Assembly: GCA_030614005.1 (NCBI GenBank)
Contig: JAUWKS010000021.1
Span: forward strand, 19,345-51,344
Direction of reading: 5' to 3'
DNA from: Candidatus Heimdallarchaeota archaeon
GTDB taxonomy: Archaea > Asgardarchaeota > Heimdallarchaeia > JABLTI01
Length of the DNA: 32,000 bases
In this document: piece by piece, positions 1 to 32,000 of the stretch
Position numbering within the stretch: position 1 is the stretch's first letter
Layout: the number at the start of each line of letters is the position of its first letter
Notes under the pieces: model-generated
What the model saw: only the letters and a program-made list of their open reading frames with translations
What the model was told of the DNA's origin: nothing
Database searches by the model: none
Program-made: the position numbers and the translations under genes

Positions 1-48
1 GTTTGAGTGATTTTCTCGAAACTTATGAGATAAACAGGAGCAGCAAAA

Positions 49-450
49 ATGTCAAGATTTTCCTTATCAAAAATCAGTGAAAAAAGAGCAAAGAAAGGTT
101 TGAGAAAACAGATCATAAGCATATTTAGTATTATTGCAGACAAAATGGGACCACAAGTTGATTCAGTGGCTTCTCCATATGAAAGTGCTCCTATATTTAA
201 TGATAGAGAAATTTCAATCTTATTCACTGCAGTAACAATGCTAGATATTCACGAGATGTCAATGGGAGAACTGAAATTACTGTTTGAGATAGAAGACTAT
301 ACAATGTCAGATGGACGCCCTTCAAAAAAGGTTTTTGTTGTTGTTTGTGGGTGTGAAGCTGTAAGCAGTCAAGTAAGAACAATGGTCAGAAATTTGATTC
401 ATAGTTCAGATGTGGCAGTAAAGAATCTTGAAAATATTATGGAAAGATAA
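49..450 (+). CDS. Hypothetical protein, possibly longin/uDENN-like
   Basis: 133-aa ORF with an AGGAG RBS-like site upstream. The segment IFSIIADKMGPQV loosely resembles the longin/uDENN 'F-D-x-x-x-G-P' start; the fold call is weak. Confidence 0.55.
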   Translation: MSRFSLSKISEKRAKKGLRKQIISIFSIIADKMGPQVDSVASPYESAPIFNDREISILFTAVTMLDIHEMSMGELKLLFEIEDYTMSDGRPSKKVFVVVCGCEAVSSQVRTMVRNLIHSSDVAVKNLENIMER

Positions 451-505
451 GAAAACGTTACAAAAAATGCTTTATATTGTTTTTTAAACTCAAGAGTATT
501 CGTTT

Positions 506-886
506 TCAACAAAAGAATTTTGGTCTATCAGTAATGATTTCTTGCGAGTCTACTGGACATTTGGCTGTTGAGCATATTCCAGAGTTGTTTGTCGCAAAAA
601 ACAACTTCCGAAAATTTTTCAAAAGTTGTTGCCCGACCAAAGGGCGTTCTTGTGATAGCGAAAGGATTGCTAAGAATCTCTGCATAATATTTACAGATGC
701 ATTGATATCTCGGTCAATGGTTAATCCGCAATTCTCACATTTAATAGTTCGTTCATATAATTTCCTTTGTTCTTTCTTCCCACAATAACAGCATCTCTTT
801 GTCGTTCTTCTTTCACTGATGCTTATTACCTTCTTACCTACTCTTTCTGCTTTGTAGGTTAAGAATCGAGCAAATCGCCAAAGAAT
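506..886 (-). pseudogene. tnpB: IS200/IS605-family TnpB, C-terminal fragment (5'-truncated)
   Basis: Not in the ORF track because it has no start codon. Manual translation of the minus strand gives ILWRFARFLTYKAERVGKKVISISERRTTKRCCYCGKKEQRKLYERTIKCENCGLTIDRDINASVNIMQRF... This is the TnpB YKA helix, CxxC/CxxC Zn finger and RuvC-III DRD motif. The stop is at 506-508 and an upstream in-frame TGA lies at 908-910. Confidence 0.88.
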
Positions 887-1260
887 TGGCGGAGAAGGAA
901 AAGGAAATCAGAACGAGAGAAAAGGGGCTGAGGAGAGCCAAAAGGGTTGGGACAGAGGGCAGACAAAAAACGGCGCTCAGGCTTTTCTAAAAGATGAAAG
1001 GGTAAGGCATTGAAATTAAGGGTGGAATGGGAAGACCAACTGGGAGGAACAACAGGGGGCTTGGAGGAAGAAACACGCTTGACCAAAGAAAACAACAACA
1101 ACAGTAAAAAATAGCAAAAAAACTATTAAAAGACCAACAAGTCAAAAAGAAAAAAAGTCCCTAAGAGAGGAGAGAAAAAGAAGGAATTAAAGACGTAAGA
1201 ACAAAGAGAAAAAGGATAGAAAAACCTAACAAAAGAATTTTAAACAATTTAAGAAGGATT
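861..1260. other. Strongly purine-skewed, T-depleted non-coding tract
   Basis: Hand count gives about 49 T in 400 nt (12%) on the + strand, against about 46% T in 721-860. No credible ORF. Confidence 0.75.
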
Positions 1261-1319
1261 CTGCTCCAGAAAGAATATTTACTATATAATTTCGTTTAAG
1301 ATTATTAGAGGTACTAAAA

Positions 1320-2006
1320 TTGGCTATAGAACCAGATCAAATAACTGAAGACTTACTAATTGGTTTAGATGAATACTTGGCAGCCGGTGTACACATAGGT
1401 ACTCGTATAGGCACTAAATCAATGAAAAAATTCATTTATTTAATTAGAAGTGATGGACTTTACGTTTTAGATGTGCGAGCAACAGATAATAGAATAAGAA
1501 CGCTAGCAAAATTCCTAGCACGTTATGAACCCAATCAAGTTGCGATTTTCTCCGCAAGACAATATGGGCAAGTCCCAGGTAGTAAGCTTGCCAAAACGTG
1601 CGGATTTAGAAGTGTTCCCGGTAGATTTATTCCTGGAACTTTAACAAACCCAGAATTCGATGGTTTTATCGAACCTGAAGTTGTTCTCGTTACAGACCCT
1701 CGTGCAGATAAACAGGCAATTAAGGAAGCAAACAAAGTTGGAATCGTTGTTGCAGCGATGTGCGACACAGATAATGAAACCAAAGGTGTTGATATTCTTG
1801 TCCCATCCAACAACAAAGGTCGAAGATCTTTAGCATTAGTTTATTGGTTATTAGCAAGAGAAATCTTGAAAGCCCGAGGCGAAATTCCACCTGATGGAAC
1901 TCTTCCTCTCTCTGTTGAAGACTTTACCTTCAAAGTATTACCAAGCAGCATGCAGATTACTTCGAAAGGTGAAGAAGAGGGCGAACAAGTTAAAGAACAA
2001 ATGTAA
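1320..2006 (+). CDS. rps2: 30S ribosomal protein S2 (uS2, archaeal type)
   Basis: Motifs YLAAGVHIGT, GRFIPGTLTNP, EPEVVLVTDPRAD, DTDN and NNKGRRSLALVYWLLAREI; TTG start. Confidence 0.98.
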   Translation: MAIEPDQITEDLLIGLDEYLAAGVHIGTRIGTKSMKKFIYLIRSDGLYVLDVRATDNRIRTLAKFLARYEPNQVAIFSARQYGQVPGSKLAKTCGFRSVPGRFIPGTLTNPEFDGFIEPEVVLVTDPRADKQAIKEANKVGIVVAAMCDTDNETKGVDILVPSNNKGRRSLALVYWLLAREILKARGEIPPDGTLPLSVEDFTFKVLPSSMQITSKGEEEGEQVKEQM

Positions 2007-2010
2007 AGAA

Positions 2011-2110
2011 GTTGCATTTTGCAACCTTTTTCTTTTATTTTTCAATTTTAGTTTTACTTTTTGTTTTCTGCTTGTTTTTTCTTGTCAATAATAGAACACT
2101 GAAAAAAAAA
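2011..2110. terminator. Putative terminator region between convergent rps2 and presenilin genes
   Basis: Hairpin GTTGCA-TTT-TGCAAC (2011-2025) right after the rps2 stop, then long T tracts. An A9 run near 2102-2110 is a T run for the minus-strand gene. Confidence 0.55.
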
Positions 2111-2132
2111 GCTCTTAGCTGTTTTTTAAAAA

Positions 2133-3254
2133 TTAGACAGCTAAACTTAGCCAATCAGGAGAGATCCAACCCCACCCACTGTAACCAGCTAAAGCAAAGA
2201 TACCCCACACACCAAAAGCAAGTATTAATCCTAAACCAATAGATAAGGGTAAACCAGGCATCATTTGAACCTTCTCAAGAAGTTTTATTGTACCAATTGC
2301 TCCAACAACTACACCAATAAAAGCTCCAATAGCTGAGAAGAAACCTAGCCTAATAAGAGCAAAACTAATGAGCATGCCAAAAAACGCAAGATCACCTAAT
2401 CCCAATTCAATATAATCAGAATACTCATACTCAACCTCTGCTAGTGCAGTATCTATATTTGGTTCTGGAGTGTCAGATATATCTTCAACAGGAACGGTAA
2501 TTTCGGATTCTTCTGTTTCACTTGTTGGGTTTGGAGTTGATAGATTCTTTTGATATTTCTCATTTTCCCGTGCTTCACTTACTTCAGCAATTTTCTTAAT
2601 TGGTCCTTTAAAAACTGAGATAATATCATATATGCTTAGCCCAATCATGATAAAAACAGAAGCCAACATCGGTAGAAAAGTCGCTAGAAATGTTCCAGCT
2701 AAAACTGCGAAGAGCATTGCCATTACTTGAGATATTGGTTCTGCTGTCAACGTGTAAACCATTGAGACTACTGTAAAGATAGCATAAGCTAAACCAACAA
2801 CAAGTGCAATTGAGATTATAACCCAGTCAGTTGAAACTTGGAAAACTCCTCCCGGTAAAAAGATATCAAGGAAGAAATAAGGAGTACTATAAACTAAAAG
2901 AAAGACAAAGAAAAACGATGTAACTGCAATGGCAACTGCAAAGAAAGCTTTCAATAGTTTGATCTTTCCATACTTGAAAATTAAGAAAATCACAAAAGCT
3001 CCAATAAAAGCTATTCCAACATAAAATAATGCATTTAATGCAGCAGCACCTGGAGTATCACCTGGTACTGGTGTTGCCGGAGGAGGTCCACCACCACCAC
3101 TTGCATCTGAATTAAAATAACCAAGAATGATTATGCTGCACAAGCCACTTAATACAGATATAATCATAATAGGAATTGATAATGAGATAAATTTCTTTTT
3201 AATGGTCACACTAAATGTTCCCAATTGACTGGCATAACCCATTTTTAGTACCAA
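2133..3254 (-). CDS. Presenilin-family (A22) intramembrane aspartyl protease
   Basis: About 9 TM segments. YD motif (IYDIISVFKGP), GxGD motif (ELGLGDLAF), PAL-equivalent PGLP, and an acidic hydrophilic loop between the two Asp motifs. Confidence 0.93.
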   Translation of the reverse strand: MVLKMGYASQLGTFSVTIKKKFISLSIPIMIISVLSGLCSIIILGYFNSDASGGGGPPPATPVPGDTPGAAALNALFYVGIAFIGAFVIFLIFKYGKIKLLKAFFAVAIAVTSFFFVFLLVYSTPYFFLDIFLPGGVFQVSTDWVIISIALVVGLAYAIFTVVSMVYTLTAEPISQVMAMLFAVLAGTFLATFLPMLASVFIMIGLSIYDIISVFKGPIKKIAEVSEARENEKYQKNLSTPNPTSETEESEITVPVEDISDTPEPNIDTALAEVEYEYSDYIELGLGDLAFFGMLISFALIRLGFFSAIGAFIGVVVGAIGTIKLLEKVQMMPGLPLSIGLGLILAFGVWGIFALAGYSGWGWISPDWLSLAV

Positions 3255-3400
3255 CTAATTATTAGACTATTCATCTAAGAAAATAGAGAATATCTATTGA
3301 AAGAATACTCGCTATACAAAAAAAGCTTTGCTTATAGAGGAATAAAAAAAGGATGAGAAAAGAAAGAAAAAAAGCTTTCTTTCTTTCATATTTTTGGAAA

Positions 3401-5425
3401 TTAGTTTCTCTTTTTCTTGCGAATAAAGATAACAATCACTGAGAAAATAGTCAATCCAGCAAAGAATGCCAGTGGTCCAAGGAATGGTGTTTGAGCAGTA
3501 AGTAGTGGACTAGTAGTAAGAATATGTGTTCCATTAAGACCTGTTGTGACAAACATATAACCATTTCTAACAGTAAAACCTGTTTCAGTGCCAGCAAATG
3601 TATCAAAAGTTCCAATCAACTTAGGATGAGCAATGTTAAATGCATCAAATAGACTAAAACCAAAAGTGGCATCTAAAAGGTAGATAAAGTCACCATCAAC
3701 ACAGATATCAAATGGTGATAAATAAGTAAAGTATTGACCTACTTTTGCGGGAGAAGTAATATCAGTGGTTATATCAATAATATCAAATCCTTCACCAAGT
3801 GATACAGCGTAAATATAGTCTTCAGAAACGGCTAGAGAATAGTAAAATGAAGTATCTCGTGTATAATTAGCTATTGGTTCTGGTTCATATGGATTACTCA
3901 AATCTATAATCTGTAAATAACCTCCAGTGGCTAGATATAGAGTATTTCCTATCATCTCAGCATCGTAGACGTTACCTACTTCTTGATATAACAAAGATAG
4001 TTGTGGATAATCAGGATAGTAAACATCGATTATGCTTAGACCTGCACCACCATGTGAAACGAAAACGTATTCATCGTTTGCATAGATGTCTTCAAAACCT
4101 CCGGGCAGTGTGATATTACCCCTTTCAACGGGATTTGTTGGATCAGTTACATCAACTATTCGAAGACCAAAACTGGATTCAATGAGATATGCAAAACCAT
4201 TATTCACATAAACGTGACTAAAAGCACCATTTTCATCAAAGAATTGTCCAACTTCTACTGGATTTTCAAAATCAGTTATATCCACTATTTGGAGATTCGA
4301 ACCATCAGCGACATACGCATAGCTTCCGTCTAGGAAAACGTCATATGCATAACCATCGAATTGATCTACCCAAACTAAAGATATATCCATCAAGTCAGAT
4401 GAATCGAGGATTTCCAATGAAGTGTCATCCCAGAGAAAGATATTTTCTCCTACTATTAGGAAATTGACGGATGTGAAAGTGTCCTTATAGGTTGTATAGT
4501 AAAGTGGAGCGCTCGTATTTGAAATATCAATTATTTCAATGGTTAACTGATTATTTACAAGAAGGTAATTATCTGTAACCCAAAGGTCAGCATCGCCACC
4601 AGTATGATTGAGAGCAAAGTCAATTAAATAAGCAGGTGTAGCAGGTAAAGTTACGTTCCAAACGTAAACATCATTTGAATCAGTCATATACAATGTATCA
4701 TTTGAATAGAGAAAATTGTCTAGACCAGCGTAATATATATCTGTCAGATAACTCATTGTAGTAACATCAGATACATTTAGTATTCGTACACGATTTGAAT
4801 CTTCAAGATAAACAATATCATCATCAAGTTGGAAGTCTGTTAAACCAGTTTGAGTATAACTATCAGTTTGAGTTGGGGTTGTATAATCTGTGATATTGTA
4901 TATTTCGTAATTAAAAATAGTTGTTAGATGAACATAGTTTCCATCTACTAAGATATTATTAATTTGATTAGATGCTGTCCAGTTGCAAATAACATTCATA
5001 TTACTGAAATCAGATGCATCTAGTATATAGACTTGTGTAAGATTTGCTGCATAAATTAAATCACTCTCAACGTAAAGATATCTGCACTGGTAAGTGTCCC
5101 ATTCAGCAACTACTCGAGGTGCTGCTAAGTCTGAAACATCTACTATGATAAATCCATTTACTCCAAGTGTTAAATATGCATTATTCCCTTCTACAACTAC
5201 ATCCATGATTGTTCCGTAGTTGTCATCCCAATAGGCCAGTTCTGTTATGTTTGTTGAATCTATTGGTGCTTTTTTCTTAGCATTTATTTCAAAATCAGTA
5301 TCATTGTTTGTTGTTGCACTCAGAAAAGTTATCTGATTATTAATAAAAAATGGCAACAGAAAAATAACAATAAAGATTAATGCTATAAATCTATTTTTTC
5401 GGCTTCTAAATATTTTTGTATTCAT
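3401..5425 (-). CDS. LVIVD-repeat surface protein with signal peptide and C-terminal TM anchor
   Basis: Repeats FIIVDVSD, LQIVDITD, LRIVDVTDP, LSIIDV and LQIIDLSNP with YAYVAD-type strands. Hydrophobic N-terminus; C-terminal TM helix followed by RKKKRN. Confidence 0.87.
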   Translation of the reverse strand: MNTKIFRSRKNRFIALIFIVIFLLPFFINNQITFLSATTNNDTDFEINAKKKAPIDSTNITELAYWDDNYGTIMDVVVEGNNAYLTLGVNGFIIVDVSDLAAPRVVAEWDTYQCRYLYVESDLIYAANLTQVYILDASDFSNMNVICNWTASNQINNILVDGNYVHLTTIFNYEIYNITDYTTPTQTDSYTQTGLTDFQLDDDIVYLEDSNRVRILNVSDVTTMSYLTDIYYAGLDNFLYSNDTLYMTDSNDVYVWNVTLPATPAYLIDFALNHTGGDADLWVTDNYLLVNNQLTIEIIDISNTSAPLYYTTYKDTFTSVNFLIVGENIFLWDDTSLEILDSSDLMDISLVWVDQFDGYAYDVFLDGSYAYVADGSNLQIVDITDFENPVEVGQFFDENGAFSHVYVNNGFAYLIESSFGLRIVDVTDPTNPVERGNITLPGGFEDIYANDEYVFVSHGGAGLSIIDVYYPDYPQLSLLYQEVGNVYDAEMIGNTLYLATGGYLQIIDLSNPYEPEPIANYTRDTSFYYSLAVSEDYIYAVSLGEGFDIIDITTDITSPAKVGQYFTYLSPFDICVDGDFIYLLDATFGFSLFDAFNIAHPKLIGTFDTFAGTETGFTVRNGYMFVTTGLNGTHILTTSPLLTAQTPFLGPLAFFAGLTIFSVIVIFIRKKKRN

Positions 5426-5579
5426 GGCATATTCCGCCTGTTTAGCTTAACTCTCTATTCCATTTCTGGATTAAAAAACGCTATCTTAACGGAAGCTCTT
5501 TTACTTAAAAAATATTTTTCTATGAGCTTGTTTTGAGTTGTAAAAAGAAAAAAATATTATTAAAAAAGCAACGAAAAAA

Positions 5580-5816
5580 TTATTTTGCTTCTTCTGTTTG
5601 TGCTTTTTCTTCGCCTTCACTGGGTTTTTTGATAAAAGCAACTACTAATATAATCAAAGCGAGCCCAAAAATAACGATTCCAATCCACATGACCCATTCA
5701 GGCCAAACAATTAAATCTGCTTCATTGTAGAAAATAGCACCAACAATGATCATTACCAAACCAATTATTCCTTCGACTCCTGCGGCGATTAAAGGACTTT
5801 TTCTCATTTTTTGCAC
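5580..5816 (-). CDS. Small two-TM membrane protein
   Basis: 78 aa with two hydrophobic helices and a charged tail; fills the intergenic gap on the same strand as its neighbours. Confidence 0.65.
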   Translation of the reverse strand: MQKMRKSPLIAAGVEGIIGLVMIIVGAIFYNEADLIVWPEWVMWIGIVIFGLALIILVVAFIKKPSEGEEKAQTEEAK

Positions 5817-5930
5817 AACCTTAGCTAATTAACAATCTCAATTATATACCTTTAGAGTATCTTTACCCTTTTTGAATTTTATTCCTAAAATGATGATTTA
5901 TGTAAGAACACTAAAAAGTACAATATTTAT

Positions 5931-8231
5931 TTAGAATGCTTGCTTAATTTTTGCAGCAATGTCCTTTTGCTCATTTTTTATAATTTCAATTACTAGCTCA
6001 GGAAAATGAGGTTCATACTTGCTGAATAGTTCTCTAATTTCCTGCTTTGTTGGTTCTCTGTCCCCTAAAGAATTGAAAGCTTGAACGATTTTTCTTACAT
6101 CATTAAACATATTATTAATATTATCACGAATAAATTTCGGTCTTTCTTTTGATCTCCTTCGCCACATTTTACGTAACAATTCATGGAGAAATTCCGATCG
6201 AGGTCCACCATAGGCACTCATTGATCTAAGATTAACTTTCACTGCTTCTCTAAAGAGTTTATCAGTTCCTTCTTGTGCGCCCATTAAATCAAATTCTTTA
6301 AGATTTATTCCAGCAAAATTCGTTGTCCATACTTGTGCATTGATTGCTTTATTCGGTGCAAAAATTGACAAGGCTTCAATAACATGTAATACATCCAATG
6401 GGTCATCTCCAATAACAACAACTGGATACCCAACAACTATTGCTCGCACAATGATATCTAGTCCTTTCCGAATATAAAATCCTGCAATGTATGCACAATC
6501 TTTGTGTAATCGAACAAGTTTTTCACTTAAAGTTAAACCTGCTTCTAATGTTGCTACTCCGAATGTTTTCTTTACCTCATTCAGATATAAATCAGGAGGT
6601 CTACCTTCTATTTTCAGAGTATTTATATCTCGACCAACTTTGAGTAAGATTGAAGAAGTATTAGTAACTTCTTTTACCAGTTCCTTTGGGTCAGTTATTT
6701 TACGTATTTTCTTGACTAAGCTTCTGGAGAATTCAGAGGAAGAACCACTAGTAACTTTCTTTTGATCTAAATCAACAATTGTAGCCCATGAATAATATTT
6801 GAGTAAATGTTTAGGAACATAAACAACATCTGCATCCTTTGGATGGACAAAAATATCGCTTTTAATACATCGAAGAGATCTATGTGGAGCAAGAAGAGTC
6901 AAAGTTTCAAATATTTTATCCACTAAACCATTAGTGGTCACTTCAGGTGTATCACCAGTAACAACTACTAAATCCCCCATTAATAAAGCTTCGAAAATAT
7001 TTTCAAGGTCTTTTTTAATCATTGAGTTTAATAGAAAAGGGTCTTTGTTTTTATCATTAGGAACCCTAATTTTACCGGAATTATACCCTTTTTCTCTTCG
7101 AAGGGACTGTGAAGGAAGAGAACCATTCTTAGGGATGATTATTGTCATTTTATGATTACGATCGATTTCTTGGGCGATAGGATCAATTTTCAGCTTAACG
7201 CCTTTAGATTCTTTCTCGTCTTTATCGGGTTCTACAGTATCTTTCAGTTTTGGTTCAATACCATTGGTCAATGTAGGGACTTTCATCTCACCTTGAGATG
7301 CAGCATAAAGTCCTGAACTTGTAGAACCTTGTCTATCACTATCTTTTTCCAAGCTAGGGGGGGCCATCATTGCAGATTCTATTGTATCATATTTTGTATT
7401 TGTTTTTTCGACAACTTGTGCATCATCTAAGCTAAATTTAGGTGTTACTTCCTTACTCGGGGAAAATGCTTTTGTAACATCCAATGATGATTGAGAGAAA
7501 TCCTGCGAAGTATCTGAAGAAACTGCTGTATCAGGTGAAATTTCACCTGATTTTTCTGTGGGTGCCTTTCGAGTTAGAATTTTAGAAGATTCATCGGAAT
7601 CAAATGGTTTAATCGAAAAATATGATTTATTAGAAATTGTTGTTATATAGAGATATCCTCTTTGGTAGACTTCACGTAACTGCCTTTCAACTTCTGCAGA
7701 TGAAATTCCTGTTACTTGAGAAACCATATCAGGAGTAACAACTTTCATTTTTACCAGTACAAGTGTAACCATTTGTAACTCATTTGGTAAATTCAAAACT
7801 TCAAATGCATCAAGATCTTTTCGATTGCCAAAGGCTTCAATTTTCCTTTGGTCAAAAGCTTTTGATAATTCTACTAGTACTGAATCAAAGCTTCTAAATT
7901 GAGAGATATTTTTTCCATCAAAAGTAACACTAACATCATGTGGAAAAGCTTTGAAAAACCGATCTTCTAATTCAGGGAGAAATATAGATGGAACGCTTGT
8001 TTCATCGAAATCTGCCCCTATAACAAATAGAACGGAGTTATTAGAATGATAATAATATTTAGTGTCTTCCAAGATTATATCTTGTACTTTTTCAGTGAAT
8101 TTACTAGTTGGTCCACTAAGCCACCCATAAAATTTTTCTAATCGATCTCTTTCCTCTTGATCAGTTATTTTTATGAATTTCATACCTGCAACGGGTGTGT
8201 CTTTAATGAGTATCCATACGAACTGTATCAT
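5931..8231 (-). CDS. Multidomain protein: longin-like domain, winged HTH, linker, two DENN-core-like repeats
   Basis: N-terminal longin-like pattern (YYYHSNNSVLFVIGAD...FLPELEDRFFKAF). wHTH (VTPDMVSQVTGISSAEVERQLREVYQRGYL). Two similar segments, IFEALLMGDLVVVTG...IFETLTLLAP and IVRAIVVGYPVVVIG...VIEALSIFAP, resemble the folliculin/DENN core. The ORF is certain; the domain calls are inferred. Confidence 0.62.
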   Translation of the reverse strand: MIQFVWILIKDTPVAGMKFIKITDQEERDRLEKFYGWLSGPTSKFTEKVQDIILEDTKYYYHSNNSVLFVIGADFDETSVPSIFLPELEDRFFKAFPHDVSVTFDGKNISQFRSFDSVLVELSKAFDQRKIEAFGNRKDLDAFEVLNLPNELQMVTLVLVKMKVVTPDMVSQVTGISSAEVERQLREVYQRGYLYITTISNKSYFSIKPFDSDESSKILTRKAPTEKSGEISPDTAVSSDTSQDFSQSSLDVTKAFSPSKEVTPKFSLDDAQVVEKTNTKYDTIESAMMAPPSLEKDSDRQGSTSSGLYAASQGEMKVPTLTNGIEPKLKDTVEPDKDEKESKGVKLKIDPIAQEIDRNHKMTIIIPKNGSLPSQSLRREKGYNSGKIRVPNDKNKDPFLLNSMIKKDLENIFEALLMGDLVVVTGDTPEVTTNGLVDKIFETLTLLAPHRSLRCIKSDIFVHPKDADVVYVPKHLLKYYSWATIVDLDQKKVTSGSSSEFSRSLVKKIRKITDPKELVKEVTNTSSILLKVGRDINTLKIEGRPPDLYLNEVKKTFGVATLEAGLTLSEKLVRLHKDCAYIAGFYIRKGLDIIVRAIVVGYPVVVIGDDPLDVLHVIEALSIFAPNKAINAQVWTTNFAGINLKEFDLMGAQEGTDKLFREAVKVNLRSMSAYGGPRSEFLHELLRKMWRRRSKERPKFIRDNINNMFNDVRKIVQAFNSLGDREPTKQEIRELFSKYEPHFPELVIEIIKNEQKDIAAKIKQAF

Positions 8232-8416
8232 TACCTAGTGACCTTCATATTCATCTCAGGTTATTTGCAATATTAGTTATTTAGCTAGTTTTTGATATTT
8301 TGCAAAGTTTAGTTATCGTGATGTTGGTGTTAAGAGTAATGAGGTGAGTCTCTTTATTAAGTTTAATCGTCAAAATAAATGCTTGCTTAGATGAGCATTG
8401 ATTAATTAGCAGCTAA

Positions 8417-10282
8417 TCAATAACCCCAGAATTTGTGATCCTCACTTAAACTACGTTTCAATGTAATTAAATCATCCAAAGCTTCTCTCTGATCAACAGT
8501 AAGATCTTCGAAAAATTTCTCTTTAATACGACGAACTACACTTTCTGGCAAGTCAACATGAAGTTCCATATCTTCAGTTATCTGTCTTCCAACAGTTGGT
8601 CCCCTGATTGATATGGCAACTTGTTTTCCTTTACCTGCTTCTTTTAAAGATACACCACTTTCTTGTATTTGTTGAATGTAACCACATTTCCGTCCATCTG
8701 TACCTCTAATCAAACCTACTCGAGGGGTTATTTTACCTGCTAGAACTTCAACACCTACTACAGCTGGTCTACTTGCACGGAACACATTGCCAGGTATAAT
8801 CTTTATTTTTCCAGGAAGTACTAAATCTTTCAAACTATCTGCTTTTAGTTTAGTTTCTACATCAACTCTCCAATGCTCATACTCATCTAGAAGGGTATAA
8901 ATTATATCACTCTCAAAGAGAGCAATATTGTTAACTTCAAGTTCTTCCTGGGCATCCGGTAGAATAGCAACATTAAATGCTACAATAGCTGCGGAAGCAG
9001 GTGCACTTTCTTTTACAACTATTGCTACTGAGACATTTCCTTTATTAACATCACCGATATCTGCTAACTTGATAGGAACCCTTCGGTCAGTAAATTCTTT
9101 AACGAGCGCTTCTAACGCTCCCAAAGTATCGGCTTTTATGATAATGCCTTCTTTGTCAGTTTCAATTTTGATTACTTTCATTTCATCTTCAATGAGCTTC
9201 TTAGCAGCCTTAATCTCATCAGGAGTATTGGCAACCATTACAGGAGCACCAGCAGCAGCTTCTGTCATACCTGAACCAGTGATTTTTATCCCAGCTGCAG
9301 CATGGACCATATCTATTGCATTGAATTTCTCTTTAGGATCACGAATCTCATCTAATTCTTTGGGTTCCAATAGTGATCTAATTTTAGCATCATAAGCCTT
9401 ATCCTTTCCACCAAAAACTATGTGATCTGTTTTTGAGAATGTCCCAGAATGAACGATAACATTGATTGTTGTGCCCATACCTGCTTCTTCTGTTACTTCA
9501 AGAATGGTTCCTTCTCCAGGACCCTCACTATAAACAAGCTTGTCCAATAAAAATTGTTGAGCCAACCCAGAAAGAACTAAGAAAAGGTCTTGGATACCCT
9601 CATGAGTTTTAGCGCTAGTAGGAATAATAGCAACATTTTCAGTATAATTACGAATTCGATCATATCTATCTGAAGGATACCCTAGTTTAGATAATTCACC
9701 CATTATTTCATACAAATGAATATCTAGTGCTTTTTGTGTATCCATTGTTTGTTTCTTAAGCGTACTATGGAAAGATTCTCCTTCATGAATTTTCCATCCT
9801 GCTACACGATCAATTTTATTAGCAGCAACCAAAAAGGGTATTTTTCTTTGCTTGAGTAAACGCATAGACTCGAATGTTTGTGGTTGAAAACCTGTTCTTA
9901 CTTCAATAACAACAATAGCTATATCAGCTACTGAAGCACCTCTTGTTCGGAGATTAAGAAAAGCAGCGTGACCGGGAGTATCAACAATTAAAATGCCAGG
10001 GATTTTAAGCTTGATGGCATCTTGCTTCATCATATCTCCACAAATCTCTTGAATAGTTTCAATGGGAAAATAGGACGCACCAATTTGTTGAGTAATGCCG
10101 CCTGCTTCTCTTGCTTGAACAGCAGTACCGCGGACTGCATCTAAAATGGATGTTTTTCCATGATCAATATGTCCCAAGATAACACAGATGGGGGCTTTCA
10201 AACGTTTGGTTTCATCTATTTTAACTTCAGCTTTCTTCTTTGGTTTGCCGGTTGGTTTTTTCTTTTCTTGTGACATATTCAA
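8417..10282 (-). CDS. infB: Translation initiation factor aIF5B (IF-2)
   Basis: RLKAPICVILGHIDHGKT, GGITQQIGA, DTPGH, NKID; full length with no intein. Confidence 0.98.
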   Translation of the reverse strand: MNMSQEKKKPTGKPKKKAEVKIDETKRLKAPICVILGHIDHGKTSILDAVRGTAVQAREAGGITQQIGASYFPIETIQEICGDMMKQDAIKLKIPGILIVDTPGHAAFLNLRTRGASVADIAIVVIEVRTGFQPQTFESMRLLKQRKIPFLVAANKIDRVAGWKIHEGESFHSTLKKQTMDTQKALDIHLYEIMGELSKLGYPSDRYDRIRNYTENVAIIPTSAKTHEGIQDLFLVLSGLAQQFLLDKLVYSEGPGEGTILEVTEEAGMGTTINVIVHSGTFSKTDHIVFGGKDKAYDAKIRSLLEPKELDEIRDPKEKFNAIDMVHAAAGIKITGSGMTEAAAGAPVMVANTPDEIKAAKKLIEDEMKVIKIETDKEGIIIKADTLGALEALVKEFTDRRVPIKLADIGDVNKGNVSVAIVVKESAPASAAIVAFNVAILPDAQEELEVNNIALFESDIIYTLLDEYEHWRVDVETKLKADSLKDLVLPGKIKIIPGNVFRASRPAVVGVEVLAGKITPRVGLIRGTDGRKCGYIQQIQESGVSLKEAGKGKQVAISIRGPTVGRQITEDMELHVDLPESVVRRIKEKFFEDLTVDQREALDDLITLKRSLSEDHKFWGY

Positions 10283-10305
10283 TTCGCCTCTGAAAACTCA
10301 TCTAT

Positions 10306-10773
10306 TCACTCATATATCCATGTTTCATCTGGTAAAACATTCTTGATAATCTCTGACTCTTTAAAATAGATAGAATACTCTATTTTAGCATTTTCCGGAG
10401 AATCACCCGCATGGATAACATTTCTACCTATTTCCATGCCAAAATCTCCACGAATAGTACCAACTTCTGCTTCACCAGGTTTTGTAGCACCAACTAGCTT
10501 CCTGACACGGGTAACAGCATCCTTTCCTTCTACGACCATTGCAACAACTGGACCACTAGAAATGAATTTTACTAACCCTTCATAGAATGGTTTGTCTTTA
10601 TGAACTGCATAATGTTTTTCAGCCATAGCTTTTGTTAAGCGTAACATTTTCATTGCTACAATTCTGAGGCCAACTTTTTCTAATCGTGAAATTGTTTCGC
10701 CTACAAGTCGACGTTTTACTCCATCAGGTTTAACCATTACAAATTCTCTTTCAACATCTACCATTGAATTCAC
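10306..10773 (-). CDS. ndk: Nucleoside diphosphate kinase
   Basis: [23 protein letters not shown] and the catalytic His in NVIHAGDS. Confidence 0.98.
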
Positions 10774-10917
10774 CTAGTACTCAGCAAAATTTCTAGCTCA
10801 AAAAACTTTTGATTGAAAAGGAATTTGAGTTTTATTCAAACTACCCTTCGAAAATTTCTTTTCTATGTAAAAAATTATTAAGTTTGTAGGTATATTATAC
10901 ATTGAAGGGAAGAAGTA

Positions 10918-12948
10918 TTGAGAGCAAAAGGAGAAATAATTACCATATTTATTCTTACCCAACTATTAGTTTGTATACCTGTAAATATACTGGTTGATTC
11001 GAATCAATTACAACAAGTCGCAGGATCTACAAACACAATTACTGAAATTTCCCAATTTGATGATAATTATGGAAATTTTTTAGGTTTAAATGTTACTAAT
11101 GAAATAGTAGCAGTTTCAACTTATAGAGGAGGAGTACTATTTCTAAACCATTCTTTAAAAACACTTGAAGTTGTAAATATATACCATAATATTACTACAA
11201 GTGATGTCGCTATTGTTGAAGATACCGCTTACGTTATTAATAGAAATGGAATAACTGCATTAGATATTTCAGATTTATCTAATATTATAGAACTTGATAC
11301 TTTTAACCAAGATGGTGGGAAGAGTAATCTTGAAATTAGTAACAATTGTGCTTATTATATTTATAATGACAAAGAAATTGTTATTTTGAATATATCAAAA
11401 CCTAACAATATTCAATTAATTAGTGTATATCAAAATACAAAAGATATAGGATCTTTCAAAGTAAAACAAAATTATATCTACGGAGAAGGTGAAAAAACAT
11501 TCTTTATTGTAAATATCACAAATAAATCGATACCAGAAGAAATTGATAGTATCCTTTATTTTGTAGAGGATGAAATATATTCTTTTGAATTGGAGGATAA
11601 ATTTGCTTATTTATTTTATATCAACCTTGATAAAATTATCGTTTTGAATTGTACCAATCCTGGTGATATTATTTTCTATAAAGAAATTCTATTACATGGA
11701 ATTACGGATGGTTTCACATTAAAAGATGAAAAAGCCTATTTTTTGAAAAAAGATGATATAACTTATGATAGGAGAATTGAAATCTATAATTATTCAGATT
11801 TAAATTCGGTTTTTTCATTAACAAATTTCACATCAGATTCAGTAAATCAGTATGGAACAAATGAATTGTTGCTGTTTGAGAGTGAACTCTATTTCACTAG
11901 TAGCATGAGTATAGATATTCTTGACTGTAAAAATATAACAAATATCCAAATGTCAGGAAGTTTTAGAGCAGGAGGGTACTCAAGTGATATCTTAGTTGAG
12001 GGGAATAAGATTTTTGTTGCTGATAACAGAGATGGTTTGGAAGTGATTGATATAGAAAATATCTCTAAACCATGGAAAATAATACAAAGTAATCATATAT
12101 ATTGTTCACAATTAGTCAAATATCAGAATTTTGCTTTTTTTATCGATGGCGGACAAGCAATTAAAGTAGTTCAGATAACAGAAAATAATGAAATAATTGA
12201 TTGGGAAAATATTGATTCATATTATATATTGTATTCTTTGGAATTGATGTTTCCATATTTATATGTAACAACAAGTTCAGGCATCAAGATATTCTATGTA
12301 GGAGATTTAGAAAATCCAATAGAGGTTGGAGAATATTTTGAAGCAAAACAATATTTAGATATCAAAATTGTGGATGACTTGGCATATGTTATTACGACGG
12401 ATTATGATACAAATTATCTAAAGATATTCAATATAGGCACTCGAAGTGAACCAGTTTTAATCAATAGTTATGAAATAATAAATGCTACAGGTTGTTTAGA
12501 AATCAATGATGATTTAGCTTTTGTCGGAGTGGATGGAGGAGTAGAAATTCTTGAAATCTCTAAACCCACTAATATTGAAACAGTAAGCTCCTTTGTTGAC
12601 GAGGAATACTATACTACTTTATCATTACATTGCACTGGTAACTACCTTTGTATCGGTTCCTATGATGGAATAACTATACTAGATATTAGTAATAAAAAAG
12701 TACCAGTTGAAGTAGCAAGCTATTACGATGGAGGATACGCATGGAGTATAACTTCTAGAGATAATTACATATTTGTAGCCGATGGTATTGACAATTTAGA
12801 AATTCTAGAAACGTCTTTTTCACTAACAGATTCATCAGGATCAAAAATATTAGTTTATATTCTAGTGCCCATAGGTGCTGTTGGAGTAATAACAACAGGA
12901 ATTGTGGTTGTTATAAAAATAAGAAGAAAAGGAAAAATGGAGACTTGA
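10918..12948 (+). CDS. LVIVD-repeat surface protein with C-terminal TM anchor
   Basis: Repeats ITALDISD, IVILNISKP, LEVIDIEN, VEILEISKP and ITILDISN; IFVADNRDG and IFVADGIDN strands; signal peptide; TM plus KIRRKGK tail. Confidence 0.86.
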   Translation: MRAKGEIITIFILTQLLVCIPVNILVDSNQLQQVAGSTNTITEISQFDDNYGNFLGLNVTNEIVAVSTYRGGVLFLNHSLKTLEVVNIYHNITTSDVAIVEDTAYVINRNGITALDISDLSNIIELDTFNQDGGKSNLEISNNCAYYIYNDKEIVILNISKPNNIQLISVYQNTKDIGSFKVKQNYIYGEGEKTFFIVNITNKSIPEEIDSILYFVEDEIYSFELEDKFAYLFYINLDKIIVLNCTNPGDIIFYKEILLHGITDGFTLKDEKAYFLKKDDITYDRRIEIYNYSDLNSVFSLTNFTSDSVNQYGTNELLLFESELYFTSSMSIDILDCKNITNIQMSGSFRAGGYSSDILVEGNKIFVADNRDGLEVIDIENISKPWKIIQSNHIYCSQLVKYQNFAFFIDGGQAIKVVQITENNEIIDWENIDSYYILYSLELMFPYLYVTTSSGIKIFYVGDLENPIEVGEYFEAKQYLDIKIVDDLAYVITTDYDTNYLKIFNIGTRSEPVLINSYEIINATGCLEINDDLAFVGVDGGVEILEISKPTNIETVSSFVDEEYYTTLSLHCTGNYLCIGSYDGITILDISNKKVPVEVASYYDGGYAWSITSRDNYIFVADGIDNLEILETSFSLTDSSGSKILVYILVPIGAVGVITTGIVVVIKIRRKGKMET

Positions 12949-12950
12949 GT

Positions 12951-14162
12951 TTAAACCCAATCACCAGTTTCAATCTTAGTTGGCAAGTATTCTTCAGTAA
13001 AGAATTTGATACCACGACTAGCGAGAGCTTGAATTTCGGCTTTCTGTTTGGTTTCAATCATAAGTTTAAGCTCTTTAACCCATTCAGGACGAATTTTGAC
13101 GAATTTTTCTTCCATCATAATTTTGGCTCGAGAGATATCCATCTTACTCATAGGTAATCGAGTGTTTTGGGGGAGATTATATTTATCCAAATCAGAAGGG
13201 CGGACACCCAACCATTTAATATCAGGAGTGGCTAACTCATAAGATTCGTAAGATAGAGCCTTACTACCTAATCCATAGACACGAAGTATATCAAGACCAT
13301 ATGGATCTGAATCCATTACAGCCATTACTGGTAATTGTAAATCTTGATTCATTTTTCGCAAGAATATTCTTGTTGCAACATTTGGTTGCCCGCTGCCAGT
13401 TAGAATTACGCATGGATATTTTTCATAGAATTTATCTTCTGCTAATCTCAAGAATGCTGCTTGCTTTTCTACCACCATAATGAATTCTGCATCTGATTCT
13501 AAATCAGTAATATGGTCTTGCATTGGATTGACATTTTTTCCCGCTGACCCTTGTTTTGTACAATCTATTAAATCACCGTTATCTAGATACGATACTCTTC
13601 CTACAACCAATCCTCTGTCATTTGCGGTTACATGGATGTTTTTTCGATAAGTCCCCAGAGTTACTGCGCTATCTTCAATAAGAGGATCACTTCCTCTATT
13701 TTGGTCTTCGAAGAGTGCTACATCTGTATAAAACACTTCTCTTTTGCTACCGTGAACATTCATCTCTAATAATTCGTGAATAATTTGGAGGACTCTTAAT
13801 TGCGCTGTGAACTTTTTTACGGTACCTATATCATCCCATTTTCTATCCATATAATTTTGCCCTAATAATAGCAAATCTGATGCTTCATCATAAATTACAT
13901 TACTTGCACTTCTCGAAGGAACTTTCAAGATAGGTTGTCCTGATTGTATTGTTTCAACGAATACTTTCCTGAATATTTCTTCTATTCGTCTCATTCCTTC
14001 TTCTCTATCTATATCTGCAATCTCATGAATGCCCTCAGGTAAGTCTTCAATCCTTGTTCGAGAGGTCTTTTTTAGCTCTTCTCGTACTTCAATAATATGC
14101 TTAATTTTATCTCTTGAGACTTCCCTTGGGTACTTCTCTGTTTTTCCACTTTTACTGGACAT
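12951..14162 (-). CDS. top6A: DNA topoisomerase VI subunit A
   Basis: SKREVFY (catalytic Tyr), Toprim VVEK and MDSDPYG, KAEIQAL. Confidence 0.97.
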   Translation of the reverse strand: MSSKSGKTEKYPREVSRDKIKHIIEVREELKKTSRTRIEDLPEGIHEIADIDREEGMRRIEEIFRKVFVETIQSGQPILKVPSRSASNVIYDEASDLLLLGQNYMDRKWDDIGTVKKFTAQLRVLQIIHELLEMNVHGSKREVFYTDVALFEDQNRGSDPLIEDSAVTLGTYRKNIHVTANDRGLVVGRVSYLDNGDLIDCTKQGSAGKNVNPMQDHITDLESDAEFIMVVEKQAAFLRLAEDKFYEKYPCVILTGSGQPNVATRIFLRKMNQDLQLPVMAVMDSDPYGLDILRVYGLGSKALSYESYELATPDIKWLGVRPSDLDKYNLPQNTRLPMSKMDISRAKIMMEEKFVKIRPEWVKELKLMIETKQKAEIQALASRGIKFFTEEYLPTKIETGDWV

Positions 14163-14228
14163 TTATTGTCCTCCGGTTTTTTTAATTCTAATAATCTTAC
14201 TTTTTTGATTTTAATAAAATAGTTTTTT

Positions 14229-17200
14229 TTAGCCTTCTAGTTCAGCTGAAGTTTTTAGTGCTCTAATTATTTGTTTTCTGATGTTTTTCACTGTCTTTAC
14301 ACCTAAACCTTTGACGGTTGATGTTTTTGCTATTTTTGCACTATGGAATTGTTTTACAGTATAAATTCCTGCTTTGTTCAGCTCTTCTTGCACCATTGGT
14401 GAAACGTGAGGTAATACTGCTACAGAAAGCATTTTTCGCATTTCAATGATATCTTCCTCTTTTACTCCTTTTACTGAACCCAATCTAGCGATACTTTTCT
14501 TGAAAATATCCCCTACAGATTTTACGCCCACCTTTGCTAATCGTTCTTCTGTTGTTTTGCCCATACCAGGAATTTTACTAATTCTAAGCGTAGGTTCTAG
14601 CATTCCTTTCGGTGGTCCTCTTACAATTTTAGTGGTTTCTTCAGCTTCTGCTTTTGGCTTCTTTGTGCCTAGAAATTCAGCTATAGAAGTATCTTTCTTC
14701 TCTGGTGATTTTGCTGGTTTTTTGGTTTTTGCAGATTTTTTAGCAGGTGGTTTTTCTTTAGTTGGTGCTACTTTTGTTGGTTTCTTGGCAGGTTTTTTCT
14801 TTTTCCTAGAAGGTACGGTCTTTGAACCTGGTGTCATCAGCAGTTTTTCTTCAATATCTAATTTCAATTTTGTAATCGTTAGTGAGCGTAATCCTCTTGC
14901 ATTTGTTAAACTATCATCATCTGCTTCGAAAAATTGTTGAACAGTAAATATACCCATTAGATTCAAATCACTTTTTCCTTCAAAATTAATTCTTGGCAAC
15001 ACTATAACATCTGTATTCCCACGATTGTCAGCTATTGTTTTTGCTCCGAGGCCTTTAATCTTTAGTAAGCGACTGTTGGCAACCATATAGAATTTGGCTA
15101 CTGTTTCAATACCTTTAGCTGATAATCTCGCAGCCATCGTTTTTCCTACACCACCCAATTCTTCAACTTCAGCATCTGCTTCAAGGAAGTCCGGAGGTGG
15201 AGTGGGCATTTTGACCTTAGTGGGTTGAGTGATAATGCCTTCATCATCCATTGATTCATCAATTTCTATTTCAGAGCTTTCTTCTCTAAGATTTTCAATA
15301 TCTAAATCAAGTAATGCTTTGATCAATTCAAATAAGATAGTAACCCGTTCTTCTGATAAGCCATGCAATTTGCTTAGCTCTTCTTCATCTGCTTCAAGAA
15401 ATTCAAGTATACTATAGACTTTGTTACTATGCAATTCCTCCACAGTTTTTTGAGTAATATTTGGTAAAACATCAACATTACATTTGGATTTTAGTTCAGC
15501 TATTATAACAATATTCAAACTGCTTTTGGTAAGTTCCTCATTTTCCATTAAGAAGAAATCTTTAATTGTTTTAACACCACGAGCACGAAGTGATTTCTGA
15601 GTTGCCGGACCAACACCAGGGAGAGTTGTCACTGAATCCATTCCTTCGTAAAGGTCCATACCATCAATTATTCCTCTATCTCGAGCAAATTCATCCAGTG
15701 CTTTAGCACTCACAGATTCAACCAATTCATCTTTTGCTAGCTCAGGTAACTCAAGAATAGCAACTAGAATTTGTTCTGCTTGATCTAATGCTTCTTCAGA
15801 TAATCCAAGAGAAATTAATTCTTGCATTTGTTCATCATCGATTAAAATGAGGTCTTGCAGAGTCTGAATATCGTATCTATCAAGATTAACACCCTCAATT
15901 GAATCTATAGGTAGAGCTTCAACTGGGATGGGGTTCTTTGGGAGAAAAATCGAACCATCTCTTTGTTTTAAACAATTACTAAATTGTGTGGAACTGAACA
16001 TAAATGGAAATTCATCTTCATCCATTTTTCCAAGCATTTGTCCAACAATTGATGAAACAGTAGGGGCGTATTTATCAAAGATTTTCATTCTTCTAGCTGC
16101 TTGTTCTTTTTTCTTCAAAGCTCTTTGGAAACTCATTAGTTTCCTTCCGGCTTTTTGTAAACATAACCTAAGTTCTCTTCTAATCTCATCTACTTCAGCA
16201 ATATATTCCTTGCTTGTTTCAGGGAAGGGTATTTTTGTACTAACTAATGACACGGCAAATATTATTGGATCATTATTGAGATTGGTTTTATAGTTGGACC
16301 AATTAATACCCTCAATTGTTTTCTTTATCAAATCATTTCCTTCACCAAATAGTAAAGGTATTCTGTTTGCAAAACGCATTAATTTGTATGGTGCACTAAT
16401 GTTTTCTCCACCATATCCTATAGCAACTTCAACCTGAAAAGCATGTCCACTGTAGCTTGAAGGTGGTCTGCCTTCTGAACAGCTGAATTCGGGTTGGTAA
16501 ACATCTTCCAAACCGGCTGCTAAATTTTCATGCCCTAATGGTGACAAACATTTACCATCGGGTGGGAAAAATTTAACCTTGGTAAATCCTTCATGAATTA
16601 ATCTTCGAAGCTCCATTTCATCTAAATTCAGGGGGTTTTTACTTGCCTTAATTTTAGATACTTTTAGAACTTGGGCTGCAGTTTTATCACCGATTCTCTG
16701 AAAATGGGTTTTCAAAAAATTCTTCATATCTTTACATTTTGTTCTAGAAATCTCGCTTTTTATTTGATTAATATCTGTACCAATTGGATGCAGTGGTACT
16801 TCAATTGGTGGTTCAGGAATTTCATCAACAGTTCTAGTATGAAAGATAGGTTCATCGGGATTGTCAGGAGTAGTAATAGTGAATGAAGCATATGGTGTTA
16901 TAACAGCCATTTCTTCTAAGTATTCAAAGATATATCTTTTGGAGCGTCTCCAAGTGCCTGCAAAACAACAAGTAACTTCTGTTCCATGTACTTTTAGTTG
17001 GTTCTTTGATTTACCAGAATATTTTGTTGAATCAACGATTTCAGGAGCGTTCTTAACAATATCAATAAACAATTTGTAATGACTGGTAAATTCAGCTGAT
17101 TTTTTCTTAGAAAGAGCTAATCGTGATTTAATTTCAAATGGAACTCGAATAGTTGATTGAGAATAAATTAAAACCATTTTTGCTCCTAAGCCGAAGCGAC

Positions 17201-17570
17201 CGCGTGATTGTCGTTCTCCATAATTGGAACCAGTAAGTACTCTTCCAAATAATTTTGGAATGTCAGCATGACGAATGCCAATTCCATTATCTCGTACAGA
17301 CAATCGAATGAATTCATTACCAGATTCCTCGTCGTGTCTGTAATCTTCAATACCCATTAACTCGCCGATTTCTTCTGCAGACATCAATTCGATTAGAATA
17401 TTGATATCAGGTAGAATTCCCCCTTTTTCAGCAGCATCTAATGCATTTTCGACTAGTTCTCTTATGCTTGTATAAGTAGATCTGGTAGGATTATCAAATC
17501 CTGCAATTGCTTTATTTGCTTCAAAGAATTCTGCAGCAGACCTTTCTATTATTTTCTCACGCGCTATCAT
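14229..17570 (-). CDS. top6B: DNA topoisomerase VI subunit B with a long C-terminal HhH-repeat extension
   Basis: GHKL motifs RELVENALDA, VRDNGIGI, SRGRFGLGAK and HGTEV; H2TH (FQRIGDKTA); transducer RFANRIPL. About 570 extra aa carry repeated GxG-type HhH motifs. Confidence 0.96.
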   Translation of the reverse strand: MIAREKIIERSAAEFFEANKAIAGFDNPTRSTYTSIRELVENALDAAEKGGILPDINILIELMSAEEIGELMGIEDYRHDEESGNEFIRLSVRDNGIGIRHADIPKLFGRVLTGSNYGERQSRGRFGLGAKMVLIYSQSTIRVPFEIKSRLALSKKKSAEFTSHYKLFIDIVKNAPEIVDSTKYSGKSKNQLKVHGTEVTCCFAGTWRRSKRYIFEYLEEMAVITPYASFTITTPDNPDEPIFHTRTVDEIPEPPIEVPLHPIGTDINQIKSEISRTKCKDMKNFLKTHFQRIGDKTAAQVLKVSKIKASKNPLNLDEMELRRLIHEGFTKVKFFPPDGKCLSPLGHENLAAGLEDVYQPEFSCSEGRPPSSYSGHAFQVEVAIGYGGENISAPYKLMRFANRIPLLFGEGNDLIKKTIEGINWSNYKTNLNNDPIIFAVSLVSTKIPFPETSKEYIAEVDEIRRELRLCLQKAGRKLMSFQRALKKKEQAARRMKIFDKYAPTVSSIVGQMLGKMDEDEFPFMFSSTQFSNCLKQRDGSIFLPKNPIPVEALPIDSIEGVNLDRYDIQTLQDLILIDDEQMQELISLGLSEEALDQAEQILVAILELPELAKDELVESVSAKALDEFARDRGIIDGMDLYEGMDSVTTLPGVGPATQKSLRARGVKTIKDFFLMENEELTKSSLNIVIIAELKSKCNVDVLPNITQKTVEELHSNKVYSILEFLEADEEELSKLHGLSEERVTILFELIKALLDLDIENLREESSEIEIDESMDDEGIITQPTKVKMPTPPPDFLEADAEVEELGGVGKTMAARLSAKGIETVAKFYMVANSRLLKIKGLGAKTIADNRGNTDVIVLPRINFEGKSDLNLMGIFTVQQFFEADDDSLTNARGLRSLTITKLKLDIEEKLLMTPGSKTVPSRKKKKPAKKPTKVAPTKEKPPAKKSAKTKKPAKSPEKKDTSIAEFLGTKKPKAEAEETTKIVRGPPKGMLEPTLRISKIPGMGKTTEERLAKVGVKSVGDIFKKSIARLGSVKGVKEEDIIEMRKMLSVAVLPHVSPMVQEELNKAGIYTVKQFHSAKIAKTSTVKGLGVKTVKNIRKQIIRALKTSAELEG

Positions 17571-17607
17571 TTCTAATGAACCTACTAGCCACCTTAATTT
17601 TTACTAA

Positions 17608-17877
17608 AAGGACAAGCTTGACACTATGTCCTTCTCTACATCCACCCGGGAATCCCTTCCACCTAGGGATTATTTTCTTATTTCAGATGCCTCTGAAAGA
17701 GTGAATTAAGAGCGAGTTTTGATTCAAATACTAAATTTAATTTCTTAAACTTATTGCTGTTGAATCCGCTCAAATTTCGTCCTTCATTATTTCACTTTCT
17801 CATTTCAAAGGGTTCTTTAATACTTTACCGTTCAAGCAAATTATCTTAATAACATTCAATTGTTAAACTACAATTGA
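17608..17877 (-). ncRNA. Candidate structured RNA downstream of the RAMP operon
   Basis: Five stems: 17608-14/17627-33, 17651-57/17665-71, 17681-87/17692-98, 17710-27/17760-71 (bulged) and 17856-63/17870-77. GC is 31/60 in 17611-17670. Strand and transcription are inferred. Confidence 0.35.
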
Positions 17878-17887
17878 TATACTCTGC

Positions 17888-18904
17888 CTATGTTCCGAGC
17901 CTTCTCTTCTTCGAGGTGGTTGCCCTCTCAGAGTCAGCATTGCTCATGGTCAAAGAAGAATGCATCTCAGCATCCATAGCAGTATCAAGTTCTTCTCTTT
18001 TACTTGCCGATAGTGAGATAGTTCCTTTTGATATTTTTAATCTTTTCTTATAGTAATCATTTATTGCCAGATTTACCATTAGCAACAAATGGTTTCTTAA
18101 ACTACTAATTCCATAATCCATTGATTCCACTATTCGCTCTAATTCTTTTGAATGATAGATGTAATTATATAATCTATATGGAGAATGTTGAACTTGCTCA
18201 AGGTCTTGTTTTAAAAGTTTGAAATCTATTTCTCCATTCTCCCGATTATATCGACTTGGAACTTTGAATCGCTTCTTTCTACTGATTGAAGATGCAAGTC
18301 TATCGTAATACTGCAAAATTGGCAAGAGAGCATTTGTATGTTCTGCACCATTATGATGATTCACACAAGCAGTTCTAATTTCTTCATCTTCGATTTGTAA
18401 CTCTTGATAGATTTTACTTGGATGTCGCTCTGTATGAACGAAATCGTGAAGCATTAATACTTTAAGTAATTTTAACAATTTTTCAGGATAATTTACCCCT
18501 AATCCTTTCCTAATTTTGAATTCCTTTCTTTGGTTCGCTTTCGTATGAATAAAGGACTCAATTTTACATTCAAGCCATTTCACTCGACCGAAACCTTCAG
18601 AGGAATAACTGCCAAGAAAACGATTGGTCATAAAGGAAGAAATTTTGGTAAGAAGCTTCTCTGTATTATACCCTACACAGCTCACTTGCACAAATCCTCG
18701 ATAGGCATGTAAAACGGTCGGTGCTCTTGATTCCCCTTTCACCAATTTGCTAAAGGAAGTCAATAGTGGTTTTTTTTCTCCGTTACGATCTCCTATTACC
18801 TTTATCCAACAAGCTCCTTTCTTCACGAGTGGTTTGGAAAGGATGATTGGTGTATCTAAGCGACCAATTAATGTAACCTTTTTCTTTAATTGTGGTTCTG
18901 CCAA
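17888..18904 (-). CDS. RAMP (Cas5-like) domain fused to a Cas10-type HD nuclease fragment
   Basis: N-terminal ~120 aa end in a RAMP glycine-rich loop (FLGSYSSEGFGRV). HD motifs follow (LMLHDF...VNHH...YYDRLASS), then SSLRNHLLLMVNLA, which resembles the Cas10/Cmr2 'SL-x-DH' segment. No palm or GGDD. The TTG start overlaps the cas7 stop. Confidence 0.75.
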   Translation of the reverse strand: MAEPQLKKKVTLIGRLDTPIILSKPLVKKGACWIKVIGDRNGEKKPLLTSFSKLVKGESRAPTVLHAYRGFVQVSCVGYNTEKLLTKISSFMTNRFLGSYSSEGFGRVKWLECKIESFIHTKANQRKEFKIRKGLGVNYPEKLLKLLKVLMLHDFVHTERHPSKIYQELQIEDEEIRTACVNHHNGAEHTNALLPILQYYDRLASSISRKKRFKVPSRYNRENGEIDFKLLKQDLEQVQHSPYRLYNYIYHSKELERIVESMDYGISSLRNHLLLMVNLAINDYYKKRLKISKGTISLSASKREELDTAMDAEMHSSLTMSNADSERATTSKKRRLGT

Positions 18905-19830
18905 GCCTTTCTCACCTTGCTTAATTCTTCGTTCAAGTTCTCCGCTCTTTCTTCCTCAATGATAGCGATTTTTCCATTACCATTCTCTTGTCCCAACTTT
19001 CTCTCAAAAACAACCCTTTCAAAAGAAATGTCTCTCATCTCAAGACGACCATACCCGCTTTTTCCGCCTCTTCCTAAATGAGTTATTCCGAAAATTCCTT
19101 TTACGAGTAATCCTAGCAACCATTGCGGTAATTCTTTAGAGAATTCCACATAGAATTGAAACTCTCCGGAGAAATATTGTTCAGAGAAATCCTGAAGTGG
19201 TTTTTTGTCTCTTCTGGATGAGTGGCGATTCTCTGTTGAAATATACACAAATGAAAGACCGGTTTGTTTGGTTATTTTGTCCAATGGTTTGTCTGTCTGA
19301 ATGATAGCATCGCTCCAGACTCTAATAGGGGATTCTTCACCTAACATTCCGAATAATTGTCTAATGGCACAAGGATTTTCTCCACAAGCACCCATGAGAT
19401 GTTCGTGTTCAAGAAGAGTCGATTTACCAGTTCCTTGAAATCTTTCCTTTAAAGTTGGAGAACAATAATCAATTCCTTTCTGGTGAAGAATATTCATTAT
19501 ACTATGACGAATAGCACCACGTATTCCTTTAACCACTCGAGAGACTCCTTTATCATCTTTGAGGATTGTTAGTTGGACTTTCGCATCAGCTTTTTTCCCT
19601 TCTGCTTTTACTCGCAAATCATTGAAATCATCAAAGATACTATCTTTGTTTTGTCTCAAGAAATCCTCTAATTCTGCTACTTTAACATTGGTCTTTCCAA
19701 TATATTGGTAGGGTATTTCTCCTCCTCTCATCAAGTAAGAGCTTTTTCCACTACTACTATTCAGTGGTTTCGCCCACCACGCTTGAACTTTTACTGATAT
19801 TCTGTTGAACTCGTTTTTCATAATAATCAT
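18886..19830 (-). CDS. cas7: Cas7-group RAMP protein (Csm3/Cmr4-like)
   Basis: KGIRGAIRH (the 'SSLKGALR' helix), ACGENPCAIRQLFG (Zn-binding C..C..LFG), thumb region ENRHSSRRDK, and G-loop HLGRGGKSGYGRL. Confidence 0.86.
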   Translation of the reverse strand: MIIMKNEFNRISVKVQAWWAKPLNSSSGKSSYLMRGGEIPYQYIGKTNVKVAELEDFLRQNKDSIFDDFNDLRVKAEGKKADAKVQLTILKDDKGVSRVVKGIRGAIRHSIMNILHQKGIDYCSPTLKERFQGTGKSTLLEHEHLMGACGENPCAIRQLFGMLGEESPIRVWSDAIIQTDKPLDKITKQTGLSFVYISTENRHSSRRDKKPLQDFSEQYFSGEFQFYVEFSKELPQWLLGLLVKGIFGITHLGRGGKSGYGRLEMRDISFERVVFERKLGQENGNGKIAIIEEERAENLNEELSKVRKAWQNHN

Positions 19831-19920
19831 TCCGTATATACAAAAATATATACAAAAGATAACATATAAACGTACCTAATAAGCAGCTTTTAATAATATA
19901 TAAGTCAATAATTTATTATT
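19831..19920. promoter_or_regulatory. Divergent promoter region between cas7 and abrB with an 11-bp tandem repeat
   Basis: 90-bp AT-rich spacer with TATATACAAAA at 19835-19845 and 19847-19857, plus TATA-like TATATAAG near 19897. Confidence 0.45.
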
Positions 19921-20106
19921 ATGAACAAAGATCAAGATTCAGAAACCTTTCTGAAGAAAAAATACAAACTTACTAAAGTAGGAAATTCATTCAAAATAAC
20001 TTTACCAGTTGATTTTGTGAAAGGATTTGGGTTTGAAGAAGGGGAAGATCTAACAATAGCAATTGATATTGCAAATAAACGTTTTATTATAACTAAAGAG
20101 GAGTAA
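19921..20106 (+). CDS. AbrB/MazE/SpoVT-family DNA-binding protein
   Basis: 61 aa, KLTKVGNSFKITLPVDFVKGFGFEEGEDLTIAID, the typical swapped-hairpin pattern; ends 2 nt before the next gene. Confidence 0.82.
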   Translation: MNKDQDSETFLKKKYKLTKVGNSFKITLPVDFVKGFGFEEGEDLTIAIDIANKRFIITKEE

Positions 20107-20108
20107 TT

Positions 20109-21302
20109 ATGTCTATTGACAATATTTTAGGACAGATTAAACTAGCGGAAGAAAATCTCTTCGAAGAAGATCGACATAAAAGACAAGAGGCAATTCATAC
20201 ATTTCCTCGAATTTTAAATGCTAGAAATTATACAGTAAGAGAAGCATTGAGAGTAAAAGGACTAATTAAACCAATTATCCCAAAACTTATTGAGATAATG
20301 AAAACTGATGCTGATATTGGTTTACGCAAAATTGCTGCAAAATCTTTAGGTGATATGCCAATCTATGATGGTATCTACAAAGAGTTGCTTGAGATTTTTA
20401 AGCTTGGAGAGATGGAGAATGAATTAAGTTGGGCGGTAGGTGAGAAATTATTTAATTTTCCAGATTCTTATCTTGATATCAAAGAAATACTTCTTGAGAT
20501 GCTACAATCGAATAACCATAATCATAGAATACTAGGTTTAGCAATGATTCGAAAATATCGGGAAAGCTCAGGTCGTTCAGGAAACGAATATCTAGGTTCT
20601 GTTTCAAGAATTCAACTTGAGAAGGATTGGTTACTAATTCTCCGTAATTTAGTCCGAGAGGCTAAAACTGAAGAAGATGCTCAACCTGCCTATGTTACTC
20701 TTGAAAAAATCTCTCCCGATAAATCAGCTGAACGAAAATTATTCCAGAAGGAATTATTATACAAAGTTATGTATGAAATTCTTGTCAAAATCCAACCTGA
20801 AATCCAAGTGCAGTTAACTAGAATTATGGAATTAACAACTCCTCTAATACAAGAACATGGTAAAATCCCCAAAAGAGCTGAATTAACTAACCTTGATTAT
20901 ACCAAAGAACTCCATGAGGCGACAATAAAGGAACTTGTTCAAAACGAAGATATCAAAGGAGAGTATTTTGAATTGGAGCAAGTTTTTGTCAAAAAAGGCA
21001 AAGAAATAAAGTTTTCCTTGACTTCATCCAAAATTGCTAAGAAATATTTGTGCAACAATTGTGGTTCCTCTATTAAGCATGAGGATCAAACTTGTTCAAC
21101 CTGTAAAGAAGAAATCCTCAAATGTAATGTTTGCAAACTGCCAATTTCCTTTGGAGAAGAAATAGGTATATGTAAACATTGTAAATCTAAGTCTCATTTG
21201 AGCCATCTTCAAGAATGGGTGAAAATAAAGGGAAAATGCCCCACTTGTCAAAAAAAGTTGCAGTCGGAAGAGATTATAACACTTTCTAAGAACTCAAACT
21301 AA
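20109..21302 (+). CDS. HEAT-repeat protein with C-terminal zinc ribbon and RING-like domain
   Basis: HEAT-like units (DADIGLRKIAAKSLGDM, NHNHRILGLAMIRK), then CNNC...CSTC and CNVCKLPI...CKHC...HLSH..EW...CPTC. Confidence 0.75.
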   Translation: MSIDNILGQIKLAEENLFEEDRHKRQEAIHTFPRILNARNYTVREALRVKGLIKPIIPKLIEIMKTDADIGLRKIAAKSLGDMPIYDGIYKELLEIFKLGEMENELSWAVGEKLFNFPDSYLDIKEILLEMLQSNNHNHRILGLAMIRKYRESSGRSGNEYLGSVSRIQLEKDWLLILRNLVREAKTEEDAQPAYVTLEKISPDKSAERKLFQKELLYKVMYEILVKIQPEIQVQLTRIMELTTPLIQEHGKIPKRAELTNLDYTKELHEATIKELVQNEDIKGEYFELEQVFVKKGKEIKFSLTSSKIAKKYLCNNCGSSIKHEDQTCSTCKEEILKCNVCKLPISFGEEIGICKHCKSKSHLSHLQEWVKIKGKCPTCQKKLQSEEIITLSKNSN

Positions 21303-21365
21303 GGGGCACTTAAGTAAGGAAAAAATTAGTACAATACTGATATTAACCTGTAAGAGAGAATAATT

Positions 21366-22937
21366 TTGCTAAAGCCACTTTCTTGGACAAATGACCCATT
21401 ATTATTTGATAGTGAACCTTCTCCAGTTAATAAGTGGATAAATGCTAATGAGCTTATTCAACAGAACCGGAGTAAAGAGATTTTTCTCCCAGAAAGTCAA
21501 CAGTTACATCTCTATCCTATAATGGTTCGTAGGAATGATTTTGTTCGGTTGAAATCTTCTGACCGAATCATGGCTCGATTTCCATTCATGGAAATTAGCG
21601 AGGAAAGTCAAGAACGAATCATGGATAAGATCCTTCTTCTCTCTGAATTAACTCGAGACTACTTTTACAAATCTATCAATAAATCAATTCTTCAATGGAA
21701 AGAGGACATTCTAAGATATCTAAAGCGAGGAGCAATTCCTTATCCAATAGTAAGGAGTTTCTTCGAATTAGAACCAAGTTTTTTTTCTATGTATAATAAG
21801 ACCTCTCTTCACTTCACAAGTGCTCGTGGAGAAGAGTTCAAGATGCCGACCACATTAACGAAAGAGCTTGCCTATCTTGCGGGGATGGTCAATGGTGATG
21901 GTAACTTGCAAAAATATACTCTACGAATCGTCGACTTTTCCATTACGAATATCAAGCAGCTCCAAAAGATGTTCCAGGATTATTTCGCACAAACAGGGAA
22001 CATTCTCTTTAAAACACCCAACAGTCCGGAAGTAGTGATAACGAATCTCTGGGTGGTAAGGTTATTCTCATTCTTAACAGGACAACCAATTGTAATGAAG
22101 AAGTATGCCCATCTAGGTGAACCATTGATCTTCAAACAAGAGCTTTATCGTTCCTATTACTGGTCTGGAGTGATGGATGCAGATGGGAGTTACAGGAATA
22201 GGAATGTTAAATTTGTAAGTGCTTCTATAAAGTACGTAAAAGATTTCAAAAAATTTCTTTTTGAAAATAAAATAGACTCTAAATTGACTGAGAGAGAGGA
22301 TAATACAGTTATCTTGTACATCCCAGCTAGATTCTATACACAGTTATCGAAATTGTTGACTTGTTTACACCCAGAAAAGAAACACGAGTTTAATAAATTG
22401 AAAATAACTCCCTATCGCTCAGCAACTTTTTTTGCGGGATTCAAAAAATCAACTCTAGTCAATGGTTATTTCAATTTCAGACTTATAGGTAATCTAAGTG
22501 TAGCTAATTTAGGAGACACAATTCGTCAATTCCGAGGAAAACAATCAAGAAAAGCTTTTATCGAAAAAGTATCTATTAGTGAAAGAGCATTACAAAATAT
22601 AGAAAAAGGGAAAATGAGTATAAACATTCTGCTTTTAGATGAAATATTAAAACAAAGAAACCAACTGCTGATGTCTTTTCTCTCTCAACAAGAAGCAAGT
22701 CTTTATCACATTCGAAGTTCAACACCTGTGAAACTCGCTACACAACCGAACACACAGCTCGCATCTCTACTGAAATCATTACTCTTTTACAAGAAATGTC
22801 TCAAAATTCCGAATAGTAGCGATAAACTTGCTAAAGAACTAAAAGCTTATTTTCAAGTAACTATAAAAAACAATCAAATAACCAACAAATTACTTTTACT
22901 ATTCTTTTCTACTTTTTGTGAGACAAAACTTTTCTAA
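21366..22937 (+). CDS. Free-standing double-LAGLIDADG endonuclease-like protein with an XRE-type HTH
   Basis: LAYLAGMVNGDG and YWSGVMDADGS motifs; HTH segment LGDTIRQFRG..SRKAFIEKVSISERALQNIEKG; no intein splice-junction motifs seen. Confidence 0.85.
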   Translation: MLKPLSWTNDPLLFDSEPSPVNKWINANELIQQNRSKEIFLPESQQLHLYPIMVRRNDFVRLKSSDRIMARFPFMEISEESQERIMDKILLLSELTRDYFYKSINKSILQWKEDILRYLKRGAIPYPIVRSFFELEPSFFSMYNKTSLHFTSARGEEFKMPTTLTKELAYLAGMVNGDGNLQKYTLRIVDFSITNIKQLQKMFQDYFAQTGNILFKTPNSPEVVITNLWVVRLFSFLTGQPIVMKKYAHLGEPLIFKQELYRSYYWSGVMDADGSYRNRNVKFVSASIKYVKDFKKFLFENKIDSKLTEREDNTVILYIPARFYTQLSKLLTCLHPEKKHEFNKLKITPYRSATFFAGFKKSTLVNGYFNFRLIGNLSVANLGDTIRQFRGKQSRKAFIEKVSISERALQNIEKGKMSINILLLDEILKQRNQLLMSFLSQQEASLYHIRSSTPVKLATQPNTQLASLLKSLLFYKKCLKIPNSSDKLAKELKAYFQVTIKNNQITNKLLLLFFSTFCETKLF

Positions 22938-23025
22938 AATTCTGATAAAATATTAGAAAAAATAGGAATAAACTGAACTTCAAATTTACCTAATGTACAA
23001 GAGGGGTATTTCGAGGCATTTTTGG

Positions 23026-23057
23026 GCTTTAAAATGACTTTCTTGCTGTTTTAAAGC
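23026..23057. repeat. 9-bp perfect inverted repeat (possible operator or hairpin)
   Basis: GCTTTAAAA (23026-34), a 14-nt spacer, then TTTTAAAGC (23049-57). Confidence 0.5.
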
Positions 23058-23088
23058 ACTTAGAATCGACCTTTGATTTATGCTTTCA

Positions 23089-23192
23089 GACTTTTTTGCG
23101 AGAAGTGGTTTTTTCTCATATTCTAGTTATTCCTCGGTAAGTTTTATGATTTTTTTGTGAGTAATCTGTGAGCTTTTTGGACTTTTTTGTGA
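23089..23192 (+). repeat. Three copies of the 13-bp motif GAYTTTTTTGYGA
   Basis: GACTTTTTTGCGA at 23089-23101, GATTTTTTTGTGA at 23148-23160 and GACTTTTTTGTGA at 23180-23192, upstream of the wHTH-cas1 operon. Confidence 0.7.
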
Positions 23193-23242
23193 TTTAGTAC
23201 TTTAAATGGTAATTTTGTCAAGTAAATGAACAAGGGATATTT

Positions 23243-23983
23243 ATGTCGATTCATGATCCATTGATTCTAAAAACAAGTTCGAAGTATTCATTACCTGAAT
23301 TTAACTCTAAGGTTAAATTCACTTCTGTAATGGAAGAAGTGCTGTACACACTCTTAACTTTCTTCATCCTAAGTGGTGAATCAAAATTTACAAATGTGGT
23401 GAATGATTTGATAGGTGTACTTGATCGTTCCCAAAATGCTATTGGCTCTGCCTTAAAATCTCTTGAACAGTTGGAGCTACTAGCTTATTATCGAGATGGT
23501 AGATTTAGAACCGTCGAACTACATCTAGAAAATGATTTCCTGAAAAGCGTTACTGCAAGATTCTTTGGAATAACTGATTTTACGAGTATGAAATGCAAGA
23601 AATTGAAGCAAATGCTCTTTGGTTTTTATCCAATACTTGATTTTGAGCGAACCATGACAATGTTTCAAAACGAAACTGAGCGTTTGGTTTTGTTGGTGGA
23701 TGATTACCAACACTTGTTTGATTGGGTTAATAAAATTGAGGAATTGGAAAGATTAGCGAAAATTACTCACTCTACTGATGATACTGTTGATGACAATCCA
23801 ATTTTATTATTTATCGATAAAATTGTATGTGCGATAAAATATAAAAAAATGCAACAAACTGCTGATCTAACATTTCAAGAATTATCTGAAATCGTTAATG
23901 AGATTGTTTCAGAATTTCAAAAAATTCCTCCTTGGTCAAATGATGCTGTAAGTGGAAGGTGTAATATTTGGACTCACATATAG
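23243..23983 (+). CDS. Winged-HTH domain protein
   Basis: FTNVVNDLIGVLDRSQNAIGSALKSLEQLELLAYYRDGRFRTVEL wHTH pattern with a helical C-terminus; overlaps the next gene by 16 nt. Confidence 0.68.
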   Translation: MSIHDPLILKTSSKYSLPEFNSKVKFTSVMEEVLYTLLTFFILSGESKFTNVVNDLIGVLDRSQNAIGSALKSLEQLELLAYYRDGRFRTVELHLENDFLKSVTARFFGITDFTSMKCKKLKQMLFGFYPILDFERTMTMFQNETERLVLLVDDYQHLFDWVNKIEELERLAKITHSTDDTVDDNPILLFIDKIVCAIKYKKMQQTADLTFQELSEIVNEIVSEFQKIPPWSNDAVSGRCNIWTHI

Positions 23984-25986
23984 GAGGATTTGTTGTGAGT
24001 TATACAAAAAACGAGCTCAGAGAACGAATTTTCTCACTTTTCACTCAGGATGAGATCGGCATGGTTGGTCTCTCTAACAGAGAAGTTTCAGAACTAATTG
24101 GCAAGGAATCGAAGGATACCAATCAAGTATTGAAGGGATTAGCTGATGCTGGCAGGTTATCACGCAAGAAGATTAAACGTGGTGTTGATCCAAAAGTTTT
24201 CGTTTACTTTTCACCATCTTTTGAAGTAATTGATGAAGCTCCCGAAAGGCTTTGTAATAACTGCCAAAGACTATCTGGTTTAGAGAAATGTATTTTGCTT
24301 AGATTAGTAAAAGAAACAGCTGCTTGGGCTTTACGTGATGACTTAAAAGCACGTGCAAATGCAATTAGTTTGTTAGGTGTTGAAGGTTGTGACTTTCATG
24401 ATCCTAGACAAAAAGGTCAGTGTAAGTGTAAAACGATGAAGGATTTTCTCAACACTAATACTGATCCTGTTACCTTTGAAGTTCGTTGCCCTATAGATCG
24501 ATGCCGTGAAGTCATTGATGAGCTCAGTATTTCTCTAGAAAAAAAGAACATAGGTGCGAACACTTTGTATTGTCCTCATTGTGGTTCTCCTATCAATTTC
24601 ACCTTCAACCATAGTTTAGGGAGATACAATGTTCAATACTATGATAGTCGTTTTGATATTATGCAACGAGATTATAAACTGATCACAGGTATGGATCTTG
24701 AGAGTAGGTATGTTTCAGATCGTTCCCATGGTTTTTCTCTTGTAAAAGAAGAGAGTTTTCATCTTGATTTAGAGAATAATGAAACTATCTATATTGGAAA
24801 TGAATTAACCCCTACTGAGTTTATAGATTCAAAAGATCTTGCTTATTTTTCTTTGAATCAATTGGATTACATAGCGGTAAAGGATGCTGATGATTATCTC
24901 TATCTAAGAGACAAATTGCATGAAATTGATCCTGCGACAAATAAATCTCTCTATTATAATATTGAGCTTTTACACTCAAGTAAACCAATTGAGAGTACAG
25001 AACCGTCATTAAAGGAAATCGGTGGTAATGAGATTCTAATCGCAACAGGAGCAATATTCTTTCCGATGTTTTTCTCCAATATTCTTGACCGGAGAGCAGT
25101 TCTTAAAAAGAAAATGGTTGATATGACAGATACTGAATTTCGAAGTGATTTCAAAAGCGCTCTAGCACGTTTTGATAGGAATATCAAGAAATATCGCACT
25201 CCTTGGAACATTTCCTCTCGAGAATGGCAACAGAATGAAGGTGGTTTTGCTAGCCTAATGGACACTCCATTCAAACAAGAAGCTGAGAAATATGGATTCG
25301 AGAATCTTTCGAGAGAGAAATCTAGGATGGTCCGAGGGGAACCTTTCATGCATTATGGATTATTCACTGCTCGAGCACCTAAAGCGAGTTTTGAAAATGG
25401 TGTGAATAAAGTAACTGATAGATACATTAAGGAAAAAATCTATAATGATCTTTCTGTTCCGTGGAATGATTTGCGAGGATGGTGCCATAGAAAATACTCC
25501 TTTGGTTTGTTTCTGGATTATATTGAACCACCTAGAGCAGTTGCACCATTATGGATAAATGAAGCTATTAGAAATAAAGAGATCACTCCGAATGATTTTA
25601 AGATAGAGCGAGGAAAAAGGTTTGAGAAATTCTATTATATTAAACCTAATTCTCATGCACACGAAGTTGTGAAACGAGTAAGCAATCAAATTCTCTGCAC
25701 AAGATTTACTCTTACTACTGGCTCGGAGCTTACAATGAAACAGATGATAGAGAAATCTGTTACTCAATTAAAACAACTCTTAAATCGACTTTCTAACTCT
25801 ACTGTTGAATTATTTACAGAAAACAGAATAAATGGTCCTGTAAAGACCATCTGGAAGAAACTACAAGAAACAAACAACAAGAACTACTTGACTGCCAAAG
25901 AATATCAAATGTTACAAAAACATGTTCAACATTTCTTCCGAGAAGAATTTTCTTTTGAACCTTATACAATTGCTGAGATTCAGTAG
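23968..25986 (+). CDS. cas1: Highly diverged Cas1-family integrase with N-terminal wHTH and Cys-rich Zn-binding region
   Basis: C-terminal half has QNEGGFA (Glu codon 25237-39) and RGWCHRKYSFGLFLDYIEPPR. His (25486-88), Asp at +10 and Glu at +13 match the E. coli Cas1 H208/D218/D221 spacing. N-terminus has a wHTH and CNNC, CDFH, CKC, CPIDRC and CPHC motifs. Confidence 0.8.
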   Translation: MDSHIGGFVVSYTKNELRERIFSLFTQDEIGMVGLSNREVSELIGKESKDTNQVLKGLADAGRLSRKKIKRGVDPKVFVYFSPSFEVIDEAPERLCNNCQRLSGLEKCILLRLVKETAAWALRDDLKARANAISLLGVEGCDFHDPRQKGQCKCKTMKDFLNTNTDPVTFEVRCPIDRCREVIDELSISLEKKNIGANTLYCPHCGSPINFTFNHSLGRYNVQYYDSRFDIMQRDYKLITGMDLESRYVSDRSHGFSLVKEESFHLDLENNETIYIGNELTPTEFIDSKDLAYFSLNQLDYIAVKDADDYLYLRDKLHEIDPATNKSLYYNIELLHSSKPIESTEPSLKEIGGNEILIATGAIFFPMFFSNILDRRAVLKKKMVDMTDTEFRSDFKSALARFDRNIKKYRTPWNISSREWQQNEGGFASLMDTPFKQEAEKYGFENLSREKSRMVRGEPFMHYGLFTARAPKASFENGVNKVTDRYIKEKIYNDLSVPWNDLRGWCHRKYSFGLFLDYIEPPRAVAPLWINEAIRNKEITPNDFKIERGKRFEKFYYIKPNSHAHEVVKRVSNQILCTRFTLTTGSELTMKQMIEKSVTQLKQLLNRLSNSTVELFTENRINGPVKTIWKKLQETNNKNYLTAKEYQMLQKHVQHFFREEFSFEPYTIAEIQ

Positions 25987-25998
25987 GATGATGAGAAA

Positions 25999-26685
25999 AT
26001 GACAAAAAAACATGCAACCATAACAATATATGATTCTCTAAGAGATTTGAATAGAGTTATTGCTCTTATACTGGTAGATGGTGATTCAAGAATTCGAATA
26101 ATGGAAAATAGGCTCAACTATAGATCTGTTTTACACAAAGTTGTTTCTAAAGGATTCATTCGTACACATGAGATAGTTACTAATTGGCTAATAGAATTAT
26201 TTGAAAATGGGGAAACAACTTCTCTAACGTTTCATGAGATAATGGATAAACTACCTTGGTCCTGGGATACGACTCGAGAGTACTTTGATTCTTTAGAAGA
26301 AGAAGGTATTGTACAATATTCACGTGATTCTCAAGGAAGAAAAATTTGCACCTTAACAATTGAAAGTGAGTCTAGAGCAAAGCAGATAGATAATTTGCTC
26401 AAGTTTTCTAAAAGAAATGAAACACACTCACTAAATACTATTTCAGAAGCAAGAAAGGAATTTGCCAAGTATAATACAAAATTGAATGAATGGTTTTGTA
26501 TGAACTATAAAATGAATGATCTGAGTTCTCAGATTAAGCAAGCCCCATTATCTACAGTTGAAAAATTCATCGAGACTATAACCAAAATAATCAATATATC
26601 CAAAGAAGAAGATCTAAGATTGAATCTATTAGACTTTTTGAAGCAATACCCATTATTGCTATATTCAATAAGGAAGGTTGAGTAG
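25999..26685 (+). CDS. Winged-HTH domain protein
   Basis: SLTFHEIMDKLPWSWDTTREYFDSLEEEGIVQYSRDSQGRKICTL wHTH pattern; operonic spacing (12 nt upstream, 2 nt downstream). Confidence 0.68.
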   Translation: MTKKHATITIYDSLRDLNRVIALILVDGDSRIRIMENRLNYRSVLHKVVSKGFIRTHEIVTNWLIELFENGETTSLTFHEIMDKLPWSWDTTREYFDSLEEEGIVQYSRDSQGRKICTLTIESESRAKQIDNLLKFSKRNETHSLNTISEARKEFAKYNTKLNEWFCMNYKMNDLSSQIKQAPLSTVEKFIETITKIINISKEEDLRLNLLDFLKQYPLLLYSIRKVE

Positions 26686-26687
26686 AT

Positions 26688-27452
26688 TTGGTAGTCAGGG
26701 AGTACGAATTAAATCTTAGTGCAACAGAATTTCTATATTTTCTAGATTGCCCCCAGAAATTCAGAATTTATCGTATCCTTAATCCTTTACCATACAAAGA
26801 AAATTTCTTGAGTAGTAGAAGGTCATTATCTTCTTACAAAATGCGAGGATACCAGGGAAAGAAGAGTGATGGTATCGATTATCATAATTTCTTTGAAACA
26901 TTTCATAGAAAGTATGCAAATGTAATCAGTCAAACAATACCCCCAGATGAAGTATGCAAGGACAATGTAAAATTACTTTACTGGACTGAACAACAGAAAA
27001 ACTACTTTACAGCAAAAGAGGATTGTTACTGGTATCCAATTGATAAAGAAATTCGATTAATGACTGAAAAGAAAAGAGGGGTGATAGATTGTATAGAATT
27101 ATGTGAAAAAAGGAATGGTTTTAGGATTATAGATTATAAACCAACATTTGATTCCAATGATCATCTTCTATTGCTGTTTTATGCAAGTTTATTCAACGAA
27201 TATCGCTTAGAGAATAAAGATGAAGGAGAATATGATTTTGATGTTTTGGAGGTTGGTTGTTATTATTATGAAATGGGTGTAAGAAAGGTCTATAATTTGA
27301 AAGAAGTAAACATTTTAGCATTTGAAAGAATTTTTGTTAAGTCATTGGAAAAAATTCTTAATAATGAATTCTTTTTAGATAAAAGCTCTTGTTGGGGTTG
27401 TATTTTCATACGTATCTGTAAGATAGAAAAGAGTAGAGAATATAGATCTTGA
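26688..27452 (+). CDS. cas4: Cas4-like PD-(D/E)xK nuclease with Fe-S ligands
   Basis: N-terminal CPQKF plus C-terminal CWGCIFIRIC give four Cys; GIDYH; E.RL...RGVID; IIDYK. The QxxxY motif is degenerate (LLLFY). Confidence 0.85.
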   Translation: MVVREYELNLSATEFLYFLDCPQKFRIYRILNPLPYKENFLSSRRSLSSYKMRGYQGKKSDGIDYHNFFETFHRKYANVISQTIPPDEVCKDNVKLLYWTEQQKNYFTAKEDCYWYPIDKEIRLMTEKKRGVIDCIELCEKRNGFRIIDYKPTFDSNDHLLLLFYASLFNEYRLENKDEGEYDFDVLEVGCYYYEMGVRKVYNLKEVNILAFERIFVKSLEKILNNEFFLDKSSCWGCIFIRICKIEKSREYRS

Positions 27453-27505
27453 ATATTTAATAACAAGAAAACAACCACAAAAAAATAGATTTATAAAAAG
27501 TCAAA

Positions 27506-28100
27506 CTATTTCTTGATTTCTTCAATAATTGGCACTATACCTTCCAATGGCATATTTTGTAAACAGTTTGGACATGTACCTTGTGTTTTCACCTACTCTT
27601 GTAGATGTTTCAGATGGCTCTTTGCTTCACATAAAGAGCATTTACCAATTTCTTCAGCAAAGGAGATTGGAAGTTTGCATACAGAGCATGTAAGTATTTC
27701 CTTTTGGCAGCTGGAGCATTTTTTCGAAGCAAAATTATCAATAATATTTCCACAAGAATTACAAGAATATATTCTAATGGTTGAAATTGGCTTTTTAATT
27801 AAATCTTGAATAATGCCATCAGTTTTCTCTTTCTTAATGAAAACTTGTTCATATGGTTTATACTCACCTAATTCAGGTTTTTCTTCAAGAATTTCCTTGA
27901 TTAGCTCTTCAACGATTTCCTTTGGAACAGAAGATAATTCAACGATACGAGGTAAGAGCATAGGAATATTAGGAGTAACCTTCAAAAGAATATCTAAGAT
28001 TATTTTATAACTAATTTGTTTTTTCTTTTGTTTTATTGCTTCATAGTATGGATAAGCAAATTTTTCAACATCAGAATAACCTTTTTTCACAGCGAATGTA
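27506..28100 (-). pseudogene. Zinc-ribbon/RING protein remnant with in-frame TAG and missing 5' end
   Basis: Homologous to the C-terminal ~180 aa of 20109-21302. TAG at 27593-95 replaces the Trp of HLQEW, and the frame continues VKTQGTCPNCLQNM...KK to a stop at 27506-08. The annotated start region (28101-28162) is antisense to the FG-GAP gene. Confidence 0.8.
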
Positions 28101-28847
28101 ATTATTGCAGATTTATATAACGACGGTGAAATAGAGATAATTTTCGGTTCTGAAAATAGCAATATAATCTGTCTAAACAGTCAAGGGAAAAAACAATGGT
28201 CATATAGTACAGATGATTGGATATTTTCTTCACCGGCAATATATGATTTAGATAAAGATGGCTATAAGGAAATTTTAATCGGTTCTTATGATAAAAACAT
28301 CTACTGTTTAAATTATGATGGTTCTTTGTCTTGGAAATTTGCCACTGATAATCTAATTTTCTCCTCTCCCTCTGTTACTGATTTAGAGAATGATGGATTT
28401 ATGGAAATTCTTTGTGGTTCTGATGACAATTATCTTTATTGTTTGGATTATTTGGGTAAAGAAATTTGGTCGTATAAAACAGATAATATGATTTTTTCCA
28501 GCCCTTTAATTGCTGATATTAATAATGATGATTTGTCGGAAATAATCATCTGTTCTACAGACAATTTCGTTTATTCCTTATCTCTAACAGGTGTTTCTCA
28601 ATCAGGGGATAACCCTTGGTATTGTTTCAGAGGTTCTATTCTCCATACCGGGTGGATGGATTCTGACAATGATTTCATAGATGATCTAACTGAAAGCTAT
28701 CTTAGTGATCCCGATTATCCTCTTACGAACAACATCTTCCCCTCATTTGACTTGTCAAATAAGAACTCAATAATAGTAGTAACTCTGGTATCCATAACAC
28801 TAATATATATACTTCGAACGAAGAGAAAAAGAAAACGCTTCGTTTAA
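28101..28847 (+). pseudogene. FG-GAP/VCBS-like beta-propeller surface protein, 5'-truncated
   Basis: The frame is open from 28080 with no start until 28326. Four repeats: ADLYNDGEIEIIFGS, YDLDKDGYKEILIGS, TDLENDGFMEILCGS and ADINNDDLSEIIICS. It has a W.CFRG...HTG motif and a C-terminal TM plus KRKRK, but no signal peptide. Confidence 0.78.
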
Positions 28848-28871
28848 TAACATCAATTAATACTTGCTTGC

Positions 28872-28937
28872 AGCGACACCGATGTACCAAAAAGGTTAAT
28901 GTTCCTCAAAACATAACTTGAACATCGGTACGTCGCT
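28872..28937. other. Long imperfect intergenic stem-loop
   Basis: AGCGAC/ACCGATGT (28872-85) pairs with ACATCGGT-ac-GTCGCT (28922-37); an inner stem GTT(A)ATGTT/AACATAAC is also present. Confidence 0.6.
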
Positions 28938-29019
28938 CATTTTCTATCTTTTTATAGTTTGAATTACACTTCTTAGCAAGTTTGAAAGCATTAATCATTG
29001 AAATTTGAGGAACATTAAC

Positions 29020-29376
29020 ATGATACAAGCTATAGAAATTGTGAAGGATCCTGAAGAAGAAGCACTCTTACAGGAAGCTCTTCGCGAAAGAGAAATGGAT
29101 CTATGTAACTCCTTGATTCTCTCCTATAGACAAGCTATTACAAGCTCTAAAGTCTATTTCCGGCAAGAAGAATGTCTTATCAATGTTGTAAAAGAGAAAA
29201 TCAATTTCTATTTTCCAACAAATGCGTGGATAAAAGTGGACTATATCATACGATATAATTTCCGCTCAGTTCAAAAAAAATCCACCATAGACAGAACACT
29301 TACCAGATGTGAACTTGAGGAAATATTTAGTTTCCTATGTATGAGTGAACTTATCGACTATTTCGGTCGAACTTGA
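29020..29376 (+). CDS. Hypothetical protein
   Basis: ORF with a GAGG RBS-like site 9 nt before the ATG at 29020; no recognisable motif. Confidence 0.55.
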   Translation: MIQAIEIVKDPEEEALLQEALREREMDLCNSLILSYRQAITSSKVYFRQEECLINVVKEKINFYFPTNAWIKVDYIIRYNFRSVQKKSTIDRTLTRCELEEIFSFLCMSELIDYFGRT

Positions 29377-29665
29377 GTTCATTCTTCCCTTTCTTTTTTT
29401 ATAGCGATAAAAATCATGTTAATACAAAAAAATTTCAATAACAAAAAATGCTTTCATACTCCCAATTCTAAGTGTCCATTTCTTAATATTTAACCTTTCA
29501 AGTGAAGCAAAACAAGGAATAGGAAAAATGTCAAACACATGACTTTTGTCCCCCGACACAAACAGTTTTTTTGGGAAATGGTTAAATAATATCATCAGTT
29601 TCGTAATTCTGATTACTTTTCTCTGGAGAGAGAGAAAATCTAAGAAAGAAAAAGGATGTATTATT

Positions 29666-31309
29666 TTGAGACATACGAAAGGAAAGAAGATTGTGCTTAT
29701 GATATTTATGCTCACAATTTTCACATTGATACCCATTACTTCAGTTATAGCTGAAGCAGTTAAAATGGGCGACCCGTCAATTGAACATGTATCTTCTCAG
29801 CTAAGGGTACCTGAAGAGATGCAAAAATTATCTGCTAATGATACTGTTACAGATGCAATTTATTATCTTGATGTCGAATTACTGGCGACAAAACGGATGG
29901 CTGCAAATGTGAATGGTACTTTATCGTTCAAAGATGACTTGCGAGATTATGGAATGGCAAATGGTTATCGGTTAAATAGGAATTTATCCATAACAAATGA
30001 TTTTGGTGTTTGGGCAGATATGAACACTAAAGAATCAAAAACGACTATCTCACCATTTATTATAGAAGGGTTGAACAATATTCCAGAAAAAATAACTTTT
30101 ATATTGGAATTAACATCCATCAATCCGAATGATGAACTTGAATATAGTAAAACAATAGAGTTTGTCGTAACTACATTTCAAACTGAAATTGATATTCTCA
30201 GCATTAGTAGTCCCGGAGATTATTACAAAGGGTATCAAGTTCCGATAAATATGTACATTAAGAACGTAAGAAGCTATTATGCTACAAGTGGCTATGTAAC
30301 TATCCAAGTGAAAATCAGATCAATTGAAGCAGGAGAAACAGGTGATGAATATGAAATTTATGATGGTGGTCTAACGCCTTTAGAATTAACCGATACCAAA
30401 ACGTTTTCGGTTACAATTCAACCATTAGAGACTAAACTAATACGGTTTAAAATTGACTTTTCAGGCTACTCTAATGGGGCAATGAATATTGGTGAATGGA
30501 AAATTGCTCAAGTATACGTTGATGCTGGCAACGCTCATGATACTGTAGATGAAGGAGACTCAGATTTCAATCAACATATAAGTGATCCAAATTATAGAAT
30601 ACATAAAAGACCAAAAAGTATGCAACCACATCCAGTATTCGTTTATTACATGTGGAATTCAGGAGGATCAGGAGACGATTGGGGTGGAACAAATCCCCTG
30701 CCATGGATAATTGATGGTAATGGTGACGGTTCTGTTTCTGCAGGTTTGTGGCGATTTAACACCTATGATAGTAATATTCCAGTTCGATTCAATATGATCA
30801 TCTGTGTTGATGATCCAACGTGGGATATTCCCTCAACGCTTTCTGATAGTCGAAATATTTTAACCAATGGAAAGAATCATGTAGCGAACGTTCTAAATAT
30901 AGTTGGAAATACTTGGTTAGGAAGTACCTATTATTTAAAAAGTCGAAATTGCGGATTCGATATTCTATTAATGGCAGCTGGAAGAAGTGCTACATATGCG
31001 GCTGGATTAGGTCCGGAAAATACTGCAATTGTTTGTAAGTCGGGTCCTGCAACCCTAAATATTGATTGGAAAAAAAATATTGATGGTTTAGCTCAACATG
31101 AAGTTTCGCATCTTTTTGGGTGCTTAGATTATAATCCGCCTGATGGTCATCCTAAGACCGATTGTATAATGTTTTACAATTGGTGGAAAAATTGCATCTA
31201 TGAGATGTGCTATAATGCTTTTATAAAAAAACAAACTCCTAATTGGTGTGATCATTGCCAAACTATATTTGATACTAATTGGGATAGATTTGATTTTTAT
31301 TATCCATAA
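29666..31309 (+). CDS. Secreted metzincin-type zinc metalloprotease with a central Ig-like region
   Basis: HEVSHLFGCLD zinc motif and CIM Met-turn. The start is placed at the TTG at 29666 because it gives a signal peptide (MRHTKGKKIVLMIFMLTIFTLIP...); the ORF track starts at 29546. Confidence 0.8.
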   Translation: MRHTKGKKIVLMIFMLTIFTLIPITSVIAEAVKMGDPSIEHVSSQLRVPEEMQKLSANDTVTDAIYYLDVELLATKRMAANVNGTLSFKDDLRDYGMANGYRLNRNLSITNDFGVWADMNTKESKTTISPFIIEGLNNIPEKITFILELTSINPNDELEYSKTIEFVVTTFQTEIDILSISSPGDYYKGYQVPINMYIKNVRSYYATSGYVTIQVKIRSIEAGETGDEYEIYDGGLTPLELTDTKTFSVTIQPLETKLIRFKIDFSGYSNGAMNIGEWKIAQVYVDAGNAHDTVDEGDSDFNQHISDPNYRIHKRPKSMQPHPVFVYYMWNSGGSGDDWGGTNPLPWIIDGNGDGSVSAGLWRFNTYDSNIPVRFNMIICVDDPTWDIPSTLSDSRNILTNGKNHVANVLNIVGNTWLGSTYYLKSRNCGFDILLMAAGRSATYAAGLGPENTAIVCKSGPATLNIDWKKNIDGLAQHEVSHLFGCLDYNPPDGHPKTDCIMFYNWWKNCIYEMCYNAFIKKQTPNWCDHCQTIFDTNWDRFDFYYP

Positions 31310-31384
31310 ACAAATTTTAATTGTAAAATGAGTATATAACTATCATATACTCGTTCTACAATAACATATTGGAGGAAAATTATA

Positions 31385-31987
31385 ATGTTAAAAGGAAAAA
31401 GAACGAAACAAAGAAGTAAAGCACAATTAACCAAGATTTTTTCTAACATGGGATTAATGTTTTTGATTTTGAGTATACTGTTTGCCAATGTATCTCAAAG
31501 CTTAGGGAGTATGAATTATTATCCAGATAACAAATTAAGAATAAATGAGAAAATACACCAAGAGGCTTTCATCGATCATGTATATACACCTTTAGGTACG
31601 TATTTACTTCCTGAAGGTTCTACAATTAAAGTTAACTATACCGTCCTTCCTCAATCAAATTCAAGCGTTTCATTTCGTTATTACTATGATGAGCACAATT
31701 TTACCATATGGTCACCAATACCCCAAAATTGTATTCTTGCTCCAGGGGAATTTTTTGAAGGTACCTTTACTCTACAAACGGGTTTAACATCTCGTCTCGC
31801 GGAAGTAGGCTTTCAAGCTGCAGTTACAGATGGATTAACCAATGCCACTGTTCATTGGTGGTATGAAGTGCTTGTAACGGGTAAAACTCCTGCTGCTGGT
31901 TTTCTTGTTATAAGTGGGGCGTTAATTTTATTATCATTAGGAGTTATTGTCCACTCCAAAAGGAAAGCTATTAAAATTAACGAGTAG
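31385..31987 (+). CDS. Small membrane-anchored surface protein
   Basis: N-terminal signal/TM segment, beta-rich middle, and C-terminal TPAAGF plus TM plus basic tail. Confidence 0.7.
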   Translation: MLKGKRTKQRSKAQLTKIFSNMGLMFLILSILFANVSQSLGSMNYYPDNKLRINEKIHQEAFIDHVYTPLGTYLLPEGSTIKVNYTVLPQSNSSVSFRYYYDEHNFTIWSPIPQNCILAPGEFFEGTFTLQTGLTSRLAEVGFQAAVTDGLTNATVHWWYEVLVTGKTPAAGFLVISGALILLSLGVIVHSKRKAIKINE

Positions 31988-32000
31988 TTTTTCTTCTACA

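Follow-up and report, generated by a model that had tools for sequence, protein, structure and literature searches.

A covariation-supported structured element at the end of an Asgard RAMP/RAMP-HD cassette, adjoining the upstream region of top6B

ARAMP and HRAMP modules, array-less derivatives of CRISPR systems, are described in a review as enigmatic in mechanism, and no RNA component is mentioned there (PMC8730458, citing Makarova et al., 2020). A locus of this type in a Heimdallarchaeota genome raises the question of where an RNA belonging to such a module might be encoded. The window, by which we mean the whole 32,000-nt stretch of DNA that was analyzed, carries on its minus strand a 314-aa Cas7-like RAMP ORF (18886..19830; Pfam RAMPs PF03787, E = 2.9e-6), followed by a 338-aa RAMP-HD ORF (17888..18904, stop at 17888) and then by top6B (14229..17570; 1113 aa; Pfam Topo-VIb_trans at 7e-50, HATPase_c and HhH repeats). 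The first-pass annotation mapped these ORFs correctly, including the stop at 17888 and the top6B start at 17570, and proposed that the hairpin-dense stretch at 17608-17990 might be a guide or scaffold RNA of the RAMP operon. We consider it very probable that this stretch is instead a lineage-specific junction at which two unrelated functional units, both encoded on the minus strand, meet: the top6B upstream region and an RNA element at the cassette end, for which boundaries, synteny, copy number, covariation and strand were established directly. As judged from comparison with relatives, most of the flagged stretch is top6B upstream region, and the element that overlaps the RAMP-HD gene is reached only at its far edge.

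The two RAMP genes form a repeated unit. The genome that holds the window (G000) contains seven paralogous cassettes, which share DNA similarity over the two genes and about 45 nt after the stop only, and each copy has the Cas7-like RAMP gene together with the HD gene. We identified 120 homologues of the RAMP-HD ORF, mostly in Heimdallarchaeota metagenome-assembled genomes, and seven paralogs in G000, and found the HD-type residues H153, D154, H161, H183, H184 and D201 to be invariant in 30 homologues. Many of the cassette copies are pseudogenes. Its gene order, Cas7-like RAMP and then RAMP-HD, and its Asgard host place the locus among the ARAMP modules; like the ARAMP and HRAMP loci of the review (PMC8730458), it combines this gene pair and an Asgard host with the lack of a CRISPR array and with a PD-(D/E)XK (Cas4-like) gene in the island. 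A 672-aa ORF in the cassette context had no Pfam match. The lack of an array, as noted in the initial annotation, was borne out within the 32-kb window, where our repeat search returned neither a CRISPR array nor any tandem repeat with a period above 23 nt. Nor did a tRNA scan of the window find a tRNA. Rfam gave no match at the gathering threshold across the whole window, and lowering the cutoff to E = 10 for 17300-18300 yielded two chance-level matches only, both with E above 5.

All five stems on which the original proposal rested could be located on the minus strand. These were a 7-bp stem close to the top6B start (17608-14/17627-33); a 7-bp stem, AATCCCT/AGGGATT (17651-57/17665-71), which lies within the GC-rich patch and had been likened to IS605 ends; a 7-bp stem, TTTCAGA/TCTGAAA (17681-87/17692-98), inside an 18-nt imperfect pair (I1); a bulged stem, GATTCAA/TTGAATC (17721-27/17760-66), enclosing an inner palindrome; and an 8-bp stem (17856-63/17870-77) located 10 nt after the RAMP-HD stop. 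A sigma-70 promoter and terminator scan is unsuited to archaea, and its output was used as a list of hairpins only. The GC values reported earlier were also reproduced, at 51.7% in 17611-17670 and 48% in 17891-17990, while the spacer as a whole has a GC content of 33.1%, equal to that of the genome (33.5%). Compared with shuffled sequences, the spacer folded with z = -2.38 on the minus strand (2 of 100 shuffles were as good) and z = -2.67 on the plus strand, and the flagged range 17608-17990 with z = -3.52. The predicted folding excess was thus present, but modest: among 30 other intergenic gaps of 280-400 nt from the same genome the mean z was -0.86, and since three of these 30 reached -2.38, hairpin density alone is unexceptional.

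Comparison with related genomes assigned the greater part of this segment to top6B. In all ten related Heimdallarchaeota genomes of the same family, the region at 17571-17842 precedes top6B and is itself preceded by a class II (D/K/N) aminoacyl-tRNA synthetase (aaRS) gene, with the RAMP operon absent from that place. Identity to two close relatives, G010 and G001, was 88-90% over window positions 17300-17842, and homology stopped at 17842. Between G000 and G010, the leader was identical at 241/272 positions (88.6%) as opposed to 297/410 four-fold degenerate sites of top6B (72.4%; Fisher p = 3e-7). The first-pass annotation had itself named the 5′ leader of top6B as a competing identity for the segment, and for 17571-17842 this is what we found. 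The proposal that the RAMP operon has its guide or scaffold RNA in the hairpin-dense, GC-rich spacer at 17608-17887 is refuted by synteny and very unlikely, even with the position of the spacer directly after the operon on the same strand and its several stable stems (z = -2.4 to -3.5): G010 and G001 have the same sequence before top6B and behind the aaRS gene but no cassette next to it, the six other cassettes of G000 and about 40 copies in relatives carry nothing similar past the element end (the shared similarity stopping about 45 nt after the RAMP-HD stop), and in G000 the two parts became neighbors through a recent rearrangement. The likeness of the hairpin at 17649-17671, GGAATCCCTTCCACCTAGGGATT, to an IS200/IS605-type transposon end or a MITE scar fared worse still. 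With a T-rich run after a short, GC-rich hairpin, the site does recall such ends, but the 23-mer was unique in the 3.6-Mb assembly even at up to four mismatches, the 317-nt spacer was single-copy there and syntenic in two other species, and the flanking genes are top6B and RAMP-HD rather than transposases. The spacer, being unique in the genome, is not an IS or MITE scar, and we regard the transposon-end origin as scarcely credible.

The top6B upstream region (17571..17842, minus strand) comprises a promoter-like block and a presumed 5′ leader of about 240 nt, and contains four of the five flagged stems together with the GC-rich patch. Across all 11 top6B upstream regions, which span two genera, no non-coding stretch is better conserved than the block ATTTGCTTGAACGGTAAAGTATTAAAGAA (17812..17841, minus strand). 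From the position and conservation of these 30 nt, which are the grounds for the assignment, we infer a promoter-like role, the block being a BRE/TATA candidate; a k-mer scan of the whole genome brought out no clear TATA signal. Close to the start codon, a hairpin (17608..17633, minus strand) with a purine-rich 5′ arm, GAGAAGGAC, and the 3′ arm GTCCTTTT forms at the same position in 9 of the 11 relatives with changed arms, such as AGGATG/CGTCCT in G004 and AAGAGGA/TCCTCTT in G007, and a strain variant within it (17627 T>C) retains a U-G pair only on the minus-strand RNA. Finally, the block GGTGGCTAGTAGGT (17580..17593, minus strand), located 9 nt before the top6B ATG, is nearly invariant in the 11 relatives and resembles a ribosome-binding site; in the k-mer scan, GGTG was enriched genome-wide at -20 to -1 of start codons, a clear ribosome-binding signal. 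In this arrangement, transcription would begin just downstream of the promoter-like block and run through the presumed leader and its partly conserved purine-rich hairpin to the RBS-like block before the ATG. The layout resembles an archaeal BRE/TATA promoter with a long 5′ UTR in having an AT-rich conserved block fixed upstream of one gene, a variable leader and a conserved ribosome-binding region, and differs in that the start is presumed, and in the great length of the leader (about 240 nt), some of which is conserved in three species only.

The remaining leader hairpins showed less sign of selection for structure. The AATCCCT/AGGGATT hairpin (17651..17671) was restricted to G000, G010 and G001, the stem at 17681-17698 was broken in G010, and none of the leader hairpins other than that at 17608-17633 displayed covariation. 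Among the three close genomes there was no net covariation in the leader hairpins (covariation term +1.35), and RNAalifold on a MAFFT alignment of the 11-genome leader returned no consensus structure. We also considered a 42-aa ORF that runs antisense to the leader (17577-17705, plus strand) and rejected it, since nearly every substitution altered a residue and the frame was shifted in G001. It is unlikely that the spacer holds, beyond a plain leader, a separate small RNA or regulatory element found only in the clade of G000, G010 and G001. The spacer is conserved above neutral sites, includes a 54-nt stretch with a single G000/G010 difference and exceeds its counterparts in the rest of the genus by about 75 nt, all of which could be accommodated by such an element; against it stand the missing net covariation, the missing Rfam match and the poorly kept, frame-shifted antisense ORF. 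Most likely, the GC-rich leader hairpins have an ordinary role in tuning the stability or translation of the top6B-top6A message.

The point at which top6B upstream region gives way to the cassette could be placed at 17843-17845, a junction spanned by contigs from two independent studies. In G010, 5.5 kb of DNA (an M20 peptidase gene, three further ORFs and the aaRS gene) separates the cassette end from the top6B upstream region. In G000, this 5.5-kb aaRS block is now found on another contig (C4:780-6297) without the 30-nt conserved block, which after the rearrangement stayed with top6B and not with the aaRS gene. Judged from this gene order, a recent rearrangement brought cassette and top6B together in G000. 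Contig C67 does not overlap at its end with the start of C4. The far flank of the window (27457-32000) aligns to G010 only in patches.

On the cassette side of the junction, the hairpin after the RAMP-HD stop and the odd last ~100 nt of the ORF, both of which the first-pass annotation had singled out, proved to be parts of one structured element of about 174 nt (17846..18019, minus strand), here referred to as the ARAMP tail RNA, which covers the 3′ end of the RAMP-HD gene and is found at every cassette. Read along the minus strand, it consists of two stem-loop domains within the last 44 codons, the stop codon, a GCAGAG motif (17882-17887), an 8-bp hairpin and an RBS-like end motif. Domain 1 (17964..18019) is a 56-nt imperfect hairpin closed by ATCTCA/TGAGAT, and domain 2 (17899..17938) is a three-part stem-loop formed by GCT/GGC, CTC/GAG and GAGG/CCTC; both lie wholly inside the ORF, in codons 295-335. 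Domain 3 (within 17856..17887) is the 8-bp hairpin TCAATTGT/ACAATTGA with an A-rich loop. The end motif TGTTATTAA (17846..17854), the counterpart of GGTGATA or GGTTAYTA in other copies, marks the place at which homology stops, both among the copies and with G010. A single-sequence fold reproduced the three domains. A 29-aa ORF that covers the gene end in antisense (plus strand, from 17891) was discarded, as it is cut off early in most copies. TATA-like runs that might have indicated an internal promoter occurred upstream of ATCTCA at inconsistent distances.

Several lines of evidence indicated that the nucleotides of this element, and not only the encoded residues, are under constraint. In the last 48 codons of RAMP-HD, third positions were identical at 80/94 sites (85%) compared with 249/458 (54%) elsewhere (p = 8e-9), and the sequence was still conserved at four loci where the ORF terminates inside or before the element (L114, L033, L034 and L051); the element also survives where the gene has decayed. 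Across 19 sequences, 94.6% of cells paired, and double changes were seen at 11 pairs compared with 5.0 in shuffles (0/500 as good), so that the suggestion to look for covariation at homologous loci was answered positively for 17846-18019. When we extended this to 47 distinct copies, using an alignment that was fitted to the covariance model and therefore inflates pairing, 92% of cells paired and 19 of 30 pairs showed double changes: 11 of 20 in domain 1 (helices 1-4; 70-98% of cells paired) and 8 of 10 in domain 2 (helices 5-7; 91-96%). Compensatory cells numbered 134 against 43.7 in shuffles, slid controls gave at most 0.054 against 0.321, and no shuffle reached the observed values. Domain 3 was scored with a custom script because MAFFT left this hairpin out of register. 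It occupies the same position in paralogs despite unrelated arm sequences, with a mean stem of 6.0 bp in 13 copies versus 4.3 bp in shuffles (0/300 shuffle sets) and, in the larger set, at least 5 bp in 38/47 copies with 43 distinct 5′ arms. A pair of strain variants in this hairpin (17857 C>T with 17876 G>A) was compensatory.

These patterns also allowed us to weigh RNA against DNA. G-U pairs are abundant, with pair 12:79 being GU in 34/47 copies and 130:179 being UG in 37/47, and since they become A-C mismatches on the other strand, they place the fold on the sense strand only. In one sample we observed a patch of paralog-type substitutions at 17930-17957, from which we conclude that gene conversion contributes to the nucleotide identity among copies. 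This patch, the many pseudogene copies, the variety of genes (and a tRNA-Gly) that the copies adjoin, and a G000/G010 breakpoint lying exactly at the element end would all fit a function at the DNA level, such as an attC-like site for recombination at the end of a mobile cassette, or else concerted evolution through gene conversion with no RNA involved. Integron attC sites are likewise imperfect hairpins that close a gene cassette at its 3′ end, with structure conserved over sequence and with varied neighbor genes. In contrast to attC, however, the element has G-U pairs, which would be weak in DNA and point to RNA, two more conserved domains inside the ORF, and neither an integron integrase nor an attI site; we found no recombinase within the repeated cassette unit, and compensatory changes across genera are not a product of gene conversion. 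We rank this explanation third and think it rather improbable. The covariation and the strand preference argue that 17846-18019 is a folded element, most likely the 3′ part of the cassette transcript, acting as RNA.

The element follows the cassette closely. With the covariance model, which scored the window copy (17847-18019) at 182 bits, we located it at 50 places in 12 of the 82 genomes of the class, nine of them in G000 (all seven cassettes and two remnants). It was confined to cassette-bearing genomes and present at every cassette, including a paralog with a protein only 37% identical. Four further loci (L112-L115) lay outside the genomes first searched, and an exact-pattern scan of metagenome contigs returned 4 loci only. 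Two distant ARAMP-like loci, one from Borrarchaeum and one from Promethearchaeota, gave no match to the model; their post-gene gaps folded at z = -3.0 and -0.5, respectively.

What the predicted RNA does is a matter of weighing its two kinds of company, the RAMP genes within the cassette and the genes behind it. Our first-ranked reading, which we hold tentatively, is that the RAMP proteins of the cassette may assemble on this RNA or use it to regulate themselves. That the element occurs only in genomes with cassettes, and that no cassette lacks it, speaks against the second-ranked possibility, somewhat less probable in our estimate, that it acts mainly on the gene after it, as a 5′ leader or a processing module, and not as a partner of RAMP proteins. 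Here, a cassette whose insertion had separated a housekeeping gene from its promoter would supply its own outward-reading leader and ribosome-binding site. In keeping with this, the end motif (GGTGATA / GGTTAYTA) matches the ribosome-binding signal of the genome, with GGTG at -8 to -14, and about 15 of 47 copies are followed, within -2 to +7 nt of the motif, by an unrelated gene (ABCE1, eS19, L37e, RFC-like protein, M20 peptidase, zinc-ribbon protein or kinase), the motif standing 4-7 nt ahead of its start codon. Intact solo or remnant copies are kept before the genes for ABCE1, eS19 and L37e, and such solo copies without adjacent RAMP genes weaken the idea of a RAMP partner. The leader explanation is in turn at odds with the window copy, which has no following gene, and with other copies whose neighbor is a convergent tRNA-Gly or lies at least 20 nt away.

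The two roles could also coincide, although we give this little weight: the element would serve the Cas7-like/RAMP-HD pair as its RNA partner and, at the same time, the essential gene behind it as a leader, genes of this kind behind element copies being those for ABCE1, eS19, L37e, EF-2, RFC-like protein and tRNA endonuclease. The RAMP proteins would then sit on a fixed, self-encoded RNA and, once triggered, cut or block the leader and so shut down the translation gene. In a weaker variant, suggested by analogy with TnpB, flanking sequence past the 3′ end of the RNA may form a guide.

Comparison with better-known systems helped us to place the element. The initial idea of a RAMP-linked RNA overlapping the gene end in the manner of TnpB holds at 17846-18019, and fails for the GC-rich hairpin segment in which it had been sought. 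Like the omega-RNAs or reRNAs of TnpB and IscB (IS200/IS605, OMEGA), the element is a structured sense-strand non-coding RNA (here predicted) over the 3′ end of an effector ORF, with a sharp end at the limit of the repeated unit and a structure kept by compensatory changes. It differs in that the proteins are RAMPs (Cas7-like and RAMP-HD) and not RuvC nucleases, in that the variable parts are the stems of domains 1 and 3, and in the lack of transposon ends, of TnpA and of any sequence or Rfam similarity. As with a type III crRNA, a Cas7 backbone and a Cas5-like subunit would be its binding partners; unlike such a crRNA, the element has no repeat-spacer units, with one fixed RNA per cassette and variable stems in place of a single-stranded spacer.

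The ~174-nt element is an addition to the description of ARAMP in PMC8730458. For placement, the lesson is that experiments should aim at 17846-18019 and not at 17608-17840, where the GC-rich hairpins are those of an ordinary gene leader. ARAMP modules are cataloged as CRISPR derivatives without an array, and a folded RNA at every copy is an obvious candidate for their missing RNA component or for a control element, which makes the question of an ARAMP RNA component testable by experiment. Should the element prove to join both roles, as partner of the RAMP pair and leader of an essential gene, these cassettes would embody a self-contained abortive-infection mechanism that needs no CRISPR array.

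The window corresponds to C67:19345-51344 of a 3.6-Mb Heimdallarchaeota (Asgard) metagenome-assembled genome (33.5% GC). On its minus strand, a RAMP gene (18886-19830; 314 aa; Pfam RAMPs at 2.9e-6) precedes a RAMP-HD gene (17888-18904; 338 aa; no Pfam match), and a 317-nt minus-strand spacer (17571-17887) separates this pair from top6B (14229-17570; 1113 aa), with top6A next in order. The DNA runs that hold the window sequence originate from cold-seep and marine sediments. Top6B ends in a C-terminal tail (14229-15940) built of helix-hairpin-helix repeats (Pfam HHH_5, 1e-29), and the counterpart of the whole gene in G010, a genome of the same genus, is a 1114-aa ORF in the same place. We also observed 1.9 copies of a tandem TATATACAAAAA repeat at 19835-19857, in the short stretch from which the RAMP gene and the plus-strand genes upstream of it diverge. 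We found no CRISPR array in the window, and the gene pair conforms to the array-less ARAMP class, whose mechanism is termed enigmatic in a review that mentions no RNA (PMC8730458).

The first-pass annotation had read 17608-17990 as a candidate guide or scaffold RNA of this operon. Its five stems are all present at their positions, and its GC values hold (51.7% in 17611-17670, 48% in 17891-17990; 33.1% for the spacer overall). The spacer folds better than its dinucleotide shuffles (z = -2.38 for the minus strand and -2.67 for the plus), as does 17608-17990 (z = -3.52), but of 30 further gaps between genes in this genome, each 280-400 nt long, 3 also reach -2.38 (mean z of the 30, -0.86), and hairpin density by itself is unremarkable here. 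A transposon origin of the IS605-like hairpin, as an IS end or MITE scar, was not borne out: the spacer is single-copy, and the 23-mer is unique in the genome even at four mismatches.

We searched 40 relatives for DNA homologous to the window and found that 17300-17842 matches single places in G010 and in G001, also of the same genus, at 88-90% identity, with homology ending at 17842. In these two and eight further family genomes, the gene preceding top6B ends with a class II aminoacyl-tRNA synthetase (aaRS) motif (Pfam tRNA-synt_2 at 1e-72), and none of the ten carries the RAMP operon beside top6B. All 11 top6B upstream regions share a 30-nt block, ATTTGCTTGAACGGTAAAGTATTAAAGAA (17812-17841, minus strand), and a second block, GGTGGCTAGTAGGT (17580-17593, minus strand), just before the top6B ATG; the stretch between them is variable (195-274 nt), and the ribosome-binding signal in the source genome is GGTG. 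The leader is under constraint, since its identity to G010 (88.6%, 241/272) exceeds that of four-fold degenerate top6B sites (72.4%, 297/410; p = 3e-7). Among its hairpins, only the start-proximal one (17608-17633) recurs in more distant relatives (it forms in 9 of 11, its arms altered in G004 and G007); the GC-rich hairpin at 17651-17671 is limited to the source genome, G010 and G001, and that at 17681-17698 is broken in G010. RNAalifold gave no net covariation in the leader hairpins, and a 42-aa antisense ORF was rejected, its protein not being conserved. From these comparisons, we conclude that 17571-17842 is the probable top6B promoter and 5′ leader region, in which the 30-nt block, given its conservation, position and retention beside top6B after rearrangement, is a putative promoter. 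The guide or scaffold reading was thus mistaken for most of the range, which is ordinary top6B leader.

The remaining edge, 17846-17990, lies inside a structured element of about 174 nt (17846-18019, minus strand), and here a RAMP-linked RNA survives in spirit. From 19 copies, RNAalifold predicted a 56-nt imperfect hairpin closed by ATCTCA/TGAGAT (17964-18019, minus strand) and a three-part stem-loop (17899-17938, minus strand), with 94.6% of cells paired, 11 of 30 pairs changed on both sides (5.0 ± 1.4 in shuffles; 0/500), and a covariation score of 0.204 versus 0.137 in shuffles and at most 0.086 in slid controls. A covariance model built from this alignment matched the window at 17847-18019 (182 bits) and found 50 places in 12 of 82 class genomes (10 of 11 in the family, one elsewhere). 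The sole match outside the family (G072:C164:3650-3819; 56 bits) could reflect horizontal transfer or bin contamination. Across 47 distinct copies, in an alignment fitted to the model, 92% of cells pair (82.5% in shuffles), 19 of 30 pairs and 134 cells are changed on both sides (11.3 and 43.7 in shuffles), and the covariation score is 0.321 (0.161 in shuffles; slid controls at most 0.054). Folded singly, the window copy shows all three domains, at a z of only -2.1. Because G-U pairs are frequent, the fold exists on the sense strand only, which argues for an RNA nature; that the element is a DNA-level site we consider improbable. Rfam gave no match, and the edge at 17846-17990 is predicted to be part of a genuine structured RNA, so far uncatalogued, that goes with the RAMP cassette.

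The source genome holds seven cassettes and two decayed remnants (C9:62948-157518, C122:8420-10153, C83:2073-3803, C94:2258-2428), four of the cassettes lying 25-34 kb apart on contig C9, and the model's nine places there are exactly these. Just upstream of the remnant at C9:140338-140510 we noted a TnpB-like C-terminal region with zinc-finger and RuvC-like motifs (about 140600-141400). Relatives can carry as many as 13 copies of the element, many of them in genes that contain internal stop codons. DNA similarity among the seven cassettes is limited to the two genes, and third-codon identity between paralogs is 85% (80/94) in the last 48 RAMP-HD codons versus 54% (249/458) in the rest (p = 8e-9). 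As judged from the copies, this conservation is not a protein constraint, because the nucleotides are kept where the ORF stops earlier or the tail is absent: three copies stop 14 codons earlier at a shared stop, one ORF (L114) ends inside the first domain, and some other homologues lack the protein tail entirely. An antisense ORF across the gene end is not kept among copies and was rejected. From the stop onward, 13 distinct copies follow one plan: TAG-GCAGAG, a fixed-place hairpin with an A-rich loop and unrelated arm sequences (the flagged 8-bp hairpin, 17856-17877), and an end motif (GGTGATA, GGTTAYTA or GGAGAYA), with unrelated genes beyond. One base pair of the hairpin is changed on both sides in a strain variant (17857 C>T together with 17876 G>A). 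In one sample's contig, six substitutions and two compensating 1-nt indels at 17930-17957 yield the sequence type of the C9 paralogs, which points to gene conversion among the cassette copies of the population.

In G010, an M20 peptidase gene begins 4 nt past the end motif of the orthologous RAMP-HD remnant; after it come three ORFs, the aaRS gene, the leader and top6B. The 5.5-kb block from M20 peptidase to aaRS gene is missing from the window and lies at C4:780-6297 of the source genome (87% identity), adjoining an ArdC-like gene that carries an HExxH motif and sits at the edge of the contig (C4:1-6297, compared with G010:C39:163000-179500, locus L022). The breakpoints coincide precisely with the cassette end (17846) and with the point where the conserved block starts (17842). 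Two independent studies supplied contigs that span the junction; a third study's contig ends at 17842, where loose letters resemble the aaRS-side spacer of C4. The relocated block and the bridging contigs indicate that the cassette/top6B adjacency is real but recent and lineage-specific. The displacement would be a rearrangement or a mobile-element insertion, its other junction being unassembled. Comparing window 26794-27456 and 18657-19029 with L022:4981-6002, we observed a G010 island remnant in which the 3′ part of a Cas4-like gene is fused to an inverted RAMP/HD piece plus the HD gene's C-terminal half. The similarity shared by the two genomes stops directly past the Cas4-like stop (27452-27456), and the ~9.6-kb island at 17846-27456 may be one unit with defined ends.

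We tentatively regard the element as an RNA partner of the RAMP proteins or an autoregulatory RNA, at somewhat under an even chance, given that it strictly accompanies the cassette and that RAMP proteins are RNA-binding. The element is still recognisable in a paralog with only 37% protein identity; the model did not detect it downstream of two distant ARAMP-like genes from other Asgard groups. In layout it most resembles the TnpB omega-RNA, another RNA that overlaps its effector gene at the 3′ end. The cassette proteins bear no relation to TnpB, and a guide role for the element would be hypothetical. A slightly less probable role is that of a leader or expression-coupling module for the downstream gene: about 15 of the 47 copies have, 4-7 nt past the end motif, the start codon of an unrelated gene that often functions in translation (ABCE1, eS19, L37e, RFC-like protein, M20 peptidase, zinc-ribbon protein and kinase genes follow the motif), and copies, intact or remnant, without a functional RAMP-HD gene persist upstream of ABCE1, eS19 and L37e genes.

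Four Heimdallarchaeota loci from other assemblies (L112-L115) also carry the element, in the order divergent AbrB/MazE-like gene, RAMP pair, then a tRNA endonuclease, L37e, aminotransferase or tRNA-Gly gene. Genes directly after cassettes in other assemblies include EF-2 (L135:2247 onward), L37e (L113:2603-2761) and tRNA-splicing endonuclease (L112:2708-3298); by inspection rather than statistics, translation genes are strikingly over-represented among cassette neighbours. A convergent tRNA-Gly(TCC) gene directly adjoins the element end in two loci (L038:1371-1446, L115:2552-2627), and tRNA-end-like sequences, uncalled by ARAGORN, do so in four others (L047, L077, L027, L075). Taken together, the sharp end, diverse neighbours, tRNA adjacency and many pseudogene copies suggest a cassette that is, or once was, mobile.

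Follow-up and report, generated by a model that had tools for sequence, protein, structure and literature searches.

Among CRISPR derivatives without arrays, the ARAMP/aCas1 kind of Asgard archaea has, to our knowledge, had no laboratory test to date. Array-less derivatives named ARAMP (Asgard RAMP) were reportedly catalogued by Makarova et al. 2020 (CRISPR J 3:156), and the HRAMP loci of Haloarchaea are said to have been described by Makarova et al. 2019. In the parts of two secondary accounts that treat them, ARAMP loci are portrayed as array-less, type III-derived and mostly accompanied by a distinct Cas1 (PMC8730458; PMC12669027). Passages of a further study read Asgard loci that combine aCas1 with TnpB as transposons in which Cas1 is the transposase, and name the aCas1 groups Cas1H-Asgard-1 and Cas1H-Asgard-2 (Altae-Tran et al. 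2023, PMC10691335).

Here we describe a 9.6-kb cassette from a Heimdall-group Asgard archaeon in which CRISPR parts are redeployed without a CRISPR array. The block occupies positions 17846-27456 of the window (the whole 32,000-nucleotide stretch of DNA that was analysed) and comprises two modules, a constant Cas1 core and an exchangeable RAMP module. It fits a single ARAMP-type array-less CRISPR-derived locus of Asgard archaea with an Asgard Cas1, a kind that is not new, having already been catalogued computationally as ARAMP/aCas1. All nine genes listed in an initial annotation of this DNA were recovered, coordinates included, when the ORFs were checked. Its Cas7-like, RAMP-HD, Cas1-like, Cas4-like, AbrB and LAGLIDADG calls each have profile, motif or fold support, and the spacing of 3.4 kb that it gave between the RAMP and Cas1 operons is correct. 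Its caution that the locus may belong to an Asgard class reportedly set out in Makarova 2020 was right, in that the locus fits ARAMP as described in secondary sources.

The RAMP module

The left end of the unit is a 42-nt tail following the Cas5-HD stop codon (17846-17887, minus strand), and its edge is where homology with the sister genome G081 starts. This tail carries a GCAGAG box and a small hairpin (plus-strand positions 17858-17875); the box and the covarying hairpin recur after four paralogous Cas5-HD genes and with the G081 remnant described below. The adjoining gene (17888-18904, minus strand, 338 aa) encodes a predicted fusion of a Cas5-like RAMP domain (about residues 1-120) and a Cas10-type HD nuclease domain (about residues 140-300). 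For the AF2 model of this protein (pLDDT 78.5), VIA-align placed residues 7-124 on Csm, Csf and Cmr RAMP chains (Z 7.8-6.0) and matched residues 140-320 to Csm1/Cas10 (6ifk_A, Z 8.2; 6mua_A, Z 7.5). The top Foldseek matches were all RAMP subunits, although with E-values of 2.4e-3 or weaker. In the homologue alignment, the G-rich loop and the HD, H, HH and D motifs are all invariant (H153, D154, H161, H183, H184 and D201).

The start codon region of this gene is overlapped by the stop of a gene for a Cas7-like (Csm3-like) RAMP protein (18886-19830, minus strand, 314 aa). This protein matches Pfam RAMPs (28.3 bits, cut-off 22.1) and PADLOC Csm3 (2.9e-7), its profile finds a type VII Cas7 in the PDB (0.0016), and its invariant features are a KGxRG motif, a C/H/C/C cluster and a G-rich loop. 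Divergent from cas7 lies the gene for a small AbrB/SpoVT-type regulator (19921-20106, plus strand), which matches Pfam MazE_antitoxin (AbrB/MazE) with 28.0 bits against a cut-off of 24.7. Eight other loci likewise have a homologue of 58-62 aa (cluster c7) in divergent orientation to Cas7, and the RAMP pair is constantly accompanied by AbrB in this arrangement.

A model of the Cas7 and Cas5-HD proteins in complex scored 0.68, compared with 0.00 for the best of three controls. Of 80 solved complexes, 58 attain this mark, as do 2 of 110 mismatched pairs; these counts are approximate because the pair was modelled with its own alignments. Model runs shared at least 71% of contacts, with partner pLDDT of at least 69. 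These results favour binding of Cas7 to Cas5-HD, although solved Cas7-Cas5 complexes exist, and the favourable score may therefore mirror likeness to these instead of binding.

The Cas1 core and its control region

Downstream of the AbrB gene is an accessory gene (20109-21302, plus strand) with a putative C-terminal double zinc ribbon/RING-like domain, for which all matches are sub-threshold. It has many paralogues in the genome, only three loci of the set carry one, and it is the sole facultative gene among those between the two operons. The initial annotation had listed these genes as lying between the operons; not all are bystanders, since the LAGLIDADG and AbrB genes are both constant partners across loci. 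The core is led by the gene for a single-chain LAGLIDADG endonuclease with a C-terminal HTH (21366-22937, plus strand; Pfam LAGLIDADG_3, 26.1 bits, cut-off 22.5), in which both catalytic Asp motifs (GDG and DxDG) are unchanged across 14 homologues, the most distant at 27% identity. In about 20 loci this gene stands next to the Cas1 operon; the most constant partner of that operon, it is part of the system.

A conserved non-coding region follows (22938-23242, plus strand). An alignment of 8 loci revealed an invariant 24-nt motif at 22993-23016. The region also holds three direct repeats, locus-specific and each about 20 nt long (23083-23102, 23142-23161 and 23173-23193), followed by a TATA-like box (23201-23207). 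Each locus carries a single copy of the motif, which is also found just once in this genome apart from a diverged copy at a paralogue of 40% identity; it accompanies the Cas1 side and not the RAMP side. The region matched no Rfam family, and its consensus fold is weak.

The operon itself begins with wHTH protein a (23243-23983, plus strand), which has weak ArsR/MarR-type HTH matches only and is encoded directly 5' of Cas1 in 13 loci. The next ORF (23968-25986, plus strand) encodes a fusion of a wHTH, a seven-Cys zinc domain and Cas1 (the Asgard 'aCas1'); its true start is probably GVG at 23995, yielding 663 aa and matching database copy P0001. A profile scan of the window's ORFs gave this protein no match to Pfam Cas1 (PF01867). 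PADLOC matched it to Cas1 (5.5e-5), and its best 50 Foldseek matches in the PDB are all Cas1 or casposase (top 6opm_A, 1.4e-7). Invariant in the homologue alignment are E423(D), H507, D517, E520 and seven Cys, and the spacing of H507/D517/E520 is that of E. coli H208/D218/D221. A search of 1.84 billion representatives found only 45 relatives, and every homologue, down to 22% identity, retains the integrase tetrad. Between Cas1 and Cas4, wHTH protein b (25999-26685, plus strand; weak matches of a Csa3-type and Lrp-type wHTH region, 3e-4 and 2e-4) is kept in 20 loci. The Cas4-like PD-(D/E)xK nuclease gene (26688-27452, plus strand; Pfam PDDEXK_1, 38.9 bits, cut-off 22) is conserved in 20 loci, and its four-Cys cluster reads as a single N-terminal Cys plus a C-terminal CxxCx5C. 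The unit ends 4 nt beyond the Cas4 stop (27453-27456), where homology with G081 ends.

Absence of an array and of other cas genes

The initial annotation saw no array, cas2, cas6, Cas10 palm, Cas3 helicase or PolB in the window, and none was found there; for the array and cas genes the same is true of the genome. No CRISPR array is present in the assembly (90% complete, 126 contigs), a genome search found no PF01867 Cas1, Cas2, Cas6 or Csm1/Cas10, no Cas3 match exceeded the cut-off anywhere in the assembly, and no scanned ORF has a PolB domain. The locus could represent remnants of an ordinary CRISPR-Cas system whose array and other cas genes lie elsewhere or are unassembled, given that the assembly is incomplete and that arrays are commonly missing from metagenome-derived assemblies. 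We consider this highly improbable in view of these genome-wide absences. Furthermore, about 20 loci share the gene order and have intact catalytic residues, none of them lies near an array, and the Cas1, as its lack of a PF01867 match indicates, is remote from all array-linked Cas1.

Exchange of the RAMP module

Loci with the core were seen in this genome, in 8 of 10 other genomes of the genus and in metagenomes. The order LAGLIDADG-HTH, wHTH, Cas1, wHTH, Cas4 is constant across about 20 loci, essentially all from one genus, and conservation among 12 loci stops at the Cas4 stop codon. In the 18 assessable loci, one slot is occupied by the RAMP pair (8), TnpB (6), a pair of 721 and 227 aa (2) or something else (2). 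This slot has three alternative occupants, the AbrB/Cas7/Cas5-HD module among them. Because TnpB is found in only about 19 places in 3.6 Mb, chance adjacency would be about 2% per locus; TnpB neighbours a homologous Cas1 core in six loci, with 22-68% identity to the one described here.

The eight loci that join the RAMP pair and the Cas1 operon come from several genomes, and in this genome the two are co-located in three separate loci. The outcomes that the initial annotation had named as telling against it thus did not occur: the neighbourhood survey found this co-occurrence not to be rare, Foldseek and VIA-align returned Cas1 and RAMP folds, and the genome search found neither an array nor the missing cas genes elsewhere.

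That annotation also proposed a CAST-like mechanism in which a Cas7/Cas5 filament with a non-array RNA guides Cas1 integration. Co-location in eight loci, occupation of the same slot elsewhere by TnpB (a proven RNA-guided family) and the conserved hairpin directly 3' of Cas5-HD at the unit edge are consistent with such coupling. However, 10 of the 18 loci have the Cas1 core without the RAMP pair, and RAMP pairs are also found alone, without Cas1. Obligatory RAMP-Cas1 coupling is therefore unlikely. The RAMP partner also has an apparently active HD nuclease, judging by its residues, whereas CAST effectors no longer cleave according to the relevant passage of PMC8730458. In addition, the conserved non-coding motif lies on the Cas1 side, and no guide RNA, array, transposon ends or Tns-like adaptor (TniQ/TnsC) was seen. 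We regard the proposal as improbable.

Insertion of the block

A comparison of empty sites near top6B, suggested initially, found the order top6B|A|B uninterrupted in six same-genus genomes. This order is ancestral and is interrupted by block 17846-27456, which in this genome lies between top6B and A, with A|B intact on contig C4. Contigs of four runs from two studies bridge the junction of top6B and the block. In G081, whose top6B is 94% identical, the interval between A and B holds a degraded copy bounded by the same ends, 5.5 kb from the insertion position in this genome, which retains window positions 17846-18541, 18657-19029 (inverted) and 26794-27456. Homology between the two genomes begins at 17846 at both insertion sites and ends at 27456. 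These findings show that the block as a whole was inserted into a neighbourhood that is otherwise conserved, and that it acts as a discrete unit, found at different sites in sister genomes.

The explanation that we favour, with about even confidence, is that the block is an integrative, relocatable cassette that combines Cas1-mediated DNA joining with an exchangeable targeting nuclease. Cas1 would join DNA into the chromosome, aided by Cas4 through end processing and by the LAGLIDADG enzyme through site-specific cutting, and the wHTH proteins would regulate the operon via the three upstream repeats. The Cas7/Cas5-HD complex would be a nucleic-acid-targeting nuclease with the role that TnpB has in sister cassettes, namely targeted cutting, which might favour cassette retention or shut out competing DNA. 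The folds, intact catalytic residues and conserved gene order point to this explanation, as do the swap of the RAMP pair for TnpB and the decayed copy in the sister species. Against it, neither insertion has terminal inverted repeats or a target-site duplication, the 18-bp inverted repeat of the genome's other Cas1/TnpB element is absent from this contig, and no RNA partner was found. Copies inside one genome share 25-50% protein identity and are thus old, with no sign of recent transposition, and Snf7 is the same neighbour in three genomes, which resembles vertical descent. Moreover, sites 5.5 kb apart could also result from recombination in a variable hotspot, not from the block's own enzymes, and multi-copy DNA is located immediately to the right.

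Type I restriction-modification genes 3' of Cas4 in two loci indicate a defence-island context. It is possible, though less likely, that the locus is a non-adaptive defence system fixed in the chromosome, within a defence island that varies, and moved only passively via recombination or horizontal transfer. Cas7/Cas5-HD would then sense or cut invader nucleic acid, and LAGLIDADG, Cas4 and Cas1 would serve as further nucleases or end processors. Several nucleases with intact sites, regulators (AbrB, wHTH) of toxin-antitoxin or defence type, and Schlafen/AlbA_2 and CHAT-TPR genes adjoining homologous loci would suit such a system, as would RAMP pairs that occur alone and the lack of transposon ends. 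As in defence genes, diverged paralogues are many per genome and decay is frequent, and the 2025 classification, in the part concerned, places ARAMP with CRISPR-like systems having nucleases (PMC12669027). In contrast, all homologues keep the full Cas1 integrase tetrad despite having no array to integrate into, a transposon-associated nuclease, TnpB, can take the place of the RAMP pair, and the block has the same ends at two sites in sister genomes.

Comparison with known systems

Like CASTs, the locus has CRISPR effector genes beside a DNA-integrating enzyme; unlike them, its integrase is Cas1 and not TnsB, its effector retains a nuclease, and TnsC, TniQ, an array and Tn7-type ends are absent. 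It shares RAMP folds with type III, IV and VII effectors (Csm3/Csm4/Csm1, Csf and type VII Cas7/Cas5). Its HD domain is similar to the one at the N-terminus of Cas10/Csm1, and the sequence profile of its Cas7 comes closest to type VII Cas7, but the locus has only two subunits and no Cas10 Palm/cyclase, Cas11, Cas6 or array. HRAMP loci similarly have array-less Cas5/Cas7 homologues with associated nucleases, but belong to another phylum and are portrayed without Cas1 in the available description (PMC8730458), and in this locus the Cas5-like protein carries the nuclease as a fused HD domain.

Casposons (Cas1-solo group 2) resemble the locus in having a Cas1-family integrase without an array or Cas2 in an inserted block, and a casposase (6opm) is the best structural match of this Cas1. 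However, a family B polymerase, terminal inverted repeats and a target-site duplication are absent here, and this Cas1 has extra wHTH and zinc domains. The aCas1-TnpB loci are represented in our set by the six homologous cores beside TnpB; this locus differs in carrying the Cas7/Cas5-HD pair in TnpB's place and in lacking flanking repeats. A search for the GTTCACTCA motif, given 3' of tnpB in the pertinent passage of PMC10691335, did not find it.

ARAMP, as portrayed in the relevant parts of PMC8730458 and PMC12669027, shares with this locus an Asgard host, the absence of an array, highly diverged Cas7/Cas5 nearest to type III, a distinct Cas1 and accompanying nucleases that include a PD-(D/E)xK enzyme, with no difference among the features compared. 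To this catalogued kind, known here through secondary descriptions, our analysis adds the constant core, the exchange of the slot, the 24-nt motif with its repeats, and the insertion polymorphism.

Genomic setting of the block

The host assembly comprises 3.62 Mb in 126 contigs and is 90% complete, and the window corresponds to the final 32 kb of contig C67. An Asgard host is consistent with the names of the database relatives of the block proteins ('Asgard group archaeon' and 'Candidatus Heimdallarchaeota archaeon'). The initial annotation had placed nine open reading frames (ORFs) between 17888 and 27452, and all nine were recovered at exactly those positions within a block that spans 17846-27456.

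Housekeeping genes reside to the left of the block, including aIF5B, top6A and a top6B gene with a long helix-hairpin-helix tail. This topoisomerase VI B subunit (14229-17570) is 1113 amino acids long and carries a C-terminal extension of ~600 amino acids of helix-hairpin-helix repeats. A short second top6B paralogue (36-38% identity) is located on contig C71, and both forms are present in 11 of 11 genus genomes. The window also encodes a presenilin-family membrane protease homologue (2133-3254; Pfam Presenilin, 63 bits), which is typical for Asgard genomes.

The DNA to the right of 27456 is unrelated and multi-copy (contig C9, for instance, ends in an 87% copy), which marks the region as a hotspot for variable sequence. 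Contigs assembled from three runs of two studies carry 13 nt in place of the 555 nt at 28867-29423. The difference is an insertion/deletion polymorphism, possibly a small mobile insert; within the stretch are an ORF (29005-29376) and an inverted repeat of 16 nt with perfectly matching arms (28895-28910 and 29004-29019). The remaining stretch (29423-32000), with contig-end ORFs of 587 and 200 amino acids, has an 87% copy at C9 166906-169486 and a 68% copy on C24, and its final ~150 nt recur at several contig starts in both the host genome and its sister genome G081. It is a multi-copy element that breaks the assembly.

A two-protein RAMP module with an HD domain

The RAMP module consists of an AbrB-type gene (19921-20106, + strand) and the divergent genes for Cas7 (18886-19830, - strand) and Cas5-HD (17888-18904, - strand). 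Cas7 (314 amino acids) is matched by the Pfam RAMPs family (28.3 bits versus a cut-off of 22.1) and by the PADLOC Csm3 profile (2.9e-7), and a profile built from 11 Cas7 homologues finds type VII Cas7 in the PDB (0.0016). A KGxRG motif, a Cys/His cluster and a C-terminal glycine-rich loop are invariant in this protein.

The 338-amino-acid Cas5-HD protein had no match in a Pfam search and is approached by the PADLOC Cas5_IIId profile at 0.048. Residues 7-124 of its AlphaFold model (pLDDT 78.5) fit RAMP subunits of Csm, Csf, Cmr and type VII complexes (Z 6-7.8), and residues 140-320 fit the N-terminal HD domain of Csm1/Cas10 (6ifk_A, Z 8.2; 6mua_A, Z 7.5). Because these Z values fall in the tool's 'middling' range and Foldseek returned no match for the model at E 0.001 or better, the domain assignment also rests on the observations that CRISPR RAMPs make up nearly all top matches and that the LHD, H, NHH and D motifs of the HD domain are invariant among homologues.

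A complex model in which Cas7 and Cas5-HD make contact via the RAMP domain scored 0.68, against 0.00 for the best of three controls. Of 80 solved complexes, 58 reach this value, as do 2 of 110 mismatched pairs. At least 71% of the contacts were common to the runs, with partner pLDDT of at least 69. The model favours binding between the two proteins, short of proof. Custom alignments were used, so the benchmark counts apply only roughly, and because solved Cas7-Cas5 complexes exist, the result may reflect likeness only.

An AbrB-type gene of 58-62 codons lies divergent from cas7 in the block and at eight other loci, and AbrB plus the RAMP pair occurs as a stand-alone unit three or four times among the compared loci. 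Repeats were sought around the solo RAMP pairs and none were found. Many isolated stretches in the genus genomes (L071-L084) match only the final 70-130 residues of Cas5-HD, with the other locus genes absent nearby. They represent decayed copies or else an independent small protein that has that helical region in common.

A diverged Cas1 with an intact catalytic tetrad

The Cas1 ORF (23968-25986, + strand) encodes 672 amino acids, and the true start is probably at 23995, giving 663. No match to PF01867, the curated Cas1 profile, was obtained for this ORF at E 0.1 or anywhere in the genome, and the PADLOC Cas1 profile matches its C-terminus (5.5e-5) over the last 85 profile positions. In Foldseek comparisons of the AlphaFold model (pLDDT 69.8) with the PDB, all 50 of the 50 best matches are Cas1 or casposase over ~370-430 columns (for example 6opm_A, 1.4e-7, and 4n06_B, 1.1e-6). 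The model thus points to a two-domain Cas1 fold, and a winged helix is predicted at the N-terminus. Across 16 homologues, the most distant at 22% identity, H507, D517 and E520 never vary and have the spacing (10 and 13 residues) of E. coli H208/D218/D221. E423 is replaced by Asp in two far paralogues, and seven cysteines are invariant.

Two winged helix-turn-helix (wHTH) genes, wHTHa (23243-23983, + strand) and wHTHb (25999-26685, + strand), flank the Cas1 gene, and the Cas4 gene (26688-27452, + strand) follows. Cas4 matches PDDEXK_1 (38.9 versus 22 bits) and has a one-plus-three cysteine pattern. The 523-amino-acid product of the LAGLIDADG-HTH gene (21366-22937, + strand) combines LAGLIDADG_3, above cut-off, with an HTH domain. 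All 14 homologues compared, the most distant at 27% identity, retain its GDG and DxDG motifs unchanged; judging from sequence, it is therefore probably an active single-chain nuclease. Sequence searches with Cas1, Cas4 and LAGLIDADG against PDB chains gave nothing useful.

The genome lacks recognizable canonical CRISPR-Cas components

No CRISPR array was found in the window or in two scans of the 90%-complete assembly. Cas2 (PF09827), Cas6 and Csm1 had no match in the genome, and Cas3 had none above cut-off. These results are strong evidence, short of proof since such assemblies can lose arrays, that the genome has no canonical CRISPR-Cas system. We give very little credence to the reading of the block as leftovers of a normal CRISPR system. 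The ORFs of the block and its flanks contain no family B DNA polymerase domain, and the block contains no TnsB, TnsC or TniQ domains.

A constant core accompanies interchangeable effectors

The host genome holds many paralogues of the block genes at 25-69% identity, including seven Cas7/Cas5-HD pairs, four Cas1 of this kind, five Cas4 and ~13 LAGLIDADG-HTH proteins, and the whole gene set is repeated at two further loci (C9:121.8-134.2 kb and C122). A profile of this Cas1 has matches in 8 of 10 other same-genus genomes, almost nothing else among 399 phylum genomes, and only 45 proteins among 1.84 billion representatives.

Comparison of ~27 loci from genomes and metagenomes revealed a constant core of LAGLIDADG-HTH, wHTH, Cas1, wHTH and Cas4. 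The position divergent from the LAGLIDADG gene, here called the slot, could be assessed at 18 loci. It is occupied by AbrB plus the RAMP pair at eight, by TnpB (confirmed by Pfam) at six, by an unknown pair of 721 and 227 amino acids at two, and by other genes at the remaining two. With only ~19 TnpB places in the host genome, adjacency of TnpB to the core is far from chance. The RAMP-HD effector and TnpB replace each other in this slot, which suggests that they have a common role. The LAGLIDADG and AbrB genes are part of the system, and the HEAT/zinc-ribbon gene (20109-21302, + strand) is facultative.

The same comparison indicates that the RAMP and Cas1 modules are often, but not obligatorily, linked. 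The initial annotation had raised the possibility of a CAST-like coupling in which the RAMP pair guides Cas1 integration. We regard this as decidedly unlikely because each module is found without the other and the effector retains its nuclease.

Several features of individual loci were also recorded. The unknown pair (L005:4144-7008 and L020:4748-6700) shares the slot with a 69-amino-acid HTH protein, and these proteins belong to no Pfam family. At two loci (L007:13444-19393 and L008:12622-18628), a type I restriction-modification operon (HsdM, HsdS, HsdR and YgjP-like) directly follows the Cas4 gene. The tnpB genes flanking Cas1 cores carry, directly 3' of the stop codon, a conserved palindrome, ACGTTTGTATACAAACG, and then ATGTCAT (L011:4200-4263, L029:15877-15940 and L016:4900-4961), which together may be the end of the tnpB guide-RNA scaffold. 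An 11-kb element on contig C9 (140915-152055; L040:3916-15056) encodes TnpB, LAGLIDADG-HTH, a 1392-amino-acid Cas1-like protein and a helicase. A perfect 18-bp inverted repeat marks both of its ends and recurs at ~20 places, mostly contig ends; neither element nor repeat is present on the window's contig.

A conserved, putative control region precedes the Cas1 operon

A gap of ~300 nt in most loci (305 nt here) separates the LAGLIDADG gene from the first wHTH gene. It contains a 24-nt invariant motif (22993-23016), present as a single copy per locus and still recognizable in a 40%-identity paralogue, three ~20-nt repeats (23083-23193), and a TATA-like box ~35 nt 5' of the wHTHa start codon. 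The variable positions of the repeats agree within a locus and differ between loci, and we read the repeats as putative operators for the locus's own wHTH proteins.

Two other explanations for these elements were considered and rejected. A mini-array is disfavoured by irregular repeat spacing (59 and 31 nt), by repeats that abut the TATA-like box, and by a between-repeat stretch that varies among close loci by point mutation rather than replacement. A micro-ORF starting from the 24-nt motif is disfavoured by invariant wobble positions and by loss of the start codon in the 40%-identity paralogue. The window has no Rfam match, and the consensus fold of the 305-nt region reaches only -5.8 kcal/mol, with little covariation.

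Conservation among loci starts sharply at the 24-nt motif and ends at the Cas4 stop codon. An independent study contains one 1835-nt contig, from a closely related strain, that matches the window only up to 23001 and then diverges; this hints weakly that the Cas1 operon can be exchanged as a sub-cassette. In run X5, 23340-28008 is without cover, and a single weak joint connects 22268 to 28503, its shorter side measuring 21 letters.

Sister lineages carry the unit at two sites

In six same-genus genomes, top6B is directly followed by a 5.5-kb segment A and then by segment B (~10 kb). In the host genome, the block starts at 17843-17846, directly after top6B, and A and B are contiguous on contig C4, with an A-B intergenic region that aligns with those of the relatives. 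Contigs of four runs from two studies bridge the top6B-block junction. In the closest relative, G081 (top6B 94% identical), the top6B-A junction is intact and a 1.7-kb remnant lies between A and B. It matches three parts of the window at 75-90% identity: 17846-18541, 18657-19029 (in inverted orientation) and 26794-27456. Sister lineages thus carry one and the same unit, delimited by the same pair of ends, at two positions separated by 5.5 kb, and in one of them it has decayed.

We found neither credible terminal inverted repeats nor a target-site duplication at either insertion. The 8-mer TTAATAAC, present at 17846 and 27457, has no counterpart at the G081 insertion and is probably due to chance. 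For the Snf7-adjacent loci, an empty-site comparison placed the flanks on separate contigs of the host genome.

We put the chances about even that the block is an integrative, relocatable cassette. This reading is favoured because the integrase tetrad is intact with no array to serve, the RAMP pair is equivalent to TnpB, the insertion polymorphism has shared ends, and the same inference has been published for sister loci. A fixed defence system is a serious but less probable explanation, one that would account for the nucleases and regulators of the block, the restriction-modification neighbours at homologous loci, the old paralogues with frequent decay, and the lack of transposon ends.

A more specific version of the cassette reading is speculative and, on balance, rather unlikely. 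In this version, the Cas1-Cas4-LAGLIDADG core would move a self-contained mobile cassette that has no inverted ends, and the Cas7/Cas5-HD pair near its edge would be the class 1 equivalent of TnpB, serving as an RNA-guided nuclease for homing or retention. The RNA would come from the conserved hairpin and flank behind the Cas5-HD gene or from the conserved 24-nt region. If true, this would make the block a living link from Cas1 transposons to CRISPR effector modules. The prevailing view is that CRISPR immunity acquired Cas1 from a transposon, and array-less loci with Cas1 and RAMP effectors, none of which to our knowledge has been tested so far, come closest to being intermediates or offshoots of this event. 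The block offers experimental handles in its exact unit ends, the empty site and second insertion site in relatives, the invariant 24-nt element, the operator-like repeats and a compact two-protein RAMP-HD effector with a complex model in its favour. If Cas1 integrates DNA without Cas2 or an array, or if the RAMP-HD complex is programmable, the system would be of interest for CRISPR evolution and tool building. If neither is true, the block is one more accessory island of Heimdall archaea.

Comparison with known systems

Several established systems differ from the block in their defining parts. Casposons have a family B DNA polymerase, terminal inverted repeats and a target-site duplication, all of which are missing from the block. 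Type III CRISPR-Cas systems have Cas10 with a Palm/cyclase domain, Cas6 and an array, whereas the block has only an HD domain resembling the Cas10 N-terminus. CAST systems combine Tn7-like TnsB/TnsC/TniQ with a guide-encoding array, and the block has neither these domains nor an array. Relative to the Cas1 superfamily, the block protein has the predicted fold and the catalytic Glu/His/Asp/Glu, but no PF01867 match and no Cas2 partner.

The likeness is closer to array-less Asgard RAMP systems (ARAMP), with which the block has in common an Asgard host, diverged Cas7 and Cas5 homologues, the lack of an array, a distinct Cas1 and associated nucleases (Cas4 PD-(D/E)xK, HD and LAGLIDADG). The block agrees with ARAMP features as described, with its Cas5-like RAMP fold assigned on middling structural scores only. 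In Asgard Cas1 (aCas1)-TnpB transposons, tnpB lies beside the aCas1 operon together with flanking repeats and a GTTCACTCA motif. The block has no tnpB, though six homologous loci do, and it lacks these repeats and the motif, which is at chance level in the window and absent 3' of the tnpB genes in the compared loci. TnpB adjacency at the homologous loci agrees with the aCas1-TnpB association described in section 9 of Altae-Tran 2023 (PMC10691335). A literature search found no later experimental paper on aCas1. Loci of this kind are already known from computation, as ARAMP systems and as aCas1 loci (PMC10691335), and our analysis adds some new anatomy in the form of the slot interchange, the control region, the unit ends, and the empty and second sites.

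Follow-up and report, generated by a model that had tools for sequence, protein, structure and literature searches.

A Cas7-like and RAMP-HD gene pair with a candidate companion RNA: a likely miniaturised ARAMP-type derivative of type III CRISPR effectors in an Asgard archaeon

ARAMP, from Asgard archaea, and HRAMP, the haloarchaeal RAMP module, are to our knowledge the most reduced relatives of CRISPR effectors. The ARAMP class was reportedly first described by Makarova, Wolf, Shmakov, Liu, Li and Koonin in 2020 (CRISPR J 3:156), and HRAMP is said to have been described by Makarova et al. in 2019. As summarized in two later reviews, ARAMP modules are found in Asgard archaea, combine diverged Cas7 and Cas5 proteins closest to type III, are array-less, and are often linked to a distinct Cas1 and to nucleases, mostly of the HNH or PD-(D/E)xK type (PMC8730458, PMC12669027). 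The summaries differ on adaptation, with one giving the modules as absent and the other a distinct Cas1 in most (PMC8730458, PMC12669027). The latest classification, from 2025, describes the interaction of ARAMP and HRAMP with RNA as unclear and adds that RNA binding would mean new CRISPR types (PMC12669027). A literature search for Asgard RAMP, Cas5-HD and type VIII CRISPR retrieved no matching paper; the original ARAMP paper was outside its reach.

The locus described here lies in a stretch of 32,000 nucleotides (the window) from a Candidatus Heimdallarchaeota archaeon. It contains a gene pair that is likely the protein core of an array-less, miniaturised type III derivative of the ARAMP kind, equipped with an HD nuclease domain and probably with a companion RNA. 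The pair and its domains map as follows.

18886-19830, minus strand: Cas7-like RAMP protein P0002 (314 aa), the predicted backbone subunit (Pfam, PADLOC, AF2, VIA-align).
17888-18904, minus strand: RAMP-HD fusion P0001 (338 aa) with a TTG start (homologues; AF2 pLDDT 81.9).
18530-18904, minus strand: small Cas5-like RAMP domain with a G-rich loop, res. 1-125 of P0001 (VIA-align, Foldseek, PADLOC).
18005-18487, minus strand: Cas10-type HD nuclease domain, res. 140-300 of P0001, with LHD, H161, HH, D201 and SLRNH (VIA-align, hhalign).

Both open reading frames lie where an earlier sequence-only reading had placed them, and the start of the RAMP-HD frame overlaps the cas7-like stop by 19 nt. The same 19-nt overlap occurs in a relative, L001 (genes 9087-10019 and 10001-11044), and RAMP-HD homologues have a Met (MAETQL...) at the aligned position of the P0001 TTG. 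The pair is far beyond chance, because it has more than 120 homologue clusters and its upstream gene matches Pfam RAMPs above the gathering score.

P0002 has the fold of a Cas7 protein, in agreement with the original assignment. Its Pfam RAMPs (PF03787) score of 28.3 bits clears the cut-off of 22.1, and PADLOC reports a Csm3 match at 2.9e-7. The AF2 model (pLDDT 87.7) finds its best VIA-align match in 8bmw_I, from an SsoCsm entry (Z 13.8), followed at Z 12.2-12.9 by chains from type IV-A, I-D, III-E and VII structures; every one of the 32 chains that reach Z>=8 belongs to a CRISPR-Cas entry. An alignment of 20 family sequences reveals six invariant residues: K21, R104, G105, H144, C149 and C154. 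The loop after strand 1 carries the invariant K21 together with a near-invariant N24, as located by sequence alignment rather than structural superposition. In RNA-cleaving Cas7 proteins of the Csm3/Cmr4 type this loop holds a conserved catalytic Asp; no Asp is invariant in the 20-sequence alignment.

P0001 carries its G-loop, FLGSYSSEGFGRV, at res. 96-108, followed by LHD (res. 152-154), HH (res. 183-184), DRLAS (res. 201-205) and SLRNH (res. 268-272), which accounts for every motif quoted from the letters. Ten positions are invariant across 22 homologues, down to 34% identity: G98, G104, G106, H153, D154, H161, H183, H184, D201 and H272, the His and Asp residues of the HD site among them. 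The N-terminal domain (res. 4-126) superimposes in VIA-align on Csm, Csf and Cmr subunits, namely 9g9a_G (Z 8.1), 7xfz_B (7.5), 6s6b_I (7.3) and 8rc2_F (7.0), establishing the first ~120 aa as a RAMP/RRM domain; Foldseek agrees, matching chains from Csm and type VII effector structures with E ~1e-4. Genuine Cas5 proteins have two RRM domains. We use the Cas5 label for this predicted domain tentatively, because its matches are Csm/Csf/Cmr subunits at Z 7-8 and the PADLOC Cas5_IIId match is weak (E 0.048); Cas7-like chains score about equally on the 120-aa domain in VIA-align.

The second domain was examined by structure, profile and motif order. Pfam and NCBIfam searches of P0001 gave no match, a profile search of solved-structure sequences gave a chance-level match only, and the Pfam HD family weakly matches 7 of the 22 family members. 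In structural alignment, res. 140-302 match the N-termini of Csm1, with Z 8.3 for 6ifk_A (chain 2-231) and Z 8.0 for 6mua_A (1-221), and none of the 50 structural matches listed for P0001 comes from an entry with Cas3 in its title. Cas3 and Cas10 HD domains are themselves related; hhalign assigns a probability of 74% (E 2.9e-5) to Asgard Cas10 N-termini versus 5% to the Cas3 HD, the latter over 11 columns around the HD motif. The order LHD..H..HH..D..SLRNH, trailing SLxxH included, is that of Cas10, as judged against ten Asgard Cas10 N-termini. The domain is thus Cas10-type by fold, profile and motif order. P0001 ends past it, with a pLDDT of ~30 for the last 38 residues. No Palm domain is found in P0001, as first noted from the letters, and the Csm1 family TIGR02578 has no match anywhere in this assembly.

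A modelled complex of P0002 and P0001 reached an ipSAE of 0.65 versus 0.00 for the best control. Of 80 solved complexes, 58 attain that mark, as do 2 of 110 mismatched pairs. Model runs have at least 54% of contacts in common, with a partner pLDDT of at least 69, and P0001 contacts the modelled Cas7-like protein through its RAMP domain only. The predicted contact, proposed earlier as a check on the pair, passes its controls, a result that may reflect likeness to solved Csm3-Csm4 complexes.

Beyond the two proteins, the 3' end of the RAMP-HD gene coincides with a conserved structured element.

17880-18019, minus strand: conserved structured element and candidate companion RNA; it covers the final ~130 nt of the RAMP-HD ORF together with the TAG stop.
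17856-17877, minus strand: 3' hairpin of 6-8 bp after CAUAGGCAGAG, found in 14 of 18 copies, no two of which share a stem sequence.

The element spans ~140 nt and consists of two multi-helix domains with compensatory changes. DNA identity among paralogues is 79-91% in the element versus 59-79% in the gene body. RNAalifold places 28 pairs, with 92.7% of cells paired, whereas slid controls of the same alignment are only 31-43% paired. Twelve pairs have changed on both sides versus 5.9 in shuffles, and none of 500 shuffles reaches 12. A model of the element, R1, recovers it at the 3' end of all seven RAMP-HD genes of this genome and in two solo copies. Compared with shuffled sequence, the intergenic segment 17571-17887 has a somewhat more stable fold (z -2.4). 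No paralogue similarity was found in this segment beyond ~45 nt after the stop, and the conserved part is only 17856-18019, since the paralogues lack similarity further downstream. About 12 nt between the two domains vary among copies; no hypervariable unpaired segment stands out in the element as guide-like. An Rfam search of the whole window returned no match.

The element is found in several positions relative to the reading frame. It lies downstream of the RAMP-HD stop codon at three loci (C83, L049 and L051), and in several copies with early stops the DNA conservation continues past them. In a Loki-type lineage, G306, a similar element sits outside the ORFs, also upstream of the RAMP-HD gene. 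The conserved C-terminal peptide DAEMH...KKRRLGT was considered as a functional tail; in view of its disorder in the model, the early stops and the location of the element outside the ORF elsewhere, we think it more probable that the peptide merely results from the RNA element encoded there. Elements of the Heimdall type and of G306 have in common the motifs CAUGAG, GAGAGG-7 nt-CCUC, AxAGGC and GUGAUA. Cross-matches are marginal and fall at the right places, with R1 detecting two G306 elements (E 0.16-0.22) and the second RNA model, R2, one Heimdall-type element (E 0.13). Homology of the two types, not proven by these sequence comparisons, rests on motifs and position because cross-detection is marginal.

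On this comparative evidence, the region 17856-18019 is probably the companion RNA of the pair. The description of the locus as a two-gene effector therefore holds for the protein genes and falls short for the module as a whole, because a conserved structured element, probably an RNA partner, overlaps the RAMP-HD gene.

The pair is confined to Asgard archaea, where it is patchy and multi-copy and occurs in 40 of 399 genomes; named homologues come from Heimdall-, Thor-, Hod- and Promethearchaeota MAGs. Seven intact pairs reside in this genome, all seven with the same gene order. Elsewhere the order is kept in 18 of the 20 fetched neighbourhoods that were clustered and is maintained across classes, and related genomes contain many pair fragments with stops. 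A k-mer spacing scan detected no CRISPR array in the 3.6-Mb, 90%-complete assembly, the window included. The same genome has no match to the canonical Cas1, Cas6 or Csm1/Cas10 families, and its only four RAMP-family matches are this family's own Cas7-like genes. Sampling of pair-rich genera for Csm1 and Cas3-HD gave 0/10 for both in g16, and 0/2 and 1/2, respectively, in g1.

Upstream of the pair, the window encodes a divergent set of genes.

19831-19920, no strand assigned: divergent promoter region between the cas7-like and AbrB-like starts, with tandem TATATACAAAAA at 19835-19857.
19921-20106, plus strand: AbrB/MazE-fold protein (61 aa), divergently transcribed (Pfam PF04014, 28 bits against a cut-off of 24.7).
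21366-22937, plus strand: LAGLIDADG-like and HTH protein (523 aa; Pfam LAGLIDADG_3 1e-5, Atlas matches agree).
23968-25986, plus strand: diverged Cas1-like protein (672 aa; PADLOC Cas1 E 5.5e-5, C-terminal part).
23243-23983 and 25999-26685: two HTH proteins flanking the Cas1-like gene.
26688-27452, plus strand: PD-(D/E)xK (Cas4-like) nuclease (254 aa; Pfam PDDEXK_1 1.2e-9).

A PF04014 gene also precedes the pair in L001, and weak tblastn matches to the AbrB-like protein (E 0.003-0.008) are seen at the equivalent site in L001 and L046 and in copies C9a and C9d; the protein is likely a regulator of the cassette in this sub-clade. Within the genus, the LAGLIDADG/HTH gene is the one that most often adjoins the pair, at four of the seven copies here and in L046-L051. 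Pfam Cas_Cas1 does not match the 672-aa Cas1-like protein. Paralogues of this protein adjoin pairs on C9 and C122 and in relatives L047-L049, so that three of the seven pairs in this genome have a Cas1-like gene beside them; none was detected in the fetched neighbourhoods of other lineages. The PD-(D/E)xK gene co-occurs with the Cas1-like gene in this genus, and in G306 the genes neighbouring the pair encode an SF2 helicase and a GIY-YIG nuclease.

We propose the following organization for the module. P0002 would be the Cas7 backbone subunit, and P0001 would combine a half-size Cas5-like RAMP with an HD domain from a Cas10 stripped of its Palm/cyclase, a loss that makes cyclic-oligoadenylate signalling impossible. 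The third component would be a structured RNA of ~140-165 nt, encoded on the same strand across the end of the RAMP-HD ORF and derived from the 3'-terminal part of the operon transcript. On this RNA, at least one Cas7 subunit would assemble together with the Cas5-like domain, the two proteins touching through their RAMP domains. The resulting ribonucleoprotein would recognise a nucleic acid, and the HD site would cut ssDNA or RNA, as in the Cas10 HD. From this architecture, we infer that the pair binds RNA and has nuclease activity. Because the module has neither an array nor a canonical adaptation module, its specificity would not be acquired but set by the built-in RNA or by protein. The patchy, multi-copy and fast-decaying distribution of the pair, together with its variable nuclease and helicase neighbours, suggests that it serves in defence or in conflicts among mobile elements.

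The position of the element is open to a different interpretation, in which it is a cis feature: a terminator, an mRNA stability or autoregulatory site, or a DNA site for recombination or integration by the Cas1-like integrase, with the proteins acting without a dedicated RNA or on other RNAs. The element is always on the strand of the gene, at the 3' end of the transcript with a hairpin next to it, as a cis feature would be; solo copies and the presence of several per locus fit a repeated DNA site, and Cas1-like genes are close by in this genus. We nonetheless judge this unlikely, as two multi-helix domains over ~140 nt, with their compensatory changes, far exceed what a terminator needs, the G306 element also occurs upstream of the RAMP-HD gene, and most pairs outside the genus have no detectable Cas1-like neighbour. 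RAMP proteins are, moreover, RNA binders. CRISPR arrays assemble poorly in MAGs and this MAG is incomplete, which leaves some room for an orphan effector that relies on crRNAs borrowed in trans from arrays at other genomic sites. Such borrowing has been proposed for array-less type III subtypes, among them III-G, which probably uses trans crRNAs (PMC12669027). For this locus it has a low probability: 3.6 Mb contain no detected array, the genome lacks Cas6, Cas1, Cas10 and any other RAMP, the pair-rich genera sampled mostly lack Csm1 and Cas3-HD, and seven copies, each with its own RNA element, point to self-sufficiency.

The tight linkage of an RNA element to a nuclease gene also recalls toxin-antitoxin or abortive-infection modules. 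In such a scheme the HD nuclease would be the toxin, the Cas7-like protein, an RNA antitoxin or both would restrain it, and the AbrB/MazE-fold protein would be the regulator. The sub-clade does keep a MazE/AbrB-fold gene upstream, and the module is multi-copy, patchy and often decayed, but this gene is undetected beside the pairs of most lineages, a CRISPR effector backbone is what the architecture and the modelled contacts match, and there is no sign of toxicity; we find the proposal improbable. Least credible is that the pair is the functionless leftover of a type III locus in decay. Related genomes do hold many fragments interrupted by in-frame stops, as decay would produce, whereas here the ORFs are intact, catalytic and G-loop residues are invariant among even distant homologues, gene order is maintained across classes, one genome keeps seven intact pairs, and both AF2 models are confident.

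The reading of the pair as the core of a miniaturised type III derivative with its own RNA has consequences for the class. Tentatively, ARAMP in general might be a ribonucleoprotein built on its own non-CRISPR structured RNA, which replaces the crRNA and whose coding sequence lies at the 3' end of the Cas5-HD gene or within it (to the side of that gene in the Loki type). If true, this would settle whether ARAMP interacts with RNA, the question posed in the 2025 classification, and would define a new RNA-dependent, type III-derived system that requires no array or adaptation. The locus displays a minimal protein set, a Cas7 and a Cas5-like RAMP with only the HD domain of Cas10, and a candidate structured RNA with coordinates turns the RNA question into a simple experiment. 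To the earlier sequence-only reading, the analysis adds the likely place of the module in the ARAMP class, its multi-copy state, its linkage to Cas1-like and PD-(D/E)xK genes in the genus, and the structured 3' element. A nuclease complex of two proteins and one RNA from the archaeal relatives of eukaryotes could also be useful as a compact tool and could help trace the reduction of CRISPR effectors.

In position, the element is like the omega-RNA of TnpB/IscB, a structured non-coding RNA encoded at the 3' end of its partner nuclease gene and overlapping it; the analogy is functional only, since the TnpB/IscB proteins are unrelated, and no transposon ends or guide segment of the TnpB/IscB kind were identified here. 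HRAMP, compared by its description, is also an array-less module with diverged Cas5 and Cas7 and accessory nucleases, but belongs to another archaeal group and has HNH-type nucleases and further uncharacterised proteins (PMC8730458). Other type III derivatives likewise evolved by reduction, keeping the HD nuclease and losing cyclic-oligoadenylate signalling, but they have a separate large subunit and array crRNAs in cis or trans, whereas here the HD is on the Cas5-like subunit and the module is array-less.

Type III Csm/Cmr complexes share with this locus the Cas7 fold, a G-loop RAMP, and the fold and motif order of the Cas10 HD, and the predicted RAMP-RAMP contact resembles that of Csm4-Csm3. 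Unlike type III, the module has no Palm/cyclase, Cas11, Cas6, array or CARF effectors, and its HD is fused to a Cas5-like RAMP instead of residing within a large subunit; its RAMP has half the length of Csm4, and the Cas7-like family shows no invariant Asp in the 20-sequence alignment. Compared by the descriptions in later reviews, the module fits the ARAMP class, with which it shares an Asgard host, a type III-like Cas7 with a tentative Cas5, the array-less state, and diverged Cas1 (at three of seven copies only) and PD-(D/E)xK neighbours. Where those reviews describe RNA use as unclear, every copy here comes with a conserved structured element.

The RAMP-HD and Cas7-like proteins are encoded by two overlapping ORFs on the reverse strand, in Asgard archaeal DNA of ~35% GC; the homologues come from sources named Heimdallarchaeota and similar. 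The features discussed here are:

17856–17877 (−), 3′ hairpin of the window copy, directly after CAUAGGCAGAG
17880–18019 (−), conserved element, covering the last ~130 nt of the RAMP-HD ORF and a few bases past its stop
17888–18904 (−), RAMP-HD ORF, 338 aa, TTG start, 3′ of the 314-aa ORF
18886–19830 (−), Cas7-like ORF, 314 aa
20109–27452, window copy of the LAGLIDADG/HTH, HTH, Cas1-like, HTH, and PD-(D/E)xK set, a divergent operon

The TTG start of the RAMP-HD protein (P0001) lies 19 nt ahead of the stop of the Cas7-like ORF (P0002), the overlap noticed in the sequence-only reading. This start is genuine: homologues have Met at the same aligned position, and the identical 19-nt overlap recurs in a relative. 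All motifs quoted in that reading are present in P0001. Across 22 aligned homologues, the most divergent at 34% identity, no substitution is seen at the G-loop glycines (G98, G104, G106) or at the putative metal ligands (H153, D154, H161, H183, H184, D201, H272).

P0001 has no Pfam family. Its AlphaFold model (pLDDT 81.9 overall) consists of two domains, with pLDDT falling to ~30 over residues 301–338. The N-terminal domain (res. 4–126) is a single RRM-like RAMP, the fold that had been proposed for it. Its matches include a 302-residue chain from an Enterococcus Csm complex (Z 8.1) as well as chains from type IV-A and Cmr entries (Z 7.0–7.5). Residues 140–302 match the first ~220–230 residues of Csm1/Cas10 (6ifk_A, Z 8.3; 6mua_A, Z 8.0), and among the 50 P0001 matches listed, none comes from an entry named for Cas3 or a generic HD protein. 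We compared HD profiles, as had been suggested, with ten Asgard genes representing Cas10 and sixteen representing Cas3, all taken from whole-genome searches. The HD part of the family aligns with Cas10 N-termini at 74% probability (E 2.9e-5) over 73 columns spanning the LHD, HH, and D motifs, versus 5% probability over 11 columns for Cas3 HD. The motifs run LLHDIGK..H..HH..D..R..SLxxH..AAIA in the Cas10 alignment and LHDF..H..HH..D..R..SLRNH..NLA in the RAMP-HD family. Because profile comparison and motif order agree with Cas10, as do the Csm1 fold matches, P0001 is a RAMP fused to only the HD end of Cas10, and nothing Palm-like follows its HD domain; both points had been read from the sequence.

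Three paralogous RAMP-HD proteins on another contig of the same genome (C9: 62994–64094, 96887–97993, and 155474–156574; P0018, P0021, and P0036 in the homologue alignment) have ~35 extra residues separating the RAMP from the HD domain. This insert contains a CxxC...CxxC zinc ribbon, and there are zinc-ribbon Pfam matches.

The upstream gene product P0002 is a Cas7, as originally proposed. It scores above the Pfam RAMPs threshold, matches PADLOC Csm3 at 2.9e-7, and yields an AlphaFold model (pLDDT 87.7) whose structural matches are CRISPR effector chains only, 32 of them with Z of at least 8. The SsoCsm entry 8bmw supplies the top-scoring chain (Z 13.8), ahead of chains from type IV-A, I-D, III-E, and VII entries (Z 12.2–12.9). 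A Cys/His cluster (C123, H144, C149, C154) is kept in the family, whose alignment contains no invariant Asp.

A complex model of P0001 and P0002, a check of the kind that the sequence-only reading had called for, gave an ipSAE of 0.65 (0.65–0.68 in three runs) versus 0.00 for the best control. The pass mark was reached by 58/80 solved complexes and 2/110 mismatched pairs, and this pass may mirror solved Csm complexes, because those show similar RAMP–RAMP contacts. The runs have at least 54% of contacts in common, with a partner pLDDT of at least 69, and all confident contacts on P0001 fall within its RAMP domain. The model supports the predicted binding of the two proteins to each other.

The element at the 3′ end of the RAMP-HD ORF shows much stronger conservation than the remainder of the gene. 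All six comparisons among the four closest paralogues give 79–91% DNA identity in the element versus 59–79% in the gene body, and the conservation ignores the reading frame. Where an earlier stop cuts the ORF (contig C122 and relatives' loci L045 and L048b), similarity still continues to a shared CATAGGCAGAG, and two element copies in the window's genome (C94:2288–2428 and C9:140370–140510) have just a short gene remnant 5′. An 18-sequence alignment contains two multi-helix domains with 28 pairs, in which 92.7% of cells are paired; sliding the partners lowers this to 31–43%. Twelve pairs are changed on both sides, versus 5.9 in column shuffles, and 0/500 shuffles reach 12. A 6–8 bp hairpin directly follows CAUAGGCAGAG in 14/18 copies, its stem sequence varying from copy to copy. 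A covariance model built from this alignment places the element at or just past the 3′ end of 7/7 RAMP-HD genes in the window's genome and finds untrained copies at C9:121826 and C83:3599 and in relatives' loci L049 and L051; the C83, L049, and L051 copies lie wholly 3′ of the stop codon. Matches across the class are restricted to the window's family of genomes and one other, and at least 17 coincide with independently found RAMP-HD 3′ ends.

The disordered last 38 residues of P0001 are best explained by translation continuing into an RNA gene, and the functional module thus comprises two proteins and the structured element. Of the proposed two-gene effector, the gene pair stands; the module is larger by the element. 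The element would be transcribed into a stable RNA, on which the Cas5-like domain and Cas7 subunits could assemble, with the HD domain cutting nucleic acid, possibly in defence or mobile-element conflict. The main rival reading, a less likely one, takes the element for a cis-regulatory or DNA-level site.

RAMP-HD proteins of the Loki-type genome G306 stop where the HD domain ends, and the non-coding DNA on both sides of the gene holds a ~125-nt structured element. This element has 26 copies in the genome, mostly in pairs ~1.1 kb apart, and shows 96% pairing (42–51% when slid) with seven doubly changed pairs. Both element types contain CAUGAG, GAGAGG-N7-CCUC, AxAGGC, and GUGAUA. Common descent of the two candidate RNAs is likely and not proven, because detection of either type by the RNA model of the other is only marginal. 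Most Heimdall-type copies (e.g. L001:11070–11081) have a short conserved (U)UGGUGAUA / UAGGUGAC motif 3′ of the variable hairpin, resembling the AAGUGAUA with which the G306-type element ends; no clean match is present in the window's own copy.

The Cas7-like gene lies directly 5′ of the RAMP-HD gene in 18/20 clustered fetched neighbourhoods and in 7/7 copies in the window's genome (one on the window's contig C67, four on C9, one each on C122 and C83); the pair is a unit. Three of the seven pairs adjoin paralogous sets encoding LAGLIDADG/HTH, HTH, diverged Cas1-like, second HTH, and PD-(D/E)xK nuclease proteins, and the same association is seen again in the genus (L047–L049). An AbrB/MazE-fold gene is placed divergently in the window's sub-clade. 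Pairs in G306 have other neighbours, namely an SF2 helicase of 1323 aa and, in some cases, a GIY-YIG nuclease; at L052–L056 the helicase (DEAD/ResIII) is 5′ of the pair in 4/5 loci, and the nuclease is sometimes 3′. In another Asgard genome (G396, L061–L063), the RAMP-HD gene is preceded by more than one Cas7-like unit, either as two or three genes or as a fused 555-aa double ORF, and a GC-rich conserved segment lies 3′ of it.

Several neighbours are themselves repeated. The 523-aa LAGLIDADG-like and HTH protein (21366–22937, +) has ~13 more copies in the genome and is the commonest direct neighbour of pairs in the genus, including copies without a Cas1-like gene; it may belong to the module itself or to a mobile element that carries the module. 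A 397-aa protein (20109–21302, +) has a C-terminal double zinc-ribbon/RING-like domain with at least 12 paralogous copies genome-wide, one of them across the Cas1-like operon (~27527–28150, ORF 27593–28162, −). A stretch of ~1.5 kb (~29423–30904), 86% identical to one ~11 kb from the C9d pair, is a repeated gene (587-aa ORF 29546–31309). Topoisomerase VI B (14229–17570, −; 1113 aa) carries at its C-terminus a long extension made up of repeated helix-hairpin-helix-like modules plus a Lys/Pro-rich linker, and Topo VI A comes next (12951–14162).

The RAMP-HD family occurs in 40/399 genomes of the phylum, in many copies and many stop-ridden fragments, and its spread is very patchy (8/10 in the window's genus, 17/22 in another genus, 0/135 in the largest family). 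The assembled genome of the window (3.6 Mb, 90% complete) contains no CRISPR array by k-mer spacing scan, no Pfam Cas1, Cas6, or Csm1 match, and no RAMPs outside the Cas7-like/RAMP-HD family. Among sampled Asgard genomes, pair-rich genera mostly have no Csm1 and Cas3 HD matches (0/10 for both in genus g16) and many other genera do have them, a correlation among kin that is only a lead and not a test.

The observation behind the sequence-only reading is confirmed, and its interpretation as a stripped type III derivative is supported by the Cas7 fold, the RAMP, and the Cas10-type HD domain without Palm. ARAMP (Asgard RAMP) systems occur in many Asgard archaea as CRISPR derivatives, distant kin of haloarchaeal HRAMP, with diverged Cas5 and Cas7 and, in most, a distinct Cas1 (PMC8730458). 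They are also described as ‘miniature’ systems that derive from type III, lack arrays, and have associated HNH or PD-(D/E)xK nucleases (PMC12669027). Compared through the descriptions in these two papers, the features of the module match ARAMP, and it is most likely a member of this known, experimentally untouched class. What the analysis adds is a clear assignment of the HD domain to the Cas10 type, together with the coordinates of a candidate RNA partner.

Follow-up and report, generated by a model that had tools for sequence, protein, structure and literature searches.

An extremely diverged Cas1-like protein with N-terminal winged-helix and cysteine-rich modules in a probably ARAMP-type, array-less island of a Heimdallarchaeota archaeon

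Genes of the island

The window, the whole stretch of 32,000 nucleotides that was analysed, belongs to a Candidatus Heimdallarchaeota archaeon assembly of 126 contigs (3.6 Mb, 90 % complete) and carries an island with a Cas1-like gene on its forward strand. The maximal open frame of this gene runs from 23968 to 25986 and comprises 672 codons from a TTG. All 17 database homologues start at the equivalent of residue 10 of this frame, and an AGGAGG box precedes a GTG codon at 23995. Because of these two features, the gene most likely extends from 23995 to 25986 and would encode 663 amino acids. An earlier sequence-only reading had given the protein as 672 residues; the frame is real, but the shorter product is the likelier one. 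Residues are numbered below on the 672-residue frame unless stated otherwise.

The Cas1-like gene belongs to a set of co-oriented genes. The operon is opened by a gene for a 246-residue winged helix-turn-helix (wHTH) protein (23243 to 23983, forward strand) with weak ArsR/MarR-type HTH matches, which holds the same position in all orthologous loci. Downstream of the Cas1-like gene follows a second wHTH protein of 228 residues (25999 to 26685, forward), with weak wHTH and Csa3-type matches and a position that is likewise conserved in orthologous loci. A complex prediction for this protein and the Cas1-like protein returned a score of 0.00, with the fold of the wHTH partner itself being uncertain. 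The next gene (26688 to 27452, forward) encodes a Cas4-like PD-(D/E)XK nuclease of 254 residues that matches Pfam PDDEXK_1 over its full length and above the cut-off (E 1.2e-9). It has an N-terminal cysteine, a C-x2-C-x5-C cluster near the C-terminus and an IDYK motif, and its gene is kept at all four loci of this genome. The order wHTH, Cas1-like, wHTH, Cas4-like is conserved in these four loci and in seven loci of other genomes. Ahead of the operon lies a conserved non-coding region (23040 to 23242, forward) with three copies of a GAyTTTTTTGyGA motif, and similar sequence precedes the orthologous operons at five other loci. The cassette is completed by a LAGLIDADG-like protein with an HTH (523 residues; 21366 to 22937, forward), which scores 26.1 bits against the Pfam LAGLIDADG_3 cut-off of 22.5, has LAGLIDADG_3 families as its Atlas neighbours and is encoded at all four loci.

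Two further genes of the island lie on the reverse strand. The first (18886 to 19830) encodes a Cas7-like RAMP of 314 residues, supported by Pfam RAMPs (28.3 bits; cut-off 22.1) and the PADLOC Csm3 model (E 2.9e-7), with paralogues at the C9 and C122 loci of the genome. The second (17888 to 18904) encodes a protein of 338 residues for which no match was found in the Pfam or PADLOC libraries. Conserved motifs and synteny suggest that it is a RAMP-type protein and a candidate counterpart of Cas5. An invariant LHD with a downstream D and H across four homologues, together with Atlas neighbours that hint weakly at HD (score 0.80), points to an HD-like domain at its C-terminus. Neither simple alignment nor blastn/nhmmer comparison of the window's intergenic regions with paralogous loci detected a conserved RNA downstream of this gene. 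A Cas10 or Cas8 large subunit was not found in the window. The RAMP pair is present at three of the four loci. The fourth, on the 20-kb contig C78, has a copy of the cassette but no RAMP genes on that contig, so the Cas1 cassette is not invariably linked to the RAMP pair.

Domain organization and active site of the Cas1-like protein

The Cas1 relationship of the protein lies below the reach of routine sequence searches. Neither Pfam Cas1 (PF01867, cut-off 22.3 bits) nor NCBIfam matched it or any of the 17 family members, and PDB searches, whether started from the single sequence or from a profile, did not return Cas1 either. The assignment therefore rests on profile-profile comparison and predicted structure. 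In hhalign, the catalytic domain aligned with 29 canonical Asgard Cas1 sequences over 213 columns with a probability of 92.6 % (E 4.4e-7), against 0.1 % and 3.6 % for the controls. The PADLOC Cas1 model matched 13 of 17 family members, with E 5.5e-5 for this protein.

The structural evidence comes from a domain model. A full-length fold predicted from 17 sequences was poor at the active site (pLDDT 65), and a domain model built from a broader alignment was used instead (pLDDT 86.7, pTM 0.80). Compared with the PDB by Foldseek, this model returned only Cas1 and casposase structures among its top 50 matches (best E 6.4e-9), with whole Cas1 chains aligned over some 385 columns. A VIA search likewise placed Cas1 and casposase structures in all top 12 positions, at Z 20.7 to 11.0, before falling to 7.7 for the next fold. 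Model residues 60-477 aligned with residues 7-345 of Archaeoglobus fulgidus Cas1 (4n06_B) at Z 20.7, and residues 7-340 of the casposase aligned with the same model at Z 18.8. The C-terminal half thus models as the Cas1 catalytic domain, as had been proposed from the sequence. This alpha-helical domain is placed at 24988 to 25983 (forward; about residues 332-663 of the 663-residue protein) by hhalign, PADLOC and structure matches. The N-terminal beta domain of Cas1 is placed at 24727 to 24984 (forward; about residues 245-330 in the same numbering) by structure comparison only, and hhalign of the region ahead of the catalytic domain did not detect it. The VIA alignment gives an enlarged Cas1 body of about 420 residues.

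In Escherichia coli Cas1, the metal-binding residues are E141, H208, D218 and D221. The proposed equivalents in this protein were located exactly: a glutamate (E424, codon at 25237 to 25239, forward) and an H-x9-D-x2-E motif (H507, D517 and E520; 25486 to 25527, forward), in which the D and E follow the histidine at +10 and +13. The distance from E to H is 83 residues, compared with 66 in the canonical Cas1 reference sequence. Conservation in homologues was borne out as well, since all four residues are kept in every full-length homologue. Across an alignment of 26 sequences from two subfamilies, the first acidic residue is E in 19 and D in 7, and the H, D and E of the motif are invariant (26/26). 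The profile alignment puts the set on the canonical Cas1 columns, which hold E, H, D and E/D, respectively, in 29 of 29 sequences. By its predicted structure, the protein is an extremely diverged Cas1 relative with the two-domain fold and intact catalytic residues.

The region ahead of the Cas1 fold had been estimated at about 330 residues. This figure was too high: structure alignment starts the Cas1 fold at about residue 254, and therefore the N-terminal extra part comprises about 245 residues. Both of the modules that had been read in it, a wHTH and a Cys-rich region, appear to be present, although their assignment has modest support. The wHTH would occupy 23995 to 24219 (forward; about residues 1-75 of the 663-residue protein). 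It is indicated by a predicted helix-helix-helix-strand-strand pattern (pLDDT 70-83) and by sub-threshold Pfam matches (HTH_20, MarR_2, HTH_11 and others) in several family members, and in the PDB it found weak Z-alpha matches (E about 1). In the Cys-rich region (24253 to 24582, forward) the earlier set of roughly 11 Cys/His gives way to eight invariant cysteines, C96, C99, C108, C141, C174, C179, C202 and C205 (C87, C90, C99, C132, C165, C170, C193 and C196 in 663-residue numbering). Unlike these, C152 and C154 vary among homologues. A CPHC pair is retained in the distant subfamily too, and several family members show zinc-ribbon Pfam matches, all sub-threshold. The region probably forms two zinc-ribbon-type sites. 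The architecture would run from a winged helix through two zinc-ribbon-type Cys clusters and a Cas1 beta domain to an enlarged alpha-helical domain with the E/H/D/E set.

Distribution, array context and mobility

The family is small. An exhaustive profile search of 1.84 billion representative proteins found 28 matches, with no canonical Cas1 among them, and the named homologues come from "Asgard group archaeon" and "Candidatus Heimdallarchaeota archaeon". The family is limited to Asgard archaea. Of 399 genomes of the phylum, 15 contain it, and most of these belong to the window's genus. Long Asgard Cas1-like proteins of 843-1311 residues have been identified in four genomes, three from other genera and one from the window's genus. 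The catalytic domain is common to them and the present family (profile E 5e-18 to 3e-29), a wHTH is found in one of them as it is here, and a relative of 1247 residues matches Pfam Cas_Cas1 directly (E 0.003). They differ in their N-terminal regions, which are much larger and unlike those of this family, and in their neighbours, e.g., a DEAD-box helicase or a subtilase. The idea that they are fusions with the neighbouring wHTH proteins was rejected.

The most conventional role for such a protein would be that of an ordinary adaptation integrase serving an array that is unassembled or located elsewhere in the genome. Metagenome bins often miss CRISPR arrays because these assemble badly, and with a 90 %-complete assembly in 126 contigs, the absence of an array is thus not proven. 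Canonical Cas1 is also known in the phylum (59 of 151 genomes). Against this role, no 18-mer recurs at least three times at a spacing of 45-110 nt in the whole 3.6-Mb assembly, no repeat family occurs in the window, and none of the four loci has an array on its own contig. The genome yielded no Pfam match to canonical Cas1 and none to Cas2 (PF09827), although control genomes did match the latter, and no Cas2-sized conserved gene is present at the four loci. The proposal that the protein acts without Cas2 agrees with this result for the 90 %-complete genome. Systems of this type are moreover described as array-less in PMC8730458 and PMC12669027. We regard an ordinary adaptation role as extremely improbable.

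A second possibility, raised by the sequence-only reading, is that the protein is a casposase-like transposase mobilising the island or the five-gene cassette, with its N-terminal wHTH and zinc modules recognising the element ends. Several aspects of the genomic context are in keeping with mobility. Upstream of topoisomerase VI-B, seven congeneric genomes lack the island and the closest congener has it in a degraded form, and genomes of the window's genus hold one to four copies of the gene. A 6.5-kb block made up of exactly the five cassette genes is common to loci C78 and C122 at 87 % / 75 % identity between unrelated flanks, and a TnpB-like gene adjoins the C78 copy. The best Foldseek match of the domain model is a casposase, and some Asgard Cas1 homologues may associate with new mobile elements according to a statement in PMC8730458. 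The fold, however, does not separate the two kinds of protein, since casposase and CRISPR Cas1 score alike in Foldseek and VIA. Most paralogues are only 27-41 % identical, which argues that they are old rather than products of recent transposition.

Terminal inverted repeats were found neither at the ends of the island nor at the ends of the C78/C122 block. The window's island has the 9-mer TTAATAACA at each of its two homology breakpoints. As a target duplication it was rejected as weak: its length does not exceed chance (observed 9, shuffle mean 8.9), a third copy is present at 28844, and the left one falls within sequence that the G195 remnant shares. No polymerase family appeared among the Pfam matches for 20 of the larger ORFs of the window, and no polB among the PADLOC matches for the ORFs flanking the C78 copy. 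In four cold-seep metagenome DNA runs, no contigs joined across the island; the runs showed only a single joint between opposite strands, with one side of 31 nt, and a skip of 555 nt that lies outside the island. With no terminal repeats, convincing target duplication, polB or excision joints, the transposase analogy was not upheld, and we consider mobilisation of this kind quite unlikely.

Alternatively, the protein may act as a defence nuclease only, cutting DNA without integration, alongside the other nucleases of an innate defence island that is not programmable. The intact catalytic set is compatible with this role, as are the several nuclease-type genes of the island (Cas4-like, HD and LAGLIDADG) and the title of the A. 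fulgidus Cas1 structure entry, which refers to nucleolytic activity. The surroundings resemble those of defence genes as well: the flanks are defence-island-like (mad3/AriA-type ATPases, and the TnpB-like gene beside the C78 copy), and presence/absence variation together with decayed copies carrying in-frame stops is typical of such genes. The full two-domain Cas1 integrase fold has nevertheless been kept, along with tight operon coupling to a Cas4-type end-processing nuclease, and this is the combination that adaptation modules use to integrate rather than to degrade DNA. A role confined to cleavage is therefore very improbable in our judgement.

Relation to known systems and possible role

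Three kinds of known system can be compared with the island. Canonical Cas1, represented by the A. fulgidus protein (PDB 4n06) and the type I-C Cas4-Cas1-Cas2 complex (PDB 8d3p), shares the two-domain fold (Z 20.7 over 288 aligned residues) and has the E/H/D/E residues on the same columns, and a Cas4-type nuclease is encoded alongside in both cases. Identity to canonical Cas1 is about 12 %, below Pfam detection. The protein described here differs from it by the N-terminal addition of about 245 residues, an E-to-H distance 17 residues longer and a catalytic domain about 100 residues larger, and its locus differs from a canonical adaptation module in having neither Cas2 nor an array.

The casposase (PDB 6opm, "Casposase bound to integration product") has this fold as well (Z 18.8; best E in Foldseek 6.4e-9). 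Family 2 casposases carry their HTH at the C-terminus. Here it is N-terminal, and no polB gene, terminal inverted repeats or clear target duplication were found. The two proteins are alike in lacking a Cas2 partner and in having an added HTH-type DNA-binding module, these properties of casposases being described in part in PMC8464041.

The closest resemblance is to ARAMP, which was catalogued computationally by Makarova, Wolf, Shmakov, Liu, Li and Koonin (2020, CRISPR J 3:156), as cited in PMC8730458 and PMC12669027. According to these sources, ARAMP systems derive from type III, lack an array and comprise Cas5/Cas7 homologues, PD-(D/E)XK or HNH nucleases and a distinct Cas1. On the same secondary descriptions, the likeness extends to the Asgard host, the absence of an array and a highly diverged Cas1 within the island, and further to a diverged Cas7-type RAMP with a second RAMP, no large subunit and a PD-(D/E)XK nuclease. 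No difference from these descriptions is demonstrable; the C78 cassette copy stands here without RAMP genes. The family fits ARAMP as portrayed by these two secondary sources, and the ORF is quite probably the Cas1-family subunit of an ARAMP-type, CRISPR-derived, array-less island of Asgard archaea.

For its enzymatic activity, its partners, its substrate and its role, in defence or otherwise, we infer the following scheme. As the Cas1-family subunit of an ARAMP-type island, the protein would dimerise via its Cas1 beta domain, like other Cas1 proteins, and its own wHTH and zinc modules may bring it to DNA in place of Cas2 or the casposase HTH. It is predicted to cleave and join DNA in a metal-dependent manner. 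DNA ends may be trimmed for it by the Cas4-like Fe-S nuclease that is co-transcribed with it, the two small wHTH proteins could be regulators or architectural subunits, and the Cas7-like/RAMP-HD pair may form a separate effector.

The five-gene cassette (LAGLIDADG-HTH, wHTH, Cas1-like, wHTH and Cas4-like) could also be an autonomous DNA-insertion machine that needs neither an array nor the RAMP pair. Such a machine might write into a dedicated non-repeat target, e.g., the conserved T-rich stretch that precedes its own operon, or might move by a LAGLIDADG homing-type cut followed by Cas1 joining. We hold this to be unlikely. Between C78 and C122 the cassette has been duplicated as a unit, and on C78 it is free of RAMP genes.

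Cas1 is known for writing immune memory into CRISPR arrays, and it also moves casposons. In this group of Asgard archaea, a Cas1 that is predicted to be catalytically intact has been retained, with as many as four copies in a genome, although no array, Cas2 or transposon ends were found. The analysis reveals no new kind of system, and the family fits the known ARAMP kind. For the Cas1 of ARAMP, the domain map, the residues for mutation, the set of partners and the boundaries of the island provided here should ease the design of biochemical tests.

Assignment of the gene to the Cas1 family

The Cas1-like gene encodes a true Cas1 homologue that is extremely diverged and carries DNA-binding modules at its N-terminus. 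Its open frame spans 23968-25986 on the + strand (672 aa from a TTG). A search of 5.8 billion proteins returned 17 homologues, all of about 665 aa. No Pfam domain is recorded for any of them, and the only two with names are both annotated as "hypothetical protein", one from an Asgard-group archaeon and one from a Heimdallarchaeota archaeon. Every homologue starts at the position corresponding to residue 10, which in the window is a GTG preceded by an AGGAGG box, so the gene most likely occupies 23995-25986 and encodes 663 aa.

The protein itself gave no matches in Pfam, NCBIfam or the PDB sequences, nor did the family profile against the PDB. When 1.84 billion representatives were searched exhaustively with a profile, only 28 proteins were recovered, with no canonical Cas1 among them. 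Three weaker links to Cas1 were seen at the sequence level. The PADLOC Cas1 model was found to match residues 506-605 (E 5.5e-5) and, independently, 13 of the 17 family members. A direct match to Pfam Cas_Cas1 (E 0.003) was obtained in a 1247-aa relative from another genus. When an alignment of 26 family sequences (including the distant subfamily A2) was compared by hhalign with 29 canonical Asgard Cas1 sequences, the two were matched over 213 columns at 92.6 % probability (E 4.4e-7); the controls, a reversed Cas1 alignment and an unrelated family, scored 0.1 % and 3.6 %.

The four catalytic residues proposed in the sequence-only reading were located at E424 (codon at 25237), H507 (25486), D517 and E520, in 672-aa numbering, and are kept in every full-length homologue. 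Across the 26-sequence alignment the H, D and E never vary, and the first acidic position holds either E or D. The hhalign columns pair E424, R449, H507 and D517 with the same residue in 29 of 29 canonical Cas1 sequences, and E520 with E or D in all 29. The protein is apparently catalytically active. The E-to-H spacing is 83, compared with 66 in the canonical reference sequence used, and in the hhalign alignment the canonical Cas1 sequence has a 14-residue gap between the conserved Arg and Asn. The C-terminal part of four proteins of 843-1311 aa from other Asgard genomes (L077-L080) also matches the catalytic domain of the family; their N-terminal regions and neighbours differ (DEAD-box helicase, subtilase).

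Predicted structure pointed to the same family. The full-length model was poor (pLDDT 65); a model of residues 186-663 built with a broader alignment reached pLDDT 86.7 and pTM 0.80. The top 50 Foldseek matches in the PDB were all Cas1 or casposase, the best being casposase 6opm_A (E 6.4e-9) and type I-C Cas1 8d3p_B (E 1.3e-8). An independent all-against-all structure search placed 12 Cas1/casposase chains first, including A. fulgidus Cas1 4n06_B (Z 20.7, 288 residues aligned) and 6opm_A (Z 18.8), followed by generic helical bundles at Z 7.7. From these matches, and from the alignment of model residues 60-477 with 7-345 of 4n06_B, the protein is predicted to carry both Cas1 domains.

In 663-aa numbering, a winged helix (about 1-75) is followed by eight cysteines (87-196), a short beta-hairpin and helix (197-244), the Cas1 beta domain (245-330) and an enlarged catalytic domain (332-663). 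None of the eight cysteines, which lie in the N-terminal third, varies among the homologues. The wHTH and zinc-ribbon assignments draw on secondary structure and on Pfam matches that are consistent but below cut-off in several family members. The N-terminal extension, earlier put at about 330 residues, is about 245 aa.

Operon, neighbours and paralogous loci

Four closely spaced genes, with the Cas1-like gene in second place, encode in order a 246-aa wHTH protein, the Cas1-like protein, a 228-aa wHTH protein and a 254-aa PD-(D/E)XK protein (Pfam PDDEXK_1, E 1.2e-9). The last shows the Cas4 pattern by sequence: a single N-terminal Cys, C-x2-C-x5-C close to the C-terminus, and an IDYK motif. With a 523-aa LAGLIDADG-like and HTH protein encoded upstream, these genes make up a five-gene cassette. 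A Cas7-like RAMP gene lies upstream on the opposite strand (Pfam RAMPs above cut-off; PADLOC Csm3 E 2.9e-7). Its partner in the RAMP pair, a 338-aa RAMP-type protein (17888-18904, - strand), matches no library model; four homologues share an invariant LHD followed by a conserved D and H, as would fit an HD nuclease domain at the C-terminus. A 397-aa protein (20109-21302, +), encoded between the RAMP pair and the LAGLIDADG gene and preceded by a 61-aa ORF, shows weak double zinc-ribbon and RING-type matches; since the genome's other three loci lack an equivalent, it may be variable cargo. The non-coding region 23040-23242, upstream of the wHTH/Cas1-like operon, contains GAyTTTTTTGyGA three times (23089, 23148 and 23180); in five other loci a similar region precedes the orthologous operon. 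Operator sites, a promoter or an integration target could lie in it.

Such a locus occurs four times in the genome, on contigs C67 (the window's locus), C9, C78 and C122, with Cas1-like proteins 100, 41, 28 and 27 % identical to the query. The cassette genes occur in all four and the RAMP pair in three; cassette gene order is conserved in seven loci from other genomes. No Pfam Cas1, Cas2 or detectable CRISPR array was found in the window's genome. The family is present in 15 of 399 genomes of the phylum and in 8 of 10 other genomes of the genus (1-4 copies each), where some copies contain in-frame stops. Orthologous genes at two other loci (L041, on G199:C6, and G198:C16) have one in-frame stop each (TGA and TAG), which splits the former into ORFs of 364 and 287 aa; either the copies are decaying or the assemblies contain errors.

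Variability of the island

An orthologous topoisomerase VI-B gene was found in all 11 genomes of the genus. In the window (14229-17570, -) its product is 1113 aa long and ends in a long tail built from repeated helix-hairpin-helix modules (Pfam HHH_5, IMS_HHH); most genomes of the genus have this long form, with open frames of 1108-1155 aa. Seven of the 11 genomes have 7.7-18 kb upstream of this gene without any island gene. The closest relative, G195 (topoisomerase VI-B 97 % identical), retains only fragments of the two RAMP genes and the Cas4-like gene; about 7.7 kb is missing, the Cas1-like gene included, and homology breaks at 17842/17846 and 27456 of the window. The G195 remnant (L063, G195:C39, 9981-11675) is inverted and truncated, with 5.5 kb of other genes between it and topoisomerase VI-B. 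The island is therefore variable among congeners.

The sequence-only reading was right in what it observed of the gene; it had also suggested that the role may be transposase-like. No inverted repeats were found at the island ends, and no joints across the island were found in contigs of four cold-seep metagenome runs. The 9-mer TTAATAACA at both G195-homology breakpoints is no longer than in shuffled sequence; the window contains a third copy, and the left one falls within sequence also present in the G195 remnant. No clear hallmark of a transposon was seen, and a transposase-like role, though conceivable, is not supported.

A 6.5-kb block common to contigs C78 (5576-12137) and C122 (1325-7872), at 87 % / 75 % identity, contains precisely the five cassette genes; its flanks are unrelated and no repeats were seen at its ends. 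It may stem from a recent duplication, or from the binning of two strains as one genome. RAMP genes are absent from the 20-kb contig of the C78 cassette, which is adjoined by a TnpB/Cas12f-like gene (L006 4263-5456, -; PADLOC Cas12f E 2.9e-36) and has defence-type mad3/AriA-type ATPase genes nearby.

Relation to array-less CRISPR derivatives of Asgard archaea

A review presents Asgard RAMP (ARAMP) loci as derived from CRISPR systems, found in Asgard archaea and encoding nucleases together with diverged homologues of Cas5 and Cas7 (PMC8730458). The 2025 classification describes HRAMP and ARAMP as array-less and type III-derived, typically with HNH or PD-(D/E)XK nucleases (PMC12669027). Every feature named in these descriptions is seen in the window's locus, with the 338-aa RAMP-type protein as the putative Cas5 homologue. 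In the literature searched, no experimental work on these proteins was found. The Cas1-like gene probably belongs to this known class of array-less Asgard CRISPR derivatives. Of most use here are a map of the domains, the placing of the catalytic residues on Cas1, the conserved five-gene cassette that is separable from the RAMP pair, and the boundaries of the island.
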